From: Escherichia phage KKP 3715
Length of the DNA stretch: 64,000 nucleotides
Sequence record: OR067834.1
Reading direction: 5' to 3' (one strand)
The notes below the pieces were generated by a model, which made no database searches, was not told the DNA's origin, and saw only the letters and a list, made by a program, of their open reading frames with translations. The translations under genes were made by a program, and so were the position numbers. How positions within the stretch are numbered: position 1 is the first letter of the stretch; every line of letters starts with the position of its first letter. This document shows positions 1-64,000 of the stretch, one piece after another.

Positions 1-1185
1 TCTGGTAATGGTCAGTTGATGACCCTCAGTAATTGTGTTCGAGCAAAAGTTGAAGGTACTCATTTCACTAAATCACCGAATGATGGTATTCGTTTAGTTG
101 GCTGTTCCTACTCTAGTGTTCTGGATGTACATGCTTACAATAACTTGAGTGTTGGTGTACAAGACAGGGATGGGTTATCTAACTTAATTCATGGTTGCTA
201 CTGCAATTACAATGGCGATACAGGTACAGTTAGTAATACTGGTGGGCGTGGTATTCTTCTTTGGAGAACCAAGAAGTCACTGGTATCTGATTGTTACACC
301 TATAACAATACGGAGTACGGTTTCCGTAACTATTCTCAGACTGGTGATGCTAGTGCATCATATCAAAACGTTGTGACTAATCTCCGTTCCGGGGACAACC
401 TTAAAATTGATGTCTATTCTTATAATGAAGAAGGCAGCATGGCTGAGATTGTATTTAGTAACTGTACTGTACGCAGAACAACGCAGCCTCAGGGTACTTG
501 TGTATCTATTCAGGGTAAAAATACTAATTACATTGGGGGCACTATTAAGAAAGAGGGTGACCGTCTTACTGTACCAGTGTTTTCTATTTATCAGACGACT
601 CGTGCTTCTGTACGAAATGTCACTATTGATAACGCTGGTCAACTTATTAGTTTGTCTTCTGATGTGGCTACTCAGTTGTCAGGGTTAGTAGCTGAATGCT
701 CTACCATTAGTAATGGGGGCAATGCTACTTACACAAACTGTTACTTTACCCATGGTGGTTCTGGTACTACAGATATTGGTATTGATGCAGGTACTGTGTC
801 TACCCCAGTCATTCAAGCTTGCACCTTTGATGGGTTTTATCGTTGTGTATCGTGGACAGCACAGAAAATGGTATTGGTTAATAACGTTAGTATTAATACT
901 ACTGATGTATCCCTTCGTATGTTTGGGGATGGTATTGCTAACTATTGGGCATCTGGTAACTGCTGGGATAAAGAAGGTAATCCGGATGTTATTAGTAATT
1001 TTACCAAACAAGGTGGACCAACTGCTAAACCAGTTATTTATGTTAACAACGCAGCACCTACTACTCTTACGTGGCCTGTAGGTGCTATTGCAATTAACAA
1101 GACACCTGTGGTTGGGCAACCTAAAGATTGGCGTTGTACTGTAGCGGGAACCCCCGGTACATGGGTTTCTGGTGGTAATCTGTAA
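1..1185 (+). CDS. tailspike / tail fibre-like protein, 5'-partial (frame open to window start)
   Basis: Frame is open from nt 1, so the gene likely starts upstream of the window. Repetitive Gly/Asn/Thr/Ser-rich segments typical of beta-helix receptor-binding proteins; sits in the late module and is followed by a second such gene. Confidence 0.4.
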   Translation, partial: SGNGQLMTLSNCVRAKVEGTHFTKSPNDGIRLVGCSYSSVLDVHAYNNLSVGVQDRDGLSNLIHGCYCNYNGDTGTVSNTGGRGILLWRTKKSLVSDCYTYNNTEYGFRNYSQTGDASASYQNVVTNLRSGDNLKIDVYSYNEEGSMAEIVFSNCTVRRTTQPQGTCVSIQGKNTNYIGGTIKKEGDRLTVPVFSIYQTTRASVRNVTIDNAGQLISLSSDVATQLSGLVAECSTISNGGNATYTNCYFTHGGSGTTDIGIDAGTVSTPVIQACTFDGFYRCVSWTAQKMVLVNNVSINTTDVSLRMFGDGIANYWASGNCWDKEGNPDVISNFTKQGGPTAKPVIYVNNAAPTTLTWPVGAIAINKTPVVGQPKDWRCTVAGTPGTWVSGGNL

Positions 1186-1235
1186 TACTTAGCCCCTCTT
1201 TGGAGGGGCATTACTTAGAATAAAACGAGGTATAT

Positions 1236-3224
1236 ATGAAAGACATGTTTGCTCAAGGTGGTTCTGGTTCTGCTGGAATCAAGACCAATAAACAAGCAAT
1301 TGCTCGTGCTTGTAACGTTAAAGTAAGTGAAGTCATTTATAGCAATGACACCATCACTACTCTTGATGGTAAAAAGGTTATCTATGATAAACCTAATCAG
1401 TATATCTGGGGCTTACCTTCTGGTATCCCATCTGGGGCTACCGTTGTAACTGTGACTGGGGCTACTCTGGTTTATAACCCTGGCAATATCTCAGTTACAT
1501 TGGAATTAGTTCCTAATTCTTCTGTTAACCAATTAAAACAAGATTTACTATCTTCAAACGGTTTTTCTTTAGTTGGTGGAATTAGGGGTATTGTTAAAAC
1601 CTCTGAAGTAGCTAACTTAGAAGATGCTATTACGTTAGCATTAGAAAATGATGCTGATGTTCTAGTAGATAATATTCAGAACATTACAGTACCAATCCGT
1701 AAATCCTTGAATGGAAAAGATATTAAAATAATTTCTACACCTAGTGGTTGGATTAACTTTACCCCAACGGATGCTAACACTTACTATCAGGTTCTGACTT
1801 TTGACGGAACTGGGGTGGAAAGCGTAACCACTAAAGTGAAGATAGATGGTGGTAAAGTTCGCGGCGTAGGTCGGGCTGTTGTAGGGATTACGGTAAATAA
1901 CGTTTACGCACATTATGAAAGCTCAGAGATGAGGAACATCAGCGCATGTGTAAACACAGTTACCGCCCAGATTCACCTGTGTTATGGGGCTAAATATTAT
2001 AACGTATTTCAACAACTTGCTTCTCAAGACTGGAGTGCTGGAGTGTATGGCTATGGTACTGTACCAATTGATTGTGAAACTGTATTAGTAGAAGCCAATA
2101 CATTTGGTTTGTCCGGTCAACCATTAGACCGTCATGCAGTTTATTGTTCTAGTCAAGCTGATGGAACAGGTGTAGTTCGTAATGCATTTGTCTGTAATAA
2201 CACAGCAGTAATGCGTGACTACACCACGGAAACAGCAGAGACAACAAGTGAACGCTGCTTTAAATTCATTGGTACAAACCGGGTACATCTTCACCATAAT
2301 ACATTACGTGGGGGATATGGGTTCTGTCTGATAACACTTCATAAATTCCAAACCATGGAAAACATCCGCATCGATAACAATAGAGCAAGAACTTACGCAA
2401 GCGGAATTATTATCGCAGGACAGAACGAAGCCTCGGCAGAACCTGATGCAACATGGTACGTTGATGAATTACAGATGGCTAATAACCATTTCCGTATGAG
2501 AGCTACGGTAGCTGGAACAAGTAATGGGGCTGAGTGGCGCAACACGTATCGTGTTAGTGACGTTGGCAGTTCGTATGTAAACGAGGCATTTGCAACGGTG
2601 AATGCGTTAACTGTTTACTACCCAAAAACAGACCGCATACGAACTGAGAGTTTCCGTTCCGAATCTTGCTACTATCAAGGGTTCCAAAATATCACCCGAG
2701 AAATGGCCCCCACTTACACCTATATAGATATTACATGCCGTAATGCTGTTAACACTCAGAATCCCCTGAATGCATCCGGCGCTACTGTCCAGAATGTAAA
2801 AGTACGGAGTCTTGATAACACGGCGATGTGGAAGGATTACACGGCTACCGCAATTGTAGGGTTCTCATACTACGACCCTAGCTTTCTTAAATTCATAAGA
2901 TGTGCAGGAGCTGGATTGTGGGAAGATGAAGATGGGTATCCAGTAGTTGGATTATCTACTGGCAGGCCCACTAGACTTCGTGAAGGTCTTAAATTCTACC
3001 AAACAGATTTAGCCACAATGATTACTTGGACCGGTTCTAACTGGGTTCTCCAGTCAGCAGGATATACTGGGATAATTAAATCAGGAACAACTCCACAAAT
3101 AAACTCTGTGAACAAGGCATTACTTGGTTATGGACATGTTATATATAACACCGACACCAAAAAACCGGCTTTCTTTGATCAATTAGCTCAGTCATGGAAG
3201 TACGCAGACGGTAGCGCAATGTAA
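1236..3224 (+). CDS. tailspike / tail fibre protein (beta-helix-like, possible depolymerase)
   Basis: 662 aa; ATG with GAGGT RBS about 6 nt upstream; beta-helix-like repeat composition; followed by an intrinsic terminator. Confidence 0.45.
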   Translation: MKDMFAQGGSGSAGIKTNKQAIARACNVKVSEVIYSNDTITTLDGKKVIYDKPNQYIWGLPSGIPSGATVVTVTGATLVYNPGNISVTLELVPNSSVNQLKQDLLSSNGFSLVGGIRGIVKTSEVANLEDAITLALENDADVLVDNIQNITVPIRKSLNGKDIKIISTPSGWINFTPTDANTYYQVLTFDGTGVESVTTKVKIDGGKVRGVGRAVVGITVNNVYAHYESSEMRNISACVNTVTAQIHLCYGAKYYNVFQQLASQDWSAGVYGYGTVPIDCETVLVEANTFGLSGQPLDRHAVYCSSQADGTGVVRNAFVCNNTAVMRDYTTETAETTSERCFKFIGTNRVHLHHNTLRGGYGFCLITLHKFQTMENIRIDNNRARTYASGIIIAGQNEASAEPDATWYVDELQMANNHFRMRATVAGTSNGAEWRNTYRVSDVGSSYVNEAFATVNALTVYYPKTDRIRTESFRSESCYYQGFQNITREMAPTYTYIDITCRNAVNTQNPLNASGATVQNVKVRSLDNTAMWKDYTATAIVGFSYYDPSFLKFIRCAGAGLWEDEDGYPVVGLSTGRPTRLREGLKFYQTDLATMITWTGSNWVLQSAGYTGIIKSGTTPQINSVNKALLGYGHVIYNTDTKKPAFFDQLAQSWKYADGSAM

Positions 3225-3230
3225 AACTAA

Positions 3231-3255
3231 CCCCGCTCAGGCGGGGTTTTTTGTT
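3231..3255 (+). terminator. Rho-independent terminator after tail fibre genes
   Basis: Hairpin ccccgc-tcag-gcgggg followed by tttttt. Confidence 0.6.
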
Positions 3256-3324
3256 GTGCCACAAACAAATCATTGGGTAGACTGTTTCAGTCAATTACGA
3301 CTTAACCAACCTGAGAAAGTCCCT

Positions 3325-3657
3325 ATGGGAAATGAACCAGATAACGTAACTCTAGCCAGACTCGAAGAGAGACTGAGAAACATTTTCGAAAACCAAACCC
3401 GTGAATCGAGGGAAAGGGAGAAAATGGAAGAGTCTATTAAAAAGCTAAGTGAGTCTATGGGCGACCTTAGTACCCGACTTAAACGGGTAGAAGAGAGCAT
3501 CACTAAGTCTGAACCTACCATCGAAGAGTTCATCACTATTAAACATAAGGTTGCTGGTGCTGGAATTTTTGGTAAGTGGGTGTGGGCTGGAGCAGGTGCA
3601 ATCATTGGTGTATTGGCTGCTGCAAGACGGGAGATATTCGCATGGTTTGCAGGCTAA
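3325..3657 (+). CDS. small membrane protein (holin/antiholin-like), N-terminal coiled coil and C-terminal glycine-zipper TMD
   Basis: ATG at 3325 with gagaaag RBS; the track start at 3256 is a GTG inside the terminator and was moved. C-terminus AGAGIFGKWVWAGAGAIIGVLAAA is hydrophobic; sits immediately upstream of the endolysin. Confidence 0.35.
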   Translation: MGNEPDNVTLARLEERLRNIFENQTRESREREKMEESIKKLSESMGDLSTRLKRVEESITKSEPTIEEFITIKHKVAGAGIFGKWVWAGAGAIIGVLAAARREIFAWFAG

Positions 3658-3902
3658 AAAGAAAGATAGGACTAGTACCTAACTGGAAGAAGTCCTGGAA
3701 GTGGGCATCTGTTCAGATTAGCACGTTTGGATTAATTCTGTTTTCCGTCGTAGATATTATCCAACCAATGCTAACAGGGCTACCTCGCCACATCCTGGAA
3801 GATATTCCACATGGTTCCAGCATTACAATCGCACTATTTGCCTTAAACATTGTAGGCAGACTAATACGATTCCATCCAAAGGAAGATTCTCATGAAAGCT
3901 AA
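3642..3902 (+). CDS. putative holin / pinholin (two predicted TMDs)
   Basis: 86 aa from the in-frame ATG at 3642; two hydrophobic helices (ISTFGLILFSVVDIIQPML, ITIALFALNIVGRLI); overlaps both neighbours as lysis genes often do. Confidence 0.4.
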   Translation: MVCRLKRKIGLVPNWKKSWKWASVQISTFGLILFSVVDIIQPMLTGLPRHILEDIPHGSSITIALFALNIVGRLIRFHPKEDSHES

Positions 3903-4527
3903 ACAGAAACTTGCTGCAAAAGGTGGTGCAGTGGGAGGAGTTGTCGCTGCTATTCTGGGGGCAGTGTTCTATATGGAAGGGGGGTACGTAAACAATCCTC
4001 GTGACCCAGGTGGGGAAACTAATCATGGTATTACTCAATCAGTAGCTAAGTCTCACAAAGAAGTTCTGGCTACTGAGTATGGTTGGGATGGTTCCATGAA
4101 GGGTTTATCTAAAGAGATGGCTGCTGAGATATACATAGATGACTACGTACTTAAGCCTAACTTCGTAGCTTTCGCTGATATATCTCCTGCTGTAACACAC
4201 AAACTGGTTGATGCTGGTGTTAACACAGGTGTAACCAGACCAGCTAAGTGGTTGCAGCAATCTCTTAATGAAATGTCCCGTGATGGCAAAGACTACCCTA
4301 AAATACAAGTTGATGGTAAAGTCGGTGCAGGTACTGTTAATGCATATAAAGCATTACAGAAAAAACGAGGCAAAGTTGCAGCATGTCAGGTAATGATTAA
4401 GTTACTTGATGCTAAACAACTGAACCACTACACCTCATTGAACATGCCAGACTTTACGTATGGTTGGGTAGCTAACCGAATTGGTAATGTACCACTGGAG
4501 GCATGTAATGAAGATGCTAATCTCTAA
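3892..4527 (+). CDS. signal-anchor-release (SAR) endolysin, GH108-type N-acetylmuramidase with peptidoglycan-binding C-terminus
   Basis: Motif EGGYVNNPRDPGGETNHGIT matches the GH108 signature EGGY..DPGG.T..GIT; N-terminal hydrophobic Gly/Ala-rich stretch KGGAVGGVVAAILGAVF consistent with a SAR domain. Confidence 0.75.
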   Translation: MKAKQKLAAKGGAVGGVVAAILGAVFYMEGGYVNNPRDPGGETNHGITQSVAKSHKEVLATEYGWDGSMKGLSKEMAAEIYIDDYVLKPNFVAFADISPAVTHKLVDAGVNTGVTRPAKWLQQSLNEMSRDGKDYPKIQVDGKVGAGTVNAYKALQKKRGKVAACQVMIKLLDAKQLNHYTSLNMPDFTYGWVANRIGNVPLEACNEDANL

Positions 4528-5008
4528 AGGTTGGCCTTATCTTCTGGTGGTGGTCCTCGGGGCCACCATTTACTTTTGGGGCAATTCCAATGGGCAGTCT
4601 ACTGTTCAAAAGAGGTGGGATGCCCAAAAGGTTGAAGACCTGAAGGCAACACAAAAACTACAGGACAAATACAATGCTCTCCAAAGAAACCATAGTTATG
4701 AAGTCGGGTTACTTACTTCCCGGTTGCAGACGGCTGAGAGTAATTACGCAAGCGAGCTTGCTCGCGTTAGCAGTGATTACGACAGCCGGATGCAACAGTC
4801 TGAAAGACGAGCATCGGTATATAAACGTCAAGCCGAAACCGGAACCCTTGAGTGCAGAAGTCTTGCAAGCCATGCAGCCAGACTCGACAACAGTCTTGAA
4901 GAAGGCAGACGTTTGGTTGAAGAACTCCGGGCAACTGTTAGACTCCGTGACAACCAACTAATTGAGTTGGGTAAGCAAATTCAGGCTGACCGTAAACTTT
5001 TTGAATAG
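4508..5008 (+). CDS. i-spanin (Rz-like)
   Basis: N-terminal TMD ([16 protein letters not shown]) then a long charged helical periplasmic domain; overlaps the endolysin stop; contains an embedded +1-frame lipoprotein ORF. Confidence 0.6.
4698..4961 (+). CDS. o-spanin (Rz1-like lipoprotein) embedded in the i-spanin gene
   Basis: MKSGYLLPG...LAVITTAGC: signal peptide ending in a lipobox-like TAGC, then a short Pro-containing periplasmic tail; lies entirely inside 4508-5008 in another frame. Confidence 0.55.
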   Translation: MKSGYLLPGCRRLRVITQASLLALAVITTAGCNSLKDEHRYINVKPKPEPLSAEVLQAMQPDSTTVLKKADVWLKNSGQLLDSVTTN

Positions 5009-5016
5009 GATTAACT

Positions 5017-7287
5017 ATGGAACACCAAGACACTTTTAAGCCTTTACCAGACCCGGCTCAATCAGAGAAGTTAACGGACTGGAAGAAGGAACCAAGTATC
5101 CAATTACTGAAGGGTGATTTGGAATCAGCTAAACCGGCTCACGATGCGATTATGGCACAGATTCGTGAGTGGAATGACCTGATGGAAGTCAAGGGTAAAG
5201 CTAAACCCCCAAAGGTTAAGGGACGCTCACAAGTCCAACCCAGACTGGTTCGCCGTCAGGCAGAGTGGCGATATGCTCCATTGTCTGAGCCGTTCCTCTC
5301 ATCTAATAAACTCTTTAAAGTAACTCCGGTTACCTTTGAAGATGAGTTAGCTGCACGTCAGAATGAATTAGTTCTTAACTACCAATTCCGTACCCAGCTT
5401 AATAAAGTAAAACTGGTAGATGATTACGTACACAGTGTCGTAGATGACGGTACTGGTATTGCTCGTATTGGTTGGGAACGTAAGACTGTTAAGATTAAAA
5501 CAGAAACTCCTGTATTTCAGTTGTATCCAATTGAGAACCAGGAACAGGCCGATGTTCTCCAGCAGGCTTTACAGCTTCAGGCAGAGAATCCTCGTGAGTA
5601 TGATGAAACAATGCCGGAAGATATTAAGGAAGCTGTTAACTACTTCAATGAAACTGGGGAAGCTACCTATGCAATCCAGACTGGGGTTACTGAAGTAGAA
5701 GTAGAGAAGGCACTGGTTAACAGACCTACTGTTGAAATGCTTAACCCTAATAACGTAGTTATTGACCCAAGCTGTAATGGTGATTTGGATAAGGCTCTTT
5801 ATGCAGTTATCTCGTTCGAGACATGCAAAGCAGACCTCATGAAGAACAAAGACCGTTACCACAATTTAGATAAGATTGACTGGGAAAGCTCCAGCCCTAT
5901 GACTGACCCAGACCATGAGAGTAAAACCCCTAGTGACTTCCAGTTTAAGGATGCACTTCGTAAGAAAGTTGTTGCTTATGAATACTGGGGATTTTACGAC
6001 ATTAATGATGACGGTTCTCTGGAACCCATTGTTGCTACCTGGATTGGTTCTACCCTTATTCGTATGGAGAAGAACCCATTCCCGGATGGTAAATTACCTT
6101 TAGTAGTTGTTCCTTACATGCCACGTAAACGAGAACTATTCGGTGAAGCTGATGCTGAACTGTTAGGAGATAACCAAGCAATTCTTGGTGCAACTATGCG
6201 TGGGATGATTGACCTGTTAGGTCGAAGTGCAAACGGTCAACGTGGCTATCCTAAAGGGATGTTGGATACACTGAACCGTCGTCGGTATGACGATGGGCAA
6301 GACTATGAATATAACCCAATGCAGGGCAATCCTAGTCAGGCCATTATGGAACATAAGTTCCCTGAGTTACCACAGTCGGCAATAATAATGACCCAGATGC
6401 AAAACCAGGAAGCAGAATCCCTAACTGGTGTTAAAGCATTCTCTGGTGGTGTAACTGGTTCAGCTTATGGAGATGTGGCTGCTGGTATTCGTGGTGCACT
6501 TGATGCAGCATCCAAACGTGAGATGGCAATCCTTCGTCGATTAGCTAAGGGTATGGCAGACATTGGTACTAAGATTTGTGCAATGAATGCCGTGTTCTTA
6601 TCAGAGAAGGAAGTAGTACGTATTACTAACGAGCAGTATGTAGAGATTAACCGTGAAGACCTTAAAGGTAACTTCGATATTGAGGTTGATATTAATACTG
6701 CCGAAATTGATAACCAGAAGTCTCAGGATTTGAGTTTCATGGTTCAAACATTGGGTAATACGGTTGACCAGACTATTACGTTATCTCTTGTAGCTAAGAT
6801 TGCAGAACTTAAACGTATGCCTGACCTGGCTCATGAGTTACGTACTTGGCAACCACAGCCAGACCCTATGGAAGAGCAGCTTAAGCAATTGGCGATTCAG
6901 AAAGCACAGCTTGAGAATGAAGAGTTACAAAGTAAGATTGCACTCAATATGGCTAAGGCTAAAGAGGCTGCTTCTAGTGGTGACCTTAAAGACCTGGATT
7001 ATCTGGAACAGGAATCTGGTACTAAACATGCCCGTGATATGGAAAAACAAAAAGCACAATCTCAAGGAAACCAGAACCTTCAGATAACTAAGGCATTGAC
7101 AACACCTATTAAAGAAGGGGAAACTACCCCCAACATATCTGCAGCTGTTGGATATAATACTTTGACTAACGGGAACTCTATACCAGAACGTGATTTAGCT
7201 GCTCAACAAGACCCGGCTTATTCACTCAGTTCCCAATACTATGACCCTAGCCAAGACCCAGCATCGGCTCTTGGCATGAACCTGTAA
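5017..7287 (+). CDS. portal protein
   Basis: 756 aa; AGGA RBS; size and position (three genes upstream of the capsid gene) match the N4 portal as recalled; acidic C-terminal tail. Confidence 0.55.
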
Positions 7288-7300
7288 GGCAGACCTTCAC

Positions 7301-7645
7301 ATGAGTAAAGAATCAACAATCGCTGGACTGGAACATCGACTGGAAGCTGCTAAAGGTGCAGTTGCACATGCAGAAGATGTACGTAAACTTCTGGAGAATC
7401 CACTGTTCCGTAAAGTAATCCTTCGCCAGTTCTGTACGGAAGATTGTGCACGTTACGTGCAAGAGTCTGGTGACCCACTGCTTGAAGCTAATAACCGTGC
7501 AGATGCATTGAACATGGCTCAAGCTGCTGGTCACTTACGTCGTTGGCTTGACCTCGCTATTCGTATGGGCGAAAACGAAGCTGACGTTATTCTACAGGTA
7601 GAAGAAGAACTCGACGCAGTTCGTGCTGAACCTGAAGACGAATAA
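7301..7645 (+). CDS. hypothetical protein (head module)
   Basis: 114 aa ORF packed between portal and putative scaffold. Confidence 0.45.
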   Translation: MSKESTIAGLEHRLEAAKGAVAHAEDVRKLLENPLFRKVILRQFCTEDCARYVQESGDPLLEANNRADALNMAQAAGHLRRWLDLAIRMGENEADVILQVEEELDAVRAEPEDE

Positions 7646-7664
7646 TTAACCGGAGATATTTCCT

Positions 7665-8885
7665 ATGACTACGGAAGCTGCAACCACAGCTTCCGACATT
7701 CTCGCAATGTCGGATGATGAGATTCTGAATATGGAAGCCCCAGCAATTATCGCTGAGGAAGATACTTCCACTCAGAACAACCCAGAAACCAACGGCGTAC
7801 AGACTCCTGATGAAGAAGTTGACACCCCTGCTGTTGAAGACCTACCAACCGAAGAAACCTCCCCTGAAGCCAAACCAGATGAAGAAGATTCAGCAAATCC
7901 TTTAACTTCTGATAAAGTTGATGATAAAGTTGTTGACACAGAAGTTGATAGTAACGGCGAGCCGATTACTAAAGCTGAACCTTCTACTACTGAACCAGGC
8001 CAGGAACAGAAAGAAGAAGGCAAACAGTCTGAAGGTCTGCCTGCTGACTTCAACTATAAGGAAAGTTACGAAAAGTTGATGGCTCCTTTTAAAGCTAACG
8101 GCAAAGTGATTACTCCCCGTTCACCGGAGGAGGCCATTAGCCTGATGCAGATGGGTGCTAACTATACTCGTAAGATGCAAGAACTAAAGCCTTACCGTAA
8201 GGTAATGCTGATGTTACAGAACAACGGTTTAATGGATGAGGATAAACTTTCTTTCCTGATTGACCTGGATAAAAAGAATCCTGAAGCCATTAAGAAGTTG
8301 CTCAAAGACTCTGGTACAGATCCCCTGGACTTTAATCCAGATGAGGAAATTAACTACCAGGGTGGCAATCACCGTGTTACCGACACCGAAGCAGATTTTG
8401 CAACCGAAATTGACGACTTAAAGTCTACTCAAGAAGGACAAGCTACATTAGGTGTTATCGGCTCGACATGGGATGCTGCCAGTAAAGATGCTCTTTACCA
8501 GAATCGTGGCCTACTCCAGACTATTCATGAACAACGTGAGAATGGTATTTATGACACCATTGCAAACGAAGTGAACCGTCTTCAGATGTTAGGCCAGATT
8601 CCGGTAGGTACTCCGTTTATTCAGGCTTATAACCACGTCGGTAACCTCCTTGCACAGCAAGGGGCATTTAACCGAGTGACTAAGCCTGAACCGGTACAAG
8701 CAGTTAAACCAGTAGTTCAGCCGGTAGTGCGTGTAGCACAACCTAAGCAGACTCTGGCTAACAGTGAGCAAGCTAAAGCAGCTTCCCTTAATCGGGCTGC
8801 TACACGTAAAGCTACACCTATTGTAAACCCACTCGCTATGAGTGATGAAGATTTCGCTAAACTCCCAGTACCGGGTAGTCTTTAA
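7665..8885 (+). CDS. putative scaffolding / head assembly protein
   Basis: 406 aa with a highly acidic, low-complexity N-terminal third (D/E/T/P-rich) and helical remainder; directly upstream of the capsid gene. Confidence 0.35.
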   Translation: MTTEAATTASDILAMSDDEILNMEAPAIIAEEDTSTQNNPETNGVQTPDEEVDTPAVEDLPTEETSPEAKPDEEDSANPLTSDKVDDKVVDTEVDSNGEPITKAEPSTTEPGQEQKEEGKQSEGLPADFNYKESYEKLMAPFKANGKVITPRSPEEAISLMQMGANYTRKMQELKPYRKVMLMLQNNGLMDEDKLSFLIDLDKKNPEAIKKLLKDSGTDPLDFNPDEEINYQGGNHRVTDTEADFATEIDDLKSTQEGQATLGVIGSTWDAASKDALYQNRGLLQTIHEQRENGIYDTIANEVNRLQMLGQIPVGTPFIQAYNHVGNLLAQQGAFNRVTKPEPVQAVKPVVQPVVRVAQPKQTLANSEQAKAASLNRAATRKATPIVNPLAMSDEDFAKLPVPGSL

Positions 8886-8901
8886 ACAGGAATAAGATGA
8901 T

Positions 8902-10104
8902 ATGTTAAACTATAACGCCCCAATTGACGGCCAGAAATCTAGCATTGATGGTGCTGGTTCCGACCAGATGAATACCTATTACTGGCTGAAGAAAGCTATT
9001 ATTCAGTCCCGTAAAGACCAGTACTTCATGCCACTGGCTAACACCATTAACATGCCGAAGAACTACGGTAAAACTGTTAAGGTGTATGAGTACGTTCCAC
9101 TGCTTGATGATAAGAATATTAACGATCAGGGTATTGATGCTAATGGTGCTACCATCGTTAATGGTAACCTGTATGGTTCTTCCCGAGACGTTGGTAACAT
9201 CACTTCTAAACTGCCTCTGCTGACAGAGAACGGTGGTCGTGTTAACCGTGTAGGCTTTACTCGTCTGTCTCGTGAAGGTTCCATCCATAAGTTCGGTTTC
9301 TTCTACGAATTTACTCAAGAGTCTCTGGACTTTGATTCTGATGACCAACTGAAAGAACACCTGTCTCGTGAACTGATGAACGGTGCTGTACAGTTGACTG
9401 AAGCTGTTCTCCAGAAAGACCTGTTGGCTGCTGCCGGTACTGTACTGTATGCAGGTGCTGCTACTTCTGATGCTACCATCACTGGTGAAGGTTCTACCCC
9501 GTCCGTAGTTTCTTATAAGAACCTGATGCGTCTTGACCAGATTCTTACTGAGAACCGTACTCCGACCCAGACTACTATCATCACTGGTTCTAAACTCACT
9601 GACACCAAAGTACTTGGTGGTACTCGTGTAATGTACGTTGGTTCTGAACTGGTTCCTGAGCTGAAAGCGATGAAAGACCTGTTCGGTAACAAAGCATTCA
9701 TCGAGGTTCAGCACTATGCTGATGCTGGTACTCTGATGAATGGTGAGATTGGTTGTATCGACAAGTTCCGTATTATCCAGGTTCCTGAGATGCTGCATTG
9801 GGCAGGTGCTGGTGCTCAGGTTACTACTAACCCAGGTTATCGTTCTTCTATGGTTAGTGGTCAGGAACACTACGACGTATTCCCGATGCTGGTAGTTGGT
9901 GATGACTCCTTCTCTACCATTGGCTTCCAGACTGATGGTAAGTCTGTTAAGTTCTCCATCATGACTAAGATGCCTGGTCGAGAAACTGCTGACCGTAATG
10001 ACCCGTATGGTGAGACTGGTTTCAGTTCCATCAAGTGGTACTACGGTATCCTGGTTAAACGTCCAGAACGTCTGGCTCTGATTAAGACTGTTGCTCCTCT
10101 GTAA
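8902..10104 (+). CDS. major capsid protein
   Basis: 400 aa (N4 major coat protein is about 400 aa as recalled); strong AGGA RBS; highly biased codon usage producing a long spurious antisense ORF; followed by hairpins/terminator. Confidence 0.65.
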
Positions 10105-10171
10105 TAGTCCTAAATAAAACAAGGGGGACTTATGTCCCCCTCTTAATAAAACTAGTTGAACCACAGGAAAT

Positions 10172-10813
10172 ATGAACATGAGCATTAACGATAAACCGAC
10201 CACTGACGTAGAACTGGACGTACAGGGCAACGAAGATACCGTTAACGATATTGCAATGCCTAGCGAACTTGAAGTTCTTAAGCAACGTGCAACGTTGATG
10301 AATATTAAGTTCTCTAACAACATCTCCGTTGAGAAGCTCCGTGAGAAGATTGAAGCTGCACAAGCAAAAGATGAACCAGAAGTAAAAGAATCAGCAGTTA
10401 ATCCTTTGGGTGAAAAACAGGAAGCTGGTGTTAAGAAAATGACCCTGGGTCAGAAGATTCGTGCAGAACAGACTCGACTGATTCGTGTACGTATCCAGAA
10501 CCTAGACCCTAAGAAGAAAGACCTGCCGGGTGAGATTATCACCGTAGCTAACGAATATATGGGTACTGTACGTAAGTTTGTTCCATTCGGTGAAGTCACC
10601 GACAATGGTTATCATATTCCGTACTGTATCTATGAGTTCCTTAAAGAGCGTAAGTTCATCAACATTACGACTCGTAAAGGTAAGAATGGCTTACCGGATA
10701 TCCGTGCAACAGAGGCACGTGAGTTCTCCATTGAAGTATTGCCTCCGCTGACTGAAGCAGAATTGACTCAACTGGCTCAAGCACAGATTGCTGCTGGTAG
10801 CCTGAACGATTAA
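10172..10813 (+). CDS. hypothetical virion-module protein
   Basis: 213 aa; AGGAAA RBS; followed by an intrinsic terminator. Confidence 0.45.
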   Translation: MNMSINDKPTTDVELDVQGNEDTVNDIAMPSELEVLKQRATLMNIKFSNNISVEKLREKIEAAQAKDEPEVKESAVNPLGEKQEAGVKKMTLGQKIRAEQTRLIRVRIQNLDPKKKDLPGEIITVANEYMGTVRKFVPFGEVTDNGYHIPYCIYEFLKERKFINITTRKGKNGLPDIRATEAREFSIEVLPPLTEAELTQLAQAQIAAGSLND

Positions 10814-10833
10814 CGTATAAGCTACAGTTCAAC

Positions 10834-10872
10834 ACGGCTCACTGGGGTAACTCCGTGGGCCGTTTCTTTTTG
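10834..10872 (+). terminator. Rho-independent terminator
   Basis: acggctcac...gtgggccgt stem (one mismatch) followed by ttctttttg. Confidence 0.5.
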
Positions 10873-10883
10873 AACCAAGAGGA

Positions 10884-11726
10884 ATGATTATGTCTTGTTC
10901 TGCTGAGGTAGAAGCTAACCGACTCCTAGAAGAGTTAACTAAGGGGGATGACTTTACCCTCCCTGACATTGATATGTCTGGTCCTGAATGGGATATCCCT
11001 GGTGGTGATGAATCCCCAATCTTTGGTGCCATTAGCAAAGTAACTAACGAATCGCTTACTACACGTGAAGTAGGTGGTAGTGGTACGTTTGATGCATTAA
11101 TGGAATCTGCACACAATCACCTTAGAGCTGAGTATAAAGCTAACCGTATTACCGGTGGTGAATACACCAAAGCCTATATTGCCATGATGGAATCATGCAT
11201 GAGTAATGCTGTTCAGTTCTTACTTGGTCGTGACCAAGCATACTGGGCTGCTGCTATGGCACAGATTCAGGCAGTTACTGCACGAGTGCAACTGGCAACG
11301 TCTAAGGCACAGTTTGTACTGGCTAAGATTCAGGCACTGTCTGCTAAGAGTGAATATGCTCTTACTAAGATGAAGATTGCTACTGAGTCTGAAACATACT
11401 GTGCTGCATTGTTTAATGTGAATAAAATTCTTCCTGCACAAGAACGTTTGATACAGGAACAATATGAAGTACAACGTGCACAGACCCAAGAAACTCGTTC
11501 TGATGCATTACCTATTCTTGGTTCTATTGGTAAACAGAAAGAGTTGTATTCCCAACAGATTACTTCTTATCAGCGAGATGCAGAAGTTAAAGCGGCTAAG
11601 CTGTTTACTGATGCATGGATTACACAGAAGACTATTGATGAAGGCTTGAACCCACCTAATGGTTTCACTAACGCAAGTATTGATACCATTCTGACCAAGC
11701 TGAAGTCTAACAACGGGCTGAACTAA
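10884..11726 (+). CDS. virion structural protein (hypothetical)
   Basis: 280 aa; AAGAGGAA RBS; in the block of virion genes upstream of the giant polymerase gene. Confidence 0.45.
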
Positions 11727-11727
11727 T

Positions 11728-14370
11728 ATGGGCTTATTCAGTGGGAAGACCAAAGTATACGTAGCATCCTCTGTCTATAACATGGCAGGGGATATACATA
11801 AGCGCCCAAACTATATGAAGACTGTAGTCATCGGTAAGATTGTTGCTGATACAGGATTCACTATGGCAGACACTATCTCTGATAGTTATCTGAATGGACC
11901 GGGTATTCGTATGCGACTGTTCTCCAGCTGGAGTAAGAACCACTATGATTCAGAAGTTGGTATGGCAGGAGCTTCATTAGGTGTGCTGGCTAAGATTGAC
12001 CCTACTATTATAGAGGGTCAAATTACCCCACCTGCTGGGGAGACTGTCTATGTTCAGGCAGCAGAGATTGGCTTTGCTGACTTTGAGCAATGGTGTGACC
12101 AGTATCTTTATGAGAATGCCCCAAGTCGAATAATGGAGCGATTCGACGTAGACATTGATGAAGATACTAATGAAATTACTATGACCTCCCTTGATGGTGG
12201 TTCTACCATTACATTCACACCTACTAACTTTGAACCAGGTGCTTTGTATCTCTATGCTGATTACACTTTCTATAAGTCCCCAGCTACCAATCCACCGGTA
12301 GTAGGGCCGACTACTGTCTATGATAATGAAGGCGACTTACCATCTACCCTGCTATGGACTACCATCTCAAGTGATACGACAGCTAATACAACCAATCTTA
12401 CTAAGACTATACAGACTCATTCTGTTTACTCTGATGGTAGACCGGATGAAGACAGTACTGTTACTGAACCAAGTGTGGATAACTGGAATTCTTACGTTAA
12501 GGTTTACCGTAGAGGATTTACTGAGAAACCTGATGATGTAACTGTGGTTGTATCTGACAGGGTAATGACTCATACAAAGTTTGGTGAGGTTCAATCTAGC
12601 ACTACTGTAACTACCAATGTTGTTGATTTAGGTGGTGGTGTTACTCGCACAGATACAATCACTACAACTACAGAGACACTGGTTCGTAAGTACTCATCCC
12701 AGACTACCCGTACTGATACTGAGATGACTGCTGTTGGTACACCTAAGATGCTTATCTATAAGCAGAACTCAGGCAACGTTGCACTTGATTCACTGTTTGA
12801 GACTGAAGCTACCGATAACCGATTCTACCCATTCATTCCAATCAGGAATGATAAGCAATGGGTAGAGAATGACCCAATCTACCCCCACTGTAAGAAGGCA
12901 CTCTATAAAGCTACCGGTGGTAAACTCAATAAAGTAGTGACTGAGCTTAAGAAGAATGACGACATAGATGATATCCAATACATCTATGGCACATTCGGTG
13001 TATCTCTTAATACTCCAGAGGATACTGCTAAGGAATACATCTACCGTTTCTTTCAGATGGCTACTGAAGCATTCCCACCTGACCCAACCTACCCTACACT
13101 GGAAGCAGTGATTGCAGGTTATCAGGCAGCAAATGATGCAGTTGATGCATACGTAGAATGGTGGAACAGGCAGGAAGGTCAGGTAGTTGGAACACCTCCT
13201 CCACTACCGGAATACCCTGTCATACCTAAGCGAGAGTTTAGGGTACATAGTAATAAGCAGTACAAGTATGACATGACTATTGGTTGGAACTATGTGTCTG
13301 AAACTACTCATTCTGGTGAAGCATGGTCTGGTGCTAAACAAGGACAACTTCGAGCCAGATATGCAGGGGATATAACTCTTACACGTAAGAACATACGTAC
13401 AGGTGCTAACAAAAAGCTGGAAGTTACCACTACGTTTTATTCTATGCAGGAGTATGAATTGCTTTGGCAGGATGGTAATGACACCTACCGTAAACTTAGG
13501 GTACTGGGTCTGAACCACAACAACAGGGTATATAAAAATAAGTCAGTGAGCATTGATGTTGCCGAAGCAATGGGTGATGCAGAAGAGAGTGGATTCATTA
13601 TTCCACTACACACTAACATCTACCGTTCAATGTCACTGACTCGTAGTACTCAACTGTCTACTGCTTGTTCCTACTTAGTGATGAACTCATATAAGAAGGT
13701 TAAGCAGAAGTGGTATACGACATCTGCCTTTAAGATTGTGGTTGTTGTAGTTGCTGTGGTTGTATCCGTATTCACTATGGGTGCTGGTGGTGCAGGTATT
13801 CTTGGGGCATACGGTGCAGTTGGTGCATCACTTGGTTTTGTTGGATTAGCTGCTGTAATAGTAGGTGCTGTAGCAAACGCTATTGCTGCAATGATTCTGG
13901 TATCTATTATCACTAAAGTATCCACTTCTCTGTTTGGTGATAAGCTAGGCTTTATCATTGCTGCTGTTGCTTCAATGGTAGCTATGAACGTTGGCACTGC
14001 TATGTCTACCGGTACATCCTTATCTACCTTAGCCAGTGAAATGATGAATGCCCAAAACATCATGCAGCTTACCAGTTCAGTAGGTAACGGTATTAGCCAG
14101 TATATTAATGCATCCACGGCTGCTACTATTCAGAAAGCAGAGAATGTAATGCAGCAGTACAATACTGATATGATGGCAATCAATAAGCAGTATGAAGAAA
14201 TGTTTGGTACTGCTGGACAGGGTGTAATTGACCCTATGCAATTTGTGTCAATTGAGTCGATGGATTCTTTCCTCTCACGTACTCTTATGACTGGTTCGGA
14301 TATAGCTGACATGTCTTTAAATATGATTGGAAGCTACTCTGATATGACTCTTAATACAGACCTTGTTTAA
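11728..14370 (+). CDS. large virion protein with C-terminal glycine-rich hydrophobic segments (possible ejection / membrane-insertion protein)
   Basis: 880 aa; the C-terminal ~130 aa contains VVVVVAVVVSVFTMGAGGAGILGAYGAVGASLGFVGLAAVIVGAVANAIAAMILVSI and further hydrophobic stretches. Confidence 0.45.
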   Translation: MGLFSGKTKVYVASSVYNMAGDIHKRPNYMKTVVIGKIVADTGFTMADTISDSYLNGPGIRMRLFSSWSKNHYDSEVGMAGASLGVLAKIDPTIIEGQITPPAGETVYVQAAEIGFADFEQWCDQYLYENAPSRIMERFDVDIDEDTNEITMTSLDGGSTITFTPTNFEPGALYLYADYTFYKSPATNPPVVGPTTVYDNEGDLPSTLLWTTISSDTTANTTNLTKTIQTHSVYSDGRPDEDSTVTEPSVDNWNSYVKVYRRGFTEKPDDVTVVVSDRVMTHTKFGEVQSSTTVTTNVVDLGGGVTRTDTITTTTETLVRKYSSQTTRTDTEMTAVGTPKMLIYKQNSGNVALDSLFETEATDNRFYPFIPIRNDKQWVENDPIYPHCKKALYKATGGKLNKVVTELKKNDDIDDIQYIYGTFGVSLNTPEDTAKEYIYRFFQMATEAFPPDPTYPTLEAVIAGYQAANDAVDAYVEWWNRQEGQVVGTPPPLPEYPVIPKREFRVHSNKQYKYDMTIGWNYVSETTHSGEAWSGAKQGQLRARYAGDITLTRKNIRTGANKKLEVTTTFYSMQEYELLWQDGNDTYRKLRVLGLNHNNRVYKNKSVSIDVAEAMGDAEESGFIIPLHTNIYRSMSLTRSTQLSTACSYLVMNSYKKVKQKWYTTSAFKIVVVVVAVVVSVFTMGAGGAGILGAYGAVGASLGFVGLAAVIVGAVANAIAAMILVSIITKVSTSLFGDKLGFIIAAVASMVAMNVGTAMSTGTSLSTLASEMMNAQNIMQLTSSVGNGISQYINASTAATIQKAENVMQQYNTDMMAINKQYEEMFGTAGQGVIDPMQFVSIESMDSFLSRTLMTGSDIADMSLNMIGSYSDMTLNTDLV

Positions 14371-14383
14371 CAGGAGAATCCCC

Positions 14384-14827
14384 ATGGATTTGTCATTCTT
14401 AACAGGCAACCAAACCCCACAGCCAGCTGCTATGTCTTGGATGTCTAATAACAATCAGAACTTTAATACCCCAGCTATGAACTATAACCCTGGTGCAGCT
14501 ATTGGTATGAATGCAGGTACAGGGTTAACTACACCTACATCTTTCTTATCTGGTTCAGCTAATCAGTTAGGTATGAACGTACCTACCTTCCAACTAGGAC
14601 TTGGTGCACTTGGTTCCTTAGCAGGTATCTATAGTGGTTTCCAGGCTAACAAACTAGCCAAAGACCAGTTGAACTTTACTAAGAGTGTTACTAACACTAA
14701 CCTGAATAACCAGATTAAGTCTTATAACACTGCACTGGAAGACCGTGCTCGTAGCCGTGCTACAGCAGAGAACCGTGATCAGTCTTCGGCTGATGCTTAC
14801 ATTGCAGCTAATAAACTAACTCGTTAA
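14384..14827 (+). CDS. small virion protein (hypothetical)
   Basis: ATG at 14384 with caggaga RBS (the track start at 14363 is a TTG overlapping the upstream stop); Asn/Gly/Thr-rich. Confidence 0.4.
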   Translation: MDLSFLTGNQTPQPAAMSWMSNNNQNFNTPAMNYNPGAAIGMNAGTGLTTPTSFLSGSANQLGMNVPTFQLGLGALGSLAGIYSGFQANKLAKDQLNFTKSVTNTNLNNQIKSYNTALEDRARSRATAENRDQSSADAYIAANKLTR

Positions 14828-14839
14828 TAGGAAACCATC

Positions 14840-16804
14840 ATGGCTCAAATTACATGGCGTAATGTTGATGCACCTAACTTCTCTGGAGTTGGTGACAGCA
14901 TTCGCACATTTGGCAGCATGATTGGTAACGCCACCTCCGGCTTAAGTGATGCACTGGGTAATTTCCAGAACGCTGCCAAGCAGGAGGCTGGCAATGCCGT
15001 CATGATGAATGCTATGCAGTACCAAGACCCGAATGAATACCGAAATGCTTTGGCATCCGGTGCATTGTTTCAGGGGGTTGACCCTTCACTGGTAAACCAA
15101 CGTACCCTTCAAAACCTGGATGAGCGAGCAGGAACACTACTGACTCAGCAGGGGCAGCAGGGAACCAATGACTACAATGCATATCGCTTTGGTCGTTTAC
15201 AGGATACTAACTCTGCATTAGATAATGCTTCCCCGGCTATTCGTTTACTATCTGAGGCTTATCAGTCCGGTGACCAGAACCGTATTAATGCTGCATTAAG
15301 TCAGACCCGTGATGCACTGTCTGCACTCCCTGCTGACCAGCAATTGGACATGCTTGGTCGTCTTCAAGGTCAGGGTGGTCAGGCTATTAATCAGGCACAG
15401 AACCGTTTTGACTTGGGTGTGGCTCAACGTAATGATGCCGATAGTCAGGCAGCTATGGGTGTAATGTCACAGATTACCCGTGGTGCTGAGAACCCCAATG
15501 ATGCCCGTCTGTTGGCTGAAGCATATAGTAAGAACCTGTCCCCGGTTGCACAGGCACGTTTGCAGGGATTACTGGCTAATGCTTACCCGGGTGTGTACGG
15601 TAACAATGTTGGTGCTACGTCTGCTCCGGGTACTGCTGGTACTCGTCAGGGTTCCCCTTACGATGTTACTTACCAGTTTGCTGGTACATCTACTCCTATT
15701 ACTCAAATGAGTATTGGTGATGTAATTAAACACCAGGATGGTATGAAGACGAACCAGGGTGCTTCACCTGTTGGTGCATTCCAGATTAACCAAGCTACTC
15801 TGAAAGACTTCGCTCCCAAAGTTCTTGGTTCAGATTGGCAAAGCCAGCCACTTTCTCCCGAGAACCAGGATAAGATTGGTAAGGCTATCTTTGAGGCCCG
15901 TAAGAATGGCAACCTTAAAGATACCTGGGCTGCTCTGCCTAACTCTACCCCAGGTGCTTATAAGGATATGACTTGGGAACAGATTAAACCTGTTATTGCC
16001 CAAGCTGAGGTGGGGGCTGACCCACTTGCTATGGTTCAGAATAATCAAGGTAATCAGGCAGTATCTACTCTGGCTCAGGGTATGATTGGTACTCGTTCTA
16101 TGCAGGATAACACCGGTAGTCTTAACACCGACTTCCTTGGTACTGTCACTGATAATACCCCAGTAGGTGAGATTGCTAACCGTCTGTTGGAAGGTGATTT
16201 TAAAGGTGCTGACCGTAACTGGGTACTGAACCGACTGAATGATATTTCTCAACGAGGGAATATGTCACCAGCTATGGCTGCTGCTGTTATGCAACGTGCA
16301 CAGACGGGTGTACCGGAAGGTTACATTAGCCGTGCTATTGATGCAGTTAACCCATTCATTACCAATGAAGCCGGTAATGGTATGCGTCTTAATGACCGTC
16401 AGGTAGAACAGTTAATCGAGGGTGTGAAACGGGGAGAGCCACTGGAAGGTAGTGTACGTAACCTTGGTCGTGCTCAGGCTATGCAGAACATTCAGGCAGC
16501 ACAGACTGCATATGATGCTGCTGTAGCTGCACTGACAAATACCCAGAATAAGATTAACACCGGACAAACTGGTCTTACTGCACTGTTACCTGCACGACAG
16601 GAGGCTGTTACTAAAGCTGCTGCAATGCTCCAAGCTGCACAGGCACAAGTACAGGCTGACCCAGCTAACCTGGCTCCAAGAGGTTTCCAGTCACAGTCTA
16701 GTGTGGACAGGGCACGAGCTAAGGAAGATGAAGAACGTGCTGCACGATACTTACGTCAGGCACAAGGACTGCCTGAGTATATGCAACCCAGACAAAATCG
16801 GTAA
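14840..16804 (+). CDS. virion protein with lytic-transglycosylase-like (SLT-like) segment
   Basis: 654 aa; internal segment VIKHQDGMKTNQGASPVGAFQINQATL resembles the SLT family pattern around the catalytic Glu-Ser and the GLMQ motif; rest is Gln/Ala/Asn-rich. Confidence 0.45.
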   Translation: MAQITWRNVDAPNFSGVGDSIRTFGSMIGNATSGLSDALGNFQNAAKQEAGNAVMMNAMQYQDPNEYRNALASGALFQGVDPSLVNQRTLQNLDERAGTLLTQQGQQGTNDYNAYRFGRLQDTNSALDNASPAIRLLSEAYQSGDQNRINAALSQTRDALSALPADQQLDMLGRLQGQGGQAINQAQNRFDLGVAQRNDADSQAAMGVMSQITRGAENPNDARLLAEAYSKNLSPVAQARLQGLLANAYPGVYGNNVGATSAPGTAGTRQGSPYDVTYQFAGTSTPITQMSIGDVIKHQDGMKTNQGASPVGAFQINQATLKDFAPKVLGSDWQSQPLSPENQDKIGKAIFEARKNGNLKDTWAALPNSTPGAYKDMTWEQIKPVIAQAEVGADPLAMVQNNQGNQAVSTLAQGMIGTRSMQDNTGSLNTDFLGTVTDNTPVGEIANRLLEGDFKGADRNWVLNRLNDISQRGNMSPAMAAAVMQRAQTGVPEGYISRAIDAVNPFITNEAGNGMRLNDRQVEQLIEGVKRGEPLEGSVRNLGRAQAMQNIQAAQTAYDAAVAALTNTQNKINTGQTGLTALLPARQEAVTKAAAMLQAAQAQVQADPANLAPRGFQSQSSVDRARAKEDEERAARYLRQAQGLPEYMQPRQNR

Positions 16805-16814
16805 TACTAATAAA

Positions 16815-16837
16815 AGCCCTACGGGGCTTTTTTCTTT
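16815..16837 (+). terminator. Rho-independent terminator
   Basis: agccc-tacg-gggct hairpin followed by tttttcttt. Confidence 0.6.
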
Positions 16838-16898
16838 AACTGGCTTACTGTAGAGTAAGTTACCTATATACGATATAAGTTTGAACAGGAAACATGCT

Positions 16899-19800
16899 AT
16901 GTCAACATTTGACCGTCTGGCAGGTTTCGCAGACAGCATCACTAATGCTAAGCAAGTCGATGTCTCTACTGCAACCTCTCAGAAGCAAGCTGCACAAGGG
17001 CAAAGCCCTTTCCAATTAACCCCAGAGAATGCTTACAATCTCCAGACTGGACGAGTAGGTAATCTTGGAATCGGTGCATTCGAACCAGATTCACTTCAGG
17101 CAGATTTCACTCAAGCCTCCCCATTAGAAATCATTAATAAATACGGTAATGAGCAAGGTTTACAGATTCTTAATAGCCGAGCTAATGCTGCTGATGTTGT
17201 ACGTCAGGACTTATCTAAACAGCGTACTAACGCAGAAGCATTTGGCGATACTCTTTCTGGTGTTGGTCTTGGTGTTGCTAATACCCTTGGGGGCATTGCT
17301 GCTCTTGGCACAGGTCTGGTCAATGATAATGCCGGGGCAACCATTGCTTCCGGGATGGATTGGTTGAATGAAGGCGTACACAATCTCCAGTCTGATGCAC
17401 TGAATGCTACCCGTAAAGTTGTTCAGAATCAGAACCAGATTTCTGCTCAAAAGAACCAGAAACTCTATGAAGAAGACATCAAAAATGGGGAGAGCGATTT
17501 GGTTGCCTCCTTGTCTCGCATTGGTCGTGACGCTTTCGATTCTGTTGCTAATACACTTGATAATGGTATGGCTGCTTCCGACGGACTGAGTGAAGGGGTT
17601 GGTTCCCTCTTTACTGGTGGTCCACTTATTCGTGGTGTATCTGCACTTGGTAAAGTAATGGTAGGTGGTGATAAAGCTGTTAAGGGTATTACCTTAGCTG
17701 CTGGGTTAGGTTCACGCCCTGCACAGGTTGCATTGTCTGCTGGTCGTGTTGCTGCACCTGCTATTGCAATCGGTGGTATGGAAGCTGGTGGTGCATACCA
17801 ACAGACTGCTTCTGAAATCATGAAGATGTCCCATCAAGAATTGGCAAGCAAGTCTCCTGTTTACCAACAACATATTGCTGATGGATTATCCCCTGATGAA
17901 GCACGTCGTCAGACTGCATCTGAAACAGGTATCATTGCTGCTGGCTTAACTGCTCCAGTTGCTGCTGCTACCGGCCCATTGGTATCTCGCTTTGAACTTA
18001 ATCCACTTAAGGTAGGTTCACTTGCAGGTGCTGGTTCTAATATGCTGCGTGAGACTGTAGAGGAAGGTATTCAGTCAGGCTTTGGTCAATATGCCCAGAA
18101 CCGTGCAATCAAGGAAAATGTTGATGCATCCCGTGACGTTCTCAAAGGAGTCGGTGAGCAAGCAGGTCTGGGTGCACTTTATGGCTTCGGTAGTGCTGGT
18201 GTTGCTCAAGCTCCTGGTGCAACTGTTAAAGCTGCCGGTGCTGCTGCTGGACCTGCTCTTCGTACTACTCTGGCTGGTGCTTCTCTGGTTGGTAAAACAT
18301 TAGCAAAAGCTGCATCTCCTCTTACTAATATCCTGGTTCAACGTGGTGAAGAAGTTGCTAAGCGTAATGAACAAGCATCCCCTGTAGCTGATGCTACGGT
18401 TAATGCTGCTGCACAGGAAGCTGCTGCTCAGGCAGAGCAAGCACAGGCAACTGTACAGGAAGCAGTAGATGCAATGGATATCTCTCCAGAAGAGAAAGCT
18501 GCTGCTACCCAATATGCTGCTGACTTAACTCAGGCAATGAAGTTTGATCCAGTAGAATTGGAACAAGCTAATCCAACAATCCGTGAAGCTGTTTCTGGTT
18601 CCACTAACCGTGTAGAAGCTATTCAGAAGATGGCTGACCTGGTTAATACTGCCGAAGACCCTAACGTTCAAATGGAAGCAGCAATCCAGATGTATGACAA
18701 TATCATGTCCATGGATAGCTTCATTAACCGTGACCCGGGTGCTCTGGCTAATCTGGAACAGGGTTCCCCTGCTGCTGCAATTGTAGACCAGTTCTCTGGC
18801 CTGATGGCTAACGTACAGAATACCCCTAAAGTACTTCGTGCATTCCGTGCTATTCATTCCATGATTCAGGAACAGGCTGAAGCAGGTAAGCTGAAAGCTA
18901 CTGAAGAAGCTAACCAAGCCCAGGCAAATAACATTGCTATGGCTGCTGATGTATCTCCAGAAGTGCTGGATGCAGATTCAGTGAACATGGTTCTGAAACA
19001 TGCAAGTGAAGGTAAGATTACATTAGGGAATCGTCAACGTGCTGCCCTGCAATCTGCTGCTGCCTTGTTACAGGGTGCACGTGAGTTCGACGCTAAAGCA
19101 GAAGAACTAGGCTTACGTCCTCAAGACATTGTTAGTAAACAGATTAAAACCGATGAGTCTCGTTCTAATGAAGGACAGTACTCTGCGTTGCAACATGCGA
19201 AACGCATTCGTTCTGCGTATAACTCTGGTAACTTCGATTTGGCCTCCGCTTATCTGAGCGACTTTATGAAGTTCGCCCAGCACATGCAGAATAAGGTCGG
19301 AGCGTTGAATGAGCATTTGATTTCGGGGAATGCGGATAAGAATAAGTCTGTTCATTATCAGGCTCTCTCGCCTTCCCGTGAATGGGTACGTAGTCGTACT
19401 GGCCTCGGTGTCAATCCTTACGATACCAAGTCTGTTAAGTTTGCCCAGCAAGTAGGACTGGAGGCCAAAACCGTAGCTGATATTGCTAATGCACTTGCTA
19501 CGGCTTACCCGGAGCTTAATGTTTCTCATGTGAAAGTTACCTCGTTGGATTCACGTCTGAACAAGCCAGCTGCCCAGGTAGTTAAAGAGTTCCGTCAAGG
19601 TGGTCTTGATGCCACTCAGTCTCAACAGACTAATGAACCAGTGAATCAGGTTGATGAATCTCCTGCACCAGTGCAAGAGGACACTACTACTGTACAGCCT
19701 AAAGCTAAACCAGTGGTAGAAAATAAGACTGCTCCTACTAAGGAGACTAGTCCAAAAACAGAAGAAGTCTCTACTACTAAGTCTGAAACAGTAGAAGCTA

Positions 19801-22800
19801 CCCCCACTAATGAGGATACCATCCAGGAAGTAGCCAAAACCAAAACAGAAATGGAAACAGTGTTCCCTGTCTATAACAATGAAAAGACACCGAACCAGTT
19901 CCTGAAAGCATTTACCTTACCAGAGGAACCTAAGTCTCGTACCGTTGGTTCTGAATCTCCTTTGGCTGATATTAAGCAAGCACTGTCTTCTGTTGCTCGC
20001 TTTGAGGCATTTACTCAAAAAGAAAATAACGTTCTCACAGGTGATGTGATTAAGCGTTATCAGGACTTAATGGACTTTGGGGAAACTCTGAAGACTACTT
20101 TGTCTGAACGATTGGCTAAGTTCCTTGCTAATAAGAACGTTGGTAAACGTTTTGCAGAAGGTACTGAAGCTAACCGTTGGGTAGGTGGCAAACTACTTAA
20201 TATCGTTGAACGAGATGGTGACACCTTTAAGTTTAATGACCAGTTGTTAGAGACTGCTGTACTTGCTGGTCTGCAATGGCGACTGACTGCTACACAGAAT
20301 GCTGCCATTAAAGACATGAAAGATGTGGCTGCTATTACTGGTGTAGAAGCATCTTTGTTACCAGAAGGTATTCTGGCTGAGTTTGAGAATGCCCAGACTC
20401 TGGTAGAAGCTACTAACTCACTGGCTCAGAAGATTGAATCCTACTGGGGTTTAAACCGTAATCCTAATGCACCACTTGGGTATACAAAAGGCATCCCAAT
20501 GGCAATGGCTACAGAGATTCTGTCTTCCCTCATTGAGATGGGTGAAGTTAAAGAATCTATGCTGGATGTGTCCGAGATTGACCCAGACTCCAATAAGACT
20601 GTCGGTCTGTATACTATTGAGAAGCTGGATGACAACGATGCCATTAACAAATTCCCTACTGCTATTGAGGAAGCTGTCCTCTTAGAACCAGAAGAGAAAA
20701 TGTATTTTGATGATGATATTCCTTCTGTGGCTCAAACTCAGTTGCGTAACCCTGCTGTTAAGAATACCCCAGAACAGAAAGCTGCACTTAAAGCTGAACA
20801 GGCTACTGAGTTCCGTGTACATATGCCGATGGTTAACTTCTATGAAGCATTAGGCCGTGACAACATTCTGGAACTGATGGGTGCTGGTACTCTTAATCCT
20901 GATTTGCTGAATAAAAACACTGCCAAATCTTTGGAAGGTAAAAACCTGTCCGTATCCATGGCATATGATTCTCTGTTCGGTGTAATTAATCAGATACGAG
21001 AACAAGAGAATGGTCTGGATACTCCTATTCACTACGGTTACAACATGACTCGTGTAGGTCGTATGCAGATGCTTGGTAAGAACAACCCACAATCCAGTAA
21101 ACTGGTTCGTGAAGCAATTCTGCCGACCTTCTCTACTATCGACTTGAGTAATGAAAACAGCCAAGCATTCTCTGACTTCCAGCTAGGACTGGCTCAGGCA
21201 TTAGGCATCAAGGTACATAAAATGTCACGTGAAGCTATGTCTGAAAATCTGACCAAAGCTCTGGAAGGCAATCTGAAGCCTGCTGTTGATATGATGGTTG
21301 AGTTTGATAAGGCTGGTTACTTACCTACTGATGCAGTAGATATTCTGAAGACTTCTCTGGGTGATAACAAATCCTTCGTGGCTCTCATGGCTCTGATGGA
21401 ATATGCCCGTTACCTGAACAGTGATGACCGTGCTAATTTTACTACTCCCTTGTACGTTGAAGCTGATGGTGTAACCAACGGCCCAATCAACGCAATGGTA
21501 TTAATGACTGGTGGTAAGTTCACGCCCGACTGGATTAAGAACACTGCCAAAGGTGGTTTGTTCTTTGGTCGTGCTGGTAAAACGATGAACGAACACTGTT
21601 CTATCGACGATAATGTTGACTTGTATGAAGCATCTACCAATGGTCTGCAACAAGCACTGAATGAGTTACGTACTACTTACCGTAACAACGTTCCGGTTAT
21701 GAGCCAGATGAATCATCTCCAGAAGTTAATGGACTTGTTCATTAAAGACTTTAATCTGAACGAAGACGGTACTCTGGACCTGAAACGTGGTATCGCTAAA
21801 AACCCACTGACCATTACCATCTATGGTTCTGGTGCACGTGGTATTGCTGGCAAGATGGTTAGTGCAATTACTGACACCATCTACGAACGCTTCAGTGACG
21901 TTCTGCAAGCACGGGCTGCTGACCCTAGCATTTCCCCAGCTATGGCAATGTTTGGTAAGGAGGCTGCGTCTGAGGCTGATGCTCAGGCTATGCTGGATAC
22001 TTTCCTTACTTCTATGGAAGCACTGACTGGCAATGTTCCAGTTATGCGTAAAGGTGAATTGTCTATTCAGCAAGTAGATGGTGCTCTGACTGGTAAGTTA
22101 GACCCTCAGAAGTTTACCGTATCCGGTAATGCTCTGAAGAACTTACAAGAGAACATGCTCCACCTGTTCGTTGAACCAATGCGTACCGGTATCCGGAATA
22201 CTGTTGGTGAAGGTCTGATGCACTCTACTGAGAATTTGCAGAAGGCTACCCAGATTCAATCTCTGGTATTGCAGGATATGTTCCAGCAAGCAGTACAGGC
22301 TAAGCTGGCAGAAAAAGAAAAAGACCCAACCTGGAAGAAGGGTGATTTCTTAACGCAGAAAGAACTGAATGAAATCCAGGAATCATTATCTCCACTGGCT
22401 CCAATGATTGAGACTGGCTCACAGACTTTCTACATTGCTGGCAGTGAGAATACTGATGTTGCTAACCAAGTACTGGCTACTAACTTAGATGATCGTATGC
22501 GTGTGCCAATGAGCATCTATGCTCCTTCACAGGCAGGTGTTGCAGGTATTCCATTTATGACCATCGGTACTGGTGATGGCATGATGATGCAGACCCTTTC
22601 TACTATGAAGGGTGCTCCGAAGAATACCCTGAAAATCTTTGATGGTATGAACATTGGTATCAGTGACATTACTGATGCAAGTCGTAAAGCTAACGAGGCT
22701 GTATACACTTCCTGGCAGGGGAACCCTATCAAGAATGTTTATGACTCCTACGCTAAGTTCATGAAGAATGTAGACTTCAGCAAACTGTCTGATGAAACCA

Positions 22801-25800
22801 AACAGGCTATCGCTAAATCTGCTCTGGAATATGACCTGCGTGAGGGTGCTACCGATGACCTGTTACGTGCAGGTGCTGAACAGATTGAACGTAACCTACG
22901 TAACATTGCTCTGGGTGTAGATATTCGTCACAAAGTGATGAACCAGGTACAGACCACTGTTGACCAGATGGCTGCTGTAGGTGCTCCTTATGTGAACAAC
23001 GGTAAAATCTCTCTGGAAGGTCTGACTGTAGACCAGCAAGTAGCTAAGCTAAACGAACTATTTGATGCTGAATTAAATAAGCGTCGTGATGCAGTACGTG
23101 CTGCTAAAGCAGAACCTGTTAAAGAAGTGCCAGCTATGGAACAAGTTGGTCGTGTACTGAAGTCTGGTGTACGTCTGTTGTCTAATACTGCTATCACTAA
23201 GCTGGCTAAAGAGATGACTTCTGAACAGCAAGCAGTATTGAAAGAAGTACAGAAATCCCTTGCTGCTAAAGACTACAAGGTTGTTTACGGTACTCCTGCT
23301 CAACTGGATGCTTATGCTATTGAGAAGAACATTACTCGCCCAGCACCGGAAGATATTGAAGCTGCCGAAGCTGGTAATGCATATGGCTGGACTAACTTTG
23401 ATGATAAAACCATCTACTTAGTTACCCCTTCCTTAGAGACTCTGGTTCATGAATTAGTACATGCTTCTACTTTTGAATCTGTACTGGCTCACTATGAGGG
23501 TACTCCTAACGAAGCAGTCCAGAACATCGAAGATCTTATGAACCAGTTCCGTACTCTGGATGTTAAGAACGAATCCCCGGCAGTACGTGAAGCATATGCT
23601 GATGCACTCAATACCATTAACGGTCACTTGTCTAATGGCTTTATTGAACCTGCAATGGCTAAAGCTGCTGCACTGAATGAGTACATGGCATGGGGCTTAA
23701 CCAATCGTGAACTGATTGGTAAGCAGAAGAAGACCACTGCACTGAAAACTATGGTTCAGTCTGTGTATGAAGCAATCAAGCGTCTGGTATTTGGTCGCAA
23801 GAAAGCACCTGCTAATGCAGATGATATGTTCTCCGGATTACTGTTTAACTCTTCAGTAGTTATGCGTGGGCAGGCTCCTACTGCTGCTGTATCCAAAGAC
23901 ACTACCTTGTTCCATAACAAAGCATATGGAGATAATACCCGTCTTGAAGAATTGGGGCAGACCTTTGATAAGCTGATTACTAACTACATTGGTTCTGAAC
24001 CAGTGCAGCAAGTAATTCGTAAAGGTAAGTTCTCTGATGCAGTAGTGAATGCAACTAAAGTAACTCGTGATGTTCAGGCTTATGGCTTTACCATGAATAT
24101 GCAGGAACAGCGATTGTTCACTAATATCGTTGCTGCTTTGGCTACTGAAGCTGCTATTAGTCCGGCTGCTCTTTCTCGTGCACAGGAATACTATGCACAC
24201 GTTACTAAGAACCTGACCGTTGAATCATTCATGGCTGACCCGGATAGTACTAACCCTGCTGACCGTTACTATGCTCAACAGAAGTTCGATACCATCATGG
24301 GTGCTAACAATATTGAGTTTGATGCACAAGGTCGTTCTTCCTTACTGCCTACCTTTGTTGGTCTGGCAATGGTAAGTGAAGAGGTGCGTAACGTACTGGC
24401 TAACATTCCTGTTATGAAAGCAGATAAGAAATCTGGTAATACCGTTGATGCAATGCTGACTAACATTGGTACTGCTGCAATGTCTAGCCTGAACGCTCGT
24501 GTAGCAGGTGATACCAAAGCTACTAACGTACAGGAAGGTATGGATGCACTGGCTCAGACAATCATGCAGACAAGTCTTAATGCACAGTCATTCTATGATT
24601 CCGTTGCTACTCCTAGTGGTAATGCTATTGACCGTGCTAACCAGTATCTGGTGGATTCTATTGATGCACTGTCTACTCGTGCTTTAGAAAGTGCTCGTGA
24701 AGTTGCAGCTAATACCAAGAACCCATTGGTTAAGGGTGCTGCTCATGCTGCACAATTGGTGGCTGCTATTGCTACTGAGAAGAACGGTGCAATCGTGGCA
24801 GAAGGTGTTATGGCTGCAATGAACCAGGGCAAGGTATGGCAACCTTTCCACGACTTGGTTAATGACTTAACTGGTCGTACTAAGAGCAATGCTTCTGTAT
24901 ACGATTTGATTAAAGCAGTTCGTGCACAGGTACAGGCTGACCGTCAGCAGTTCCGTGAACATCTGCCTACCACTATCGCATCTAAGTTCAGCCGTAAGCT
25001 GACTAACGATGAGTGGAAAGCAATGCACACCGGTATGGGTAAAACTGACTTAGCTGTTCTGCGTGACACTATGTCTCTGGCTGAAATCCGTGACCTGCTG
25101 TCTGACCAGAAGATTGTTGACCGTGAAGTGAATAAGCTGGAAGCAGATTTGCAGAAACAAGCTGGTCGTAACTGGCCTCTGATTAACCGTAAATCTAAGC
25201 AACTGGCTCAGTACATGATTAACGGTACGGTCGGTAATAACCTGCTGCGTAATGCTACTGCAATCTCCCGTATGCTGGGTGAACGTCAGGCTGCTCGCTC
25301 TACTGTAGATGTAGCTCAACTGGATAAACTGATTACCCTGTATGCACTGGAAGCAATGAACAAGTCCGACCGTGAGACGTTATCTTCACTGGCTCAGACA
25401 GAAGTTGAGGGAATGGACTTTGCTACTTCTTACCTGGTTGGACAACGTAAAGATGAAATGGCTAAAGCCAAGTCTGATATGCGTGCAACCCTGAACCAGT
25501 ACAAAGGGCATATTCCTAGTGAGACTAAACAGGGTGTTAATCTGATTGTTGCTGAAGATAGCCAGTTTGCTGATTTGATTGAGAAGTCCTATGTACGTCT
25601 GGGTACTTATCAAGGTAGCTCTGCTAACCGTGGTCCGGCACGTAGCTATTACTTTGCACCAGTACAGGCACAGGCTCCTTTCTCACAGGGTATCCTACAG
25701 AACGTTCGTAATACTGCTGGTGGTGTAGACCTCGGCACAGGCTTTACGATGGGTTCCATGGTAGCTGGTCGTATTACTGACAAGCCTTCCGTAGACCGTA

Positions 25801-27251
25801 TCACTAAAGCACTGGCTCGTGGCGAACGTGGTAATGAACCACTGCTGCCTGTATATGACGATAAAGGTAATGTAGTTGCCTATGAGCAATCCATTGACCC
25901 TAATATGCTGAAGCACATTGAGGGTGAGAACCATCTTGCCCGTGCAATCGGCGTATGGCGTGGTCGTCAGGTGGAAGAAGCTAAGGCTCAGCGTTTCAAC
26001 GATATGCTGATTGAGAACCTGCATAGCATGTATGAGAACGACATTAAGATGTCTGCCTCTAATAAGTCCCAGTACGTTAACCTTCTTGGTTCTAAATTGG
26101 ACCCAGTAACTGCTGATGCTCTTAAGCTAATGAATAGTGAAACCCGTCAGAAAGCAGAGAGTTTGTTCGGTGAGGGTGAACTGTGGGTACGTCGTGACAT
26201 GCTTAATGATGCACTTGGTTATCGTGCAGCTTCTGTAGGTGATGCCTGGTCTGGTAATTCTCGTTGGTCTCCGGAAACATTGGATACCTTTAAGAAAGCT
26301 ATGCTGGGTGTATTTGGTAACCGTGCCTATAAGTACACAATGGGTGGTGAGAACCTGGTTCAAAACTTAGTTAAAGAAGCTAAGACTCTGATTGTAGTTA
26401 AGTCAGTAGTCGTACCTGCTGTTAACTTCTTAGCTAACCTTTACCAGATGGTTGCCCGTGGTGTACCGGTTAAGAACATTGCTAAGAGCATTCCACAGAA
26501 GACTGCTGAGATTAACCAGTACCTTAAATCACGTCTGCGTCAGGTAGATGCAGAAGCAGAATTACGTGCAGCTACTAACCCGAACCAGATTCGTAAACTT
26601 AAGGCTGAGATTCAGTCCATTACTGATAGCCATAAGCGTATGAGTATCTGGCCTCTGTTGGAAGCCGGTGAGTTCTCTTCAATTGCAGACGCTGGTATTG
26701 GTCGTGATGACATCCTGATTACTGAAGGCAAACTCCACGAATACATGGATAAGCTGGCAGATAAGTTACCTAAGTCTGTGCGTACTGCCGGTCGTTATGC
26801 ACTTATTACTAAGGATACTGCTCTGTTCCAGGGTATCCAGAAGACGGTTGAGTACTCTGACTTTATCGCTAAAGCAATCATCTATGATGAACTGACTCAG
26901 CGTAAAGGTAAGACTCGTGAAGAAGCACTTGGGCGTGTAACGGAAGAGTTCGTTAACTATGACCGTTTACCTGGTCGCTTCCGTGGGTACATGGAAAGTG
27001 TTGGTTTAATGTGGTTCTACAACTTTAAGATTCGTTCAGCTAAGGTTGCTGTGTCCATGATTCGTAATAACCCTGTACATGCAACAATGGCGATGCTGGC
27101 TCCAACTCCTACCATGTTTGGTAACGTTGGCTTACCTATTCAGGACAACATCTTTAGTATTGCTGCTAAGGGTAGTCTGGATTACTCATGGGGCTTTGGT
27201 CAGGGTCTTCGTGCTCACAACCTGAACCCTTGGATGAACCTGGTAAACTAA
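16899..27251 (+). CDS. virion-encapsidated RNA polymerase (N4 vRNAP-like giant protein)
   Basis: About 3450 codons from the first ATG (AGGAAA RBS). Contains a single-subunit RNAP motif B-like RGIAKNPLTITIYGSG (Rx3Kx7YG) and a motif A-like EADGVTNGPINA; T/E/P/K-rich low-complexity linker near codons 910-990. Size and position match N4 vRNAP as recalled. Confidence 0.7.
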   Translation: MSTFDRLAGFADSITNAKQVDVSTATSQKQAAQGQSPFQLTPENAYNLQTGRVGNLGIGAFEPDSLQADFTQASPLEIINKYGNEQGLQILNSRANAADVVRQDLSKQRTNAEAFGDTLSGVGLGVANTLGGIAALGTGLVNDNAGATIASGMDWLNEGVHNLQSDALNATRKVVQNQNQISAQKNQKLYEEDIKNGESDLVASLSRIGRDAFDSVANTLDNGMAASDGLSEGVGSLFTGGPLIRGVSALGKVMVGGDKAVKGITLAAGLGSRPAQVALSAGRVAAPAIAIGGMEAGGAYQQTASEIMKMSHQELASKSPVYQQHIADGLSPDEARRQTASETGIIAAGLTAPVAAATGPLVSRFELNPLKVGSLAGAGSNMLRETVEEGIQSGFGQYAQNRAIKENVDASRDVLKGVGEQAGLGALYGFGSAGVAQAPGATVKAAGAAAGPALRTTLAGASLVGKTLAKAASPLTNILVQRGEEVAKRNEQASPVADATVNAAAQEAAAQAEQAQATVQEAVDAMDISPEEKAAATQYAADLTQAMKFDPVELEQANPTIREAVSGSTNRVEAIQKMADLVNTAEDPNVQMEAAIQMYDNIMSMDSFINRDPGALANLEQGSPAAAIVDQFSGLMANVQNTPKVLRAFRAIHSMIQEQAEAGKLKATEEANQAQANNIAMAADVSPEVLDADSVNMVLKHASEGKITLGNRQRAALQSAAALLQGAREFDAKAEELGLRPQDIVSKQIKTDESRSNEGQYSALQHAKRIRSAYNSGNFDLASAYLSDFMKFAQHMQNKVGALNEHLISGNADKNKSVHYQALSPSREWVRSRTGLGVNPYDTKSVKFAQQVGLEAKTVADIANALATAYPELNVSHVKVTSLDSRLNKPAAQVVKEFRQGGLDATQSQQTNEPVNQVDESPAPVQEDTTTVQPKAKPVVENKTAPTKETSPKTEEVSTTKSETVEATPTNEDTIQEVAKTKTEMETVFPVYNNEKTPNQFLKAFTLPEEPKSRTVGSESPLADIKQALSSVARFEAFTQKENNVLTGDVIKRYQDLMDFGETLKTTLSERLAKFLANKNVGKRFAEGTEANRWVGGKLLNIVERDGDTFKFNDQLLETAVLAGLQWRLTATQNAAIKDMKDVAAITGVEASLLPEGILAEFENAQTLVEATNSLAQKIESYWGLNRNPNAPLGYTKGIPMAMATEILSSLIEMGEVKESMLDVSEIDPDSNKTVGLYTIEKLDDNDAINKFPTAIEEAVLLEPEEKMYFDDDIPSVAQTQLRNPAVKNTPEQKAALKAEQATEFRVHMPMVNFYEALGRDNILELMGAGTLNPDLLNKNTAKSLEGKNLSVSMAYDSLFGVINQIREQENGLDTPIHYGYNMTRVGRMQMLGKNNPQSSKLVREAILPTFSTIDLSNENSQAFSDFQLGLAQALGIKVHKMSREAMSENLTKALEGNLKPAVDMMVEFDKAGYLPTDAVDILKTSLGDNKSFVALMALMEYARYLNSDDRANFTTPLYVEADGVTNGPINAMVLMTGGKFTPDWIKNTAKGGLFFGRAGKTMNEHCSIDDNVDLYEASTNGLQQALNELRTTYRNNVPVMSQMNHLQKLMDLFIKDFNLNEDGTLDLKRGIAKNPLTITIYGSGARGIAGKMVSAITDTIYERFSDVLQARAADPSISPAMAMFGKEAASEADAQAMLDTFLTSMEALTGNVPVMRKGELSIQQVDGALTGKLDPQKFTVSGNALKNLQENMLHLFVEPMRTGIRNTVGEGLMHSTENLQKATQIQSLVLQDMFQQAVQAKLAEKEKDPTWKKGDFLTQKELNEIQESLSPLAPMIETGSQTFYIAGSENTDVANQVLATNLDDRMRVPMSIYAPSQAGVAGIPFMTIGTGDGMMMQTLSTMKGAPKNTLKIFDGMNIGISDITDASRKANEAVYTSWQGNPIKNVYDSYAKFMKNVDFSKLSDETKQAIAKSALEYDLREGATDDLLRAGAEQIERNLRNIALGVDIRHKVMNQVQTTVDQMAAVGAPYVNNGKISLEGLTVDQQVAKLNELFDAELNKRRDAVRAAKAEPVKEVPAMEQVGRVLKSGVRLLSNTAITKLAKEMTSEQQAVLKEVQKSLAAKDYKVVYGTPAQLDAYAIEKNITRPAPEDIEAAEAGNAYGWTNFDDKTIYLVTPSLETLVHELVHASTFESVLAHYEGTPNEAVQNIEDLMNQFRTLDVKNESPAVREAYADALNTINGHLSNGFIEPAMAKAAALNEYMAWGLTNRELIGKQKKTTALKTMVQSVYEAIKRLVFGRKKAPANADDMFSGLLFNSSVVMRGQAPTAAVSKDTTLFHNKAYGDNTRLEELGQTFDKLITNYIGSEPVQQVIRKGKFSDAVVNATKVTRDVQAYGFTMNMQEQRLFTNIVAALATEAAISPAALSRAQEYYAHVTKNLTVESFMADPDSTNPADRYYAQQKFDTIMGANNIEFDAQGRSSLLPTFVGLAMVSEEVRNVLANIPVMKADKKSGNTVDAMLTNIGTAAMSSLNARVAGDTKATNVQEGMDALAQTIMQTSLNAQSFYDSVATPSGNAIDRANQYLVDSIDALSTRALESAREVAANTKNPLVKGAAHAAQLVAAIATEKNGAIVAEGVMAAMNQGKVWQPFHDLVNDLTGRTKSNASVYDLIKAVRAQVQADRQQFREHLPTTIASKFSRKLTNDEWKAMHTGMGKTDLAVLRDTMSLAEIRDLLSDQKIVDREVNKLEADLQKQAGRNWPLINRKSKQLAQYMINGTVGNNLLRNATAISRMLGERQAARSTVDVAQLDKLITLYALEAMNKSDRETLSSLAQTEVEGMDFATSYLVGQRKDEMAKAKSDMRATLNQYKGHIPSETKQGVNLIVAEDSQFADLIEKSYVRLGTYQGSSANRGPARSYYFAPVQAQAPFSQGILQNVRNTAGGVDLGTGFTMGSMVAGRITDKPSVDRITKALARGERGNEPLLPVYDDKGNVVAYEQSIDPNMLKHIEGENHLARAIGVWRGRQVEEAKAQRFNDMLIENLHSMYENDIKMSASNKSQYVNLLGSKLDPVTADALKLMNSETRQKAESLFGEGELWVRRDMLNDALGYRAASVGDAWSGNSRWSPETLDTFKKAMLGVFGNRAYKYTMGGENLVQNLVKEAKTLIVVKSVVVPAVNFLANLYQMVARGVPVKNIAKSIPQKTAEINQYLKSRLRQVDAEAELRAATNPNQIRKLKAEIQSITDSHKRMSIWPLLEAGEFSSIADAGIGRDDILITEGKLHEYMDKLADKLPKSVRTAGRYALITKDTALFQGIQKTVEYSDFIAKAIIYDELTQRKGKTREEALGRVTEEFVNYDRLPGRFRGYMESVGLMWFYNFKIRSAKVAVSMIRNNPVHATMAMLAPTPTMFGNVGLPIQDNIFSIAAKGSLDYSWGFGQGLRAHNLNPWMNLVN

Positions 27252-27289
27252 AATAAAAAAGCCCCTCTAATGAGGGGCTTCTATTTTAC
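27252..27289. terminator. bidirectional intrinsic terminator at the convergent junction
   Basis: Hairpin gcccctc-taat-gaggggc flanked by an A-run on the left and ttctatttta on the right, so both strands see a stem followed by a U-tract. Confidence 0.6.
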
Positions 27290-27618
27290 TTCTTAGCTAC
27301 AAGAATTTTTTTACCAGTCTTGATTACATAATCAATCTTGTTGGCTTCAAAATGAATATCTACAAAATCAGCATGTACACTTTGATAAGTACCATTGTTT
27401 CTACGAATACCTAACTTCTTACAGAGAACCATTGCAATTCCTGTATCTGGTACGGCAATCCAATTACTACCATCAATTTGTACATCACAGCCAAAGGTTA
27501 AACGGTGTCTTGCTTTACGATGTACATGCAATCCACCAATACGCTTTGGTATAAGCTGACCTTTCTTAAAGAGTTCCATAGTGCCCCTAGAATCTTTTGA
27601 TTCATTTAGTAAGAACAT
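27286..27618 (-). CDS. hypothetical protein
   Basis: 110 aa ORF; an internal ATG (MELFKKG...) with AGGGG RBS may be the real start; bracketed by hairpins. Confidence 0.35.
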   Translation of the reverse strand: MFLLNESKDSRGTMELFKKGQLIPKRIGGLHVHRKARHRLTFGCDVQIDGSNWIAVPDTGIAMVLCKKLGIRRNNGTYQSVHADFVDIHFEANKIDYVIKTGKKILVAKK

Positions 27619-27731
27619 ACAGATATGATAAAGCCCTCACTAGGAGGGCTTGTTTTGTTTTGGCTTCTAGAGCCTTACCACATGTCGGGTAGTTCTGTAC
27701 CTTTCGGTAAAAACTACCTTACCCTTATTTG

Positions 27732-28112
27732 TTAAATGGTACAACCACCACCATCACAGGTGTTGATTTCTGCAAAGGAAGCCAGAGCCTTAGCAGTTTC
27801 CTCTTTCTCATGCAGTACCTGCCGTAGCAGGTAACCCTCTTTTTCCCAAATCTTATCGAATGCTTTTTCATATGCATACTGACGGCCTTTCTGCTCATCA
27901 TAGATAGCCGGGTCAACACAGGCAGATACACCTTCAACTTTGAAGCCGTTTTCCAGGATGATAATACAATGGGTTGTCAGACCCAGATTAGCCAAATCAT
28001 CTGCTGGAATTGCAGATGGGTCAACGAATGCAGACTTCACTGCATCTGCACCATTGAAATAGTAGACGCTCTTAATTTTAGCTTCGATTGATTCTTTACT
28101 TACTGTTGCCAT
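27732..28112 (-). CDS. hypothetical protein
   Basis: 126 aa; GAGGCT RBS about 8 nt upstream; C-terminal CDGGGC. Confidence 0.45.
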   Translation of the reverse strand: MATVSKESIEAKIKSVYYFNGADAVKSAFVDPSAIPADDLANLGLTTHCIIILENGFKVEGVSACVDPAIYDEQKGRQYAYEKAFDKIWEKEGYLLRQVLHEKEETAKALASFAEINTCDGGGCTI

Positions 28113-28280
28113 TATTAGCCTCGTAGAGTGGTTTGAGTTTGTATTTAAACATGACTGCGTTGTTATAGGCTACGCTACCTGCAAACACCAAAGACTTACG
28201 TCCCCGGTTATCCGTTACCTCATAGGCATACGGGGTTAAGATTAGGTCAATCATATGAATCGTCCTATAAGTAGTTCTCA

Positions 28281-28319
28281 AATAAAAAAGTCCCCCAGAG
28301 TGACGGCTCTGAGGGACTT
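28281..28319 (-). terminator. Rho-independent terminator closing the tRNA-containing transcript
   Basis: On the - strand: imperfect GC-rich hairpin (GTCCCTCAGAG...CTCTGGGGGAC) followed by TTTTTTATTT. Confidence 0.5.
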
Positions 28320-28551
28320 AGTGACTTTAACGCAGTCAACGAGGCAGGCCGTCAAACTACTATCACTACAGGGTTAAGCGACCATGGGTTGATAGCCCGA
28401 TAGTAGTAAGACGTAGGTTTGGATTTCTAAGTGTTACCTTCACTAGCGAAATTCCCGTCGAGGGGAATAACAATACATTAGCAGCCACTGGACTGTCTTA
28501 CCAGTGTTGTCTTTAGAGTGCTGTGCAATCAGGACTATGTTACTGCTGAAT

Positions 28552-28628
28552 GGGTGTCCACTACTGGATTTGAACCAGTGACCTTCTGATTATTAGTCAG
28601 TTGCTTTCCCAGTCTAAGCTAAGTGGAC
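28552..28628 (-). tRNA. tRNA gene, isotype undetermined (anticodon loop reads CUAAUAA)
   Basis: Hand-folded on the - strand: 7-bp acceptor stem GTCCACT/AGTGGAC, D-stem GCTT/AAGC, perfect T-arm ACTGG-TTCAAAT-CCAGT, discriminator A, then CCCA. Anticodon stem has 4 bp plus an A-A mismatch. Confidence 0.5.
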
Positions 28629-28637
28629 ATAATATGA

Positions 28638-28710
28638 TTACCCGGGCAGGAATCGAACCTGCGTCCTAGTTAGTTTACTAGTGGGGCTTTACCACTAAGC
28701 CTACCGGGTA
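28638..28710 (-). tRNA. tRNA gene, isotype undetermined (anticodon loop of 6 or 8 nt, not 7)
   Basis: Hand-folded: 7-bp acceptor stem TACCCGG/CCGGGTA, D-stem GGCT/AGCC, T-arm GCAGG-TTCGATT-CCTGC at canonical positions 49-65, no encoded CCA; lies 9 nt from the previous tRNA. Confidence 0.45.
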
Positions 28711-29524
28711 TTAATGGAAGGGTAGTGCAGCCTTACACTGCCACAGATTGACTGCCTCGTAACTAGTACGAGCTACCCATAATAGGGTGAGGCTGTACCT
28801 CTGGGTGTAGCAGCCCAGTGTTGTGCACCTACTGTAGAACATAAGTACAGCCTCAATTAGGTGAGTCATGCCAGGCTCTAACTGGCTCCTTCTTCGCAAT
28901 CCTTACATACCCCTACATAATTATTGCGTTAAGCTTTTTTTGTTTAAGTTTAAGTGAAGGCGTTCTTGCTGACTCATTGTTTGGTTTCCTGATTACATGG
29001 GCTTCCACCATATCATGACGAGTTTGAGTCTGTGGAGCGACTTCCTCAATGCAGTTACCTGCCACCAGTAAACTGGCGTTCTTTGGTCCATCGTCTTCAA
29101 CCATACTGTCTTAACCATATAGGGATTCAGGCAGTTTTGGCGGTAATCAGGAAATCTGGTTTGAGATGGGAGTCCGAGTCCTGTACAGCCTTACCGTCTC
29201 CACATTGGCAGCGTATCTAGAATAGCACTTCCGGGTACGGATTTAACTGTTACATCTCAAATAGGGTAGGGGCGTCCAGAGGTTTCATCTAGTACTTACG
29301 CCGTCGTATTTACGACTTACCCCCATAATTCCTTTAATCCAAAGAAATAATCTTTAAATATTCTCTTGTTAGATGAGGAGTTTGACGAATGACTAGTTCG
29401 TTACTACCTCGTTGTTTGCCATAAGTACCTGGCGACTTCTATTTGGTTTTACCAATTCAGAGTAACACTCACACAAGAATGTGTCTTTGAATACCGGGAA
29501 GTATAAACGAGTGCTACTTTGAAT

Positions 29525-29648
29525 TGGTTACCAGTGAAGGATTCGAACCTCCGGTTGGAGTCTATAGCTTACCGCAGCAGCCCTCCAATCTAGCGGTGTC
29601 ACACTTAGTCCAAACTTGAACATGTCAAGCCATCTCGTGCAACTGGCA
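29525..29648 (-). ncRNA. tRNA-like element, about 121 nt (T-arm, acceptor stem and encoded CCA; over-long body)
   Basis: 3' end GGAGG-TTCGAAT-CCTTC then ACTGGTA-A-CCA; the only good 5' partner (TGCCAGT) lies about 120 nt upstream; internal hairpins (CTTGA/TCAAG, TTGGAG/CTCCAA) sit where D and variable arms would be. Confidence 0.3.
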
Positions 29649-29650
29649 AT

Positions 29651-29716
29651 TGGTTCCGGCGTCTGGACTCGAACCAGAACACTCATGTCGTGCACGACAC
29701 TAGTACCTACACCGGA
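29651..29716 (-). ncRNA. tRNA-like element, about 63 nt plus CCA (no D-arm, palindromic central hairpin)
   Basis: T-arm TCTGG-TTCGAGT-CCAGA, acceptor TCCGGTG/CGCCGGA with one G-U, encoded CCA; the centre is the palindrome TGTCGTGCACGACA rather than an anticodon arm; abuts the previous element with a 2-nt spacer. Confidence 0.3.
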
Positions 29717-29779
29717 ATAGTTGCCAGGGATTCCACCTGGCTCCATCTGTTTTTATAGTCACTCAGATATCGTCTGGAC

Positions 29780-29860
29780 TATGACCATCTGGGGATTCGA
29801 ACCCTCATCTCGGTGGCCAACCGTGCATTTGCCTCATGCTACTCTGGTCATAGTTGGTCC
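29780..29860 (-). ncRNA. degenerate tRNA-like element
   Basis: Contains GGGTTCGAATCCCC (a T-loop with GC stem) and a D-arm-like GCAT-GAGGCAA-ATGC, but acceptor and anticodon stems pair poorly by hand. Confidence 0.2.
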
Positions 29861-30530
29861 CCCGTTTCTAATACATGGACGGGAGAACTCCACGATCGTT
29901 TGTTAATCAGGACGACTCACTCCTGACTGAGGTTACGCTGTTAGGCGACCATCAGATACGCTTCTTCGTTTGCATTTATGTTATTGGTTCGTTTCTAAAA
30001 AACCGCATAATCGCTACGAAAACTATCAATGAGTACACTCTGTGGATTCATTTTACAGGGACTTCATTTCATTCCCTGACCTCAATCAAATGTACTCATT
30101 GATAGCCCATAATAGGAGGGAGGGGACGAATCCTCCCTTTATACCCTATGTTGCATGTAAGATCTAACAGTTCGGTGTTGTAGACGGATGGGCTTATGCT
30201 TACCGGCATTAAACTCCCGCCCCCTTATTGGGCTGGGTTAATTAATATACTCAACATTGAGCAGTTAGTTTGATAAGGGATCTGAAGCCTTATCCCAAAG
30301 ATACTAACCTTTGGGATATAGCCTAAGATTCAGAAATGGCCCCTATAGGAGAGGCCATTGATTAACCCGAATGTTGCTTTACATTTTCTGAGGTAACCAA
30401 TTCTTAAAATAGTCTGTCTGACGGATGGGGGGCCACCCCTAGCGTCAGTGCCATACGGCAAAGATTAAGTTAAGAAAGGTTATGATAGGAGTTCCTATCT
30501 CAAAGGATTCTGACAGAACCCTTCACGATA

Positions 30531-30701
30531 TTAACTACTCTTTTTCAATGCTTCAACTTCACCATCTTTATACCAAGTATAAGGTATTAAGATTTTGCAG
30601 CCTTCTGAATCAATGTGGAATGCTTTGTTTCCTTCAGCGGGTTCTCCACCCATGAAAGAACTAACCTTTCCATTGAGCCAGTGAATAGTAAATTTGTTCA
30701 T
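30531..30701 (-). CDS. hypothetical small protein
   Basis: Track ORF 30531-30797; an internal ATG at 30701 (MNKFTIHW...) with a GGGG RBS is more plausible. Weak call. Confidence 0.25.
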   Translation of the reverse strand: MNKFTIHWLNGKVSSFMGGEPAEGNKAFHIDSEGCKILIPYTWYKDGEVEALKKSS

Positions 30702-30932
30702 ATTAACCCCGATTGAACCAATGGACTGGGGAGAGTATTCCAATCCACTGGTTCGGTTGTTGTTATTCTGGCGGCTTGTCACCACCGTGTTTACCACTGC
30801 ATTTCCACAGGATAATGACAGTGATGATAAAAGCTATGTATGGAGCCGACACGTCTATAATCCTGACTAGTAGTAGCATCAGGACTATAAACACTACCAC
30901 ACCTAGCAGCAGCTTCTGAGCCACCTACCAGA

Positions 30933-31382
30933 TTAACTACGTTTTAGGCCAGCGAACAGTGAAGGCTTCGCAGCAGGTTTCTCTGCTGGTTCTTCTGCCT
31001 TAACTTCCTCCTGCACAACTTCTTCTTGTGCTTCTGGTTCAGCTACTGCTTCTTCAGGTTCCGGCGTAGAACTCCCGTTCGGTCCACCAGTAGAGGTCTG
31101 GATTTCTTCCTCCTTTACCTCTTCTTCAGCTTCATCCTCAACAACCGGTTCCGGTTCTACCGGACGGTGTTTGGCTTCTTGGGGGTTCTTACGAGGACGG
31201 CGAGTCTTCTTCTCTACCACGGGGGGAGTGTCATCACTATGACCGACCTCTTCATTGATACCAATGGTGGCAGTACCATCTGCATTCACCAGGATATTAA
31301 TGTCCCCGGCAAGGTTAACTTGTTCATTTACATAAGCTTCAATAGCAGCTTCTACTTCAGACTGGTTCAGAACGATTTGCAT
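30933..31382 (-). CDS. acidic low-complexity protein (hypothetical)
   Basis: 149 aa: ~50-aa N-terminal domain, basic patch KKTRRPRKNPQEAKHRP, then an E/P/V/A-rich acidic tail. Confidence 0.45.
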   Translation of the reverse strand: MQIVLNQSEVEAAIEAYVNEQVNLAGDINILVNADGTATIGINEEVGHSDDTPPVVEKKTRRPRKNPQEAKHRPVEPEPVVEDEAEEEVKEEEIQTSTGGPNGSSTPEPEEAVAEPEAQEEVVQEEVKAEEPAEKPAAKPSLFAGLKRS

Positions 31383-31383
31383 A

Positions 31384-31938
31384 TTATGCCTTTATTAATT
31401 TAATGAGATTCTGGAAAGCTGGGAGATTTACCCCAGCGTGGATTGCACCGATTGCATCAGCTAAGTGCTCATTTTTATTCAGAAGTTTACCCTTCTTATC
31501 CGTGAGCCAGTTGGCTTCAGGATAGATGGCATGAGCAGCACGAATCATCGTGTCTTTGGATGCAGTTTTATCACCGACCAGTGCAAGTTTGTTTTCAATT
31601 GGGGATACTTCAAAGATTGGGCAACCCAATGCACGGAATGCACCGATTAGTCCTACGCATACACCATAGGACTTCATACCGTTAGCAGACTGAGAGCCTA
31701 CTGGTACTTCTACAAATACTGCTTTAGCAGACCGTAACCATTCCTCACAACCAAGAAACAAATCATGGGCAGCTTGTATATCTTTGGAGTTGGTTCGAAC
31801 TTGTTTGTTGTGGTCAACTTCAGTTTGAACCAGTTTAAGTTCGACCTGCTCAAAGACACCAGACTCAATGTCCAGCATCCCACGAGCTAATCCCCAATTG
31901 CGGAGGCTAATGTCTGCACCGACAATTGGGATTTTCAT
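31384..31938 (-). CDS. RuvC-like Holliday junction resolvase
   Basis: 184 aa; N-terminal KIPIVGADISLRNWG (acidic residue in a beta-strand) and C-terminal HLADAIGAIHAG resemble the RuvC/YqgF catalytic strands; start overlaps the upstream stop (TAATG). Confidence 0.5.
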   Translation of the reverse strand: MKIPIVGADISLRNWGLARGMLDIESGVFEQVELKLVQTEVDHNKQVRTNSKDIQAAHDLFLGCEEWLRSAKAVFVEVPVGSQSANGMKSYGVCVGLIGAFRALGCPIFEVSPIENKLALVGDKTASKDTMIRAAHAIYPEANWLTDKKGKLLNKNEHLADAIGAIHAGVNLPAFQNLIKLIKA

Positions 31939-32741
31939 TAACGTTTACCGAACAGAGATTTACCACCGGCTGGAGTAGTACCTGTGCCAGCACCTGCACC
32001 CGGTTTAGGAGGCAAGCCACCTTTACCATTACCACCAGCAGAACCCTTGGTCTTATCGCGGGTTTTACCTTTGTTCTTTTCCAGCCATGCTGCATAGAAT
32101 ACAGCCAGCTCTGGAGTCAGTTCTTTCTCAGCCTTCTCTGCTTCCTGAGCCTCGACGACTGTGACCAGCAGTTCCGGATGAAACACTTTCTGAATCTCGT
32201 TTACTTCACGAGTTTCGCCGGAGTCAACATAACCGTTGTCACCTTTAACCTGCTTAGCTTCCAGAACCTTTTCCAGAGCGAAGGTAACAGTCTGACCAAC
32301 CAGGTCAACTGGAACCATGACAGACTTATTGGTTTCAGCTTTCAGATCGAAGTCATAGACTTTAACAATCTTCTCTTCGAAGTCTGCATCCGGCAGTTCA
32401 CAACCAGTAGCCATAAGCATCATGTCATTAATGACAGTGTAACCAGGCAGGAAGTATTCTTTACCATTCTTCTCGTAAGTAGGCTTATTGCCTTTAGCAT
32501 TACCAGAGGTAAAGTACACCTGAGCACGGAACTCACCAGCATCATTGCCGTCAGAACCTTTCAGGTTTTCAATGATTAACTGCATCCAGTCTGCACCAGA
32601 GTCAGCTTTACCTACGTAAGCTACTTTTACAGTACCGGTGTAGATATCAGATTCTTTTGCACCGAAGCCACCACCACCAAGGGTGTCTTTTGCAGCTTCA
32701 ACGTTTTTGGTCTTTTCTTTCAAGTTACCGAACAGTGACAT
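31938..32741 (-). CDS. putative single-stranded DNA-binding protein (N4 SSB-like)
   Basis: 267 aa, Gly-rich N- and C-terminal tails, AGGAAA RBS; size and position next to the resolvase and ATPase match N4 SSB as recalled. Confidence 0.4.
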   Translation of the reverse strand: MSLFGNLKEKTKNVEAAKDTLGGGGFGAKESDIYTGTVKVAYVGKADSGADWMQLIIENLKGSDGNDAGEFRAQVYFTSGNAKGNKPTYEKNGKEYFLPGYTVINDMMLMATGCELPDADFEEKIVKVYDFDLKAETNKSVMVPVDLVGQTVTFALEKVLEAKQVKGDNGYVDSGETREVNEIQKVFHPELLVTVVEAQEAEKAEKELTPELAVFYAAWLEKNKGKTRDKTKGSAGGNGKGGLPPKPGAGAGTGTTPAGGKSLFGKR

Positions 32742-32781
32742 AATATTTTTCCTAATAAGTGATTAACAACCAGGCAAACGC

Positions 32782-33534
32782 TTAAGCGTAGTATTCAGCC
32801 AGATGGTCTAAGAGTTTCTGGGCATCATTGTCGATATAAGTCTGTGACTTATCAAACATACCCATCGGTGAGCGAAGACGTTTACCAACAGACTTCTTGG
32901 TTGGACGAGTCTGGAATACGTGCTTATAGCCTAAGTCACGTTCTTCTTCCGTAATATCAAGCATCTTGTTGCCATACTTCTCCAGTTCCTTAATGTCTAC
33001 ACGTTCTGCGTAAACCACTGTAGAGAAGTAAGCCTCAAGGCCATTGTTCTTCAGGGAACCCTTAACTGGGATGAATGTTTTCATCACACCAGCAGCTTCG
33101 TCGAGTTCATCTTTGGCATGAGCAGTAATGATTACTGGTTTACCAAACTTAACGACTTTCTGTTGCAACAGTATTTTAAAGAACTGTGCAAAGTCTCCCC
33201 AGGCTTTCTGGGTATTAGCAGAAGGCAATACATACTGGGATTCCAGCATGTCCATCATGAAGGTAGCAGAGTCGATAATGATGCCATCAACATCGTCTGC
33301 CATTTCACCACCAGGAGATGCAACATCAAATGCTTCCCAAATCTGATATGGGTCTTCAATGTTGTAGGTGTTGAACTTATTACGGAAAGGTAGACGCTTG
33401 CCTGCTTCTGTATTCAGATACAGCCATCGTTCCTGGTTCCGGATATTGCGCAGTGATGCTGATTTACCACTCGCTGAAAATCCTGCAATCAGGATTAGCT
33501 GAGTGTTCATATCGTTGGAGATTTCTTCGGACAT
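32782..33534 (-). CDS. P-loop ATPase (replication-associated, hypothetical)
   Basis: Walker A-like LILIAGFSASGKSAS near the N-terminus; 250 aa. Confidence 0.45.
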   Translation of the reverse strand: MSEEISNDMNTQLILIAGFSASGKSASLRNIRNQERWLYLNTEAGKRLPFRNKFNTYNIEDPYQIWEAFDVASPGGEMADDVDGIIIDSATFMMDMLESQYVLPSANTQKAWGDFAQFFKILLQQKVVKFGKPVIITAHAKDELDEAAGVMKTFIPVKGSLKNNGLEAYFSTVVYAERVDIKELEKYGNKMLDITEEERDLGYKHVFQTRPTKKSVGKRLRSPMGMFDKSQTYIDNDAQKLLDHLAEYYA

Positions 33535-33591
33535 TATTTTTTCCTCGTTTAGTTTAGGAGTCCTTCAAACCAAAGAAAGACTCCTGTTTTC

Positions 33592-35745
33592 TTACTTGCC
33601 AGCGAAGCGTTTAGCCACGGTGACCATTACGGTTGAATTCAATTCATCATCTGGTAATGGATTAGCCAGTTTCTTATTGAATGAGTAGACGGCTTGCTGT
33701 ACTTGAGCAAAGTCCCAACCACTGTCTACTAATGCCAGTGCGTACTTAATCATTTGATTATTACGATTACCGGAGGCAATACGACCAGCGAACCAACGCT
33801 CCAGATTGTCTAACGACTGTACTTCCTTCATCTGGTTCTGGAACTGCTCGTTCTTACTGGTACGAGGAATAAAGTCACGTACATCCAACAGATTCGCATC
33901 AAGGTTGTAATGATAGGAACCAGTCTCACAGGACATCCACTTCTTGGCTCGTTGGTTAGCAGACTCATCCGTTTCGAATGGTAGCCAAGCCATAACGTTA
34001 TTCATGAACTCTTTGTATTCCTCTGTGTCGAGGTGTAACTCATAGTTCATTGGAATAATCAGACGGAAGCGGTTCTCTTCGTCGGTATGACGCTTAGTGG
34101 TATAGGTCATGAACTTATATTCCTTCATTAGTTCATGGCACGTATGCAGAGGTACTCCACCGTCACAGTCAATAACAATCATGTTAAATCCTGGAATAAC
34201 GTTCTCTTCAGAACGATGTCCATTCTTCATGTGATGGTTTACCCAGTGCATACCGGGAGCTTGGGTTAATACATGTAGCTGGTCAAACGGTACACGTTCA
34301 CCAACATAGTCATAAGCAAAGCTATCACTATATGCCACTATCATCTCATTGGTGTCAGTCTCTTTCAGAGTCTCACCACGAAAGAACTCAATGCCCTCAT
34401 TGAAGGTTTTCTTAATAATGATGTGCTGTTTGTAACCCCATGCTGTAGCAAGAGTCATCATCTCATTACGAGCTGCATTACCACTCTTATAGAACGGTAA
34501 TGACTCCAGCAAGTCAGCATGAGTAACTTCTTTGCCCACAGAGGCAATGTACTTAGCCAGTTTCACATAGGCTTTCTCGCGATTGAGAATACCCTGGAAT
34601 GCTGCCCCGGATTCTTCTACGAGCAGGATTGCTTGTTTAAGGTGAGACATCTCAATGAATGAACTCTGATCAACAAACGCCAGTGCACCTGCCAGCTTAA
34701 GAGCCTTGAAGTAACGGTGAGAGATTTCAGCCTTACGAATTTCTTCATGGTCAGCCATAGCTTCTGCTTGTTTCTCACAATCAATTTTGTAAGTAATCAG
34801 AGCAATACCCACTGCATCTTCCACAATCATCTTAAAGCCAAACAGGTTTGGGTCAGCCAGACTATGGAAGTGGTTAGCCCACTTACCAAGAGACTGAACG
34901 TTATCCTGCTTAATAAGGTTACGGTAGATTTCTTCCGGGGTCATCGTTGCATGTGCTCGCTTGTCTAAGTGCCCAATGGCAAACAGACAACGACGTGCAT
35001 ACCCTGTATCAAGGAAGTCATAGAACTGGTCTTCAGTCTGCCCACCATCCAGCAACTTACTCGGAGTACCGAACAGCAGCAGGTTAGCAGGAGTCTTACC
35101 ATCCAGTTCTTCACCACGAATACTTTCAGCAGTGTTCTTGGTTAACTTCTGTTTTACTTTCCCCTGGTCATATAACTCAAGGAACAGGTTAAGCACTTCA
35201 ACGTTGGCAATGAGGTTGGAACCAATCTCATCAATCTGTAAGTTAATAGCACCACAACCAGCCATTAGCAGCTTGTGACGTAGCTGTTTTACAGCAGGTG
35301 CTGTACCAGAGTCGAATGTGAATGGGAATGCCCCAGCACGTTTATACTCTGCTTCAACTTTGTCGAACTCATCATTCTGGTCCGTACCCTGACGAGCAGC
35401 CCGTTCGTTAGCAATCTTCCATAAACGGTCATTTGCAATAACGGGCATGGTGTCTTCCATAAAACGCTTACGGAAGCCAGTCATAAACCCGTCTTCAATG
35501 ATATTTACCGAGTGACCTTTACCGAAACCAGATGTAGCCAACGCCATAGCGTAGATGTTTACCGGCAGGTCACCACGGTCTTTAGTTACGATGGTTGCAC
35601 CCATGCAGGATGCCATTTTAGCCAAGAAGTAGGCTACTTCGACACGGAAAAATCCCCGGTCGTTATTCTGGGTTTTATTGCAGAGCACATCTACGATTTC
35701 TTCAATCGCTGGATGGTGCACTACTCCGGTAAGGTCAATACTCAT
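33592..35745 (-). CDS. putative DNA primase / replication initiation protein
   Basis: 717 aa from the ATG at 35745, which overlaps the upstream stop as ATGA; large protein between nuclease and ATPase in the replication module. Primase function is inferred from position, not from a recognised motif. Confidence 0.35.
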   Translation of the reverse strand: MSIDLTGVVHHPAIEEIVDVLCNKTQNNDRGFFRVEVAYFLAKMASCMGATIVTKDRGDLPVNIYAMALATSGFGKGHSVNIIEDGFMTGFRKRFMEDTMPVIANDRLWKIANERAARQGTDQNDEFDKVEAEYKRAGAFPFTFDSGTAPAVKQLRHKLLMAGCGAINLQIDEIGSNLIANVEVLNLFLELYDQGKVKQKLTKNTAESIRGEELDGKTPANLLLFGTPSKLLDGGQTEDQFYDFLDTGYARRCLFAIGHLDKRAHATMTPEEIYRNLIKQDNVQSLGKWANHFHSLADPNLFGFKMIVEDAVGIALITYKIDCEKQAEAMADHEEIRKAEISHRYFKALKLAGALAFVDQSSFIEMSHLKQAILLVEESGAAFQGILNREKAYVKLAKYIASVGKEVTHADLLESLPFYKSGNAARNEMMTLATAWGYKQHIIIKKTFNEGIEFFRGETLKETDTNEMIVAYSDSFAYDYVGERVPFDQLHVLTQAPGMHWVNHHMKNGHRSEENVIPGFNMIVIDCDGGVPLHTCHELMKEYKFMTYTTKRHTDEENRFRLIIPMNYELHLDTEEYKEFMNNVMAWLPFETDESANQRAKKWMSCETGSYHYNLDANLLDVRDFIPRTSKNEQFQNQMKEVQSLDNLERWFAGRIASGNRNNQMIKYALALVDSGWDFAQVQQAVYSFNKKLANPLPDDELNSTVMVTVAKRFAGK

Positions 35746-36722
35746 GATGGAAAATATCTCTCTCTTTGTTTGCAAATAGATGCGACAGGGCAGTAAAGAC
35801 ATCTTTTAACCTGTCCCTCCACGACCTTGATAGCACCCTTGCCACCTTTTTCAGCCATGAAGATACGGGCAGATGCCATATCGTCAAAGTTTTTGGTACT
35901 TCTGGCTCCAGGTACATCTACCTTAGAAGCATCAGAGAAGTATTTGAACTGTGGCTCTGTTCGCCACAACTCCTCGTCAGTACATTCAGGGATTTCCTCT
36001 TCAGGTGCATCCCAGTACTTTTCGATTAGATGAATCTTCTCCTCTACCCAACGCTCAGTCTTCTCGACAGACAGTAACGGAATATCCTTATGCATAATAC
36101 GATTAGCAGGATAGTTCGGATTGCTGTTAGCCATGTGTTTCATGAAGTCGGTGAAGATGTAGTTAATACGAATTACATCCTCAGTAATGATGTCGTTGTG
36201 AATCCAACGGTATAAGCTGCCTTGCATCTTGTGTTCATCATCACGAGAACCAGCAACCCAGGAATAGGTTGAGGTAGACTTGAAGTCTTGCAACAGACCT
36301 TCTGTTACGATGTCGAATTTACCACCAATAGTCCATCCCCTAACCTGCTTGGTTCCACGTTGTTCAATGTAGATTGGGATAAGGTCAGGATTAGCAGCAA
36401 AGTCTGCTTTGGTTGGGTTAATGACTACTGCATCAATTACTCGCTGAGGATAACCCAGCTTCTTCAATGCAGTTTTATGACCTAGCTTCCAGGCTTTCTC
36501 GATAGAATCATGTAAGCCAGTACCCATTGATGTGGATACAAAATCCATAACATCAATAGACTGGTCACTAAAATCTACACGATGTTTCATGACGATTTGC
36601 TTAATGGGCTTAAGCAATGTAGTAGCAGACAGGTACTTAGGATTGTCTACGTAATCATACTCGTCATGTAATAGCCATACAGCCAGGGCTAGTGAGACAT
36701 CATGGTTGTTGGTTATTTTCAT
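35742..36722 (-). CDS. PD-(D/E)xK-type nuclease with C-terminal cysteine cluster (Cas4/RecB-like exonuclease)
   Basis: 326 aa; central GGKFDIVTEGLLQDFK (D...E.K-like) and C-terminal CLYCPVASIC typical of Fe-S nucleases; start overlaps the previous gene's stop. Confidence 0.35.
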   Translation of the reverse strand: MKITNNHDVSLALAVWLLHDEYDYVDNPKYLSATTLLKPIKQIVMKHRVDFSDQSIDVMDFVSTSMGTGLHDSIEKAWKLGHKTALKKLGYPQRVIDAVVINPTKADFAANPDLIPIYIEQRGTKQVRGWTIGGKFDIVTEGLLQDFKSTSTYSWVAGSRDDEHKMQGSLYRWIHNDIITEDVIRINYIFTDFMKHMANSNPNYPANRIMHKDIPLLSVEKTERWVEEKIHLIEKYWDAPEEEIPECTDEELWRTEPQFKYFSDASKVDVPGARSTKNFDDMASARIFMAEKGGKGAIKVVEGQVKRCLYCPVASICKQRERYFPS

Positions 36723-37216
36723 TAGTAGAAAATCCTATAACGGTAAACATCTGCCCAATCGATATGTAGTTCTCCCGGAAAGCATGTGTATGTTTTACAA
36801 TGGTTTTTGTACTCATACTCAATCTTCTTCCACTTACGCATGAAGGATGGTCTTTCATTACTGTAAACCCAATCGGTACAGGATTCTTCCAACGCAACTA
36901 CTTCACCACTACACACAGAGTTAAGGACATCTTTGACTACTGGATCCTCTGCTAACCTTTCTTTAGCGAGAATACGATTAGCGTAATGAACCAGCTTCTC
37001 ACATTCATACAGGGCTTTGTTACCTGGTTTACCATTACCCATACGGGCAGCAGCATTTCGCCATAGAGCTTTAAAGGCACAACCTTCATCGAAGGTCATG
37101 CCTAGTGCTTGGATAATATCCTCACACTCTGCTTGATATGGCTCTTGCTCTTTCCGTTGGGGATTCTTAATTGAAACTACATAGTAGTTATTAAGACCAC
37201 CGGAGAGCTTAGTCAT
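36722..37216 (-). CDS. hypothetical protein (Cys-rich)
   Basis: 164 aa; translationally coupled to neighbours. Confidence 0.4.
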   Translation of the reverse strand: MTKLSGGLNNYYVVSIKNPQRKEQEPYQAECEDIIQALGMTFDEGCAFKALWRNAAARMGNGKPGNKALYECEKLVHYANRILAKERLAEDPVVKDVLNSVCSGEVVALEESCTDWVYSNERPSFMRKWKKIEYEYKNHCKTYTCFPGELHIDWADVYRYRIFY

Positions 37217-37521
37217 TATTCCCCCTTGGGAATCATGTTTGCCTGGAACTCCGGTTCAGACATCAGACCCAGGTTGTTAATAGACAGATAAACAATGTCT
37301 TTCAGGTCAACCGAGGTGTCGAAACGCTGGTCCAGACTAATCTTCAGGGAATGATTGACACGGGCCAAATCTTTATAAGTCACATGAGGTTCGTCAGTGA
37401 GCAGCATTGTGTTCATGGTAAGCAGGGAACCATCATCGGCTTTAGGAAGCTGGAAGATTACCTGTGCTGCCACCATCCAATGATATTTTTTGACGACGGT
37501 TTCTTTAGTACTTTTAGTCAT
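37216..37521 (-). CDS. hypothetical protein
   Basis: 101 aa ORF directly downstream of the DNA polymerase gene. Confidence 0.4.
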   Translation of the reverse strand: MTKSTKETVVKKYHWMVAAQVIFQLPKADDGSLLTMNTMLLTDEPHVTYKDLARVNHSLKISLDQRFDTSVDLKDIVYLSINNLGLMSEPEFQANMIPKGE

Positions 37522-40097
37522 GCGAATGCCTTTTGAATTATTTGATGAACTTCTTCTGGGGTAGCGTGATTTGGAATCTCAATCTCGTTAGCCCACGTTG
37601 GGTAAAACAAGGATAGTTCCCCACCCAAACCAACTTCTGGATGAGCAATATCAGGATGGTCTTGCCAGTTAACGGCTTCAACCAAGTGCTTGTTCGTGTA
37701 CTGCAAGGTATCCATGTTGTCACGAATCATGAAGTACTGAGCATCATGAATGTGAATACTAGGACGTATATCTAACCTGAACTCACTGGCTCTGACTTTA
37801 CGCATAAATTCTGAACCAGCACGGTTATTCAGTAGACACCAGCTTTGCCCCAAGGCATTACCAGCAGTTCTACCTTCTGCTTCTGCTTCATATGGAGTCT
37901 TACATGTCCCACGTAATACCTGAGCCAGTAAAGGAGTACGCACTCTCAAACCAAATGCAGCAGTTACATAACCAGTCTTAGCAGCTTCGTCTAGTTTAGC
38001 CTGAACCCACATATCACTAACTACATAAAGGTCGTGATAACGTTTCTCTGTTGTCTTAGCTTTCTCTTCCGAGAAGCCACAGTTTTTCATCAAGCCCATA
38101 TACGTGCCACCATAGGTAAGCAAGAATGTTGGGGCTTTAGAATCACTACGCAAGTGCTTGTACTTTGTCTGAATAGAATTAATTGACTCAACCGTATCTA
38201 CAATGTCTGGCATCTGCTCACCAAAGTAAGCATACGCACGGAGACTATGCCCATCATAACCATCGGTATACACCTTAAGTTTCTGAGGGTCTTTCGTAGT
38301 CAATGCAGATATTCTGTCTTCCAGCGAGGCGAAGTCCAAACCGCAAAATATCCAGCCAGGAGGGGCTTCGAAGCATTTCTTAATCTTCTTGGCATATTTA
38401 GAACCGGATGGAATTGTTTGTAGATTTGGCTCTGAAGCCGATAGCCTACCGGAGACTGTGCCTCCCAGATTGAGGTTGCCGAATAGGTAGTGCCAGCCAT
38501 CTGGCCCCGGTTGGGCATTCCTGAAAGCTGGTATAAAACTAGTGATAATCTTATCCACGAGTTTATAGTCGATAAGTGCATTGAGCAGTTCCTTAACATC
38601 TTCACTCTGCGTATGTGTACGCAGTGCTTTAATAGTGTCACCGTCAGTAGCAGGTTGCTTGCTCTTAGTAAGACCAAGAACCGGTAAGCCAATATAATCA
38701 AATAACAGTTTCTGTAATTGTGGACCGGAGTTAGGATTAAACTCGATGTCACAATCAGCCAGAGTTACCTGCTTCTTCTTTAGCTTAGCATTCTTATCGT
38801 CTACCCATTCTTGACGAAGCATCAGGGTGAAGTTTTTCATGAGCTTAGACTCACGAATAGTTTTCAGAGCCTGGTTCCTGTCAGTTTCCATCTCTTCAGC
38901 TACTTGGTTAACGGTTTCCATATTCATGGGCATACCGGTTAACTGCATCTGAATAATGTCTTCACAGGCTGGTTTAAAGATGTTGTTGTAAACATCCAAT
39001 TGGTTATCAGCAATGAGAGTATCCCAGTGCTTCTCGTAGGTGTACCACGTACACAAACCATCAATGAGGTTGTAGCGTAGCAGTTGCTCATTAGGAATAA
39101 GACGAATGTCTTTAATATCATCCTGAGCATAGTTACCAGCATATTCCTGAGCCTGATCTTTCAGGCTAAGGTGATTGCCAGCACAACTGTTAGTAGCCAG
39201 GTAGGTGATTAACTTAGTACAGTCCCAATTACGTAGCATGATTTCCATGCCATGCAGTAAGCCTTCTGTATCAATCAGGTTATCCATGAATAACTGATAG
39301 ATAAGTATGTACACGTCATAGCTAATGTTGTGATACATCTGCCGTTGAGTGTACTTAATGAAGAACTCACGTAACAGGTTACGAACAACATCATTCCTGT
39401 TAATACGCCCATAAGGAGCTTCAGTAGCCCCCTTAATCGGCTCGTAGTCCACATTAAAGGCTATGCCTTGTGTCTTACTCCAACAGAACGTAATCGTTCC
39501 TATGCCTGCGTTATAGTGCTTTAAACCGAATGATTCGATGTCTATAGCCAGAGGCTTATTCATCTCAAGCAACTGGTCTAGCCAGGCTTTAATTTTTTCG
39601 GGTGTATCTGGATAGGCTTCAAACTCAATGATTCCCTGACCTGGTTCAGCATACTGTCCACGGATGTGGTTAAGTAATGCAACCATACCCTGAGCAATCT
39701 TGGCTTTTACTACAGGTGGGTCATAAAAGACCTGTCTGTAACTAGGTGTATAGATAACCTTCTGTTTACCCCATACTGAATCACAAACATAGCCGAGGTT
39801 AGCCTCTGCTTTAGCTTCTTTAGTCAGTATTTTAAAGTAGTCAGAATCGGTACAGATAATGTACTGAGTTTCTGCATCATCCAGTACTTGTTGCAGTTCC
39901 TGCTGTATGAACTCTTTAATCTCCCTTGCAGGAGTTTTCTTCTTACCTGGGGCAGAATGAAGTTCAAGGAAGATGAAGTCTTCCATGCTTAGGTCATAAG
40001 GCAGCAGGTAGGTTTTAATCATCTCCTCCCTTCGGATTTGATGACCGAGGATAGCAATAGGATACTTGCCAGTATCCTGAGAGGTGATGTAACGCAT
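37518..40097 (-). CDS. DNA polymerase, family A (Pol I-like) with 3'-5' exonuclease domain
   Basis: 859 aa; exo motif DIESFG; polymerase motif A DFASLEDRI, motif B RSDSKAPTFLLTYGG (K...YG), motif C IHIHDAQ; AAGG RBS. Confidence 0.85.
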   Translation of the reverse strand: MRYITSQDTGKYPIAILGHQIRREEMIKTYLLPYDLSMEDFIFLELHSAPGKKKTPAREIKEFIQQELQQVLDDAETQYIICTDSDYFKILTKEAKAEANLGYVCDSVWGKQKVIYTPSYRQVFYDPPVVKAKIAQGMVALLNHIRGQYAEPGQGIIEFEAYPDTPEKIKAWLDQLLEMNKPLAIDIESFGLKHYNAGIGTITFCWSKTQGIAFNVDYEPIKGATEAPYGRINRNDVVRNLLREFFIKYTQRQMYHNISYDVYILIYQLFMDNLIDTEGLLHGMEIMLRNWDCTKLITYLATNSCAGNHLSLKDQAQEYAGNYAQDDIKDIRLIPNEQLLRYNLIDGLCTWYTYEKHWDTLIADNQLDVYNNIFKPACEDIIQMQLTGMPMNMETVNQVAEEMETDRNQALKTIRESKLMKNFTLMLRQEWVDDKNAKLKKKQVTLADCDIEFNPNSGPQLQKLLFDYIGLPVLGLTKSKQPATDGDTIKALRTHTQSEDVKELLNALIDYKLVDKIITSFIPAFRNAQPGPDGWHYLFGNLNLGGTVSGRLSASEPNLQTIPSGSKYAKKIKKCFEAPPGWIFCGLDFASLEDRISALTTKDPQKLKVYTDGYDGHSLRAYAYFGEQMPDIVDTVESINSIQTKYKHLRSDSKAPTFLLTYGGTYMGLMKNCGFSEEKAKTTEKRYHDLYVVSDMWVQAKLDEAAKTGYVTAAFGLRVRTPLLAQVLRGTCKTPYEAEAEGRTAGNALGQSWCLLNNRAGSEFMRKVRASEFRLDIRPSIHIHDAQYFMIRDNMDTLQYTNKHLVEAVNWQDHPDIAHPEVGLGGELSLFYPTWANEIEIPNHATPEEVHQIIQKAFA

Positions 40098-40106
40098 AGC
40101 TTTACC

Positions 40107-40637
40107 TTAGAAAATCAGATGGGAAGCTGCATAGTACTCAATAGAAGGTAGAATCTTCTCATACTGTTTAATTGCCATAGCATCACCAGCAAGAGTCCAT
40201 GCTGCTTCACGAGTACGTGGTAGTCCTTTGTACTGACCAGTCTGGTCTTGTGCTACCAGACATTCAGGTAAAGCATCACGTACATCCTGATAGGACATAC
40301 AACCACGAACCAGGCGATATACAGTCTGGTTCACAAGGTGTACTTCCATAATCAGACGGCTGGAGGCTTTCAGATACTTGTCCATTGCAGGCCAAAGTTC
40401 TGGGTTAAGTGTTAATCGTTCACCGTAGGTTGGGGGTCTGGTAGCATTAGAACGCTGATAGAATTCCCCTTGGTGAAGGAATCCAGCCGATACATCCACA
40501 CCATTGATACGGTCATTCTTATCAATGATACCGTTTAACACACCATCAAGACGAACCAGTTCTGCTAAGAACAGATGCTTGACTATCTCACTGCTATTGG
40601 CAACTTGACCAATAGTCGCTGAACCAATCTGAGGCAT
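40107..40637 (-). CDS. hypothetical protein
   Basis: 176 aa ORF between helicase and polymerase. Confidence 0.4.
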   Translation of the reverse strand: MPQIGSATIGQVANSSEIVKHLFLAELVRLDGVLNGIIDKNDRINGVDVSAGFLHQGEFYQRSNATRPPTYGERLTLNPELWPAMDKYLKASSRLIMEVHLVNQTVYRLVRGCMSYQDVRDALPECLVAQDQTGQYKGLPRTREAAWTLAGDAMAIKQYEKILPSIEYYAASHLIF

Positions 40638-40647
40638 ATACCCTCCC

Positions 40648-41958
40648 TTAGAAAGTTAGACCACCGTACTTACTGGCAAGATTGCCATAGAACACCACAC
40701 GCTTACGGGCACGAGACACAGCGACGTAAAGCAGACGGGCAACCATATCAGGTTGGCGACAGCTTGAGAGGTCATTTGCATCAATAAAGATTGTGTCGTA
40801 AGTAGAGCCTTGTGATTTATGAACAGTACATGCATGAGTAGCACGCAGGTCTGGAATGGTTTCTTTAAGACGGAAGTAAGGTTCCCAATTCTTCTCTTTA
40901 CCCAACCACTTAACCAAACGGTTGAAGTAGTCCGGGTCGGTAGGAATTGGAACTTCACTAACAATACCACCATAACCAAGGTCTAGCGTACTATCACGGA
41001 CTTCCAGTTCCAGGTCACCTGTAACTTTAATCATGCGAGTACTACTATCCTGGTCGATAAGTTTTACGTCCTGCTCGATAGACAGACGGTCATCCACACC
41101 TAAGCGAACGGCTGAGTTAGAAACAAGCTGTTCACCTATGGAGTATTCACCTACGTAGCCGTTAGCTTCACGAATGTAGTTATTATAATTAATAACTTGG
41201 TCATTTGTGTAAGCGACAATACGACTGTTGGTGGGTTGAGTGAAATGACTGAGAACCAGTTTCTCCATTTCTTCCTCCTGCACCCAGTCAATAATGCCCG
41301 GGATACATTTAATAGGCAGGAAGCCTGTCTTACCTTCCACCGTATCACGCAATTGCTGGTGCAATGCTTTGAGTTCCGGTGTATCAGTACGCATCTGTTC
41401 AGTCAGATAGTGTGTTGGGATATTACCTGCATACACTGGAGACTTACTCTCTTTAACAGGCAGAAGCTGACAAGCATCACCTACGAATACCAGTTTGCAC
41501 TGGTGAGTACCTTCACGAGCATACTTAAGTAACTGACGGTCAATCATGGATGCTTCATCTACGAAGATAATTTTGTTCTTCTTAATAGTGAATGATTTAG
41601 AAGGTACGACATTAGCCTCACCAGTTTTAAAGTCATTCTTAACAATCAGTCCCTGGAAGGAATGATAGGTAGACGTTGGACGTCCTGTAGCTTGAGCCAG
41701 AACTTCAGCAGCTTTGTTCGTGGTCGCTGTCATGACAACTTCGTTATACAGAGGCTTGGTTCCCATCAGAGAACAGGTTTCCATATATGCAGGCATAGTG
41801 TCATCAATCAGGTGCGACATCAGGAATGTCTTACCAGTTCCCCCAGGTCCACTAATATTGAATTCTGAGGCATTAGGGTCGAGCAGGAAGTCGAAGAACT
41901 CCTTCGCAACCGCTTCTTGCCCCTGGTTCAATGGGGCTTTGGTAGGTTTGGAAAACAT
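40648..41958 (-). CDS. SF1 DNA helicase (Dda/RecD-like)
   Basis: Walker A GPGGTGKT, Walker B IIFVDEASM, and C-terminal TVHKSQGSTYD typical of SF1 helicases; GGAG RBS. Confidence 0.8.
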   Translation of the reverse strand: MFSKPTKAPLNQGQEAVAKEFFDFLLDPNASEFNISGPGGTGKTFLMSHLIDDTMPAYMETCSLMGTKPLYNEVVMTATTNKAAEVLAQATGRPTSTYHSFQGLIVKNDFKTGEANVVPSKSFTIKKNKIIFVDEASMIDRQLLKYAREGTHQCKLVFVGDACQLLPVKESKSPVYAGNIPTHYLTEQMRTDTPELKALHQQLRDTVEGKTGFLPIKCIPGIIDWVQEEEMEKLVLSHFTQPTNSRIVAYTNDQVINYNNYIREANGYVGEYSIGEQLVSNSAVRLGVDDRLSIEQDVKLIDQDSSTRMIKVTGDLELEVRDSTLDLGYGGIVSEVPIPTDPDYFNRLVKWLGKEKNWEPYFRLKETIPDLRATHACTVHKSQGSTYDTIFIDANDLSSCRQPDMVARLLYVAVSRARKRVVFYGNLASKYGGLTF

Positions 41959-41991
41959 TTAAATCTCCAGTAAAAAACCCTCCGTAGAGGG

Positions 41992-42450
41992 TTAGATGTA
42001 AGGGGTTAAATCTGGGGGAGTGTAGTCTTTCCCCTTCATGACTTTCTTGTTCTCGTTGAAGATAGGTTCCCCATCTTCGAACTTGGAATAGTTTGAGCGA
42101 TTGACTTCAGCCAATGCTCCGGGGACATTCATCCCAAGGAAAGTACCGACGCCAGTTGCTGTAACAATCTGGTCAGCAATGCTGTCCAAAAGTCCGATAC
42201 GGTCTTTCGCAACAATACCACCGTTTTGTTTAATACGGTCTGCTACGTAGTTAATAGCATCATGTAAGGAAGCAAGTATTTTAGCGTCATCTTTATTGAC
42301 ACTACTAATTGTCTCCAGCATTTCAGCTACTTCTTCCAGATGGCATCCAACTTGTGTACTGATGTTTTTACTCGTCGGATTCGGTACGGCTTTTAGAAAC
42401 CATTGCCGTGTGCTTTCCAGCGTACAAACGGATGAACTTGTCATGCTCAC
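41992..42450 (-). CDS. MazG-like nucleotide pyrophosphohydrolase (tentative)
   Basis: 152 aa; CHLEEVAEMLE and LLDSIADQIVTATGVG resemble the MazG/HisE helical core, with a C-terminal NRSNYSKF...KGKDYTPPDL tail. Overlaps the upstream HTH gene by about 80 nt. Confidence 0.35.
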   Translation of the reverse strand: MSMTSSSVCTLESTRQWFLKAVPNPTSKNISTQVGCHLEEVAEMLETISSVNKDDAKILASLHDAINYVADRIKQNGGIVAKDRIGLLDSIADQIVTATGVGTFLGMNVPGALAEVNRSNYSKFEDGEPIFNENKKVMKGKDYTPPDLTPYI

Positions 42451-42763
42451 TCTCTTGGTTAAGGTGGCGATTATTATATGCCTCCAGAATCAAGTCCCTT
42501 ACGTATGAACGAATCTCATAAGCAGGACCAACTTGCTCTGATAGCCAATCTGCCACATGGGTTGGTAATGGACGGAGTACATTCTCCATGAACGTCCGAC
42601 GTGTATCGGCTGGTTCAATGTTTAAAGAACGCAATCGCAAAGTAACCGTAGTGGGGTGAACCCCCAACGTCTTAGCGATAGTTGCGAGGGACAGACCAAC
42701 AGCATTCATACGAATGATGTCTTCATCAGTTGCTTTGCGATTAACTCTGTAAACTTTACTCAT
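42368..42763 (-). CDS. helix-turn-helix DNA-binding protein
   Basis: Start moved to the ATG at 42763 with GAGGAAA RBS (track start is a GTG inside a palindrome); HTH-like GLSLATIAKTLGVHPTTV. Confidence 0.45.
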   Translation of the reverse strand: MSKVYRVNRKATDEDIIRMNAVGLSLATIAKTLGVHPTTVTLRLRSLNIEPADTRRTFMENVLRPLPTHVADWLSEQVGPAYEIRSYVRDLILEAYNNRHLNQESEHDKFIRLYAGKHTAMVSKSRTESDE

Positions 42764-42785
42764 AGTACATTTCCTCTTCAAATTT

Positions 42786-42811
42786 ACCCTCACTTTATTA
42801 TAAGTGAGGGT
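42786..42811. promoter_or_regulatory. perfect 10-bp inverted repeat between rIIB-like and HTH genes (operator or RNA hairpin)
   Basis: accctcactt-tattat-aagtgagggt, about 23 nt upstream of the HTH gene start; no U-tract on either side. Confidence 0.3.
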
Positions 42812-42825
42812 ATTTGAACAGGCTA

Positions 42826-44874
42826 TTACTTAACGGCTTTGACCAGTTTGGTAGCTAACTTAGCTTCTTCTTCAGTCAGGCCCATTGCAGTGAATGACTT
42901 CTTAGCATGACGCTTATAGTCTTGCAGAGCATGACCTTTCTGATAGTCGGAGTAGGACGTATCATTCAGGATGCTACGCAGGTTATCGGCGTGTGTTCCA
43001 TTAATTGGTTTAGGGGCAGCTTTAGTAACCTTAGCTTTCTTCACTGGTTTTGGTTTGCCGATAGGTTTAGCTGTGTAAGTTGTACGTACATCAGCAATCT
43101 TAGCCACCACATCGGAACCAACACCTAAAGCAGCCCATGGCTTACGAGCCTTACCTCGCATTTCCACAAGTAAGTCAGCAGCAGCTAATTTATCTTCCGG
43201 AGTAGTAGCGTTAAGGAACTCTTTAATTAGTTCCTGGATTTGTTCTTTCACGGTAGGAGCCTTATTAACAATAGGTTTAAGGTCAGTAGCCTTCACTGGT
43301 TCAGCAGCTACAGCTTCATTCAGTGACTCTTCCATATTCAGTGCTTCTTTATTAGCAACTGTACGGAACTGTTCTACAGAACCAGACGAGAGATTAGTGT
43401 ATTTGAGGTTAGTACCACGATGCCCACCAACCATAACAAGTGTGGTAGGTGAACTATGGTTCCCAACGATGGCATCATTAAGTAATTTCTTACCTACTTC
43501 TGTCTTAGACAGATAGATGCCATTGTTAACGTTGCAACGTTCCTCTTCTGGTAGTTCAGCAATAATGTGATACGCAGCTACACGCATCTTATTAGTGTTG
43601 TACTCAGGAACAGCAAATACATCTTCTGGTGCTACTTTACCAAGGATAGTTACGTTACCACCGAAGGTACGGATGTAACTCATGGATGCTACGTGCAGAC
43701 CATTAGAGCAGTCCTGACGACGGTCAGGGTCTACCAGGTCTTCTCGTACCTGTACTTTACAGCCTACCCACTGACGGATGTTGCCTGAGTGACAGTCAAC
43801 AAATACACGTTTACCATTTTCTTCACCTCTGAACTTAAGGCGTTTCAGGAACAGGATAGAACCATCATCAGCGATAGGCAGTTCAGCAGTTTCCATGAAC
43901 TTCATCAGGTCTTCCACTGAGTGCAGACGGTCTTTAATAACCGGAGCCAGACGCTCAAGGAACTTGGTAAAGCCCTTATAGTCTTTTAGCTGGGCAGACT
44001 GACGTAGGTGACGTTGTAGGTTCTCAATTCCAGGGATAACCCCATTGTTGGTAACAGCAACAACCACTTCATCCTCCTTCACATCAGTGTGGAAGTTAGC
44101 ATCATCGGTACTGATAGCACCTAATGCAGCCAGCTTCTCTGAAGCAGCAGCCAGCTTATCCTGGTTCGTAGTTTTAACCACTTCCACATAAGGCAGTGGT
44201 GTTACCCCACTCCCACGGTTGGTAAATACAACATGTACACCCTTGATGTTCTGAGCTTGTTTAGTAAACTCCCCCATTTCATCATCAGATACTGCACGAA
44301 TTGCAATAGGCCATTCCTGTCTAAGTACGATGTCGGTGAGGTCAGTACTCATCCATAGTACGTCGTTAATAAAACGAACCAGTGCAGGATGGTTATGGTC
44401 TTTATCCCAGCCAGTAACCCACATCAGATTGTCACGTTTGTCGTAGTAACCATCTGCTACTGTTACCTCTGGTTCATTAGCCTGAACAGCCAAGAAGGTA
44501 TCCATAGCTTTGGATACTAATGTCTTAGTAGGATTACCCAGCTTAATATCTGAAACAATACGGACTGGTGAAACACCTGTACCATCCTCGAAGAACTCTT
44601 TAAGTTTAGCCTTAGCTACCTTGAAGAAACGGACGAATCCGTTGGTGTTCTTCTCTGCTTCTAGGTATTCAGTACGCAGTTCTACTTCTGGTGCAATGTT
44701 TACTTCTATTTGGTCTTGGGTAGTACCAAGACCTTTGGTCTGTGCTTCAGATACAATACGAGCAACCCGTGGGTCGCTCTGAGGATATACAACCGTGGAG
44801 CCATCAGGCTTCCACAGTGTGAGGTTTCGACTGTCAACTGCCAGTGCGATGATAGAAATCAATTCGATTTTCAT
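42826..44874 (-). CDS. rIIB-like protein (tentative, by pairing with the rIIA-like gene)
   Basis: 682 aa directly downstream of the rIIA-like gene; Lys/Pro/Ala-rich C-terminal tail; no diagnostic motif recognised. Confidence 0.3.
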   Translation of the reverse strand: MKIELISIIALAVDSRNLTLWKPDGSTVVYPQSDPRVARIVSEAQTKGLGTTQDQIEVNIAPEVELRTEYLEAEKNTNGFVRFFKVAKAKLKEFFEDGTGVSPVRIVSDIKLGNPTKTLVSKAMDTFLAVQANEPEVTVADGYYDKRDNLMWVTGWDKDHNHPALVRFINDVLWMSTDLTDIVLRQEWPIAIRAVSDDEMGEFTKQAQNIKGVHVVFTNRGSGVTPLPYVEVVKTTNQDKLAAASEKLAALGAISTDDANFHTDVKEDEVVVAVTNNGVIPGIENLQRHLRQSAQLKDYKGFTKFLERLAPVIKDRLHSVEDLMKFMETAELPIADDGSILFLKRLKFRGEENGKRVFVDCHSGNIRQWVGCKVQVREDLVDPDRRQDCSNGLHVASMSYIRTFGGNVTILGKVAPEDVFAVPEYNTNKMRVAAYHIIAELPEEERCNVNNGIYLSKTEVGKKLLNDAIVGNHSSPTTLVMVGGHRGTNLKYTNLSSGSVEQFRTVANKEALNMEESLNEAVAAEPVKATDLKPIVNKAPTVKEQIQELIKEFLNATTPEDKLAAADLLVEMRGKARKPWAALGVGSDVVAKIADVRTTYTAKPIGKPKPVKKAKVTKAAPKPINGTHADNLRSILNDTSYSDYQKGHALQDYKRHAKKSFTAMGLTEEEAKLATKLVKAVK

Positions 44875-44878
44875 CAGA

Positions 44879-47443
44879 TTATTTACCTTTCAGTTTATTT
44901 AGACGATTACGGTAGAGGGACTTAAACCCAGGAATATCCTCTGGATTCTTCTTGAGATGTTTAACTAAATTACCCAAGTCCAGGCTCTGTAGGATGTCAC
45001 CAGCACTCCAGCTATAACAGAATAGTTCTTTGTACTTTTTAAGTACTTCGTAATGCTTATGCATACGAGGATTAACCATGCATTTATACGGCTCTAGGTC
45101 ATACATCGACTTAATGAGGCCCATTTCAATGAGTCTATCCTTGCTACTTGATTGGTTTCTTAAGAAGACGCATGCCCATTCATACTCTGGTTTAAAAACC
45201 AGACTCTGCAATGGTTTGAATGTCAGACCCAGAATATCGAGGATTTCCCAATATTCTCTGTCATCCAGTCCTACGTATTCCAGAACACCGATACGCTGTT
45301 CAGTGGCATACTTCTTGAATCCCTTACTGGTAATAACAGACATCAATTCATTAAGACGAATATCGTCAATGTGAATAGCACCACGACGTTTGGCTTTGTT
45401 AACTTCGATTTGATTACGACAGACAACAGTCTCTGCTTTCATCTCATCAGACAACTCCCACCATTTCCACATGGTTCCAATCTTGGCAGTTTCTGGTCTA
45501 TCAGAACCAACCTGATTGGCTGGTACGTAGTACTTAGGCAATTCTACTTCAACGAATCTAGGTTCCTCATGGAATCTCGGGTCAGCAAAATCCTTGTCAA
45601 TGTGTGGTTTAGATACCAAATCTCCATTTTTATCTCGTACAGGGGTAGTACCAAGTACTGCATTCAATGAAACCAGTGCATTAGTTTTACCACCTGCTTT
45701 GGTTTTATTGGCAGCTATTGTCTTAGCACGTTTCTCAGCAGCTATCTTAGCCTGTTCTCTGCGGAAGTTAGTTGGTTTGTCCCACTCATTATATTGAGTA
45801 AGGTCAATAACCCGATAACCCATAGCAGTGAACTTAGCTACAGCTTCTGCCGCTTCCCCTTTCTTAGGACCAACGACGTGAACAAAAGCAGTACGCTCCA
45901 GGTCACCTCGGTTGTACTCAGGGAAGTATGAGAAAGAGTCTGCACAGTCAGATAAACGTCTTGTAACTACAACGTTCTTGGTAGTGAAAATACCAATACC
46001 CAAATGGTTGTTATAGCCCATCTTAAAGTAGTCAGTAAGTTTACCTTTCACCAAGTCAACACGGTTACCCCGGTTCATTATGTAACCAGACCACTTAGCA
46101 CCAGTAGCTTTTAAAGCAGCAAGCTGAGGTAGGTGCAGATGACGGTATACTAAATCCTGGAATGAGTAACTATTATCACCTACACGAGTATTCTTAAGAG
46201 CACGCATAGCCTTACTATACAGTTTCTTAAGACCTGCATACTCAGGACGAGCTAACAATGCCTTATTGGATAGATTACGCCAGTGCTTAATATGATGTTT
46301 ACGTTGCTTAGCCCACAAGCTAGAGGACATATAGCGTTGAACAGTTCTGTCTGTAACAGCACCCAGGAAAGATGGGTATTCCCAGTAACGAGTAGAAGAT
46401 TCAGAGGCATATTCTTCAATCTGCTTAATAGCTTCAGGAATCTTAGCCTTAATCTCTTTCTCCATACGGTCTACTAAATCTACGCATAGAGTAGTAATAC
46501 CATCGTCAGTTAACTTCTGGTTAGACAGTGTTTCGCGACTAGGGGCAATAGCTAAGGTATCTGGTGCAGCCTGAACTACTAGAGTGTCAGCACCAATGAT
46601 ATTCATGAAGTTGAGGATAAGACCCACAGCCTCTTCACTAGCAGGACTAGATACTATTGGGTACATTACGTTACCGTAGCGAACAAAGATGTTACTGTTA
46701 CCCATATAGCCTTGATACCAGCTATCAGACATATCATATGAACCAGGTTCAAATGACATACCTAGGGTATTCAGTAGAGTGAAGTCACCCTGCTGAATAC
46801 TATTGCCTGTTTCTTCACGAATTAATTTGGGAATACTAAGCTCAGCCTTAATTTCACCGTTAAACACAATTGATGTGATGTAGTGTACAAAGGTATTTAC
46901 ATCATGTTTACCTAACTGGAATTTAACTTCCAGTCCAGATTCCTCAGTAGGAATATTGGTAACAATAGGAACAATACCCGGTTTACCATCATTCTCAATC
47001 GCAGCCTTAGCTACGTTATATACCGACATCTTTCCTTGGTTCCATGAAGTAACCTGGAAGCTATCTGTATAGGCGAATGGGGACTTACATCCCAGACCAA
47101 AGCCACCAGTAACACTACTGTTGGACTTCTTAGTAGATGCACCATAGACGCCATAAATGGAACCAATGAGTTCATCCGGGATTCCGTTACCAAAGTCACG
47201 GAAGGTAATAAAGTTGTCGGTATCAATAGTAATACGGATAGGAGTATCAGTCTTACCTGCTTCAATATGAGCATCCCAACTGTTACAGATAGTCTCACGG
47301 ACTACTGCTAGAGTAGGGTTGTTATACAAGGAAGTACTTAATACGTGAAAGAATGCCGGGTCATCAGAGATGCCAAAGGCGATTGCTTCTTTGCCACCCA
47401 GTGTCGCTGAAGTAGCTGATTGATTGGTATCTGCAACTAACAT
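44879..47443 (-). CDS. rIIA: rIIA-like protein with N-terminal GHKL (histidine-kinase-like) ATPase domain
   Basis: 854 aa; N-box-like RETICNSWDAH, G1-like RDFGNGI, G2-like GGFGLGCKS near the N-terminus; GGAGAG RBS. Confidence 0.55.
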   Translation of the reverse strand: MLVADTNQSATSATLGGKEAIAFGISDDPAFFHVLSTSLYNNPTLAVVRETICNSWDAHIEAGKTDTPIRITIDTDNFITFRDFGNGIPDELIGSIYGVYGASTKKSNSSVTGGFGLGCKSPFAYTDSFQVTSWNQGKMSVYNVAKAAIENDGKPGIVPIVTNIPTEESGLEVKFQLGKHDVNTFVHYITSIVFNGEIKAELSIPKLIREETGNSIQQGDFTLLNTLGMSFEPGSYDMSDSWYQGYMGNSNIFVRYGNVMYPIVSSPASEEAVGLILNFMNIIGADTLVVQAAPDTLAIAPSRETLSNQKLTDDGITTLCVDLVDRMEKEIKAKIPEAIKQIEEYASESSTRYWEYPSFLGAVTDRTVQRYMSSSLWAKQRKHHIKHWRNLSNKALLARPEYAGLKKLYSKAMRALKNTRVGDNSYSFQDLVYRHLHLPQLAALKATGAKWSGYIMNRGNRVDLVKGKLTDYFKMGYNNHLGIGIFTTKNVVVTRRLSDCADSFSYFPEYNRGDLERTAFVHVVGPKKGEAAEAVAKFTAMGYRVIDLTQYNEWDKPTNFRREQAKIAAEKRAKTIAANKTKAGGKTNALVSLNAVLGTTPVRDKNGDLVSKPHIDKDFADPRFHEEPRFVEVELPKYYVPANQVGSDRPETAKIGTMWKWWELSDEMKAETVVCRNQIEVNKAKRRGAIHIDDIRLNELMSVITSKGFKKYATEQRIGVLEYVGLDDREYWEILDILGLTFKPLQSLVFKPEYEWACVFLRNQSSSKDRLIEMGLIKSMYDLEPYKCMVNPRMHKHYEVLKKYKELFCYSWSAGDILQSLDLGNLVKHLKKNPEDIPGFKSLYRNRLNKLKGK

Positions 47444-47576
47444 TTATTTACTCTCCAGTTTAAATGTTGCTTATAGGAAAAGACTGAACACAACTACGGA
47501 AATACCTATGGCTGTTCCGTATGTACCCAATAGCTCGTTAAGTATGTAGGGTAGAGCCATGAAATAGTTGAATACT

Positions 47577-47903
47577 TCAACCATTGCGTTTACCTGCCAT
47601 TGCTTGAAGAACGAATACAGCCATATCAGATGCCATATCATCAGTAATATCATTAACCGTTCCGTAAGGTAACGGACCATTATCTTCCCAGTTATCAAGC
47701 ACATTCTGCACTTCAGCTAAACCAGCCTGAATCATCTCTTTGCTTGGTTCCAACCATAATTTACGTTCTTCTGCCAGTGCAGCAATGCACATACACAGGG
47801 AAGCGATATTAGCTGGGCAAGCAGCAATATCACCAGTAACTGCAATATCACTAAGTGGAACAGCCTTACCAGTTTTACTATGAATAACTTCAGGATTAAT
47901 CAT
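47577..47903 (-). CDS. hypothetical protein
   Basis: Start moved to the internal ATG at 47903 with GGAG RBS. Confidence 0.3.
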   Translation of the reverse strand: MINPEVIHSKTGKAVPLSDIAVTGDIAACPANIASLCMCIAALAEERKLWLEPSKEMIQAGLAEVQNVLDNWEDNGPLPYGTVNDITDDMASDMAVFVLQAMAGKRNG

Positions 47904-48138
47904 GGATTTGCTCCAGGTTATGGGCAGGAATTGGGAAGCATGGATAGTCACCGGTAGGGTCCAGTGTTACAGATACATGCAGTGTATTTGTCATTTGAGT
48001 TAACATCAGAGCAGCATTGAAATCATCCTGGATACAGGCATATACAATGTCACCTTTCCCACCCTCACACATTAGTGGTGTGTCTTTGATACGGTATTTA
48101 GCAGGCATATGCCCTCCCAAAAGAGTTAATAGATTCAA
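47896..48138 (-). CDS. hypothetical protein
   Basis: 80 aa ORF with a TTG start in the track. Weak call. Confidence 0.25.
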   Translation of the reverse strand: MNLLTLLGGHMPAKYRIKDTPLMCEGGKGDIVYACIQDDFNAALMLTQMTNTLHVSVTLDPTGDYPCFPIPAHNLEQIHD

Positions 48139-48167
48139 AAAAAGACCTCCCGGAGGAGGTCTTAGGT

Positions 48168-48404
48168 TTACTTACGATTCCGTCCTACGAATTGTAATAG
48201 ACGTTCCTTAGCAACATCCTGTTCCTTGATAGCTACATAGTCGCGTGCATAGTAATACACACACCATAAGCCAATAGAACATGCAGAATATCGAGCCACT
48301 ACGAAGAACATCTCTTCCAGGCTCTGTGCACCATGCAGTGCAAATACAAATTCCAGAACCAGGATGATACTTATAATCATTGCTTGGATAGCTAAACGTT
48401 TCAT
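48168..48404 (-). CDS. small membrane protein (hypothetical)
   Basis: 78 aa with two hydrophobic helices. Confidence 0.35.
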   Translation of the reverse strand: MKRLAIQAMIISIILVLEFVFALHGAQSLEEMFFVVARYSACSIGLWCVYYYARDYVAIKEQDVAKERLLQFVGRNRK

Positions 48405-49345
48405 TCTTTAATTGTTTCTCCGGGGATTAGTTTACGGAATTGGATGAAATCCAGTAAGTTACCTGAATACAGCTTACCTTCACGATCCATTGAAGTAACA
48501 CCCTGTTCCCAGGTTAATGGGTTCTGGTTGTTAATGAACTTATCACCGAACAGCATAGGAGTTGCCTGGTGTTCGGTAGGGGACGCATGAATAGGTTGGT
48601 TCTCAACTAACTTAGCAAACAATCCTAAGTCTTCTTCAATAGTAGAAGGACGGCCCTCGAAGTTGTTGTAAGAAGCACGAGCACAACGAGCAGCACTTAC
48701 TTTAAGAAGTAAGCCATACACTTCTGCATCACTTGGTTCATCGCGAGTAATTCGTTGATGTTTGCAGAAATCATAAGCAACATAAAGATCATTATCAGTG
48801 ATATACGGCATATGCCAATGCCCTTGCATGAGTTTTGATGGAACACTTTCATTATGAGCCTTACGCATTGCTTGAGCCAGTTCACGAATCTCTGGTTGAG
48901 CATCTTCATGGTCACGTAAGCCATAGAAGTTAGCCCAGCTAGTTGAAGTTACCACTACACGGATATGTGTGAATGGTTCCAGAATACGGTTAACAATCTG
49001 CTTATGTACTTGTCCACGACGCAGTTGTTCAGCATAAACAGCAGCAGCAGATGCAGCGTTATCCCAGATAAACTTAGCATCCTCAATCTCCATAGGAGTG
49101 AGTTCTTCCTCTGCTTGCATACCTTTCTGGTTCTTGCCCCAGTGACTTGGCATCACTGGTTCATTACGAACCTGTTCGATGAGCTTAGAAGTAGGGATAG
49201 CACGACTACTTGAAGCATTTCTGTTGAATACACGGTGGGTCATAAACTCACTGTGGATGAATCGGGGATAGACCAATTCAAAGGTAGTAATACGAGTACC
49301 CGTTGCATGATGAACGGAATCTGCAATGACAGTTGCCTTAATCAT
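48401..49345 (-). CDS. flavin-dependent thymidylate synthase-like protein (ThyX-like, tentative)
   Basis: 314 aa; segment FMTHRVFNRNASSSRA resembles the ThyX RHRx7-8S signature but with THR instead of RHR. Confidence 0.35.
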   Translation of the reverse strand: MIKATVIADSVHHATGTRITTFELVYPRFIHSEFMTHRVFNRNASSSRAIPTSKLIEQVRNEPVMPSHWGKNQKGMQAEEELTPMEIEDAKFIWDNAASAAAVYAEQLRRGQVHKQIVNRILEPFTHIRVVVTSTSWANFYGLRDHEDAQPEIRELAQAMRKAHNESVPSKLMQGHWHMPYITDNDLYVAYDFCKHQRITRDEPSDAEVYGLLLKVSAARCARASYNNFEGRPSTIEEDLGLFAKLVENQPIHASPTEHQATPMLFGDKFINNQNPLTWEQGVTSMDREGKLYSGNLLDFIQFRKLIPGETIKE

Positions 49346-49788
49346 TAGAATGACCTTAGATAGTTGGTAATACCACTACGGTTTTCTGTAATCCTCTTGG
49401 CCTGAACATATACCAGCTTAAACTCACTACGGGGTAGTTCCTGTAATACTGCTATACCTTCAGTAAGGGCCACAGAACACGCTACAGCGGTTTCTTTTTT
49501 AAAGGAGTACAAGTCTTCATACATGAGGGCTTCATACTCTTTACGGAGCATACAGAGAGCATCTCTTGCCTTATCACTTACTTCTTGTGAACCAGCAGAC
49601 ATAGCTAAGCTGTATATGATAAAGACTTGTTCGAAAACAAAGTCCAGTAATCTATCAGGGTTGCTAGTCCCCATGAACAATTTTGTTATATAGGAACGAG
49701 CTTTACGGTTGAGTTCGTACTCATCCTCTATGCCTTTATTATAAAGAACAGGATTTCGCTCCCTTTTTCTTAGGAATGGAATACGCAT
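49345..49788 (-). CDS. hypothetical protein
   Basis: 147 aa ORF, translationally coupled to neighbours. Confidence 0.4.
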   Translation of the reverse strand: MRIPFLRKRERNPVLYNKGIEDEYELNRKARSYITKLFMGTSNPDRLLDFVFEQVFIIYSLAMSAGSQEVSDKARDALCMLRKEYEALMYEDLYSFKKETAVACSVALTEGIAVLQELPRSEFKLVYVQAKRITENRSGITNYLRSF

Positions 49789-50276
49789 TAGTATTTACTA
49801 CCTCTTCTATACCAAGGGTAATGGTGGGTAGTGCTCTTGCCTTTGAACACATCCTTGGTATAAGGATTCTTTTGTATTTGAGCCAGGTAAAGATGCATGT
49901 CGTCATAGCAAGGACTAAGCCAGAACTTATCTATGATACGATCTACCTTAGCTTTCAGATGAGGTTCAGGAGGGATGTATGGGAAAACATTAAATGATCT
50001 ACTAGTCCATCCTTTCTGAATAGCAGCTTGCATTGCTGCGTAAACATCGGGACCAATTCCATTTTCTTCTACTTGGTCATGTATAGTTTTACCTAAAGTA
50101 AGCATTGCAGTTTGTTCCAGTTTACTTAAGTCCAGTCCATATAAGATAGACTTACCATTTTGTCTGTTTGACATAAGAGTACCTGTAATTAAAAAAGCCC
50201 ACTGGTTAGGTGGGCTTGGATTAGGAGATGGATAAGCAATGAGCTGGAAGTAACTTCCACAAGCATCACTATACAA
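49788..50276 (-). CDS. hypothetical protein
   Basis: 162 aa ORF. Confidence 0.4.
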   Translation of the reverse strand: MYSDACGSYFQLIAYPSPNPSPPNQWAFLITGTLMSNRQNGKSILYGLDLSKLEQTAMLTLGKTIHDQVEENGIGPDVYAAMQAAIQKGWTSRSFNVFPYIPPEPHLKAKVDRIIDKFWLSPCYDDMHLYLAQIQKNPYTKDVFKGKSTTHHYPWYRRGSKY

Positions 50277-50291
50277 TGATGCTTAGGTTAG

Positions 50292-50534
50292 TTACTCTGC
50301 TTTACTGCCACCATTGGTTTGAACAACAGTTACATTTGTAACTTGGTTCTGACCTTTGTTGGACAGTGACCAAATCAGTGCTACTACCCAGAAGACTAAA
50401 GACCAGCCTAATACGATATTGAGTACACCAATGCCCCACTTAGAGGCATGGCCTCGTGCAAAAGCAATAATGGTAGGGATAAGGTATACAGCTAGTGCAA
50501 ATAACAGAACAAGGATTGCTGCTAAAGATTCCAT
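50292..50534 (-). CDS. superinfection-immunity-like small membrane protein
   Basis: Start moved to the ATG at 50534 (AGGAAC RBS). YLIPTIIAFARGH...NIVLGWSLVFWVVALIWSL matches the pattern of the Imm-type superinfection immunity family as recalled (two TMDs with a conserved GW). Confidence 0.45.
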   Translation of the reverse strand: MESLAAILVLLFALAVYLIPTIIAFARGHASKWGIGVLNIVLGWSLVFWVVALIWSLSNKGQNQVTNVTVVQTNGGSKAE

Positions 50535-50607
50535 GATGGTTCCTATGTGGGGTTGAGTTAGTTTCTTCACAAATAGCCCAACTATGCTGGGCTATTTAGG
50601 CAGCTAC

Positions 50608-50817
50608 TTACTCAGCATCTTTGCTTGCAGGAGCAAGAGCTTTCTTCAGGTAATTACGTACCGAACGATAGGTTTCTTTGGTGTCCATAGCGCTATCATT
50701 TACAAATACGATACGTGCACAGTCAGACAGCGGAATCTGTTCTACTGCAATTACATTTGCAGCATTAATGGTTAAGCGTACATCTGAGGTTGCATGAGTT
50801 ACTTGAAATACTGACAT
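50608..50817 (-). CDS. hypothetical protein
   Basis: 69 aa ORF. Confidence 0.3.
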   Translation of the reverse strand: MSVFQVTHATSDVRLTINAANVIAVEQIPLSDCARIVFVNDSAMDTKETYRSVRNYLKKALAPASKDAE

Positions 50818-50847
50818 ACTGTTTCCTTGATTAATCTGGATAGCCTT

Positions 50848-51300
50848 TTATTTTGAAGGTCTAGCAGATACTGGTTTGTTTGGTTGACACTGGTACTTAC
50901 CTTCATAACGACAATGCTCTGCTATCTCTTCGAAGATAACCTGAGCTATGCCAGTACCAGCTTTTATTGTAACAGGCAAAACACCCGAATAACGAAGCTC
51001 AAGAGTAAGGAAACCTTTCCACCCTGGTTCGATATTGGTTGTCATGCTTGCATCAATCCCCTTTCTGGCCCATGTACTCTTATTAAGTACACGGCCCATA
51101 AGGTTTGGTGGTACGTCAAACTCTTCTATGGCTGACGCTAGTACGAATCGACGCCCCAAGAACATAGTCACATCCTGCTTAATACGAATATCGTATCCGC
51201 ATTCTGTAAGACCCCAAGAGAAACCATTACTGGTTTGCTTAGAGTCCACCATGTTCTTTATAGGAGCCAGTTCTAATAAACGACTGCGGTTAATAATCAT
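50848..51300 (-). CDS. dCTP deaminase / dUTPase-superfamily protein
   Basis: 150 aa; NIEPGWKGFLTLELRYSG resembles the dCTP deaminase active-site region (G..G.LTLE). Confidence 0.45.
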   Translation of the reverse strand: MIINRSRLLELAPIKNMVDSKQTSNGFSWGLTECGYDIRIKQDVTMFLGRRFVLASAIEEFDVPPNLMGRVLNKSTWARKGIDASMTTNIEPGWKGFLTLELRYSGVLPVTIKAGTGIAQVIFEEIAEHCRYEGKYQCQPNKPVSARPSK

Positions 51301-52472
51301 TTCATTCCTTTAGGGATATGAACTACCTCCCCAAAAGGTACGGTAGCATTGGGATTATTCAGAACACACCATATGATAGGAATATCAAATGGTAATTCTT
51401 CCATAGGGCGAACATACATATCAGAGAATATGATTGCAGCGGTTGGCTTATTCTTAATAATCCAATCACGTACCGGTACAAGGTTTGTACCACCACGACC
51501 GGTAATCTTAATCTCTTCAAAAGTATCTTCTTCAGTGATGTCTATTTCTTCTTGGATAATATCGTCGAAGGTAATAAGAGTCATCTTCTTAGGATTGAAC
51601 TGGCTCTTGACGTAGGCAACCTCTGAGTTAAAACGCAGAGAGTCAGCACTACTAATAGAACCGGATACATCTTCAAAGTAGGCTAAGTGCCGTAAACGTC
51701 CTTCATCATCTTCCAGTGATGGTAGATAGATGTCAGTGAATCGACGATTAGGTCTGGCCCACGTATAGTGTGTATCATCAATGTCGGTAAAGAAATTCAG
51801 CAGGACTTCCTGCCATGGAACCACTGGTTTTAGGAATTGGGTAATAACCTCTTCCATACGACCAGCACCTTTACCGGGCATCATTCCACCAGCCATCTTC
51901 TGGCTTTGCATTGCACGTACTACGTTGTTGACAACAGCACCCTGGGACTGCCCCGAAGAGGGAGCTTTCATGTCGCCAGCAAGACCTGCTCCAGCACCCC
52001 CTGACGGCTTCTGCCTTTTCTGAGGGTTCTTCATCAGGTCATCGTAGATGTCTTCTTCGACCCATCCTTTATATTGAGGGTCTTTGCAAATGCCTTCGTC
52101 GATACCAGTGAACTTGTAACCATCTTCCTCTAACTGAAGGTTGATGAAGTGGTCACATGCTTGGTTCCATACTTCCGGGTCACGGCTTCCACAACGGATG
52201 CCATGCAGATATGCTACATGCCAGAGTTCGTGCATTAGCACTGTTTCTCTTGCATCAGGGCACATCCAAATAAAGAAGTCTGGGTTGAAATGGAGTTCTA
52301 TCCCATCGGTACATGCAGTGGGACAGTCTTCACGTTTCCATGAGAACTTAAGGCTACACAGCAATGAACCAAAAAACGCAGCAGACTTGCCTAGAAAGGC
52401 TTGGGCCTGAATACGGTCATACTCACGCATGAGTTGTTCATCACTGAGTGTGTGCTGAGGTATCTGGTTCAT
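51297..52472 (-). CDS. vWA-domain protein with N-terminal HExxH metallopeptidase-like domain (MoxR partner)
   Basis: Start moved to the ATG at 52472, just past the upstream stop; zincin-like MHELWHVAYLHG, Gly-rich linker, then a vWA-like C-terminal region; directly downstream of the AAA+ ATPase. Confidence 0.45.
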   Translation of the reverse strand: MNQIPQHTLSDEQLMREYDRIQAQAFLGKSAAFFGSLLCSLKFSWKREDCPTACTDGIELHFNPDFFIWMCPDARETVLMHELWHVAYLHGIRCGSRDPEVWNQACDHFINLQLEEDGYKFTGIDEGICKDPQYKGWVEEDIYDDLMKNPQKRQKPSGGAGAGLAGDMKAPSSGQSQGAVVNNVVRAMQSQKMAGGMMPGKGAGRMEEVITQFLKPVVPWQEVLLNFFTDIDDTHYTWARPNRRFTDIYLPSLEDDEGRLRHLAYFEDVSGSISSADSLRFNSEVAYVKSQFNPKKMTLITFDDIIQEEIDITEEDTFEEIKITGRGGTNLVPVRDWIIKNKPTAAIIFSDMYVRPMEELPFDIPIIWCVLNNPNATVPFGEVVHIPKGMK

Positions 52473-52479
52473 GTTGTGA

Positions 52480-53532
52480 TTATCCGTGAATGTAACGAGA
52501 GATGTTGGCAGCAGCCTTACGCCATTCAGGGGTAGCCTGAATTTCTGGTAATGCTTTGCCCACTGTACGGAAGTACAGAATCTTATGAGTGAACGTTTTA
52601 AAGCGTTCAATGTACTGAAGTACATCAACGAAATTATCTTCAGTGGTCTTGTTAGCCAGATGGTTAACGGTAGCCCAGCACAGGTTATTATCTTCCGGCA
52701 GTGCACAGCCCAAAGGGTCTTTGACTACCTTCTCAATCGTAATCATACGATTATATACCTGGGTGAACTGAACAAACTCTACAGCCTTACCTGGTGTAAC
52801 GAAACCACTGTAGTACAGGGAATCCTCGTCAGGCAAAGCACCTTCTGGTTGGTTCTTGAGGTCTTTATTAATGAAGTCCCAAGTACGAGGGCAACAGAAT
52901 GTTTTGTTCTTATGAGCAGGATCGAAGTCGTGCAAATAACCCGGGTTAGCATGTAAGAATGCAACCAGACGCTCATCCCATTCTTGTGGAATCATTACGT
53001 CTTCAACAAAGATGTCGAAGTTAAGTTCCATTTCGAAGTGGACGACACGGGACTGCATTGCAGTACCCAGTGGGTTAACGATAGCACGGTCAGTAGCTTT
53101 GTTACCGGCACAGATAATCATCACATTAGGGTGAAGTTTCTTCTGACCAGTCATACGGTCGAGAATCAGTTTGTATGCAGCAGCTACTACTTCTTTCTTA
53201 GCTGAGTTGAACTCATCAAGGAACAGGAGCCAGCCATTATAACCTTCTGGTACTTCATCTCCCTCAATAGGGAATAAGTCAGCGAAAGGGATAAACTCTG
53301 CTCGGTCACCATTACGGAATGGTAGACCAGACAAGTCTTCCGGGGCAGAAGTAGACAGACGATGGTCAATCAGCTTCATACCAAATTCTTCTGCAACAGA
53401 ACGAATAATTGCAGACTTACCCATGCCAGGTGATGAAGTCAGGAACGGTACGTTACCTGCTTGCAAGGCACGGATAATAAAGTTACGGGCTTGGCGTGTA
53501 TTACATACAGTCAAGGAGTCAATGCTCGCCAT
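52480..53532 (-). CDS. MoxR-like AAA+ ATPase
   Basis: 350 aa; Walker A SSPGMGKSAI, Walker B LLFLDEFNSAK; paired with a vWA gene as in MoxR-vWA chaperone systems. Confidence 0.6.
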   Translation of the reverse strand: MASIDSLTVCNTRQARNFIIRALQAGNVPFLTSSPGMGKSAIIRSVAEEFGMKLIDHRLSTSAPEDLSGLPFRNGDRAEFIPFADLFPIEGDEVPEGYNGWLLFLDEFNSAKKEVVAAAYKLILDRMTGQKKLHPNVMIICAGNKATDRAIVNPLGTAMQSRVVHFEMELNFDIFVEDVMIPQEWDERLVAFLHANPGYLHDFDPAHKNKTFCCPRTWDFINKDLKNQPEGALPDEDSLYYSGFVTPGKAVEFVQFTQVYNRMITIEKVVKDPLGCALPEDNNLCWATVNHLANKTTEDNFVDVLQYIERFKTFTHKILYFRTVGKALPEIQATPEWRKAAANISRYIHG

Positions 53533-53566
53533 TTACTTACTCTCCTAAAGTTAATGGAATTACTAA

Positions 53567-53893
53567 TTAAGATTTAACGCATGGATACGCTGTATCAATC
53601 GCTAACAGAACCATGTCTGATGGTATTTTTACTGCATTAACCTTTCGGTCATACAGAATAATAGAGGCCACTCTGTCAAAAATGTGCCCTAACTTCATAT
53701 CGTCAGGTACACAGTTCTTTCCTGCTTCCACCCCCATAGTAACCATGCCCATGAAGTAACCCTGATTCACAAAGTTTGCATTATTGGCTTTGTAGTCAGC
53801 AGCAGCTTCCAGCAAGGTTGCACGACTAGATGCTTGAGCACCGAATGACAGAACTGATAAAGCTACTACAGCAACAGTAATTAAAGTTTTCAT
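53567..53893 (-). CDS. secreted small protein with cleavable signal peptide (hypothetical)
   Basis: N-terminus MKTLITVAVVALSVLSFGAQA looks like a Sec signal peptide with an AxA site; two Cys. Confidence 0.4.
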   Translation of the reverse strand: MKTLITVAVVALSVLSFGAQASSRATLLEAAADYKANNANFVNQGYFMGMVTMGVEAGKNCVPDDMKLGHIFDRVASIILYDRKVNAVKIPSDMVLLAIDTAYPCVKS

Positions 53894-54079
53894 TTAGTTA
53901 CCTTTTAACTCATTGAGTTGAAGTACTCCGGTAGGGGTTAATGACCACCCAAGACCAGCATTGAACTGTACTAAGCCCAGCTTCTTAAGAGACTGTGCGG
54001 TTTTATTATTACGGTTGCTGGTGGCAGAACCACCTTGAACCATGCGAAGGAAAATTGCTTGGGACTGAGTAAGTTTCAT
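53894..54079 (-). CDS. hypothetical small protein
   Basis: 61 aa ORF coupled to neighbours. Confidence 0.3.
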   Translation of the reverse strand: MKLTQSQAIFLRMVQGGSATSNRNNKTAQSLKKLGLVQFNAGLGWSLTPTGVLQLNELKGN

Positions 54080-54297
54080 TTCTTCTCCGGTACGAACTGC
54101 ATTACACAGTTTTGATTACGAGGGATATTCAATTCACATTCATGCTTGAGGGTTTGGGTTACAGAGTTTGGAGTAGAACCAAAGTAGGTATTAGAAATAG
54201 CTACAATTCCTGCACCAAAGAACCCTCCTAACACGAACGAGAAGAATGCAATCTCTTTATACATTTCCTGGCTCCAGATGTGAAAAACCCCAGTCAA
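54076..54297 (-). CDS. small membrane protein (hypothetical)
   Basis: 73 aa, one strong hydrophobic helix (IAFFSFVLGGFFGAGIVAI). Confidence 0.35.
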   Translation of the reverse strand: MTGVFHIWSQEMYKEIAFFSFVLGGFFGAGIVAISNTYFGSTPNSVTQTLKHECELNIPRNQNCVMQFVPEKK

Positions 54298-54325
54298 TGC
54301 TGGGGTTTATCTATCAGTTTATACT

Positions 54326-54586
54326 TTACAGACCATGAGGTCGGCATAGACTACCTGAACCAAAGGAACGGTGTCCAAGTCGGCCCAGGATTAGATTGCT
54401 TACTTCAGCAGCAGCACGGCTGAATGCTTTAAAGTCAAAGACTACGACACCAAATAGCGGGGCTGCGATAGCAGCTACCATGACCGGTGTCAGGTCATTT
54501 AGTGACATACCCAAGATTACGTGGGCAGCATAAGCAATAAGGCCCATAACAGCACTACAACCGAATCCAATAGCAATTTTACGCAT
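54326..54586 (-). CDS. small membrane protein (hypothetical)
   Basis: 86 aa, two hydrophobic helices. Confidence 0.35.
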   Translation of the reverse strand: MRKIAIGFGCSAVMGLIAYAAHVILGMSLNDLTPVMVAAIAAPLFGVVVFDFKAFSRAAAEVSNLILGRLGHRSFGSGSLCRPHGL

Positions 54587-54643
54587 AGTTACCTTCTTAG
54601 TTAGTAGATTGATACATATTCATATAACAGACAAACAATAGTC

Positions 54644-54672
54644 AAAAAAAGACCCCCCTTCAATAGGGAGGT
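54644..54672 (-). terminator. Rho-independent terminator after the decoration-protein gene
   Basis: On the - strand: GACCTCCC-TATTGAA-GGGGGGTC followed by TTTTTTT. Confidence 0.6.
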
Positions 54673-54723
54673 CAATCTTGAGGGTTTCCTTTCGGGGTTT
54701 ATAACCCCAAATAAGGGATACCC

Positions 54724-55557
54724 TTACTCTGCAACAGTAACAGCGATGGTTACGTCTACAGTACCATTGGTAACTACTACAGAAGTAGCATCACCAGCAG
54801 CCACTGGTTTAACTGTCAGTACGTTACCAGCAATGGTAGCTGTAGCACGGGCGGAATCCGGAGCAGTCTTGATAGATAAAGTACCAACAGACGCTCCAAC
54901 AGGCATAGCAGTAATGGTTACAGTCTTACCATCTGTGGTATCGTCAGCAACGGACAGAGCCAGTGAAGCAGGAGTAGCTACCAGTGAGCTTGCTTCGTAG
55001 TAGCCTACAGCCAGCAGTGAGGTATCTTCTACCGTGGTTCCATTAGCATCAGTAACAATCACTTTATAAGTACCAGCAGAAGCAGCTGTTACGTTACTAA
55101 GGGTCAGTGTTGCAGTAGCAGCAGATGCGTTATCACCAGAATCAATATCAGCGAATACTGCACCAGCAGTGTTAGCTTTGTATTGCCACTTATAAGTAAA
55201 TGGTGCTTTACCGCCTGCTACATCAATGTGCCAGTTAATATCTTCACCTTCGATAGTGGAGATTACACGAGGCAGTTTGGTAGCAATAGTTAGTCGTGGA
55301 GTAGCTTGCATGTCGATAGTGACCGACTGCATATCCACGATGTTGTCAGGCCAGAAGCCTTCTTCAGCAGGGTTTTTAGCAGAGCGTTTATACAACAGGT
55401 CACGAACACCGTGAAAGATAACTAAGCTATCGGGGTAAGTGGCATCTGGATGTACAAAAGTACCTACTTCCACAGAACCACCTGGAACACTACCACCTGA
55501 ATCAAGCACGGTAGCAACGTTGGTAGTTTTATTAAACGCAATCTTTAAGGTTGGCAT
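54724..55557 (-). CDS. Ig-like capsid decoration protein (N4 gp17-like, tentative)
   Basis: 277 aa, Thr/Ala/Val/Ser-rich beta-type composition with repeated xTVxV patterns; followed by a strong terminator; position just downstream of the split RNAP genes matches N4 gene order as recalled. Confidence 0.4.
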   Translation of the reverse strand: MPTLKIAFNKTTNVATVLDSGGSVPGGSVEVGTFVHPDATYPDSLVIFHGVRDLLYKRSAKNPAEEGFWPDNIVDMQSVTIDMQATPRLTIATKLPRVISTIEGEDINWHIDVAGGKAPFTYKWQYKANTAGAVFADIDSGDNASAATATLTLSNVTAASAGTYKVIVTDANGTTVEDTSLLAVGYYEASSLVATPASLALSVADDTTDGKTVTITAMPVGASVGTLSIKTAPDSARATATIAGNVLTVKPVAAGDATSVVVTNGTVDVTIAVTVAE

Positions 55558-55603
55558 GCATGTATCCTCTTGAGTAAATATGCCTAATCATTATGAAGGC
55601 TGA

Positions 55604-55633
55604 TAAAAAAGAAAGCCACCCTCAAGGGTGGCT
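55604..55633 (-). terminator. Rho-independent terminator
   Basis: On the - strand: AGCCACCC-TTGA-GGGTGGCT followed by TTCTTTTTTATC. Confidence 0.55.
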
Positions 55634-55814
55634 AGTTGTTGATGTGGTAAATCCAGTAAGCTATCCAACCGGCTAATACAAAACATCCGGCAGAGTACGC
55701 TCCATAGTAGCAATAAGCAAACTTGGATTTGTGGGCGTTAACTATAGTGAGTATCACAATAGCAGATAAAACTATCAGTACGGTTTTAGTAATAACATCA
55801 TAGATGTCTGGCAT
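55632..55814 (-). CDS. small membrane protein (hypothetical)
   Basis: Start moved to the ATG at 55814 with GGAGGT RBS (track start lies inside the upstream terminator); two hydrophobic helices. Confidence 0.4.
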   Translation of the reverse strand: MPDIYDVITKTVLIVLSAIVILTIVNAHKSKFAYCYYGAYSAGCFVLAGWIAYWIYHINN

Positions 55815-55831
55815 GTTGACTACCTCCAAGC

Positions 55832-55868
55832 AAAAAATAAAAAGCCCCATACCCGAAGGTATGAGGCC
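55832..55868 (-). terminator. Rho-independent terminator after RNAP subunit gene
   Basis: On the - strand: GCCTCATACC-TTCG-GGTATGGGGC followed by TTTTTATTTTTTG. Confidence 0.55.
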
Positions 55869-55874
55869 AGTTTA

Positions 55875-57092
55875 TTAACTTAATGCATAATCCGTTTCAA
55901 GAATGTCCTGCCAGAGGCTGTCATCCAGCTTACCAGCAGAAAACTCTTGTCCCAGTACCTGAGACAGAATGAAGCCCAGCAAATCACTCTTAGCAATGTC
56001 AGACAGAATCTGATTGTACTGACGACGCAGGTCATTGCCATAGTTAGGGTGACAACGGAAGCAGTCATGTACGGTCATTACAGGGAATGGTTTCTTAGGC
56101 ATGGTATTGATCATAGCCATGATTACATCTGTATCAACCAATGCAATCGTTTCTGAGTCCAGATAGTCAAAGATACGGGTAGACAGGAATCCCGACTTCT
56201 CATAGCTAGCCCATAGTGTGTTAACCATTTCATGGTTAGCATCAGGAACAACTATGTATTCACTGGTTCCTTCACAGAGGGACTTAATATAGTTCACCTG
56301 GTTCATGTTGAAGTTACAACGACGCAGCATCTCACGTACCACCATCCCATCAATAGAGTGGGTGATGTTAGCAGAGAGCATACGAGTCTTCTCTTCAGTA
56401 CCCTGAACCATACGAGTGATGTCGAATGGTTTACCTAAGAAGTTAACGGTCTGTACTTCTGGAACCATGACCTTAATGACAGCATGGTAGTTGTCAGGCA
56501 ATACCCATACGTAACGGTTAGCATCCGGGTTACCACATTGCAGTAAGAACTTGTTCAGTGCCCAAGGTCCACTAGCAACAGTTTCCATTACATTCTCAAA
56601 AGTCTTGAGACGGATACCTTCACCGAATACTTCTTTAGGCTTAGCTTCTGAACCGTAGAACGCAGTCATAACTGCCTGCTTGGTGTCACTACGTTTAATA
56701 CGAGATGCTTCACCAAGGATGTCCAGCATCTTGTGATAGATAACTGTATAAGCATCACGACGTAATGGCTTACCATTCTCTCCCATGTAGTTAACTACGT
56801 TACACAGTTCAGCAGCAGAACGGTCACCAGTCAGGCAAGCCAGTAACTGTAAGCCAGATGATGTAGCATCCAGAGCTACGGCATAGCCAATAGGCTTACC
56901 AGCTTTCATGTCTTTCCATGCGTTTATACCTGCATAGAACAGTGCAGATTCTTCAGCTTCATCTACCAGATTGAGCAGGTTAGCTTCGTTCTCATCGAAC
57001 CAGCTAATACGTTCATCCCATGTCTTCTTGTCTAAGCCATAGTTGTTAGCGATATCTACTTTCAGGTATTCACGGGCAGTTAACAGTTGCAT
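55875..57092 (-). CDS. T7-like single-subunit RNA polymerase, C-terminal catalytic part (N4 RNAP II large subunit-like)
   Basis: 405 aa; motif A-like DATSSGLQLLA (T7 DGSCSGIQH), motif B-like RSDTKQAVMTAFYGS (T7 RSVTKRSVMTLAYGS), motif C-like VHDCF (T7 HDSF). Confidence 0.65.
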   Translation of the reverse strand: MQLLTAREYLKVDIANNYGLDKKTWDERISWFDENEANLLNLVDEAEESALFYAGINAWKDMKAGKPIGYAVALDATSSGLQLLACLTGDRSAAELCNVVNYMGENGKPLRRDAYTVIYHKMLDILGEASRIKRSDTKQAVMTAFYGSEAKPKEVFGEGIRLKTFENVMETVASGPWALNKFLLQCGNPDANRYVWVLPDNYHAVIKVMVPEVQTVNFLGKPFDITRMVQGTEEKTRMLSANITHSIDGMVVREMLRRCNFNMNQVNYIKSLCEGTSEYIVVPDANHEMVNTLWASYEKSGFLSTRIFDYLDSETIALVDTDVIMAMINTMPKKPFPVMTVHDCFRCHPNYGNDLRRQYNQILSDIAKSDLLGFILSQVLGQEFSAGKLDDSLWQDILETDYALS

Positions 57093-57148
57093 TTTATATT
57101 CCTTTTGCTTCTTGGCTCCCCACTATGGAGAGCCTGCTTATTGGATGA

Positions 57149-57391
57149 TTAACCAGCATTAAAAGATGACAATACTATTCCTGGCTCTACGCCTTCGGTG
57201 GCAATACCAAGGTACTCAACATGTACTTTATCTGGGGAAGAACACCAAGCTGAGTATGTACTCCATTCCCCATCTGGGCTAATAAGACGAGCCTCTTCAG
57301 CAGTTTTAGCTGCTACCACAACAGAATCGAATGTATCCCACCCCTTACGCTCATTCTGGCTAATAAGCCATAGCTTTAATATCTCACTCAT
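57149..57391 (-). CDS. hypothetical protein between the two RNAP genes
   Basis: 80 aa ORF overlapping the upstream gene by 8 nt. Confidence 0.35.
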   Translation of the reverse strand: MSEILKLWLISQNERKGWDTFDSVVVAAKTAEEARLISPDGEWSTYSAWCSSPDKVHVEYLGIATEGVEPGIVLSSFNAG

Positions 57392-58202
57392 CGTTTACTA
57401 ACTCCTTATCAGCGAACTCCAGTACAGCTTTGTTGTAGCTGGTTCCCTGATAGTTGATGTGATAGCCCTGAGCGTAAGTACGCCCACGTTTGTCATATTT
57501 GTGACCCAGTGAGAAGTTATTACCTTCCTGAGTCACTAACTCCATTACTTCCTTAGCAGTACGGCTGTACTTCTCAAAGGCTTTAACACGTTTCTCATAT
57601 TCCTGACGGGTTTCACCCTCTTTGGGTTTATCCATGTTAGGACGAGAGTCTTTTACATAGTTAGCAACGTCCCAGTTAATACAGAGACGTTGGTTGTTCA
57701 TACGGTTGATGTGGTCAAGGCAGACATCCATCTCATGATGGTTCTTCTTGAGGATAATGCTTCCTTTGGTCTGGTAGTATCCAGTATCCCTGTTAGTTCT
57801 GACAGGATTAGGAGCACTTACGATAGGTAATGGATACTGGAATGCTTCCAGTTCCATCTGAACATCTTCACTAATCTCATAGATAACACCGAATTTGTCG
57901 ATGGTAGGGTCATAGTTGAAGCAGTCATTCTCTGCCATCTTATACAGACAGTCGGCGATGTACTGAGCATCATCTGAATGGCTCATGAGAGAGCCAATCA
58001 TAGTCTGGATGTCAGCACGTTTATGTAGGGCAATCTGCACCATTGCATCAATGAGCAGCTTATAATCAATTTCTAAATAGGCAGCGAATGCCTTAAAGTC
58101 AATTTCTTTGGAGTCCTCGAATTCCTTCCTCATGCGAGGCAGTAATTGATTTTTATTAAATAGGACTTCAAGCTGCTTCTGATGTTCAATAGATGAGTAC
58201 AT
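57384..58202 (-). CDS. T7-like RNA polymerase, N-terminal part (N4 RNAP II small subunit-like)
   Basis: 272 aa; HKYDKRGRTYAQGYHINYQGTSYNKA resembles the T7 RNAP segment around DWRGRVYA; separate ORF from the catalytic part. Confidence 0.5.
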   Translation of the reverse strand: MYSSIEHQKQLEVLFNKNQLLPRMRKEFEDSKEIDFKAFAAYLEIDYKLLIDAMVQIALHKRADIQTMIGSLMSHSDDAQYIADCLYKMAENDCFNYDPTIDKFGVIYEISEDVQMELEAFQYPLPIVSAPNPVRTNRDTGYYQTKGSIILKKNHHEMDVCLDHINRMNNQRLCINWDVANYVKDSRPNMDKPKEGETRQEYEKRVKAFEKYSRTAKEVMELVTQEGNNFSLGHKYDKRGRTYAQGYHINYQGTSYNKAVLEFADKELVNDE

Positions 58203-58250
58203 CGCATATTCTCCAATTAGTTAATTACCACAAGGTGCGGAGCACCCTTC

Positions 58251-58598
58251 TTATGACCAGTAGTTGTAAGCATCACCTAAGTGCTTTCTCCACTGTTCAG
58301 GGAGCAGTACATTACCGGTGACATTAACGAATTGATGTGGAAGTAGGTCTTCCGAGATTGCTACTTTGAAATCCCATTGTGGTTTCATAGAAGCATAGGC
58401 AATAAATCCATTAATAAACTTCTGTGTATATTCCTGGCTCAATAATCCATCTGGTCCTTTAGTAGGAATAGCAAAGCTATTGCCATATTGACCATAAGCC
58501 ATACCCCAGCGAGCACCGTGTTTCTTATAAGCTAACTTAGCAGCTCCCTTAGTGTGCTGACCTAAGGTGTTAGTAGTGAATATGAAGATTTCTTTCAT
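58251..58598 (-). CDS. hypothetical early protein
   Basis: 115 aa; Gly-rich motif TKGAAKLAYKKHGARWGMAYGQYGNSFAIPTKG; function not recognised. Confidence 0.4.
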   Translation of the reverse strand: MKEIFIFTTNTLGQHTKGAAKLAYKKHGARWGMAYGQYGNSFAIPTKGPDGLLSQEYTQKFINGFIAYASMKPQWDFKVAISEDLLPHQFVNVTGNVLLPEQWRKHLGDAYNYWS

Positions 58599-58601
58599 GG
58601 G

Positions 58602-58991
58602 CTATCCTTTTGGATTTTCTACAAAATATTTATACATAGCTTTTACTAGCTTCTCTTTAATAACCTCACCATGACATGGTTTCGGATAACAGAAGCACTG
58701 TAAGGCTAGTCCTTTCTCGTCAATGGCTTTATTACCCAGACGATTAAGTTCATCCAGTACAACTGGATTTCCTTTATCAATCTGTTCTTGCAGCCAGACC
58801 TTATACTTAGCAATTACTTGCTCTCTGGTTCCATGTTTACCAATGACGAATGGATTGCCTAATGGTGAGCCACGTCCAATATACTCACCGGATTTACCGT
58901 GATGTTTATTAACAATGATAATTGGACGTGCGGATACACCCAGCAAAGCATTGGTGTTATCACCTAATGCGTTAGTGATTATCTCTTTCAT
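58602..58991 (-). CDS. DUF4326-like protein (tentative)
   Basis: 129 aa; YIGRGSPLGNPF and CFCYPKPCHGEVI match the motif pattern recalled for the DUF4326 family. Confidence 0.35.
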   Translation of the reverse strand: MKEIITNALGDNTNALLGVSARPIIIVNKHHGKSGEYIGRGSPLGNPFVIGKHGTREQVIAKYKVWLQEQIDKGNPVVLDELNRLGNKAIDEKGLALQCFCYPKPCHGEVIKEKLVKAMYKYFVENPKG

Positions 58992-58992
58992 G

Positions 58993-59217
58993 TTATTTAC
59001 CTTGAATTACTAGGTGAGATTCAAATAATTCAACTTTTGCTGAACTTACTACAGGTATTATTTCATCCGTCTTACAAATACGCATAGCAGAGCATCCAAT
59101 TTTCATCCATAAGTATGTGTTAGAGTCCTCGTTCAGGAAACGGAATACATCACCGTTTGACAGGTCTTGAAATTGGAGCACAGGCAACGGTTTCTTATTA
59201 ATTACTTTAACTTTCAT
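58993..59217 (-). CDS. hypothetical early protein
   Basis: Start moved to the ATG at 59217 with AAGGA RBS. Confidence 0.3.
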   Translation of the reverse strand: MKVKVINKKPLPVLQFQDLSNGDVFRFLNEDSNTYLWMKIGCSAMRICKTDEIIPVVSSAKVELFESHLVIQGK

Positions 59218-59221
59218 TTGA

Positions 59222-59542
59222 TTAATCCTTTGGTTTAAGTACCTGGAAGGCATATACAGGACGTTTACTACGCCATTGGTTCATAGCCAGTTCACTGGCA
59301 GGAGAGCCATCATGTAAGTCATATATGAATGTAATTATATACTCTGGTTCCTCTGGGAAGTTCTCTGTAGAGAATGGTAGACCAGCTTCCTTTAATACAG
59401 GAACCAGTGGTGATTCTGGTTCACAGTAAATAGTGAACTCTTCGTTGAATGCTTTACTGGTCTGAGATACATAATCAATATTACGCATCATCTTATCTAC
59501 ATCTTTAAATGTATTATCATGTACTACTACGATGTTATTCAC
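59222..59542 (-). CDS. hypothetical early protein
   Basis: 106 aa ORF. Confidence 0.35.
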   Translation of the reverse strand: MNNIVVVHDNTFKDVDKMMRNIDYVSQTSKAFNEEFTIYCEPESPLVPVLKEAGLPFSTENFPEEPEYIITFIYDLHDGSPASELAMNQWRSKRPVYAFQVLKPKD

Positions 59543-59796
59543 TCTACTTTCTCCAGGGTTAGGTATACTGTATTTGGTTGAGGTACATAATCACAAAAAC
59601 CAATTTCCTCTTGTCTACCGCTAGACTTCCAAATACAGTTTTCGGTTAGCTTAGGCTTTCTACTAAATCCAATTAGTGATGCATTCTTACTCTTCTGAGG
59701 ACGAGGTAATAAGGCTACATATTTAACCCATAATGGGACTTCAATAGTTTGTCCCATATAGTTAAATGATTTAGTTACAGGGAATGTAATAATCAC
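59539..59796 (-). CDS. hypothetical early protein
   Basis: 85 aa ORF coupled to neighbours. Confidence 0.3.
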   Translation of the reverse strand: MIITFPVTKSFNYMGQTIEVPLWVKYVALLPRPQKSKNASLIGFSRKPKLTENCIWKSSGRQEEIGFCDYVPQPNTVYLTLEKVE

Positions 59797-60156
59797 TTAG
59801 TACCTCACCACTATTACTTTCTTATTATTGAACCGTGTCATAATATCAATCATGTGCTTGGTTCCTTTGGAATTACCATCCCAGAATGCTACAAGAACAT
59901 CTGCGAATTTAGCCATTTCAATATTACGTACATAACCTGCACGCTTACCTAGTCTGTCCCAGTCAGCATGGAACTCATGTATTACCATTCCTGCTTCATT
60001 CCAGAGATTATATGCTGTAAGGTCTGCTCCTCTAGCCATACCACATACAAGTTCAGGTGAATCAGTTATTTCACCTGATTCTACTAGCTTCTGTAATTCA
60101 GCAATCATACGATTGGTGTCAGTGAAGTCACGTCCACCAGCTACAATCAGTTTCAT
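59797..60156 (-). CDS. SLOG/DUF2493-like Rossmann-fold protein (tentative)
   Basis: 119 aa; KLIVAGGRDF...CGMARGADL...AGYVRNIEM follows the pattern recalled for the YspA/DprA-like SLOG family. Confidence 0.35.
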   Translation of the reverse strand: MKLIVAGGRDFTDTNRMIAELQKLVESGEITDSPELVCGMARGADLTAYNLWNEAGMVIHEFHADWDRLGKRAGYVRNIEMAKFADVLVAFWDGNSKGTKHMIDIMTRFNNKKVIVVRY

Positions 60157-60374
60157 TTCTGATACCCCTGTATATAGTTAATACGGCGAATACGCTGAGT
60201 AGATGCCTTAACAGCCATCTGTTGATTCTCTTCTTTGTGCTGATTATTTAACAACTTATCCCATTCTTCCTGGTTCCGTTGTTTCTGCAATATACGTCTA
60301 CAACGTTTATGATTGGCAACTCCACGTCCTTTCTTACAGACTGGGCATATACCATAATCGTTCGTGTACATCAT
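60153..60374 (-). CDS. small basic protein with CxxC (zinc-ribbon-like)
   Basis: 73 aa; GICPVCKKGRG then a Lys/Arg/Gln-rich tail. Confidence 0.3.
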   Translation of the reverse strand: MMYTNDYGICPVCKKGRGVANHKRCRRILQKQRNQEEWDKLLNNQHKEENQQMAVKASTQRIRRINYIQGYQK

Positions 60375-60685
60375 TGGCTTAAAGCCTCCATTAATATTTT
60401 ACGAATAACGTTAACATCAGATTCAGTACCAATTAAACCAACAGGTTTCTTAGTACTATCTGTGACAAAGGATGCAATCCTCTCCATCTCTGCTGTAATT
60501 AATTTGTCACCACTAATAAGACGATTACGAAGGTAAGCCTCATAAGCTACCTCTATATCTTCTACAGTGGTTCTTTCATTACGAGTGAATGGATTACTTA
60601 ATGGGAAGGGTAGATGTACCCGTATATTCCTGTCAGCTACTTTAGCTAAGTGAGGAAGAATACATACTATTTCATTTAGACTCAT
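60371..60685 (-). CDS. hypothetical early protein
   Basis: 104 aa ORF. Confidence 0.35.
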   Translation of the reverse strand: MSLNEIVCILPHLAKVADRNIRVHLPFPLSNPFTRNERTTVEDIEVAYEAYLRNRLISGDKLITAEMERIASFVTDSTKKPVGLIGTESDVNVIRKILMEALSQ

Positions 60686-60893
60686 CGACTAACCTTAATA
60701 CGTGTGACAGTTTCATTAACATAACTGCATCGGATAACTTGCTAGCATCACTATGGATGATAGCTCCATGATTACCTAGTGAATGATATTCTTCACTGGT
60801 TTCTTTAGCGTAATTACTAATAGCCTTAGTTACTTCATACGCACCATACATACGACACATATACTGTAATTGCTCAATGTGTTCTTGTTCCAT
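60672..60893 (-). CDS. hypothetical early protein
   Basis: 73 aa ORF. Confidence 0.3.
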   Translation of the reverse strand: MEQEHIEQLQYMCRMYGAYEVTKAISNYAKETSEEYHSLGNHGAIIHSDASKLSDAVMLMKLSHVLRLVDESK

Positions 60894-60931
60894 TATCCAC
60901 TCCTATTTAAATACATATCTAACTATTCAAG

Positions 60932-60966
60932 AATAAAAAATAGGAGCCTCCTATTGGAGGACTCCT
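60932..60966 (-). terminator. Rho-independent terminator (early region)
   Basis: On the - strand: AGGAGTCCTCC-AAT-AGGAGGCTCCT followed by TTTTTTATTC. Confidence 0.55.
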
Positions 60967-61024
60967 AGTTCTACTAATGCACCGTAGGTTAACAGTGCAC
61001 ACATAATTAATGTTATAGGCCAAT

Positions 61025-61237
61025 TCATATAAATGGATATAGGTAGTTGACTACACAATAGTATATGAACCATAAGCTATAGCCTATGCTCAATCCCTTA
61101 GTTAATGCAGTAACATAACCAAATATTGCAAAACCTCTGGCATCATTATTAGTAACAAAGGTTTTAGTGATATTACCGGCTACATTAGTGAGCCATACGT
61201 TCAGGTACAGTAATACTATAAAGATTATAAAATACAT
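61025..61237 (-). CDS. small membrane protein (hypothetical)
   Basis: 70 aa, two hydrophobic helices. Confidence 0.35.
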   Translation of the reverse strand: MYFIIFIVLLYLNVWLTNVAGNITKTFVTNNDARGFAIFGYVTALTKGLSIGYSLWFIYYCVVNYLYPFI

Positions 61238-61239
61238 GG

Positions 61240-61371
61240 TTAGTTTCCTAAGATTGGATGATTGAAGGTAACAATCTTACGTACTGGTTCAGATGTCTGT
61301 TGCTTAGCAGCTAGACGCTCTTTCATCTTTTGTACGTCAGCTTTGGTTCCCATGATTAATGACTTACGCAT
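61240..61371 (-). CDS. unannotated 43-codon ORF (basic small protein), not in the supplied ORF track
   Basis: ATG at 61371 with GGAG about 9 nt upstream; MRKSLIMGTKADVQKMKERLAAKQQTSEPVRKIVTFNHPILGN; stop lies 2 nt before the next gene's ATG; fills an otherwise empty ~300-nt gap. Confidence 0.3.
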   Translation of the reverse strand: MRKSLIMGTKADVQKMKERLAAKQQTSEPVRKIVTFNHPILGN

Positions 61372-61533
61372 GTTTAGTACTCCACATAAAGTTAAAAGGT
61401 TTATTGTTACGTACAATTCTTACAGCCATTTGATAACCATTGAGTTGCACTACACCATAGTGTCTTTTCTGTACTCCAGTGTGATATCTACGGAAGATAC
61501 ATTCTTCAATGGCATCCTCAATGTTAGTGAATA

Positions 61534-61752
61534 TCACTGGTTCCTCTTTGTGAACTCTTCTGCTTCTTTAGCCCAGAGTTGCTTACGAACTTCTTTAGCT
61601 ACTATGGAAGCAAACAGACACTTAACGAATACAACTGGTAACTTACAGATAAGTACCAGCTTAGTTCTTACCCACTTGGCTCCATTGAGAATGTAACCAC
61701 GCAGGCGATACAGTACATAGCAGAGTATTACAAACGCAATGAAGTCCAACAT
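61534..61752 (-). CDS. small membrane protein (hypothetical)
   Basis: 72 aa, N-terminal hydrophobic helix. Confidence 0.35.
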   Translation of the reverse strand: MLDFIAFVILCYVLYRLRGYILNGAKWVRTKLVLICKLPVVFVKCLFASIVAKEVRKQLWAKEAEEFTKRNQ

Positions 61753-61756
61753 AGTC

Positions 61757-62071
61757 TTATCCTTTCAGGCAGTTAGTATGTGCATAGTTTAAGTTATCCA
61801 AGGTAAATTCTTTACCTAGTTCTATTCTCTTACCACACTCATAGCATTTTTGTGATAGGTAATGTTTTTGCACATTGTGCAGTTTACGGATTTGTTTACG
61901 AGTAGGCTTAGCTACAAAGAAGTAGTCATAAGTACGTTCCCTGTTATCAGCTACAGATACCTGCCAACGAGCATCTAACGACATACCACAGGTGAAACCT
62001 CTAGATGCCATATGCCTTTCTAATGTTTCTACTAATTTCTGAGAGTTATAACGGTTACATAGTACACGCAT
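61757..62071 (-). CDS. early protein, paralog family member 1 (KPTxKQIR motif; C-terminal CxxC...C)
   Basis: 104 aa; AAGGAG RBS; shares W...Y.F.AKPTRKQIRKL with two other early ORFs; ends with CYECGKRIE...NC. Confidence 0.45.
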   Translation of the reverse strand: MRVLCNRYNSQKLVETLERHMASRGFTCGMSLDARWQVSVADNRERTYDYFFVAKPTRKQIRKLHNVQKHYLSQKCYECGKRIELGKEFTLDNLNYAHTNCLKG

Positions 62072-62176
62072 CTTGATTACTCCTTACTCTAAGTTATCTG
62101 CTTCTGTTTACATTTAAGTTTTAGTGACTCTTCGTCGAAAAGCCCCTAAAAGTTAAACTTAGTTTATCGCTGAGTT

Positions 62177-62208
62177 AAAAATAAAAGGACTACCCGAAGG
62201 TAGTCCCT
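62177..62208 (-). terminator. Rho-independent terminator (early region)
   Basis: On the - strand: perfect 8-bp GGACTACC-TTCG-GGTAGTCC followed by TTTTATTTTT. Confidence 0.6.
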
Positions 62209-62215
62209 TAGTTGA

Positions 62216-62512
62216 TTAGAAAGTCAGTTTACGAGCATATTTATTCTCGTCTGCTGGGATGTCAGCAGCCTCTGCTTTCACACGACGAAGTTGAACTTGC
62301 AGGTTAATGATACCTTCTTCACCTGGTTCCAGGTTCTGAGCATATTCGATTAACTGTTCCAGCAAATCGTTCTGTGCACAACGCATAGCACGGAAGTCAG
62401 CATTGCTGCTGTTAGTAGGCAGTGGTTCCTGAGTATCCAGTGGAATACCAGTAGGCAGAGAGATGAATTTCTCATCCTCAGAGCCTTCATTAGCAATATA
62501 ACCAATGTTCAA
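62216..62512 (-). CDS. hypothetical acidic early protein (TTG start in track)
   Basis: 98 aa, strongly acidic; no ATG near the 5' end, only a TTG with weak RBS, so the start is uncertain. Confidence 0.3.
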
Positions 62513-62534
62513 CCAGAACTGAGCCTTAGGCTTA

Positions 62535-62600
62535 GCAGTTTTTAGTTTCAGTGGTAGCAGCAGCGTTAGATTGACCGAAAGTGAATTTTTGAATAGACAT
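62535..62600 (-). CDS. unannotated 22-codon ORF with strong RBS
   Basis: ATG at 62600 preceded by GGAGAG; [22 protein letters not shown]; first ORF downstream of the 62711-62725 hairpin. Confidence 0.25.
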
Positions 62601-62710
62601 TTTGTACTCTCCAGATAAATGATTGTTTGATTTATGGGTTTGTCCGTCGGTGACTAAACCCAAGAAAAGACTTAAGATTTCAATGATTAGTGGATGCATT
62701 TACATCCTTT

Positions 62711-62725
62711 AGACGCGGAGCGTCT
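62711..62725 (-). promoter_or_regulatory. candidate virion-RNAP hairpin promoter (AGACGC-GGA-GCGTCT)
   Basis: 6-bp stem, 3-nt GGA loop, no U-tract; same core as the hairpins at 63045 and 63907; upstream of leftward early ORFs. Confidence 0.45.
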
Positions 62726-62731
62726 TGATAT

Positions 62732-63010
62732 TTACTTGAAGAAATGTGGATAGTCTTCTATGAATTGAGCTAAGTCATGTACATGCTCAATGACAGCTTT
62801 ACGCTTGCACTGGCGTACTTGTTTAGCCGTAGGCTTAGATGTGAAAGCATACTGATGTACAGATGCAGACATAGGGTTATCATCAACTGATATCTCTACA
62901 TCTACGGCCCAGTGTGCAGGATTAGAAGTGTACATCATTTGAGATTTAGTAAATGTAGTTGAATGATTAAATGGTGGTACATAGTGGATTGAGGTATGAA
63001 TAGTACGCAT
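62732..63010 (-). CDS. early protein, paralog family member 2 (KPTxKQVR motif)
   Basis: 92 aa; GGAGAT RBS; HWAVDV...YAFTSKPTAKQVRQ aligns with the other two paralogs. Confidence 0.45.
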   Translation of the reverse strand: MRTIHTSIHYVPPFNHSTTFTKSQMMYTSNPAHWAVDVEISVDDNPMSASVHQYAFTSKPTAKQVRQCKRKAVIEHVHDLAQFIEDYPHFFK

Positions 63011-63044
63011 AGCTTAATCTCCAATAGTTGAATGATATCCAATA

Positions 63045-63057
63045 GACGCGGAGCGTC
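63045..63057 (-). promoter_or_regulatory. candidate virion-RNAP hairpin promoter (GACGC-GGA-GCGTC)
   Basis: 5-bp stem, GGA loop, about 35 nt upstream of the ORF starting at 63010. Confidence 0.45.
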
Positions 63058-63091
63058 GTTACCTTACAGGCAACGCCTGCGGTCTGGTTTT

Positions 63092-63454
63092 TTAAGCATA
63101 CTGTGCAGTTTCTTTACGGAATGCACGTCGTAGTTTACGGATTTGTTTCTTTGTAGGTTTAGCATGGAATGTATGACATTCAATAATACGTAGTCTGTAC
63201 TTGATGACACCCTCTTCAGTGAACCATAGTTTCCAGCAAGCAAGGCTATGACCACCAAAGGTTATTCCTGGTTTTACGTAGTAAACATCAGTATTGAATC
63301 GCATTTTTACTTCTCCGTTAGCAGGATGGATTTTACTTTTTTGACCATTACCATAGTCAGTATTTACCAGAGGTTTTCCCATATGTACGGAAACCATAAC
63401 AACAAGTGCAAGGGCAATAACAATTGTGATTAGTGCATCTATTACTTTGCTCAT
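63092..63454 (-). CDS. early protein, paralog family member 3 (N-terminal membrane anchor, KPTKKQIRKL motif)
   Basis: Start moved to the ATG at 63454 (track start is TTG); N-terminal hydrophobic helix IDALITIVIALALVVMV; C-terminal CWKLW...HTFHAKPTKKQIRKL. Confidence 0.4.
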   Translation of the reverse strand: MSKVIDALITIVIALALVVMVSVHMGKPLVNTDYGNGQKSKIHPANGEVKMRFNTDVYYVKPGITFGGHSLACWKLWFTEEGVIKYRLRIIECHTFHAKPTKKQIRKLRRAFRKETAQYA

Positions 63455-63504
63455 AGTAGGATTCTCTTTTAACTTTTTATGCAAACTAGACTATCTATCT
63501 AATG

Positions 63505-63533
63505 TTTATAAAAGGAGACTCCGAAGAGCCTCC
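63505..63533 (-). terminator. Rho-independent terminator (early region)
   Basis: On the - strand: AGGAGGCTC-TTCG-GAGTCTCCT (one mismatch) followed by TTTTATAAAC. Confidence 0.45.
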
Positions 63534-63540
63534 TATTGAT

Positions 63541-63864
63541 TTAGTCTTTAGTCAGGATGTCAATTACTTTTGAATATTCTGCATTATAGATACGAGCGTT
63601 CTCTGAATCTTTGCAGAATTCTTCAATACTTTTCTTACGCATAGTCTCGTTCATAGCTGTTTCTTCAGCTAATTTGTTTACGAATGTATGCATTTCTAAT
63701 TTAGTACGAATGGCTTGTTTCTCTGCCATAGTAGATACATATGAGTTAAGCATACCTACTGCTTTAGTAGCTGTGCCAAATGTATCTGCAACAGTAGTAG
63801 CAGCAGAGTTAACAGTACCCAGTAAAGTTCCTGCGGTCATACGTACAGTAGCGGTAGTAGTCAT
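63541..63864 (-). CDS. hypothetical early protein
   Basis: 107 aa; first ORF downstream of the hairpin at 63907-63921. Confidence 0.4.
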   Translation of the reverse strand: MTTTATVRMTAGTLLGTVNSAATTVADTFGTATKAVGMLNSYVSTMAEKQAIRTKLEMHTFVNKLAEETAMNETMRKKSIEEFCKDSENARIYNAEYSKVIDILTKD

Positions 63865-63906
63865 GATGATAGCTCCAATAGTTGATGATAGGACGACATG
63901 TCCATA

Positions 63907-63921
63907 ACATGCGGAGCATGT
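63907..63921 (-). promoter_or_regulatory. candidate virion-RNAP hairpin promoter (ACATGC-GGA-GCATGT)
   Basis: 6-bp stem, GGA loop, about 45 nt upstream of the ORF starting at 63864. Confidence 0.4.
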
Positions 63922-64000
63922 GTAACGTGTAAGGTGGGGTAGGGTAGTGGCTACAGGGTCAACATACCGGGGGGGATGGTTGAGTGTAAGGGTGTAGCCC

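Follow-up and report, generated by a model that had tools for sequence, protein, structure and literature searches.

A two-subunit, N4-type RNA polymerase locus with a variable small gene between its subunits in Escherichia phage KKP 3715

Gene content of the locus

The sequence analysed here is a stretch of 64,000 nucleotides from Escherichia phage KKP 3715 (OR067834.1), hereafter called the window. It exhibits the genes of two RNA polymerase (RNAP) subunits, RNAP1 and RNAP2, with a small ORF between them (Table 1). The three ORFs described in the initial annotation are all present on the minus strand at the positions given there, with products of 272, 80 and 405 aa. The 80-aa ORF and RNAP1 overlap by 8 nt, at the ATG of the former and the stop codon of the latter (AACGATGAGTGA), and the sequence AAGGAG is found 10 nt upstream of this ATG. 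The 80-aa ORF is co-transcribed with RNAP1 and is probably also translationally coupled to it. The hairpin in the spacer upstream of RNAP2 (57114-57134) has a 9-bp stem and a 3-nt loop (fold -19.4 kcal/mol, z = -2.07); N4 and phi G17 have a shorter hairpin at the corresponding position. We rejected this hairpin as an intrinsic terminator, since it lacks a T-run and is not called by the terminator scan.

Table 1. Positions of the RNA polymerase genes, the intervening elements and the cofactor gene homologues in the window
Feature	Position	Strand	Remarks
Intrinsic-terminator-like hairpin and T-run	55843..55868	-	11-pair stem, tail TTTTATTTTT; directly downstream of the RNAP2 stop
RNAP2, large catalytic subunit of phage RNAPII, 405 aa	55875..57092	-	N4 gp16 orthologue
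Spacer upstream of RNAP2	57093..57148	-	Hairpin and RNAP2 ribosome-binding site (AAAGGAA)
80-aa accessory ORF (phrog_5444 family)	57149..57391	-	Variable cassette in the RNAP1/RNAP2 junction
RNAP1, small subunit of phage RNAPII, 272 aa	57384..58202	-	N4 gp15 orthologue
N4 gp2 homologue	62216..62600	-	Two HSPs in different frames; a 1-nt insertion interrupts the gene
N4 gp1 homologue, second middle-transcription cofactor, intact	63541..63864	-	107-aa ORF; 66% identity over residues 1-104

Sequence comparison places the source of the window among the Gamaleyavirus (G7C-like, N4-like Schitoviridae) coliphages. Its DNA is about 95% identical to PhAPEC5 and Bas96, and identities to G7C, PhAPEC5, E20 and Bas96 range from 88 to 96%, virion RNAP included; the giant virion RNAP is located in a stretch of the window that is 95% identical to Bas96 and PhAPEC5. 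The N4 genes gp1, gp2, gp6, gp7, gp9, gp11, gp12, gp14-17, gp24 and gp25 are collinear with the window.

In N4, gp2 is the single-stranded DNA-binding protein that brings RNAPII to middle promoters (PMC4496689). Homologues of both gp1 and gp2 are located upstream of the RNAP genes in the window, that of gp2 being frameshifted. Alignment with PhAPEC7 (PhAPEC7_3, annotated as N4 gp2-like protein), Bas96 and phi G17 reveals a run of five A residues at 62539-62543 where the relatives exhibit four, and the interrupted region is read as two ORFs (62532-62699 and 62216-62512). This frameshift is probably a homopolymer error; if it were real, RNAPII recruitment would need another way.

The two products are homologous to the N4 RNAPII subunits

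The heterodimeric RNAPII of bacteriophage N4 has been known since the early 2000s. An alignment to its subunits, proposed together with the initial annotation, gives end-to-end matches for both products of KKP 3715: residues 3-269 of the 272-aa product align with residues 2-268 of N4 RNAP1 (6DT7_A; E-value = 4e-119), and residues 1-405 of the 405-aa product with residues 1-404 of N4 RNAP2 (6DT7_B; E-value = 5e-193). The protein sequence identity is 66% to gp15 for RNAP1 and 69% to gp16 for RNAP2. RNAP1 also matches phrog_2166 "N4-like RNA polymerase" (E-value = 4e-117) and RNAP2 matches phrog_2051 (E-value = 2e-176). Judged from these alignments, the homology of both products to the N4 RNAPII subunits is far above chance. 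RNAP1 homologues are found in 467 phage records across the N4-like phages.

The motif strings read earlier from the two products, a DxRGR-type segment in the 272-aa product and DATSSGLQLLA, RSDTKQAVMTAFYGS and HDCF in the 405-aa product, were all recovered. RNAP1 comprises the N-terminal domain, the thumb and the DX2GR motif (DKRGR), its DKRGRTY segment being aligned with DFRGRTY of the human mitochondrial RNAP. RNAP2 comprises the palm and the fingers; its motif A is DATSSG, its motif B RSDTKQAVMTAFYGS and its motif C HDCF, all conserved with N4 gp16 in the alignment. This assignment of DX2GR to the small subunit and of the other three motifs to the large one follows PMC4496689, a review that covers, for N4, the gp15/gp16 heterodimer, how the motifs are distributed over it and what gp1 and gp2 do. 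The Pfam RNA_pol domain (PF00940) is detected at residues 8-148 of the 405-aa product (E-value = 1.5e-14) and spans motifs A and B. Against the profile of single-chain RNAPs (phrog_414), residues 117-270 of RNAP1 correspond to profile positions 227-424 and residues 8-150 of RNAP2 to positions 429-596. The profile is thus covered contiguously and without overlap by two co-oriented genes, small subunit first. A phmmer search of RNAP2 against the PDB does not reach T7 RNAP even at an E-value of 10, so that the assignment to the T7 family rests on PF00940, the PHROG profiles, the N4 structures and the literature.

The locus resembles that of N4 in gene order, split point and motif distribution, and the subunits are of nearly the same lengths (272 and 405 aa in KKP 3715, 269 and 404 aa in N4). 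The neighborhood is also alike: gp14 precedes the two genes, the gene of the gp17 decoration protein follows them, and gp1/gp2 are found at a greater distance upstream. The two phages differ at the junction, where a 243-nt ORF is inserted in KKP 3715 in place of the short N4 spacer. They also differ in the last two codons of RNAP1 (NDE-stop in KKP 3715, NED-stop in N4), a change that created the overlapping start of the 80-aa ORF.

The junction is variable among relatives

The distance between RNAP1 and RNAP2 is 47 nt in N4, 55 nt in phi G17, 207 nt in PhAPEC5, which harbors a 53-aa ORF there, and 291 nt in the window. Larger junctions are found in E20 (438 nt), IME11 (467 nt), G7C (584 nt, with an HNH endonuclease) and JZBo1 (597 nt). 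The layout of KKP 3715, with a 79/80-aa ORF alone, is shared by at least six deposited phages (ZQ2, VTCCBPA_322, PBM-2, PBM-3, UE-S5b and AN24P2), whose DNA is 90-92% identical over the whole junction. Of the Gamaleyavirus genomes listed, about three quarters have either no insert or a different one (the 53-aa ORF or an HNH endonuclease). The junction variants without HNH have the spacer block in common as their right-hand boundary; it is also located after the cassettes in PhAPEC5, IME11 and E20. The junction is a recombination and insertion hot spot lying exactly at the split point, with alternative small cassettes.

A "G7C-type" organisation, in which RNAP1 and RNAP2 are spaced by zero to eight genes, has been described by Amgarten et al. 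2017 (PMC5418858), and the window carries one unrelated gene, the 80-aa ORF, at this place. KKP 3715 shares the presence of unrelated gene(s) between RNAP1 and RNAP2 with the G7C-type phages G7C, IME11, E20 and ZQ2. In contrast, the position of the 80-aa ORF is taken by a 193-aa HNH endonuclease in G7C and by the 53-aa ORF in PhAPEC5. In IME11 and E20, the 80-aa ORF is preceded by one more small ORF. The two-subunit organisation with a spacer gene is therefore already known.

The 80-aa ORF belongs to a large family

The 80-aa ORF matches phrog_5444 (unknown function; E-value = 5e-24) and exhibits no similarity to RNAPs, in agreement with the earlier statement that it is unrelated to either subunit. 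Its dN/dS is 0.15-0.21 against IME11 and E20, and we observe it to be a real gene under purifying selection. A C-terminal SFNAG is invariant in the family, and the AF2-predicted structure of the protein has a pLDDT of 92. At E-value ≤ 1e-3 the family comprises 6,674 representatives at 50% identity, and is thus a very large group of uncharacterised phage proteins of about 80 aa.

Scans of the ORF with Pfam, NCBIfam and PADLOC gave no match. Searches against PDB sequences (phmmer and a profile search) returned a spurious repeat in a flagellin-hook protein as the sole match, and Foldseek against BFVD returned uncharacterised viral proteins only, so that none of the structural neighbours of the protein is a characterised one. 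A literature search on the family gave no relevant result. The dS of the 80-aa ORF (0.72-0.75) is higher than that of the flanking RNAP genes (0.18-0.47), which points to a separate, mosaic history.

Relation of the 80-aa protein to the polymerase

We consider it highly probable that the locus encodes the two subunits of an N4-type RNAPII, and that the 80-aa ORF is a swappable small cassette outside the enzyme. The 80-aa protein is not a component of RNAPII, and the cassette appears to be dispensable.

Three other roles of the 80-aa ORF were considered. The ORF might represent mobile-DNA traffic at the hot spot, either as a GIY-YIG-like module (minimal or degenerate) or as a selfish passenger that drives or goes along with its own transfer from one phage genome to another; in neither form would it serve phage transcription. 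We regard this as improbable. Structural scores for such a module do not rise above noise. When 36 family members were scanned against Pfam at E-value ≤ 10, scattered noise alone was obtained, with neither a GIY-YIG nor an HNH match. The full-length conservation, the invariant SFNAG and the purifying selection indicate that the ORF is not a decaying remnant, and no DNA-binding domain is attached to it.

Conversely, the protein could be more than a mere passenger, acting as a non-essential modulator of RNAPII or of the early-to-middle takeover. It could for instance tune subunit stoichiometry or assembly, or counter a host factor that targets the phage polymerase. A gene of the 80-aa family adjoins RNAP2 on its upstream side in three diverged Enquatrovirinae-like lineages: Gamaleyavirus, the Klebsiella phages JZBo1 and VLCpiP4b, and the metagenomic contig L015. 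In L015 this gene and the RNAP genes have equal dN (0.30 and 0.28-0.29, respectively), which is what a long co-residence would give. The spread over lineages, the dN in L015 and the overlap with the RNAP1 stop codon leave room for a non-essential functional link to RNAPII, although we assign quite a low probability to the modulator role.

The initial annotation had gone further in suggesting that the 80-codon ORF could be a specificity factor. In such a role the protein would be a dedicated accessory factor, coupled to RNAP1 and binding the heterodimer, that modulates its promoter choice or activity. The overlap of its ATG with the RNAP1 stop codon and the AAGGAG upstream are in line with this suggestion. 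So are its position directly upstream of RNAP2 in every N4-like junction examined that bears it, across the three lineages, and its divergence in L015. Cofactors have moreover been proposed to be recruited by the RNAP1 N-terminal domain, in a study treating the RNAPII cofactors (PMC7145618). However, the junctions of N4 and phi G17 contain no gene, and N4 gp15 and gp16 alone constitute an active, crystallised enzyme. The ORF is also absent from about three quarters of the listed close Gamaleyavirus genomes, despite RNAP subunits that are 94-99% identical at the protein level. It does not co-occur regularly with RNAPII, being missing in N4, phi G17, PhAPEC5 and G7C.

The distribution of the family argues against a dedicated factor as well, its 6,674 representatives standing against 467 phage records with RNAP1. 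A member with 52% identity is found in Vibrio phage 1.164.O, in a 48-kb record labelled as a partial genome, and neither RNAP1 nor RNAP2 was found anywhere in this deposited partial record. In two metagenomic contigs of 70-80 kb, no RNAP genes were detected within 4 kb on either side of the family copy. As to known cofactors, N4 gp2 (with gp1) and LUZ7 Drc (gp14) are likewise small early proteins, and their genes share the early region with those of RNAPII. The 80-aa ORF nevertheless lacks sequence or fold similarity to the N4 gp2 and LUZ7 Drc families, nor is it similar in sequence to any PDB entry, and the gp1 and gp2 homologues are separate genes elsewhere in the window. A specificity factor is thus very unlikely. 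Of the initial reading, the T7-like RNAP split as in N4 RNAPII is retained and the role given to the intervening ORF is abandoned.

The split is native to the family

RNAP1 and RNAP2 are in frame with each other (58202-57092 = 1110 nt). The window has at least one homopolymer indel elsewhere (in gp2), and homing endonuclease genes occupy the same junction in relatives. These observations would fit an artificial split due to a sequencing frameshift, or one gene into which a removable element (an ORF-bearing group I intron or an intein) is inserted, with a single-chain T7-like RNAP as the true product. This alternative can be practically dismissed: 11 in-frame stop codons separate the two genes, the N4 gp15 and gp16 with the same termini were purified and crystallised as two chains, the split recurs throughout the N4-like genomes examined, N4 and phi G17 having empty junctions (47-55 nt), and the 80-aa ORF exhibits no intein or endonuclease signature.

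A check for a frameshift or an intron joining the two frames, as advised with the initial annotation, accordingly found neither. Read-through into a single continuous ORF is ruled out by the stop codons. An intron or intein is ruled out because, on either side of the split, the protein ends align with the corresponding ends of N4 gp15 and gp16, and because the signature of such an element is absent. The two-gene split is thus a native, family-wide architecture, and not the product of a frameshift, an intron or an intein.

In Aeromonas phage Aeh1, nrdA is split by mobE, one of the free-standing homing endonucleases that create or maintain "genes in pieces". For RNAP, a homing-endonuclease origin or maintenance of the split has been proposed (PMC5418858). 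The N4-like locus resembles the Aeh1 type in that an essential enzyme is made as two polypeptides, and in the presence of endonuclease genes and other small ORFs exactly at the split point. It differs in that the insert of KKP 3715 appears not to be an endonuclease, and in that the RNAP split is old and has become fixed in the N4-like phages surveyed, rather than being a recent insertion.

Proposed role in the transcription programme and implications

By homology to N4, RNAP1 and RNAP2 would be early genes transcribed by the injected virion RNAP. As in N4 and LUZ7, the two chains may assemble non-covalently into one T7-like enzyme, and this RNAPII would then transcribe the middle genes. The single-stranded DNA-binding gp2, together with gp1, would recruit it to AT-rich, locally melted promoters. 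Heterodimer formation, expression timing and gp2 dependence in KKP 3715 are thus predicted by analogy with the work on N4 and LUZ7.

Structures of the N4 RNAPII are available (PDB 6DT7, 6DT8, 6DTA), and the discovery value of the locus is small; the window can be annotated with confidence from the comparison with N4. The split-point junction is documented here to be a modular hot spot that occurs with at least eight different contents, and the large, uncharacterised 80-aa family is flagged for screens of early phage genes.

A native split RNA polymerase

The initial annotation proposed a T7-like RNA polymerase divided between two genes, and both the three ORFs concerned (Table) and the division itself are borne out. 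The 272-aa product (RNAP1) is matched over residues 3-269 by N4 RNAP1 (gp15, PDB 6DT7 chain A; E-value = 4e-119), and the 405-aa product (RNAP2) over residues 1-405 by N4 RNAP2 (gp16, 6DT7 chain B; E-value = 5e-193). Their PHROG families are "N4-like RNA polymerase" and "RNA polymerase", respectively, and residues 8-148 of the large subunit match the Pfam RNA_pol domain (PF00940). The polymerase motifs originally noted were all identified: DKRGRTY in RNAP1 aligns with DFRGRTY of the mitochondrial RNA polymerase, and RNAP2 has DATSSG, RSDTKQAVMTAFYGS and HDCF in common with N4 gp16. On the single-chain profile phrog_414, RNAP1 covers positions 227-424 and RNAP2 positions 429-596; since these segments adjoin, nothing is missing at the split.

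RNAP1 and RNAP2 share a reading frame, with starts 1110 nt apart, but 11 stop codons interrupt that frame within the intervening 291 nt. A frameshift, an intron or an intein as the cause of the split was rejected. RNAP1 homologues occur in 467 phage records across N4-like phages, and the purified N4 enzyme is a gp15-gp16 heterodimer (PMC4496689). From these records and the published heterodimer, together with the N4 alignments and the motifs, the split is therefore a native, long-known architecture of the N4 type.

Coordinates of the features discussed
Feature	Position	Strand	Remarks
RNAP1 ORF, 272 aa	57384-58202	-	ORF call
80-aa ORF	57149-57391	-	ORF call
RNAP2 ORF, 405 aa	55875-57092	-	ORF call
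Junction hairpin	57114-57134	-	GGCUCUCCA-UAG-UGGGGAGCC; 9-bp stem, 3-nt loop; -19.4 kcal/mol, z -2.1
Strong terminator-like hairpin with T-run	55843-55868	-	starts 7 nt after RNAP2 stop
Second terminator-like hairpin, bidirectional	55614-55633		~230 nt beyond the first
72-aa ORF	55632-55850		ORF call
Homologue of N4 gp2	62216-62600	-	ssDNA-binding recruiter of RNAPII; A-run 62539-62543

The region exhibits 88-96% DNA identity to Escherichia phages PhAPEC5, PhAPEC7, G7C, E20, IME11 and others, all of which are Gamaleyavirus (Schitoviridae, Enquatrovirinae). A 24-kb stretch with the giant virion RNA polymerase is ~95% identical to Bas96 and PhAPEC5. Homologues of N4 gp1, gp2, gp6, gp7, gp9, gp11, gp12, gp14, gp15, gp16, gp17, gp24 and gp25 are collinear on the minus strand (63864→51315). 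Because of this identity and collinearity, the window can be classified as a G7C-like, N4-like coliphage in reverse orientation.

By orthology, RNAP1 and RNAP2 would be early products assembling into the middle-gene RNA polymerase (RNAPII), which gp2 and gp1 would recruit. In N4, recruitment and specificity come from gp2, with gp1, and middle transcription requires gp2 (PMC4496689); phage LUZ7 follows the same logic with another ssDNA-binding cofactor, Drc (PMC7145618). The gp2 homologue of the window has one extra A (A5, versus A4 in PhAPEC7 and Bas96 and AAAG in phi G17), so that the frame opened by the ATG at 62600 ends after 22 codons, with the remainder of the protein in another frame. 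Given the requirement for gp2 in N4, the extra A most likely arose in sequencing or assembly of the homopolymer. Hypothetical +1 slippage on AAAAA would again yield the wild-type protein.

A variable junction between the two subunit genes

The start codon of the 80-aa ORF and the RNAP1 stop codon overlap (…AAC GAT GAG TGA / ATG AGT GAG…), with AAGGAG 10 nt upstream of the ATG. The ORF is predicted to be co-transcribed with RNAP1 and is probably translationally coupled to it. In contrast, only 47 nt, with no ORF, separate gp15 and gp16 in N4, and the junction of phi G17 is 55 nt long.

Contents of the RNAP1/RNAP2 junction
Phage	Junction genes	Intergene (nt)
PhAPEC5	53-aa ORF	207
Window	80-aa ORF alone	291
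E20	38-aa ORF + 80-aa ORF	438
IME11	53-aa ORF + 79-aa ORF	467
G7C	193-aa HNH endonuclease	584
Klebsiella phage JZBo1	98-aa ORF + 83-aa homologue	597

A 1091-nt query spanning the junction was used to survey relatives, with ~40 distinct Gamaleyavirus-like genomes among the matches listed. Judged from span lengths and record annotations, with part of the genomes inspected individually, about 13 of these ~40 contain the 53-aa ORF only and about 13 an HNH gene; four combine the 80-aa ORF with another small ORF, two have an empty junction, and about six (ZQ2, VTCCBPA_322, PBM-2, PBM-3, UE-S5b, AN24P2; 100% coverage, 90-92% identity) have the arrangement of the window. Both the enzyme and the gene order are already known: the G7C-type organisation has been published, the number of spacer genes in N4-like phages ranging from zero to eight, and insertion of a homing endonuclease was proposed as the cause of the split (PMC5418858).

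The junction cassettes are modular. That of IME11 is composed of the PhAPEC5 cassette and, after it, the window cassette, and approximately the last 23 nt of RNAP1, GATAAGGAGNTAGTAAAYGATG, are repeated before the second (79-aa) ORF (IME11 locus L006, 1540-1800; compare window 57384-57420). This repeat, within which lie the ribosome-binding site and the start of the following gene, resembles a scar left when PhAPEC5-type and window-type junctions recombined over short homologies and their cassettes were shuffled. In alleles with an HNH gene, for example that of G7C (locus L002, 2385-3090, versus window 57033-57443), the final 60 nt of RNAP1 and the initial 60 nt of RNAP2 differ from HNH-less alleles at many positions, most of the substitutions being silent. 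Such a pattern would be expected near a homing-endonuclease target site, through self-immunity or co-conversion.

All non-HNH variants have a common right boundary, formed by the junction hairpin and, just downstream, the RNAP2 ribosome-binding site; N4 and phi G17 have a shorter hairpin at the same place. The hairpin was rejected as an intrinsic terminator because it lacks a T-run. Possible roles are RNA processing or stability, or that of a recombination boundary. Beyond RNAP2, the start of the 72-aa ORF falls inside the first terminator-like hairpin, so the annotation of the small gp16.1-like gene deserves a check.

The 80-aa ORF and its family

The 80-aa ORF matches phrog_5444 (function unknown; E-value = 5e-24), with no match in Pfam, NCBIfam, PADLOC or PDB sequences. 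In the phage collection, the family is found in 13 Gamaleyavirus records, two Klebsiella N4-like phages and about 40 unrelated phages, including Erwinia, Salmonella and Kosakonia jumbo phages, 106-110-kb Rhizobium and Pectobacterium phages, Acinetobacter myophages, a Vibrio myophage and a cyanophage. A 36-member profile retrieved 6,674 cluster representatives at 50% identity (3,833 at E-value<=1e-10). With few exceptions these are stand-alone proteins of 75-110 aa, the domain reaching the very C-terminus, where an invariant SFNAG ends the sequence. No Pfam model exists for this widespread, uncharacterised phage protein family; jumbo phages of the 201phi2-1 type encode multiple paralogues, and structural relatives of it occur in giant viruses.

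The initial suggestion that this ORF encodes a specificity factor finds no support: N4 RNAPII works and crystallises without the protein, whose gene is absent from the N4 junction, and the window has genes for the known cofactors, gp1 and gp2, at other positions. The ORF is also missing from phages whose RNAP subunits share 94-99% identity with those encoded in the window. Conversely, the 48 kb deposited for Vibrio phage 1.164.O, a record labelled as a partial genome, encode a 52%-identical homologue but neither RNAP1 nor RNAP2, and in two metagenomic contigs of 70-80 kb no RNAP gene lies within 4 kb of the family member. On the other side, a family member lies directly upstream of RNAP2 in every ORF-bearing junction examined in N4-like phages, and this in three diverged lineages: Gamaleyavirus, JZBo1/VLCpiP4b (40% identity) and a metagenomic contig (66% identity), where the ORF and the polymerase genes have equal dN (0.30 and 0.28-0.29, respectively). 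These observations point to long residence upstream of RNAP2 in part of the subfamily, which would leave room for a dispensable functional link with RNAPII; we consider such a link highly improbable.

The 80-aa ORF is under purifying selection (dN/dS 0.15-0.21 versus IME11 and E20). At 0.72-0.75, its dS lies above the values for the polymerase genes on either side (0.18-0.47), which indicates a recombinational history of its own. The ORF would be best described as an optional early gene, occupying a putative hot spot of recombination and insertion at the split point of the polymerase.

Follow-up and report, generated by a model that had tools for sequence, protein, structure and literature searches.

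Phage proteins that counter ADP-ribosylation by host immune systems include two orphan antitoxins that are proven counter-defences, the NADAR protein AdfN (T4 30.3), which acts against DarTG1 (PMC11825919), and the macrodomain protein AdfM (PhiKZ gp104), a DarG2-like protein that strips the ADP-ribose added by DarT2 from DNA (PMC13309987). The related precedent AdfB is a non-enzymatic antitoxin mimic. For the SLOG fold, deletion of ORF83 lowered the infectivity of phage PhiDruSM1 on a host carrying AVAST type III, and the gene is otherwise non-essential, its loss giving a defence-specific phenotype (bioRxiv 10.1101/2024.04.14.589459). EVADES lists residues R89/N90/T112/D114 of ORF83, predicts AMP phosphoribohydrolase chemistry for SLOG proteins of this type, reports that ORF83 is devoid of the dimerisation and RecA-binding residues of DprA, and describes amoeba virus homologs of ORF83 that are fused to DUF4326 (10.1101/2025.06.06.658234). 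Iyer et al. 2022 predicted an association of SLOG, Macro, NADAR and DUF4326 domains in ADPr processing in DNA viruses and placed DUF4326 in the rhodanese-phosphatase superfamily (PMC9503650), and Iyer et al. 2021 described fusions of DUF4326 to replication and R-M components. An ADP-ribose- or nucleotide-directed counter-defence role for such families had already been predicted in the literature.

The DNA analysed here, referred to as the window, is a stretch of 64,000 nucleotides from Escherichia phage KKP 3715 (OR067834.1), a Gamaleyavirus (N4-like phage). It contains separate genes for a macro-like protein, a DUF4326 protein and a SLOG protein. It is well supported that these are members of already known phage families, and to that extent the finding is fairly ordinary. 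On balance, the three proteins probably constitute an early ADP-ribose/nucleotide-processing counter-defence set, the role, substrates and timing of which we infer from the comparisons below.

Gene content of the early block

The genes of the block are counterparts of N4 gp9–gp14 and lie, flanked by a gp2-like region and the RNAPII genes, within a single unit delimited by terminator-like hairpins (Table 1). In N4, gp15 and gp16, located downstream of this group, are early genes transcribed by vRNAP. Lying ahead of the RNAPII genes in an early unit that vRNAP transcribes, the macro-like, DUF4326 and SLOG genes would be expressed during the first minutes after infection, a timing that synteny suggests. 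Their placement in an early region by the first-pass annotation is backed by the same synteny and position, and all three of the ORFs it had reported, of 115, 129 and 119 aa, were found on the minus strand at precisely the positions given. They are real genes under purifying selection and are conserved across many phages. PADLOC returned 0 matches, and the scanned ORFs include no NADAR gene. Likewise, no published function was found for N4 gp9, gp12 or gp14; the proteins meant in one paper that names 'gp14/gp12' alongside N4 are those of T7 and Sf6.

Table 1. Features of the early block and its boundaries (positions in the 64,000-nucleotide window)
Feature	Coordinates	Strand	Remarks
Terminator-like hairpin	55843..55868	-	Unit end after RNAPII large-subunit gene; 11-bp stem, then T-run
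N4-type RNAPII small subunit, gp15 homolog	57384..58202	-	phrog_2166, E 4e-117; directly downstream of block
115-aa macro-like protein, A1S_2505_Nterm / phrog_2072	58251..58598	-	N4 gp14 ortholog; short allele without [IV]GCGLAG[YI] loop
129-aa DUF4326 protein	58602..58991	-	N4 gp12 ortholog; PF14216; phrog_464, E 1.7e-39
86-aa ORF	58993..59253	-	phrog_10911; variable, among four relatives only in phage 24-32N
106-aa ORF	59222..59542	-	phrog_7827; N4 gp11 homolog, 71% identity
85-aa ORF	59539..59796	-	phrog_1972
119-aa YAcAr-type SLOG protein	59797..60156	-	PF10686; phrog_289, E 2.3e-30; accessory cassette
73-aa Cys-rich ORF	60153..60374	-	phrog_6887; 4-nt overlap with SLOG gene start
104-aa diverged DUF4326 paralog	60371..60685	-	phrog_464, E 5.2e-15; N4 gp9 ortholog, 73% identity
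Terminator-like hairpin	62184..62209	-	Unit boundary upstream of block; 11-bp stem, then T-run

The DUF4326 and SLOG proteins

The 129-aa product, recognised as DUF4326 in the first reading of the sequence, matches PF14216 with an E-value of 2.6e-22 and 79.7 bits (gathering cut-off 25) over residues 27-113, corresponding to profile positions 4-82 of 82. Its motifs YIGRGSPLGNPF and CFCYPKPCHGEV hold R40, P43, G45, N46, P47, C99, C101, C106 and H107, which are invariant or near-invariant in the family. In an alignment made from trimmed domains, R40, P43 and N46 are invariant and C99, C101, C106 and H107 occur in at least 90% of the aligned sequences, and the patterns R...P-x-G-N-P and C-x-C-x4-C-H are both present. 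DUF4326 occurs in 1,443 phage records, and the gene is found in N4 and in all Gamaleyavirus relatives examined. N4 gp12 is 95% identical to the 129-aa protein by BLASTP and 94% by global alignment, the latter exceeding the 66-69% identity of RNAPII between N4 and KKP 3715, and the two gp12 genes differ by 38 synonymous and 7 amino-acid-changing codon differences compared with a ratio of approximately 1:1 for RNAPII. The conservation of DUF4326 exceeds that of the RNA polymerase of the same phage and is far above what is expected of an arms-race gene.

As gp12 shows the strongest constraint among the early proteins and is never missing from the relatives examined, it could instead serve a core function in nucleotide or DNA metabolism, in which DUF4326 and perhaps a LOG-like SLOG phosphoribohydrolase would process nucleotide pools or DNA ends in every infection. 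Consistent with such a function, one record of a T4-like phage labels the DUF4326 match as resembling T4 nrdA.1, and in two others the match overlaps nrdB/nrdF annotations. The fusions to replication and R-M components and the AMP phosphoribohydrolase chemistry predicted for ORF83-type SLOG proteins also agree with it. It is nevertheless rather unlikely, as the SLOG gene is dispensable, being missing in PhAPEC5, Bas96 and the first 12 kb of N4, and as ORF83 is itself non-essential with a loss phenotype specific to defence. In addition, the domains to which fusions recur, macro-like and NADAR, are ADP-ribose erasers.

The AF2 model of the DUF4326 protein has a core with pLDDT >90 and 20 N-terminal residues of low pLDDT, which are conserved between N4 and KKP 3715. 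A Foldseek search of the model against the PDB gave a best E-value of 1.3 and TM <0.25, with rhodanese and phosphatase folds absent from the top 50, and among PDB sequences neither phmmer with the protein itself nor the family profile gave a meaningful match. The published rhodanese-phosphatase assignment was not reproduced by this fold search with the predicted structure. DUF4326 stands out as an unusually constrained protein without a solved structural relative. The model does display a strand / Cys-loop / helix arrangement, and a very remote rhodanese-phosphatase kinship is possible. The 104-aa paralog reaches a sub-threshold E-value of 0.033 against the Pfam DUF4326 profile and in the alignment is missing the C-x-C...C-H motif.

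The 119-aa product, likened to SLOG/DUF2493 proteins at first pass, matches PF10686 YAcAr, which we take to be the SLOG family once named DUF2493, with an E-value of 1.8e-9 and 37.7 bits (gathering cut-off 28.2); among the matches listed, 120 of 120 homologs carry PF10686. Profile support, the lack of which the first-pass annotation had named as counting against its assignments, was thus obtained for DUF4326 and SLOG, because both pass curated Pfam thresholds. The SLOG protein retains the invariant R77, N78 and T99 along with the Gly-rich loop. The LOG catalytic motif PGGxGTxxE is replaced by WDGNSKGTKH, in which the Thr is kept and an invariant H101 stands in the place of the acidic residue; ORF83 resembles LOG proteins here, both having PGGxGTxx[DE]. 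Comparison with PDB sequences by phmmer and by family profile gave nothing meaningful. An hhalign comparison of the SLOG family with the Seuratvirus protein Seurat gp80 gave a probability of 97.4% and an E-value of 9e-12 over 107 columns, and gp80 carries R89/N90/T112/D114 as listed for ORF83. The identical residue numbering suggests that gp80 is the ORF83 ortholog.

Many GenBank records of relatives carry names such as 'DNA processing protein DprA', and the SLOG superfamily includes both DprA and YAcAr. It is, however, very improbable that the window protein mediates recombination by binding ssDNA in the manner of DprA and has unrelated neighbours. It passes the YAcAr threshold but has no match to Pfam DNA_processg_A (DprA/Smf) at E-values up to 1, it is a single domain of 119 aa without the extra domains of DprA, and ORF83 is missing the residues by which DprA dimerises and binds RecA.

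The macro-like protein

The Gly-rich motif noticed in the 115-aa product at first pass is real and conserved, as indicated by matches to NCBIfam NF049995, 'A1S_2505 family phage non-structural protein' (E 2.4e-24, 85.7 bits, cut-off 45) and phrog_2072 (E 3.5e-33), and by the 1,608 cluster representatives of the A1S_2505-type family recovered in an exhaustive HMMER search. Pfam gave no match for the protein, Macro included, nor was Pfam Macro matched in the 54 multi-domain family members scanned. The AF2 model has a pLDDT of 97, and its top PDB matches in Foldseek include the macro domains of CHIKV nsP3, DarG, TARG1 and Poa1p at E-values of 0.03-0.6. These top matches are mostly macro domains or clustering OSH55 designs, with probabilities of 0.85-0.98, TM of 0.48-0.64 and none at E <1e-3, and a search against BFVD gave the same pattern. 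In hhalign comparisons, the family aligns with AdfM at a probability of 56-77% and E-values of 1e-4 to 2e-5, at best over 97 columns, with N10 opposite the catalytic N23 and AIPTK opposite FPTK, while the probability against the MacroD-type E. coli YmdB is 0.1%. Direct phmmer of the 115-aa protein against PDB sequences gave nothing meaningful. Sequence matches to SCO6735 and TARG1 in the PDB (E 0.26-0.5), obtained with a narrower profile, disappeared with a broad one, which returned only noise, and are therefore not counted as evidence. Taken together, the model and the alignment to AdfM suggest a minimal macro-like fold of the TARG1/DarG type. The macro relationship does not reach database-wide significance.

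The 115-aa protein contains N10, G13 and G18 of loop 1 and the catalytic-type K47 of the [FI]PTK motif. In several close relatives within a short-allele clade, this Lys is R or Q, and an 8-residue deletion shared by the window protein and this clade removes loop 2 (GCGL.G / G[IV][YF]G). In macro domains, the [IV]GCGLAG[YI] loop contacts the diphosphate and distal ribose of ADP-ribose. The loop deletion and the Lys substitutions therefore make canonical DarG-type catalysis doubtful for the short-allele clade. None of the three macro motifs, loop 2 included, is missing from N4 gp14, which is 45% identical to the window protein, or from PhAPEC5 gp14, and the gene exists as two strongly diverged alleles.

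These losses could also mean that the proteins no longer act as enzymes, and that the short macro-like allele, the Cys-less gp9 and possibly gp12, through its N-terminal peptide, bind or inhibit host proteins on old enzyme folds as part of early host takeover. Such a role would fit the deleted loop 2 and the replacement of K by R/Q at PTK, the lack of the loop-2 motif in 63 of 156 family members (about 40%), the loss of C-x-C...C-H in the gp9 paralog and the conservation of the low-pLDDT gp12 N-terminus, and AdfB provides a precedent. We consider it improbable, since gp12 keeps all conserved Cys, His, Arg and Asn residues of its family, the SLOG protein retains its invariant residues, and the gp14 proteins of N4 and PhAPEC5 have intact macro motifs.

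Linkage of the families, proposed role and known systems

Recurrent partners among the 54 multi-domain macro-like members are DUF4326 (4), YAcAr-SLOG (4), DprA-like (3) and NADAR (1). One 323-aa chain (P0378) unites DUF4326, macro-like and SLOG domains and matches the PHROGs of all three window proteins. The contig that encodes this triple fusion (L088) was considered as an N4-like phage and rejected, its neighbouring 269-aa gene not being an N4 RNAP. In a sample of 80 diverse viral loci, drawn with a narrow alignment and thus restricted to canonical macro-like members containing loop 2, a SLOG or DUF4326 gene lies within ~3 kb of the macro-like gene in 8 (10%), and four of the five SLOG neighbours are adjacent or fused to it. 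The fusions point to a functional link between the macro-like, DUF4326 and SLOG families.

Under the favoured reading of a counter-defence set, the window proteins would be stand-alone forms of three phage domains from a single functional network, acting on host-immunity products that derive from ADP-ribose or nucleotides. ADP-ribose adducts may be bound or removed by the macro-like protein, much as AdfM and DarG2 handle them on DNA; the ligand of the SLOG protein may be of the adenine-nucleotide type, and by binding or cleaving it the protein would blunt Avs3-like or NAD-derived signalling defences; and the target of DUF4326 may be the ribose-phosphate product or else a related end of a nucleic acid. 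The presence/absence pattern of the SLOG gene and the diverged macro-like alleles are typical of arms-race genes, and the homologies to ORF83 and AdfM together with the fusions lend the reading indirect support. Weighing against it are the strong conservation of DUF4326 and its want of a fold match, the doubtful catalysis of the short-allele clade, the macro relationship short of database-wide significance, the altered LOG motif, the neighbourhood linkage in only 10% of loci and the empty PADLOC result. A more specific version, which we regard as unlikely, holds that there is a stepwise pathway for erasing ADP-ribose adducts or signals, made up of gp14, gp12 and, in phages that have it, the SLOG cassette. 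DUF4326 would then be a Cys/His enzyme whose fold has no representative in the PDB and, as its constraint exceeds that of RNA polymerase, would probably act on an invariant host-made molecule, and the short macro-like allele and Cys-less gp9 would be catalytically dead forms repurposed as binders.

The analysis provides functional hypotheses for the long-unannotated early genes gp9, gp12 and gp14 of the model phage N4, a phage with many therapeutic relatives, and for a mobile SLOG cassette, and it sets the widespread A1S_2505 family beside the ADP-ribose erasers DarG, TARG1 and AdfM. If the counter-defence role is true, these genes would help to predict the host range of N4-like phages on strains with DarTG, Avs or NAD-signalling systems.

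Compared with N4 itself, gene order upstream of RNAPII gp15/gp16 is kept and gp12, gp9 and gp14 are 95%, 73% and 45% identical, whereas the first 12 kb of N4 contains no SLOG gene and N4 gp14 has a VGCGLAG loop that the window protein does not. Relative to PhiDruSM1 ORF83 and Seurat gp80, the SLOG protein has in common the GGRDF loop, the R-N pair and the Thr of the predicted AMP site, but it comes from another family of phages, is only ~36% identical and has WDGxSKGTxH in place of the PGGAGTMD of Seurat, with His at the position of Asp114. AdfN is similar in concept as a phage-borne orphan ADP-ribosylglycohydrolase, and NADAR fuses with the macro-like family, yet its fold is unlike those of the window proteins, whose neighbouring ORFs include no NADAR among those scanned. 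AdfM has the same motif order, N-x2-G-x-x-G-x-G-x-A-K, [FI]PTK and then G-C-x-x-G-G, the third being found in long alleles such as N4 gp14. It differs in its length of ~160 aa compared with 115 aa, and in the window allele the third motif is wholly missing, the Lys being variable in its clade. DarG and TARG1/OARD1 are among the top Foldseek matches of the window model, but in contrast to these and AdfM the family has a specific GA..G.G.G..G.S insert and no Pfam Macro match. The network of Iyer et al. (Viruses 2022, PMC9503650) is matched in the domain families involved, in the logic of their fusions and in their placement among early genes, with the differences that in the window the domains are encoded by separate genes and that the 'Macro' member is of the divergent A1S_2505 type.

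Early-region gene block

The window derives from a coliphage of the N4-like genus Gamaleyavirus. Its segment 57000-61000 matches 61 phage records at 84-96% identity, all of them Escherichia, Shigella, Klebsiella or Gamaleyavirus genomes, and is mosaic, since coverage is only 63-88% despite this identity. The proteins under study are encoded in a tight run of small ORFs followed directly by two N4-type RNAPII subunit genes, with strong terminator-like hairpins bracketing the whole set (see table). The N4 virion RNA polymerase transcribes the early genes gp1, gp2, gp15 and gp16 (PMC13434306), and the small-ORF block, oriented alike, is flanked by the equivalents of gp2 and gp15, from which the early-region label of the first-pass annotation can soundly be inferred. 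Over 54500-64000, terminator-like hairpins are strongly enriched (23 vs 5.2 ± 1.9 in shuffles) and sigma-70-like promoters depleted (14 vs 27.1 ± 5.5), which fits transcription by phage RNA polymerases rather than the host enzyme. The G+C content is 0.38-0.40 at 58001-64000, in the early region, as against 0.42-0.47 across most of the remaining window.

The spacer between the RNAPII subunit genes is variable among relatives, being occupied by an HNH endonuclease in Bas96, an 'endonuclease VII' in pSb-1 and an 80-aa ORF (phrog_5444) in the window; the annotation of pSb-1 splits the large-subunit gene into two pieces. GenBank labels for relatives of the block are inconsistent and partly misleading, including 'ribonucleotide reductase NrdA-like' or 'DNA repair protein' for DUF4326, 'GTP-binding domain', 'DprA', 'chromosome segregation protein' and 'ssDNA binding protein' for SLOG, and, in phage 24-32N, 'antirepressor' and 'endonuclease' for the homologs of the 106-aa and 86-aa ORFs.

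Coordinates of the features in the window and in the loci compared with it
Sequence	Feature	Coordinates	Strand
Window	115-aa ORF, macro-like	58251-58598	−
Window	129-aa ORF, DUF4326	58602-58991	−
Window	N-terminal tail of 129-aa ORF, first ~20 codons	58932-58991	
Window	86-aa ORF	58993-59253	−
Window	106-aa ORF	59222-59542	−
Window	85-aa ORF	59539-59796	−
Window	119-aa ORF, SLOG	59797-60156	−
Window	73-aa ORF	60153-60374	−
Window	104-aa ORF, second DUF4326 copy	60371-60685	−
Window	RNAPII subunit genes	57384-58202, 55875-57092	
Window	80-aa ORF between RNAPII subunit genes	57149-57391	
Window	Terminator-like hairpins	62209-62184, 55868-55843	−
N4 (L086)	Macro-like gene	4148-4528	
N4 (L086)	gp12	3605-3973	
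Relative (L083)	Macro-like gene	3933-4313	
Bas96 (L084)	HNH endonuclease	1914-2495	
pSb-1 (L085)	'Endonuclease VII'	2650-3264	
Metagenomic contig (L088)	DUF4326, macro-like and SLOG fusion	875-1846	

The macro-like protein

The 115-aa protein has no match in a Pfam search and belongs to NCBIfam NF049995, 'A1S_2505 family phage non-structural protein' (E 2.4e-24), and to phrog_2072 (E 3.5e-33). Its Gly-rich motif, previously thought conserved and left unplaced, is conserved and is here assigned to the A1S_2505 family, whose consensus reads IFVFGSN..G.HG.GAA..A....GA..G.G.G..G.SYAIPTK ... VT.IGCGLAG....IAP.F and which is matched by 1,608 cluster representatives in an exhaustive HMMER search (E up to 1e-3). 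The AF2 model (pLDDT 97, pTM 0.89) finds mostly macro domains as its nearest PDB neighbours in Foldseek, including CHIKV nsP3, DarG, TARG1 and Poa1p, and OSH55 designs cluster with macro domains among the best of them; probabilities are 0.85-0.98 and TM scores 0.48-0.64, with every E >= 1e-3. In the viral structure library BFVD its own family ranks first, including domains within crAss-like phage proteins of >1,000 aa, followed by alphavirus and phage macro domains. The most informative comparison is with AdfM (PhiKZ gp104), a DarG2-like macrodomain that strips DarT2 ADP-ribose off DNA (PMC13309987). In hhalign, a 50-sequence family profile aligns with AdfM over 97 columns (probability 77%, E 2e-5) and an 11-sequence profile does so at 56%. 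Three motifs are aligned with their order kept, the catalytic Asn23 of AdfM pairing with N10, FPTK with AIPTK, and GCANGG with GCGLAG. The A1S_2505 family is quite probably a remote, minimal member of the TARG1/DarG macro class or a close neighbour to it.

A narrow family profile also gave sub-threshold matches among PDB sequences to TARG1 and to SCO6735, a macrodomain of S. coelicolor that has a literal RIGCGLAG in common with the family; these were dropped as macro evidence, as a broader profile loses both and hhalign with YmdB yields no alignment. Some GenBank annotators use labels pointing likewise to ADP-ribose, 'ADP-ribosylglycohydrolase' and 'O-acetyl-ADP-ribose deacetylase 1'.

Two allele forms occur across Gamaleyavirus and N4, a long one with [IV]GCGLAG[YI] and a short one without those 8 residues. 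The window allele and its close relatives are of the short form, in whose clade the PTK lysine is either retained or replaced by R or Q; over the family as a whole the loop motif is missing in 63 of 156 members (about 40%). Because the loop is deleted and the PTK Lys varies in the clade, canonical macro catalysis is doubtful for the window copy. Further fusion partners of the domain elsewhere are EF-Tu domains, BspA-type LRRs, RCC1 repeats, RNase H/RVT_3, WYL_2 and sigma-70 region 4 (P0342, P0250, P0367 and others), and the crAss-like proteins that contain it (BFVD A0A7M1RUN7, A0A7M1RZQ7) are labelled DNA helicase or ART-PolyVal. Assembly or gene-calling errors may account for some of these fusions.

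The DUF4326 and SLOG proteins

Profile searches bear out both families named in the first-pass annotation, each above its Pfam threshold. The 129-aa protein matches DUF4326 (E 2.6e-22; 79.7 bits, cut-off 25), and the motifs quoted for it hold the conserved residues R40, P43, N46 and C99-x-C101-x4-C106-H107. A total of 1,443 phage records contain DUF4326. The match in one T4-like phage carries an annotation of similarity to T4 nrdA.1, the likely source of the misleading 'NrdA-like' labels. The AF2 model exceeds pLDDT 90 for residues 30-120 and is low over the first ~20. DUF4326 has been placed in the rhodanese-phosphatase superfamily (Iyer et al. 2022, PMC9503650), an assignment that a Foldseek search against solved structures does not reproduce (no meaningful match; best E 1.3, TM below 0.25), and the family profile finds no relative among PDB sequences. 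The modelled strand, Cys-loop and helix arrangement is compatible with a very remote relationship of this kind.

The 129-aa protein is the ortholog of N4 gp12, with 95% identity by BLASTP and 94% in global alignment. Across 122 aligned codons the two genes differ by 38 synonymous and 7 amino-acid-changing codons; for the RNAPII subunits, identity is 66-69% and the corresponding ratio about 1:1. The pattern is one of strong purifying selection rather than recent transfer, and gp12 is the most constrained early protein in this codon comparison. Such extreme conservation is more in keeping with a core function or an invariant target than with an arms-race gene, and in this respect it favours a role of the proteins in core nucleotide or DNA metabolism, a reading that we nevertheless consider unlikely overall. 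The N-terminal tail LGDNTNAL[LF]GVSARP lies beyond the Pfam domain and is modelled at low pLDDT, averaging 39 over residues 1-10 and 50 over residues 11-20; it is nonetheless conserved between N4 and the window and may be a linear binding motif. A second, diverged DUF4326 copy, the 104-aa ORF, is orthologous to N4 gp9 at 73% identity. This copy retains R...P.SNPF but has lost the whole Cys/His motif (C-x-C...C-H), and is 91-99% conserved across four Gamaleyavirus relatives.

The 119-aa protein matches the YAcAr family of SLOG proteins (PF10686; E 1.8e-9; 37.7 bits, threshold 28.2) and phrog_289; the family invariants are the AGGRDF loop, CGMA.GAD, R77-N78 and FWDG.S.GT.H. Its gene, which has a 4-nt start/stop overlap, forms a precise insertion/deletion cassette between the 85-aa and 73-aa ORFs. 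The gene is missing in PhAPEC5 and Bas96, although the genes on either side match those of the window at 96-100% identity, and it is also missing in the first 12 kb of N4. The pSb-1 and 24-32N copies share only 67-71% identity with it, and the closest relative is in Shigella phage Moonfish (90%). Deletion of the SLOG gene ORF83, identified in a knock-out library of Seuratvirus PhiDruSM1, makes the phage less infective on a host with AVAST type III (preprint, bioRxiv 10.1101/2024.04.14.589459). EVADES (10.1101/2025.06.06.658234) assigns this anti-Avs type III protein a LOG/DprA-like fold, predicts an AMP site at R89, N90, T112 and D114, and reports amoeba-virus homologs fused to DUF4326. Seurat gp80 is evidently the ORF83 ortholog, judging from these four residues, which are identical in kind and number. 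In hhalign it aligns with the SLOG family of the window at 97.4% probability (E 9e-12). The window protein retains the R-N pair and the Thr, and has WDGNSKGTKH where gp80 has the LOG-like PGGAGTMD. A DprA-like role is highly improbable, as the 119-aa protein has no DprA match in the Pfam search.

Linkage and proposed function

The three families also meet within single proteins. Among 54 multi-domain macro-like members, recurrent partners are DUF4326 (4), YAcAr-SLOG (4), DprA-like (3) and NADAR (1). P0378 carries DUF4326, macro-like and SLOG domains in that order in one chain and matches the three PHROGs that the window proteins match. Shorter arrangements are DUF4326, macro-like and a C-terminal region to which no domain was assigned (P0350), macro-like then DUF4326 (P0291), macro-like then SLOG (P0369 and P0278) and SLOG then macro-like (P0275). 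The triple-fusion gene lies on a 3.6-kb metagenomic contig amid small ORFs, and an adjoining 269-aa gene is not an N4-type RNA polymerase and has no PHROG match. In 80 diverse IMG/VR loci with a canonical macro-like gene, a SLOG gene lies within about 3 kb in 5, being adjacent or fused in 4 of these, and DUF4326 within the same distance in 3. The families are thus genuinely but facultatively linked, in about 10% of loci.

The best-supported reading, which we hold with modest confidence, is that these proteins would be early-expressed ADP-ribose- or nucleotide-processing domains deployed against host NAD+/ADPr-based immunity, as proposed earlier by the Aravind group on comparative-genomic grounds (Iyer et al. 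2022, PMC9503650; Iyer et al. 2021). The degenerate macro-like allele, the non-LOG motif of the SLOG protein and the extreme conservation of gp12 weigh against a simple ADPr counter-defence version. That the proteins are instead non-enzymatic takeover binders seems rather improbable. Counter-defence has experimental precedents for related domains in the macro protein AdfM, active against DarT2 (PMC13309987), the NADAR protein AdfN (T4 30.3), active against DarT1 (PMC11825919), and the SLOG protein ORF83, active against Avs3 (preprint).

All three families are already catalogued and their association is already published, and no member is unusual enough for a new variant, the loop-less macro allele excepted. 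The present analysis adds the constraint on gp12, the triple fusion of DUF4326, macro-like and SLOG domains, and the mapping of the window genes onto N4 gp9, gp12 and gp14. With respect to known systems, it sets the A1S_2505 family beside the DarG, TARG1 and AdfM macro domains and identifies the window SLOG protein as a homolog of ORF83.

Follow-up and report, generated by a model that had tools for sequence, protein, structure and literature searches.

Three TifA-family (DUF7279) genes in the gp1–gp2 region of Escherichia phage KKP 3715

TifA and Dmd of phage T4

The T4 protein gp61.4, named TifA, is an early protein that inhibits the type III toxin ToxN, the endoribonuclease toxin of the toxIN abortive-infection system (Srikant et al. 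2022, eLife; PMC9391042). In the absence of active ToxN, T4 phages knocked out for tifA show normal plating, whereas their plating drops ~100-fold on cells with chromosomal toxIN, and segmental amplification of tifA occurs in T4 under selection (PMC9391042). TifA binds RNA, and this binding is abolished, together with the inhibition of ToxN, by the P53A/T54A and K55A/R56A/R59A substitutions (Guegler et al. 2023, NAR; PMC10853763). In T4 and RB69 TifA, a Pro-Thr cap and a basic helix bind RNA, and this RNA binding is required for the binding and inhibition of ToxN, which appears to be trapped by TifA on abundant RNA, such as 16S rRNA. [quoted passage not shown] In the published TifA model, an N-terminal sheet is combined with a C-terminal helix that is basic, and a loop has been proposed to tune toxin specificity.

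Despite good expression, the TifA homologue of the Pectobacterium phage vB_PatP_CB4 was inactive against all seven type III toxins with which it was challenged (ToxN from five species plus Vibrio and Serratia ToxN, E. coli TenpN). A further five homologues from outside the T4 clade were likewise inactive, so that six of the ten tested family members neutralised no toxin and proven ToxN inhibitors come from a single clade of the family. A comparable small early substitute antitoxin of T4, Dmd (gp61.5), inhibits the RNase toxins RnlA and LsoA and is co-operonic with tifA in T4. Dmd belongs to another family (PF17587), has no sequence relationship to the KKP 3715 proteins described here and acts through direct protein contact, unlike TifA, which needs RNA binding in order to inhibit.

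Family membership and predicted fold

Three small ORFs (61757–62071, 62732–63010 and 63092–63454) are present on the minus strand of the 64-kb window, the whole stretch of KKP 3715 DNA that was analysed. They are referred to as A, B and C, respectively, where C denotes the DUF7279 part of the third ORF. The first-pass annotation had proposed that these ORFs are related, and pairwise BLASTP (E = 1e-5 to 4e-4), Pfam scores and a profile search of the window agree with that proposal. All three ORFs score above the Pfam gathering cutoff of 24.5 bits for PF23945 (DUF7279; Table 1), with the match in C located at residues 71–115 of the 120-residue ORF. An HMM built from family homologues gave exactly three matches among all six-frame ORFs of the window (E 1e-26 to 1e-29), and the next best ORF had an E value of 0.11. 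The similarity extends beyond the motif to a domain of ~60 residues that comprises an N-terminal strand, an A.W.V.V strand and an F.AKPT.KQIRK helix start. The shared block had been described as C-terminal; it is central, at the point where the C-terminal helix begins. The identity between the three paralogues is 21–30%, and the N-terminal parts of the three ORFs differ strongly.

The pairwise BLASTP alignments among the three ORFs are short (13–36 residues), as would be expected if the shared motif were a chance or low-complexity match or if the ORFs were not genes. This explanation is refuted by the profile, structure and selection results and retains virtually no probability. The profile scores lie far over the curated threshold, the three HMM matches (E < 1e-26) are set against a background of 0.11, the Pfam domain is carried by all of the 139 homologues collected (139/139), and A and B share a fold predicted with high confidence. 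Moreover, each ORF is preceded by a Shine-Dalgarno sequence, and dN/dS is well below 1.

The three proteins, for which no known family had been recognised, are members of the TifA family (Pfam DUF7279; prototype T4 gp61.4), on which two mechanistic papers exist. T4 gp61.4 scores 72.7 bits against the same PF23945 model, and a family HMM built without T4-like sequences matches T4 gp61.4 with an E value of 4e-10. Alignment of the family to T4 TifA by hhalign gave a probability of 95.8% (E 8e-9). Direct BLASTP against T4 TifA yielded E values of 2.6e-8 for B and 1.4e-5 for C; the value for A was only 0.03, but A matched the JS98 TifA at 4e-5. The three genes thus extend a counter-defence family that had already been described, and the kind of gene is itself known. 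The family was reached from an annotation note on phage CB1, through weak tblastn matches to T4 gene 61.4, to Pfam. A sequence search of PDB chains returned no relative at an E value of 1 or better, NCBIfam gave no match, and a literature search on the name 'DUF7279' retrieved no paper. No DUF7279 member was found among N4 gp3–gp13, and G7C gp1.2 and gp2.3 are neither family nor zinc-ribbon members. C was also considered as a relative of the N4 replication inhibitor gp8 (PF25713) on account of its apparent membrane anchor; the two are unrelated, since no ORF of the window matches PF25713, to which N4 gp8 itself scores 68 bits, and this candidate was dropped.

AlphaFold2 (AF2) models of A and B exhibit a common core that matches the published TifA sheet-plus-helix model. 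B (pLDDT 89) forms a β-meander (strands within residues 2–56) followed by a C-terminal helix (residues 62–86) that starts after T61. The domain of A (pLDDT 82–89, about 85 in the core) is arranged in the order strand-helix-strand-strand-helix, in which strands 2–8, 36–41 and 47–52 and the helix 58–67 provide the same strand, strand, helix core as in B. The KPTxKQ(I/V)R block is the Pro-Thr helix cap and basic RNA-binding helix of TifA. The invariant Pro-Thr of 'KPT' caps the N-terminus of the helix, and the basic residues of 'xKQ(I/V)RK...' lie on its exposed face. In an alignment of T4, RB69, CB4, A, B and C, the P, T, Q and R59 equivalents are invariant, and among 179 family proteins the proline is found in 179, the threonine in 174 and the R59 equivalent in 164. 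The three basic positions (K55, R56 and R59 equivalents) are occupied by R, K and R in A and by K, K and R in C; B has A, K and R and has thus lost one of the three. The pI values are 9.6 (A), 10.2 (C) and 8.0 (B), compared with a basic family median of 9.7.

T4 TifA and its T2, T6 and RB69 homologues share with A, B and C the DUF7279 domain and a size class of 60–100 residues. T4 TifA and the KKP 3715 proteins are also alike in the predicted sheet-plus-basic-helix architecture, the invariant Pro-Thr cap, the basic residues and early expression, which is predicted for A, B and C. However, the identity to T4 TifA is only 23–30%, and A, B and C have a β2-β3 loop whose sequence and length are unrelated to those of the loop predicted to touch ToxN in T4 and RB69. 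KKP 3715 has three copies per genome, in contrast to one in T4; no dmd or other member of the T4 'anti-TA island' is adjacent to them; they lie under N4-type hairpin promoters for an injected RNA polymerase, unlike T4 tifA; and A carries a zinc-ribbon tail that T4 TifA does not have.

Promoters, gene boundaries and lineages

A, B and C sit in the gp1–gp2 early region of a G7C-like phage, with B behind a hairpin, C in the gp1 unit and A after gp2 (Table 1). Within the window, N4-type hairpin promoters of the virion RNA polymerase (vRNAP) are confined to this region, where there are four; one lies 30 nt upstream of B, in keeping with the earlier description of early genes next to promoter hairpins. 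The determinants of N4 vRNAP are -8G, -9C, -10G, -11G, -12A and +1C (PMC4496689), and all are carried by the hairpins at 63908, 63045 and 62712. The regular expression used here also recovers three N4 sites (90, 559 and 4548). Because the hairpins at 63045 and 62712 are the same, B is bracketed by two identical promoter hairpins. A is preceded by a terminator-like hairpin and would therefore need read-through or another promoter. In phages SP5M and St11Ph5, a hairpin also lies directly upstream of the gene in the corresponding slot, which in SP5M is occupied by a type C gene. This layout supports the prediction that A, B and C are early genes served by the injected virion RNA polymerase.

Table 1. 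Positions of the three family members and neighbouring features in the window
Feature	Position	Strand	Details
Paralogue A, 104 aa, G7C gp2.2 orthologue	61757..62071	-	Pfam DUF7279 35.3 bits; AAGGAG Shine-Dalgarno 7 nt upstream
A, TifA/DUF7279 domain	aa 1-66, nt 61874-62071	-	PHROG 7840
A, C2HC zinc-ribbon-like C-terminal tail	aa 76-101, nt 61769-61846	-	PHROG 25572; AF2 low confidence
Intrinsic-terminator-like hairpin, after gp2, upstream of A	62184..62209	-	11-bp stem then T run
gp2 homologue (PF26984, N4 middle-transcription cofactor), split into two ORFs	62216..62600	-	Extra A at 62543
Hairpin early promoter (predicted), same 15-nt TAGACGCGGAGCGTC as 63045 site	62712..62724	-	Just downstream of B, upstream of gp2
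Paralogue B, 92 aa, strongest DUF7279 match	62732..63010	-	Pfam 63.7 bits; first gene behind own hairpin promoter
Hairpin early promoter (predicted), template strand 5'-GACGC GGA GCGTC-3'	63045..63057	-	Predicted start 63040, 30 nt upstream of B ATG
Paralogue C proper, 70 aa, MRFNTD...	63092..63304	-	Pfam 50.8 bits; GGAG Shine-Dalgarno 9 nt upstream
gp1.1-like 48-aa transmembrane peptide gene, outside TifA family	63307..63454	-	PHROG 26357, E 8e-20 over aa 1-41
Homopolymer with fusion-making extra base, T6 (+ strand), A6 (coding strand)	63337..63342		T5 in contig L007
Hairpin early promoter (predicted) upstream of gp1; heads gp1 - gp1.1 - paralogue C unit	63908..63920	-	Regular-expression match

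The cysteine cluster that had been noted at the end of one ORF is present in A, although its exact pattern is C76-x2-C79-x18-H98-x2-C101 rather than CxxC...C. A has orthologues in 57 phage records, spread over Gamaleyavirus and Klebsiella or Salmonella N4-like phages, and 13 of the 57 have the tail. The zinc-ribbon fusion recurs in the family, at the C-terminus in A and at the N-terminus in other members. G7C gp2.2 (PHROG 7840), which immediately follows gp2 and its terminator, is orthologous to A by position; unlike A, it is a short 61-residue form without the zinc ribbon. It is the only family member in G7C, where gp1.2 is unrelated.

B is an orthologue of the TifA homologue of the N4-like Cbunavirus Pectobacterium phage vB_PatP_CB4 (CB1_02 in phage CB1), with 56% identity over the full length to the CB4 protein (E 7e-37). 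As in KKP 3715, the CB4/CB1_02 gene belongs to an N4-like phage, is located close to the left end of the genome and follows an annotated hairpin promoter, whereas the host genus of CB4 differs. Type B is found in only 10 phage records, from Pectobacterium and Klebsiella N4-like phages. The negative results of the CB4 homologue on seven toxins provide no positive functional transfer to B. The loss of the basic residue equivalent to K55 and the pI of 8.0 are observations that speak against a TifA-like role of B.

The membrane anchor attributed to the third ORF belongs to a neighbouring gene, the 48-residue gp1.1 homologue, which is joined to C by a 1-nt frameshift. The 120-residue ORF is present in the sequence as given and is annotated as WLW40999.1 of Escherichia phage KKP 3715, so a genuine fusion that tethers the TifA domain to the inner membrane has to be weighed. 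It hangs on one extra A in an A5/A6 run. Contig L007 has five bases in this run, which is the only difference in 420 nt, lacks the fusion and calls a 48-residue gene followed by a 70-residue gene whose product is identical to C. With the five-base run, the upstream ORF ends in GNGQKVKSILLTEK followed by a stop, matching the C-terminus of G7C gp1.1; removal of one A restores the conserved gp1.1 C-terminus QKVKSILLTEK and its stop. Over 5,911 nt, KKP 3715 and L007 differ at three positions, all of them +1 changes in homopolymers. Another of these changes, at 62543, breaks the essential gp2 gene, which is needed for middle transcription, and this second break suggests that homopolymers were misread in sequencing. 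The remaining type C proteins all begin at MRFNTD or its equivalent and are 70 residues long; by tblastn, the type is represented in 49 phage records, among them Felix O1-like and ST32-like phages. Were the extra base genuine, the internal Shine-Dalgarno sequence and ATG would still give the 70-residue protein. A true membrane-anchored fusion is consequently improbable, and homopolymer errors most probably account for both the 120-residue protein and the split gp2 in the KKP 3715 database record, which would be corrected at both genes.

The three genes had been regarded as triplicated and under diversifying selection. Three family members within 1.7 kb with strongly dissimilar N-terminal parts, together with the tifA amplification known in T4, could be read as a recent triplication in this genome followed by such divergence. 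The paralogues are, however, about as far from each other as from T4-like TifA, with mutual BLASTP E values of 5e-5 to 3e-3 that are no better than those to T4-like homologues, and each type has closer orthologues (50–96% identity) in other phages, those of A, B and C in different phage groups. These distances argue that the triplication is not recent. Copy number, scored on 14 GenBank, IMG/VR and Logan loci (a locus search with a type A query gave only three IMG/VR loci), ranges from one to three in close relatives, which hold one or two types in differing combinations, and N4 itself has none. Among type A orthologues, pairwise NG86 dN/dS is 0.28 overall and 0.32–0.41 over the sheet and loop, and the motif and helix have a dN of 0 against a dS of 0.8. 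Values above 1 occurred in only 1–2 of about 50 pairs (gene-wide and segment-wise NG86), and dN/dS is below 1 in every segment. Type A evolves faster than neighbouring genes, with no gene-wide positive selection. A recent triplication with diversifying selection is accordingly highly improbable; judged by sequence distances, A, B and C represent old lineages that were brought together. The faster change of the sheet and loop relative to the helix fits the published idea that the loop tunes toxin specificity.

Predicted roles of the three proteins

The anti-defence role that had been suggested alongside host takeover is the best reading of the three genes, because their family is that of T4 TifA, an experimentally demonstrated ToxN inhibitor. 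A, B and C are somewhat more probably than otherwise early RNA-binding proteins that each capture a different host RNA-targeting toxin or nuclease. In this mechanism, the three proteins would be made within minutes of infection and would bind RNA through the conserved helix. The divergent sheet and loop region of each protein would capture a different host RNA-targeting toxin or nuclease, and the zinc-ribbon tail of A may also be used in target capture. With three lineages, the phage would be able to overcome a wider range of defences and hence of hosts. The release of ToxN is triggered by the arrest of host transcription that T4 imposes; N4 is not known to impose such an arrest, so that N4-like phages may encounter ToxN less often.

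Alternatively, the proteins could be general RNA-binding factors of host takeover, whose basic helix binds rRNA or mRNA and alters translation or RNA stability with no defence target. The unspecific nucleic acid binding of RB69 TifA and its co-purification with cellular RNA are compatible with such a role, as are the negative toxin assays of six of the ten tested members and the restriction of strict conservation to the RNA-binding helix. The only demonstrated biological role of the family is nonetheless counter-defence, as observed in the plating of T4 tifA knock-outs. Furthermore, the presence of one to three copies in close relatives and none in N4 is an accessory-gene pattern, unlike that of core takeover genes. 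A general takeover role is thus rather unlikely, and capture of RNA-targeting defence proteins is preferred.

A broader form of the capture mechanism is proposed tentatively, as a possibility of lower probability than the general TifA-type reading. The lineages may be RNA-dependent traps of diversified specificity, each for a different host RNA-targeting defence nuclease that is not necessarily a type III toxin, with the zinc ribbon as a second binding module and DUF7279 as a general anti-nuclease scaffold. If so, DUF7279 would be a modular 'RNA-glue' scaffold across N4-like, T4-like, Felix O1-like and ST32-like phages and would not be specific to ToxN. None of the toxins tried was neutralised by TifA relatives from outside the T4 clade, which makes a phage with three divergent copies in a region of predicted immediate-early promoters well suited to the search for their targets. 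Three 'hypothetical' early genes and the widespread Gamaleyavirus gp2.2 gain a testable function, RNA-dependent inhibition of RNase toxins. The targets of these proteins would bear on host range, which matters for N4-like phages in therapy.

A shared domain and its relation to T4 TifA

The window, a reverse-complemented genome, comes from a G7C-like coliphage (Gamaleyavirus, Schitoviridae), which an exact protein match identifies as Escherichia phage KKP 3715. In the alignment of its three small early ORFs A, B and C, the common region is a whole domain of ~60 residues that extends beyond the KPTxKQ(I/V)R block by which the first-pass annotation had grouped them. The ORFs match one another in pairwise BLASTP (E 1e-5 to 4e-4) and score 35.3, 63.7 and 50.8 bits, respectively, on Pfam PF23945 (DUF7279), all above the curated threshold of 24.5. 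When a profile of 58 family sequences is run on all six-frame ORFs of the window, it matches exactly A, B and C (E 1e-26 to 1e-29); the next match has an E value of 0.11. These results confirm that the similarity is real. A, B and C are assigned to the related, uncharacterized PHROGs 7840, 12748 and 2375.

The first-pass annotation had recognized no known family, but A, B and C are additional members of the mechanistically studied TifA family. A literature search under 'DUF7279' found nothing. The B orthologue of Pectobacterium phage CB1 is annotated as similar to a T4-like ORF, and a relaxed tblastn search with the CB1 protein leads to T4 gene 61.4 and its counterparts in some 500 T-even relatives. 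T4 gp61.4 scores 72.7 bits on the DUF7279 model, is matched at E 4e-10 by an HMM holding no T4-like sequence, and aligns with the family profile in hhalign at a probability of 95.8%. BLASTP against T4 gp61.4 gives E values of 2.6e-8 for B and 1.4e-5 for C. Gene 61.4 is tifA, which encodes a ToxN inhibitor; an early promoter drives it together with dmd, and its amplification is an escape route of T4 from plasmid-borne toxIN (PMC9391042).

The conserved motif and the predicted fold

TifA contacts RNA with a basic C-terminal helix whose cap is a conserved Pro-Thr (Guegler et al., PMC10853763). Both RNA binding and inhibition of the type III toxin ToxN are abolished in the P53A/T54A and K55A/R56A/R59A variants, and ToxN becomes part of a large ribonucleoprotein complex, probably trapped on 16S rRNA (PMC10853763). 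In the alignment, the motif of A, B and C is exactly the TifA element K-P53-T54-(K55)-(R56)-Q-(I/V)-R59. The Pro is present in all 179 family proteins, the Thr in 174, the Gln in 175 and the R59 equivalent in 164, and the median pI of the family is 9.7. AlphaFold predicts B (pLDDT 89) as a β-meander with a following helix that begins directly after T61, and the model of A contains the same strand, strand, helix core, so that a shared fold is predicted for both. The T-x-x-Q pattern, preceded by Pro and followed by Ile or Val, would form a classical helix N-cap, capping box and hydrophobic staple. A PDB chain search found no solved structure for the DUF7279 family, and structure searches returned nothing informative. 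Judged by homology, fold and the conservation of functional residues, A, B and C likely bind RNA through the helix.

Early promoters, gene layout and homopolymer differences

Four sites in the 64 kb match a hairpin pattern in which CC-N4 precedes a 5-bp stem with a GC end, a GGA loop and then the matching stem arm; all are in the early region and on the strand that is the template for A, B and C. The hairpins carry the N4 virion RNA polymerase (vRNAP) determinants -8G, -9C, -10G, -11G, -12A and +1C (PMC4496689), and the identical pattern recovers three sites in the N4 genome. C belongs to the gp1 unit, the promoter at 63045 has B as its first gene, and A is located after gp2, with a terminator-like hairpin between. 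The hairpins and the gp1-gp2 neighbourhood support the proposed early expression of A, B and C.

Features of the early region
Feature	Coordinates	Strand	Remarks
ORF A	61757-62071	minus	104 aa
ORF B	62732-63010	minus	92 aa
ORF C as read in the window	63092-63454	minus	120 aa
N4 gp1 homologue	63541-63864		ORFs A, B and C lie among gp1 and gp2 homologues
N4 gp2 homologue	62216-62600	minus	PF26984; 127 aa in L007 and E20
Hairpin promoter	63908-63920	minus	upstream of gp1
Hairpin promoter	63045-63057	minus	ahead of B; predicted 30-nt leader
Hairpin promoter	62712-62724	minus	other side of B
Hairpin promoter	58234-58246	same as other three	upstream of RNAPII small-subunit homologue

B is flanked by two identical 15-nt TAGACGCGGAGCGTC promoter copies (62709-62725 and 63042-63058). 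In relatives, the gp1.1-gp2 slot is occupied by a type B gene, a type C gene or an unrelated gp1.2, and each often has a hairpin of its own; the B slot looks like a promoter-flanked cassette site with exchange by recombination between promoter hairpins. For the first 3 kb of the genome, the matches to G7C, F22, E20, St11Ph5 and others are at 86-95% but span just 53-74% of the length, which indicates a mosaic early region. The plus strand is G-rich at 63925-64000 (ggtggggtagggtagtgg ... ggggggatgg), just upstream of the gp1 promoter and near the would-be left genome end or terminal repeat.

The membrane anchor attributed to ORF C is an artefact of one extra base. L007, a near-identical Logan contig (SRR24296945), differs from the window at three single bases in 5,911 nt and is otherwise identical; each difference is an extra base within a homopolymer of the window (63342, 62543 and 58247). 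The first, T6 versus T5 in L007 at 63337-63342, is the sole source of the transmembrane N-terminus. In the five-base version, the upstream ORF encodes a 48-aa peptide ending in GNGQKVKSILLTEK before the stop, which matches the G7C gp1.1 C-terminus (GNGQKVKSILLMDK, stop), and gene C is a separate 70-aa ORF (63092-63304) with its own GGAG-N9-ATG; its relatives all start at the Met of this ORF. The second, A5 versus A4 at 62539-62543, cuts the gp2 homologue into two ORFs. Because gp2 is required for N4 middle transcription (PMC4496689) and every one of the three differences in 5.9 kb adds one base to a homopolymer, the most likely cause is sequencing error at homopolymers of the deposited KKP 3715 genome. 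The third affects the base flanking the stem of the fourth hairpin.

Homologues of gp2, an ssDNA-binding cofactor of N4 RNAPII, are labelled 'integrase' in some GenBank records and 'RNA polymerase RNAP1 subunit A' in others (E20, PD205, IME11; G7C, St11Ph5), which look like propagated misannotations. The St11Ph5 record (MG208881.1, 1764-2099) has a broken type A orthologue, whose domain start (MRTLCNRYNSQKMINMLQP) is in one ORF and the rest in another; just one truncated CDS (1875-2102) is annotated. Either the gene is a pseudogene or the break is a further sequencing error.

Separate lineages and candidate function

A, B and C are not products of a recent triplication: they share 21-30% identity, are no closer to one another than to T4-like TifA homologues, and have separate orthologues in other phages. 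Type A, which is G7C gp2.2, has orthologues in 57 phage records, type C in 49, including Felix O1-like and ST32-like myoviruses, and type B in only 10 (PD205 and Pectobacterium and Klebsiella N4-like phages). The sampled relatives carry one or two copies and N4 none; three are found only in KKP 3715 and its near-identical contig. The family is small: at 50% identity it comprises 66 clusters, each of 46-186 aa, in a set of 1.84 billion representatives. Type A orthologues show a dN/dS of 0.28, compared with 0.09-0.21 in neighbouring genes. Their helix has a dN of 0 at dS 0.8 versus dN/dS of 0.32-0.41 in the sheet and loop, and is thus strictly constrained while the remainder evolves fast. The diversifying selection suggested earlier is unproven at these ratios.

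The zinc-ribbon-like tail of A is present in 13 of the 57 records with a type A orthologue, and a CxxC...(H/C)xxC cluster in about 42 of 179 family proteins. The ribbon is N-terminal, not C-terminal, in some DUF7279 members, and others share a recurrent peptide at the C-terminus (...HEEIVISVLGME, WEGIHCDVAGL), which resembles a short linear motif. Proteins listed for these add-ons are P0125, P0140, P0145, P0146, P0059, P0080, P0176 and others, and P0153 and P0179.

By analogy with the family's only known role, counter-defence is the best reading for A, B and C, as the first-pass annotation had proposed. In a published cross-neutralization screen, ToxN was neutralized by the T2, T4, T6 and RB69 proteins only, and six other expressed homologues, including the CB4 protein (56% identical to B), neutralized none of seven type III toxins (PMC10853763). 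For this reason, we lean only slightly towards A, B and C acting early against host RNase-type defence toxins, as RNA-dependent inhibitors that differ in specificity, and ToxN-type toxins specifically are doubtful targets at best. The predicted RNA-binding helix would also suit general RNA-binding takeover proteins, the main alternative, which we consider rather unlikely beside the family's known inhibitory role.

For a family already known from T4, the new points are modest: three old lineages together in one N4-like genome, TifA-family genes behind virion-polymerase promoters, and a recurrent zinc-ribbon fusion.

Follow-up and report, generated by a model that had tools for sequence, protein, structure and literature searches.

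The DNA analysed here (the window, ~64 kb) belongs to a G7C-like N4 relative (Gamaleyavirus) and is ~95% identical to deposited phages. The early genes near its end lie on the minus strand and run leftward, and the first of them encodes a homolog of N4 gp1 (63541-63864, 107 aa, phrog_5020), which was recovered by tblastn with N4 gp1 at 66% identity (E=7e-45). A Rho-independent terminator comes after it on the minus strand (63509-63534; 9-bp stem, UUCG loop, U tract; RNA fold -14.7 kcal/mol, z=-4.5), and the SP5M record lists a terminator at the corresponding position. Two paralogous minus-strand ORFs come next, at 63092-63454 and at 62732-63010 (92 aa), both matched by phrog_12748 and phrog_2375; tblastn with N4 proteins found no N4 homolog of the latter. 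The homolog of N4 gp2, the RNAPII cofactor, was located by tblastn with N4 gp2 at 62216-62699 on the minus strand. It is split over two reading frames, with N4 residues 1-54 encoded at 62699-62538 and residues 56-161 at 62536-62219, while most relatives examined have gp2 as a single intact ORF. A second Rho-independent terminator (62184-62209, minus strand; 11-bp stem, UUCG loop, U tract; -16.7 kcal/mol, z=-4.9) lies behind it. Further along, RNAPII subunit A (57384-58202, minus strand) is 66% identical to N4 gp15 (E=1e-123) and matches the profile phrog_2166, 'N4-like RNA polymerase' (E=4e-117); the orthology with N4 also takes in gp16.

Four small stem-loops of identical design are confined to 58234-63921, within this early region. 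The sequence-only reading had reported three of them, AGACGC-GGA-GCGTCT at 62711-62725 (6 bp stem), GACGC-GGA-GCGTC at 63045-63057 (5 bp) and ACATGC-GGA-GCATGT at 63907-63921 (6 bp), and all three were read directly from the sequence exactly as described. A fourth, GGTGC-GGA-GCACC at 58234-58246 (5 bp), had been overlooked. The 5-6 bp stem and the GGA loop closed by G-C pairs hold at all four sites. The GCGGAGC heptamer at their core occurs four times in the window, always on the plus strand and never outside a hairpin of this kind (3-nt loop, 5-6 bp stem). As the plus strand is the template for the leftward early genes, GCGGAGC is on the template side at all four sites. There were no copies of the GCGGAGC hairpin in the remaining ~58 kb of the window, and none on the opposite strand.

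Each hairpin stands ahead of a leftward ORF, as had been claimed, and each has a template CC 11 nt from the loop centre, at the predicted +1/+2, with an ORF start 8-39 nt past the predicted +1. The claimed distance of 35-110 nt from hairpin to ORF needs correction at its upper end, since the value of 110 nt was counted to an internal ATG at 62601 and the hairpin at 62711-62725 is only 12 nt from the gp2 ATG at 62699. By N4 numbering, the loop centre (-11) of the putative promoter at 63907-63921 is 63914 and its transcript would start at 63903 (+1) and 63902 (+2) on the minus strand, where template CC would give RNA 5'-GG; the leader to the gp1 ATG (63864) is 39 nt. The putative promoter at 63045-63057 (-11 at 63051, predicted +1 at 63040) has a leader of 30 nt with a GGAG Shine-Dalgarno sequence before the ATG of the 92-aa ORF at 63010. 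For 62711-62725 (-11 at 62718, predicted +1 at 62707) the leader is 8 nt, and 8-11 nt in relatives. For 58234-58246 (-11 at 58240, predicted +1 at 58229) it is 27 nt with GGAG, followed by the gp15 ATG at 58202. Leader length is conserved between the window and its relatives within each promoter type. Because ORF 63092-63454 lies past the gp1 terminator and has no hairpin promoter of its own, this map of transcription units is incomplete.

Small palindromes are common: counting perfect stems of 5 bp or more around a 3-nt loop, the window holds 122. The four sites might thus be chance palindromes, or recombination or packaging signals that lie near the genome end and have nothing to do with transcription, and one of them is indeed less than 100 nt from the genome terminus. 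However, all four heptamers of the window lie in hairpins, whereas 1000 Markov-1 simulations of the window gave a mean of 0.045 such hairpins and a maximum of 2. In addition, the other three sites, all of them directly before an ORF, are 1-6 kb away from the terminus. We regard this explanation as extremely unlikely.

Other palindromes of the window were inspected as candidates and set aside. The only other GGA-loop hairpin, CATGAT-GGA-ATCATG centred at 11190, is not closed by G-C pairs and appears to be a coincidental palindrome. A search for RRR loops returned only AAA- and AGA-loop palindromes at 58474, 25621, 17003 and 15841, none with G at -10, and these were treated as chance occurrences; the one at 58474 has T at its predicted +1.

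In DNA folding, the minimum-free-energy structure contained each of the four hairpins; their energies of -4.3 to -5.3 kcal/mol (z-scores against shuffles of -1.1 to -3.3) are unremarkable individually. The signal is the motif and not its thermodynamics, and folding energy alone fails to discriminate the sites. In a scan of 57000-64000 against Rfam at permissive thresholds, the gp2 terminator gave a sub-threshold chance match to U6atac (E=0.31) and nothing else was hit, so the hairpins are explained by no known RNA family. Sigma-70 promoter-like sites were rarer in the scanned region than in shuffles (14 versus 23.6), which fits a region that is unread by host RNAP early in infection.

Because every hairpin sits in an intergenic gap immediately past a stop codon, they could also serve as punctuation of the early operons, either as transcription terminators or as stem-loops at the RNA level. 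Two of them, 62711-62725 and 58234-58246, were scored 'terminator-like' for the plus strand by a consensus scan, and in many relatives GGTTTT follows the template-strand hairpin. But the region has no plus-strand genes to terminate. Its genes are on the minus strand, where the hairpin RNA would carry the loop UCC, with an A/T-mixed spacer and then GG behind it; no U tract follows on this sense strand, in agreement with the earlier claim. Genuine terminators in the region are built differently, from a stem of 9-11 bp and a UUCG loop, with a U tract behind them on the sense strand. A terminator role would also leave unexplained the invariant heptamer, the single orientation, the CC 11 nt away and the identity with proven N4 promoters, and it is accordingly highly improbable.

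The N4 promoters P1-P3 offer a far better match. They have been studied experimentally in detail (Haynes & Rothman-Denes 1985; Glucksmann 1992; Dai 1998; Davydova 2007; Gleghorn 2008; summarised in PMC4496689), and the contacts of the polymerase on them are given in PMC4496689. On the template strand the N4 bases are -8G, -9C, -10G, -11G and -12A, and transcription begins (+1) eleven nt away from the centre of the loop (PMC4496689); P2 and P3 read GCGGAGC and P1 reads GCGAAGC. The heptamer of the window is identical to that of N4 P2 and P3, on the same template strand, and the 5-7 bp stem, the 3-nt GGA loop, the A/T-rich 4-nt spacer and the CC at +1/+2 are alike as well. The sequence-only reading had pointed to the N4-type shape and left this heptamer identity unrecognised.

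Position agrees with sequence. Three sites of the window lie upstream of the gp1, gp2 and gp15 homologs and are positional orthologs of P1 (63907-63921), P2 (62711-62725) and P3 (58234-58246), respectively. P1 is ~90 nt from the genome end in both phages (87 nt to the window end, 96 nt to the genome end in N4), and its flanks ACATGTCCATAA...GTGTAACGT are common to both, while the stem between them has changed and is still paired. At P2, the predicted RNA 5'-GGAUGUAAAUGCAUCC parallels N4 5'-GGAUGAAGUAAUGCAUCC, and at P3 the flank TTAATTACCA(C/A)AA is common to the window and N4. The two phages do differ in several respects. N4 has three promoters and the window four sites; the extra one, at 63051, has no N4 counterpart, and the accessory ORF behind it is missing from N4. 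The P1 loop is GGA in the window and GAA in N4, and stem sequences have changed with complete pairing. The spacers from -1 to -4 are TTTA, AATA, ATAA and ACAA in the window, compared with AAAA (P2/P3) and ATAA (P1) in N4. Lastly, the promoters are proven by experiment in N4, whereas in the window they are predicted from sequence.

The expected reader of such promoters is also encoded in the window. The giant polymerase gene noted earlier at 16899-27251 (plus strand) is real and specifies a virion RNA polymerase (vRNAP) of 3450 aa that is 67% identical to N4 gp50 and 72% identical to N4 over the mini-vRNAP domain. Its PDB matches include 3C3L and 2PO4, and the closest solved structure is N4 mini-vRNAP, including the promoter complex 3C3L. 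Every base-contacting residue of N4 mini-vRNAP is kept: the window polymerase has the same contact residues, with K114, R119, W129, K849, K850, D901 and R904 all conserved, as are the catalytic D559 and D951. K267 of N4, a residue of the beta-intercalating hairpin and not a base contact, is N in the window.

We then considered N4, 20 IMG/VR relatives and the window together (22 sources, 365 kb), selecting on the heptamer alone. Hairpins with a stem of at least 5 bp were formed by 52 of the 57 GCGGAGC heptamers, or by 52 of 53 when only template-strand heptamers are counted. All 52 hairpins occupy the template strand and lie either upstream of the early region or inside it, so that the relatives repeat the confinement and single orientation seen in the window. 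CC, which was not a selection criterion, occupies +1/+2 in 51 of them. Hairpin copies scattered through coding regions in both orientations, which the sequence-only reading had named as evidence against promoters, were found neither in the window nor in the relatives.

Variation within the stems is equally informative. At positions -6/-16 and -7/-15, all four Watson-Crick pair types occur with no unpaired cells, and both sides of the pair have changed in 25 of 47 and 24 of 47 sequences, respectively. The covariation score was 0.483 versus 0.120 in shuffles, for an alignment preselected for stems of at least 5 bp. Among orthologous P1 sites with conserved flanks, the stem is GTTGC/GCAAC in some and CATGC/GCATG in others. 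The identity of the stem bases is thus free provided that pairing stays. Meanwhile, the contacted bases (-8 to -14) are invariant and the +1/+2 CC is kept in 51 of 52 hairpins, down to ~53% gp15 identity to the window, while uncontacted stem and spacer positions drift, a pattern that fits the contacts in the published crystal structure. Conservation of motif, orientation and CC over such distances runs against chance, and the census and the stem variation together effectively refute the reading of the sites as chance palindromes or packaging signals.

Similar hairpins have been described in other N4-like phages. For Klebsiella phage KP8 (Kaypoctavirus), in silico predictions list four putative hairpin promoters, P1-P4, in Table 1 of PMC6950046. 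Written on the non-template strand, each has a GCTCCGC core, then a spacer, then GG. They lie at the left genome end, where P3 and P4 are placed ahead of the genes for the RNA-polymerase 1 subunits (PMC6950046). The same stems occur in the KP8-like loci of our census set (L012-L015). KP8 nevertheless belongs to a separate, sister genus; the KP8-like loci have ~70% gp15 identity, and their stem sequences and accessory ORFs are unlike those of the window. Only distantly related, the Pseudomonas phages LUZ7 and LIT1 share small 3-nt-loop hairpins in the early region, a virion RNAP and a start with G (PMC3715699, PMC9163698), but their stems are 4-5 bp or more. The LUZ7 early hairpin promoters were confirmed by mapping of transcription start sites, with nine early sites reported and the hairpin sequence unstated (PMC9163698). 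In LUZ7 the distance between hairpin centre and mapped start is 13-14 nt instead of 11 (PMC9163698), so spacing can differ between lineages; despite this, the conserved CC favours the 11-nt spacing here. Among the open-access papers searched, a set to which the first description of G7C (Kulikov et al. 2012, Virology) does not belong, we found no account of early promoters for G7C or Gamaleyavirus, nor of transcript 5' ends or biochemistry for any member of that genus.

LUZ7 also raises another candidate reader of the hairpins, the second polymerase of the phage, heterodimeric RNAPII (gp15/gp16). In the mapped middle promoters of LUZ7, for which this has been proposed, GC-rich hairpin stems of 6 bp or more carry loops of 3-4 nt (PMC9163698), which makes hairpin recognition by RNAPII conceivable in this family. 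The closer model is N4, whose RNAPII starts at T from promoters without a hairpin (PMC9163698), and the motif is missing from the middle-gene region of the window. Moreover, two of the sites precede gp2 (the RNAPII cofactor) and gp15 (an RNAPII subunit), which are needed before RNAPII exists, and at every contacted base the sites are identical to N4 promoters that are bound and used by vRNAP. RNAPII is therefore a very unlikely reader.

Taken together, the four GC-GGA-GC hairpins are very probably N4-type early promoters for the virion RNA polymerase encoded at 16899-27251, with leftward starts predicted at 63903, 63040, 62707 and 58229 by analogy with N4. The vRNAP reading had been put forward earlier, and the motif identity with N4, the orthology to P1-P3 and the conserved contact residues lend it support. 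The support for promoter function comes from homology.

If N4 biochemistry applies, the left genome end would be injected first and its DNA supercoiled by host gyrase, and the inverted repeats would extrude as small cruciforms. Host SSB would melt the non-template arm and spare the template-strand hairpin, in which a sheared G:A pair may stabilise the GGA loop. On this model, activity would require a single-stranded or supercoiled template. The polymerase would then bind through base contacts to -11G and -10G in the loop and to -9C and -8G in the stem, and RNA would begin with G opposite template C, 11 nt from the loop centre. The resulting units would comprise gp1 (ending at 63534-63509), the accessory ORF, gp2 (ending at 62209-62184), and gp15/gp16 for the RNAPII subunits.

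The extra promoter draws attention to the gp1-gp2 interval. In relatives, this interval contains 0-1 extra sites, with different stems, before ORFs of varied length. The extra promoter at 63051 and the P2 hairpin at 62718 have 14 identical nt in common, which would fit a local duplication. We tentatively suggest, as a possibility that is less likely than its opposite, that the interval is a variable slot in which accessory ORFs arrive as self-contained units with their own vRNAP hairpin promoter. If so, a hairpin of 13-15 nt would be a portable promoter module that admits new genes to the immediate-early class.

The hairpin promoters themselves are a correct but ordinary finding, being a close match to the well-studied N4 promoters, and the same motif has already been reported for KP8. 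They extend N4 promoter biochemistry to a wider phage group and open no new question. Deposited records are without these promoters; that of SP5M, for instance, has terminators annotated and no promoters. Hence the main gain is annotation, in the form of immediate-early units and predicted starts for this Gamaleyavirus and, by extension, for ~20 related genomes.

A search of the 64-kb window for the GCGGAGC core returned four copies, every one on the + strand; the window and these counts stop ~8 kb short of the genome's end. Three of them are the mini-hairpins listed in the sequence-only reading and present in the sequence, namely AGACGC-GGA-GCGTCT (62711-62725), GACGC-GGA-GCGTC (63045-63057) and ACATGC-GGA-GCATGT (63907-63921), while the fourth, GGTGC-GGA-GCACC (58234-58246), had been overlooked. 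The sites are named here by their loop centres, 62718, 63051, 63914 and 58240. When the window was scanned for perfect hairpins (3-nt loop, stem of 5 bp or more), 122 were counted. Five have a GGA loop: the four GCGGAGC sites and CATGAT-GGA-ATCATG at 11190, whose loop is not closed by G-C pairs. Under a Markov-1 model of the window, 1000 simulations produced a mean of 0.045 and at most 2 GCGGAGC hairpins, against 4 observed. These simulations, together with the heptamer census and the conservation of the sites in relatives described below, exclude a chance origin. When folded as single-stranded DNA, each hairpin was contained in the minimum-free-energy structure (-4.3 to -5.3 kcal/mol). The energies of the four sites were nothing unusual compared with shuffles, so it is the motif rather than stability that carries the evidence. 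Rfam gave nothing relevant to the hairpins.

Megablast placed the window in Gamaleyavirus, among the G7C-like N4 relatives of the family Schitoviridae. Its middle and late regions showed about 95% identity over about 95% of their length to records such as Bas96, E20 and PhAPEC7. For the early region, the closest records were 87-95% identical across roughly 50-70% of the sequence. None of the Megablast records matched the window exactly. All plausible genes from 55 kb to 64 kb run leftward. By tblastn with N4 early proteins, homologs of gp1 (63864-63553), gp2 (62699-62219), gp15 (58196-57393) and gp16 (57092-55878) were located on the - strand, and thus the window is written in the opposite orientation to the usual N4 map. 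Its right end falls about 10 nt or less from the left terminus of the genome: the first promoter is 87 nt from the window end, against 96 nt from the genome end in N4 and 95-97 nt in two relatives with complete genomes.

The hairpins might alternatively be read as terminators. However, no U tract follows them on the sense (-) strand (the sequence-only reading had noted the lack of a U tract), and the two textbook terminators of this region are built very differently. Those after gp1 (63534-63509, - strand, -14.7 kcal/mol) and gp2 (62209-62184, - strand, -16.7 kcal/mol) have UUCG loops, U tracts, stems of 9-11 bp and fold z values of about -4.5 to -4.9. The equivalent terminators are annotated in the SP5M record, which carries no promoter annotation.

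In N4 the promoter is a GC-rich heptamer centred at -11 with inverted repeats on either side (PMC4496689). Written on the template strand 5'->3' from the reference record NC_008720, P1 (ahead of gp1, centre 96) reads CATGTCCATAA-GTTGC-GAA-GCAAC-GTGTAACGT, P2 (before gp2, centre 565) CATCCAAAA-GAAGC-GGA-GCTTC, and P3 (before gp15, centre 4554) TTACCAAAA-GCTGC-GGA-GCAGC. The N4 heptamer, 5'-G(-8)C(-9)G(-10)G(-11)A(-12)G(-13)C(-14)-3', equals the window's + strand sites exactly, and the + strand is the template for leftward genes. Site 63914 shares both flanks with N4 P1 (ACATGTCCATAA...GTGTAACGT), with a different but still fully paired stem. Site 58240 shares the TTAATTACCA flank of P3, and the RNA predicted from 62718, 5'-GGAUGUAAAUGCAUCC, resembles 5'-GGAUGAAGUAAUGCAUCC of N4 P2 in running straight into the gp2 start codon. 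Given these shared flanks and the similar gp2 leader, the counterparts of P1, P2 and P3 are 63914, 62718 and 58240, respectively. Site 63051 is a predicted additional promoter, ahead of a small ORF (62732-63010, - strand). By homology, then, the four hairpins are very probably N4-type early promoters for the virion RNA polymerase (vRNAP), as had been proposed from the sequence.

The giant polymerase gene paired with them in that proposal (16899-27251) encodes 3450 aa and matches N4 gp50 along its whole length at 67% identity, rising to 72% across residues 998-2103, the central mini-vRNAP domain. Among solved structures it is closest to those of N4 mini-vRNAP and full-length vRNAP, the promoter complex 3C3L being one of them. 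In N4, W129 and R119 contact -11G, K114 contacts -10G, D901 contacts -9C/-10G and R904 contacts -8G, and the loop holds a sheared -10G:-12A pair (PMC4496689). With the residue-number offset checked on N4 itself, K114, R119, W129, K849, K850, D901 and R904 were all found in the window's polymerase, as were catalytic D559 and D951; the only difference among the residues compared was K267 of the intercalating hairpin, replaced by N. A second possibility is that the hairpins serve RNAPII, the gp15/gp16 polymerase, since the middle promoters of phage LUZ7 are hairpins. Yet two of the hairpins would drive the genes for gp2 and gp15, both required before RNAPII can act, the motif is missing from the middle region, and it is identical to the vRNAP-bound sites of N4.

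Counting 11 nt from each loop centre, the starts of the putative vRNAP promoters fall at 63903, 63040, 62707 and 58229. The template carries C at each +1 and a second C next to it, so that the predicted RNAs begin with GG. N4 initiates eight nt past -8, and the four start-proximal bases are not contacted (PMC4496689); in agreement, the -1 to -4 spacers here (ATAA, AATA, TTTA, ACAA) are A/T-rich and unconserved. Leaders to the first ORF start would be 39, 30, 8 and 27 nt, respectively. These lengths recur by promoter type in relatives: gp1 has a leader of about 39 nt, gp2 one of 8-11 nt and gp15, in relatives with P3 immediately before it, one of 27-30 nt.

Conservation was assessed in 20 IMG/VR loci encoding gp15 relatives (98% down to 31% identity) plus N4 and the window, 365 kb in all, with the heptamer GCGGAGC as the only criterion. 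It occurred 57 times, and 52 of these copies sit in a hairpin whose stem is 5 bp or longer; four of the five non-hairpin copies came from one distant locus, L018. Each phage has three or four sites. All 52 hairpins lie on the template strand of early genes, bearing out the expected confinement and orientation, and 51 have CC at +1/+2, outside the selection criterion. We then aligned 47 distinct sites (46 from the census with GGA or GAA loops, plus N4 P1). Positions -8 to -10, -12 to -14 and +2 were invariant, -11 was G at 44 sites and A at the other 3, and C stood at +1 in 46. All four Watson-Crick pairs occur at stem positions -6/-16 and -7/-15, with zero mismatches; since this alignment was picked for pairing, its percent-paired figure is partly circular, and the heptamer-only census is the unbiased measure. 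Between orthologous P1 sites with conserved flanks, GTTGC/GCAAC exchanges with CATGC/GCATG, a double compensatory change. The sole site of the 52 without CC, L003:509 (AACGC-GGA-GCGTT), has template G at +1 and no ORF start inside 120 nt, and may be a decayed or non-functional copy.

P3-type promoters lie about 40 nt or about 275-300 nt ahead of gp15, depending on the phage (58240 compared with L004:7727, L006:7701, L009:7724 and L014:5971). In the long arrangement a 76-84 aa ORF, starting 10-11 nt past the predicted start, precedes gp15; the window has the short one.

In N4, gp2 is an essential RNAPII cofactor. Its homolog here is split over two frames, with a stop (...TETKNC*) at 62532-62534 and the remainder in another frame. 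The break falls in 62512-62540, around a T5 run on the + strand (62533-62537). Because gp2 is a single ORF in most relatives examined (N4, L002-L005, L007; L008 is broken differently), the window has one extra A in a sense-strand A4 run, which may reflect either a sequencing error in the homopolymer or a genuine frameshift. The predicted gp2 mRNA begins GGAUG (window 62697-62707, and likewise at the relatives' equivalent promoters), and the Shine-Dalgarno-like bases of its leader are the first three nucleotides only. An in-frame AUG at 62601, 33 codons into gp2, has a strong GGAGAG Shine-Dalgarno, and N4 and relatives likewise read ...SGEYKM... there; gp2 may be made as two proteins, or its start may be misannotated.

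Between gp1 and gp2, ORF 62732-63010 directly follows site 63051 and is preceded by ORF 63092-63454 (- strand). The two are paralogs, both matching phrog_2375 and phrog_12748 (the former ORF a member of phrog_12748), and tblastn with N4 early proteins found no N4 counterpart. No hairpin promoter could be recognised for ORF 63092-63454, which follows the gp1 terminator; of the pair, only ORF 62732-63010 has a predicted one of its own. Upstream of the predicted 63051 promoter, at a distance of 10-35 nt (window 63082-63093), there is a CAGGC-AAC-GCCTG hairpin followed by a GGTCTGGTTTTTT stretch, which may be an upstream element aiding extrusion or what is left of a promoter that was rearranged. 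Among relatives, many P2-type and extra sites (e.g. L002:154, L006:3732, L009:3710, L012:2955) carry (T)GGTTTT directly after the stem on the template strand (-18 to -24), which the window's two corresponding sites lack.

The mechanism is the classic N4 paradigm, and the finding is correct at the level of annotation. Such hairpins are routinely reported in N4-like genome papers, those of the early region of LUZ7 have been TSS-mapped in published work, and four putative promoters with the same core are listed for KP8 of a sister genus (PMC6950046, Table 1). We found no description of these promoters for Gamaleyavirus in the open literature. Novelty is mild and limited to two aspects: gp1 and gp2 are separated by an additional unit of predicted promoter plus ORF, and the bases that stay invariant throughout the family are exactly those contacted in the crystal structure.
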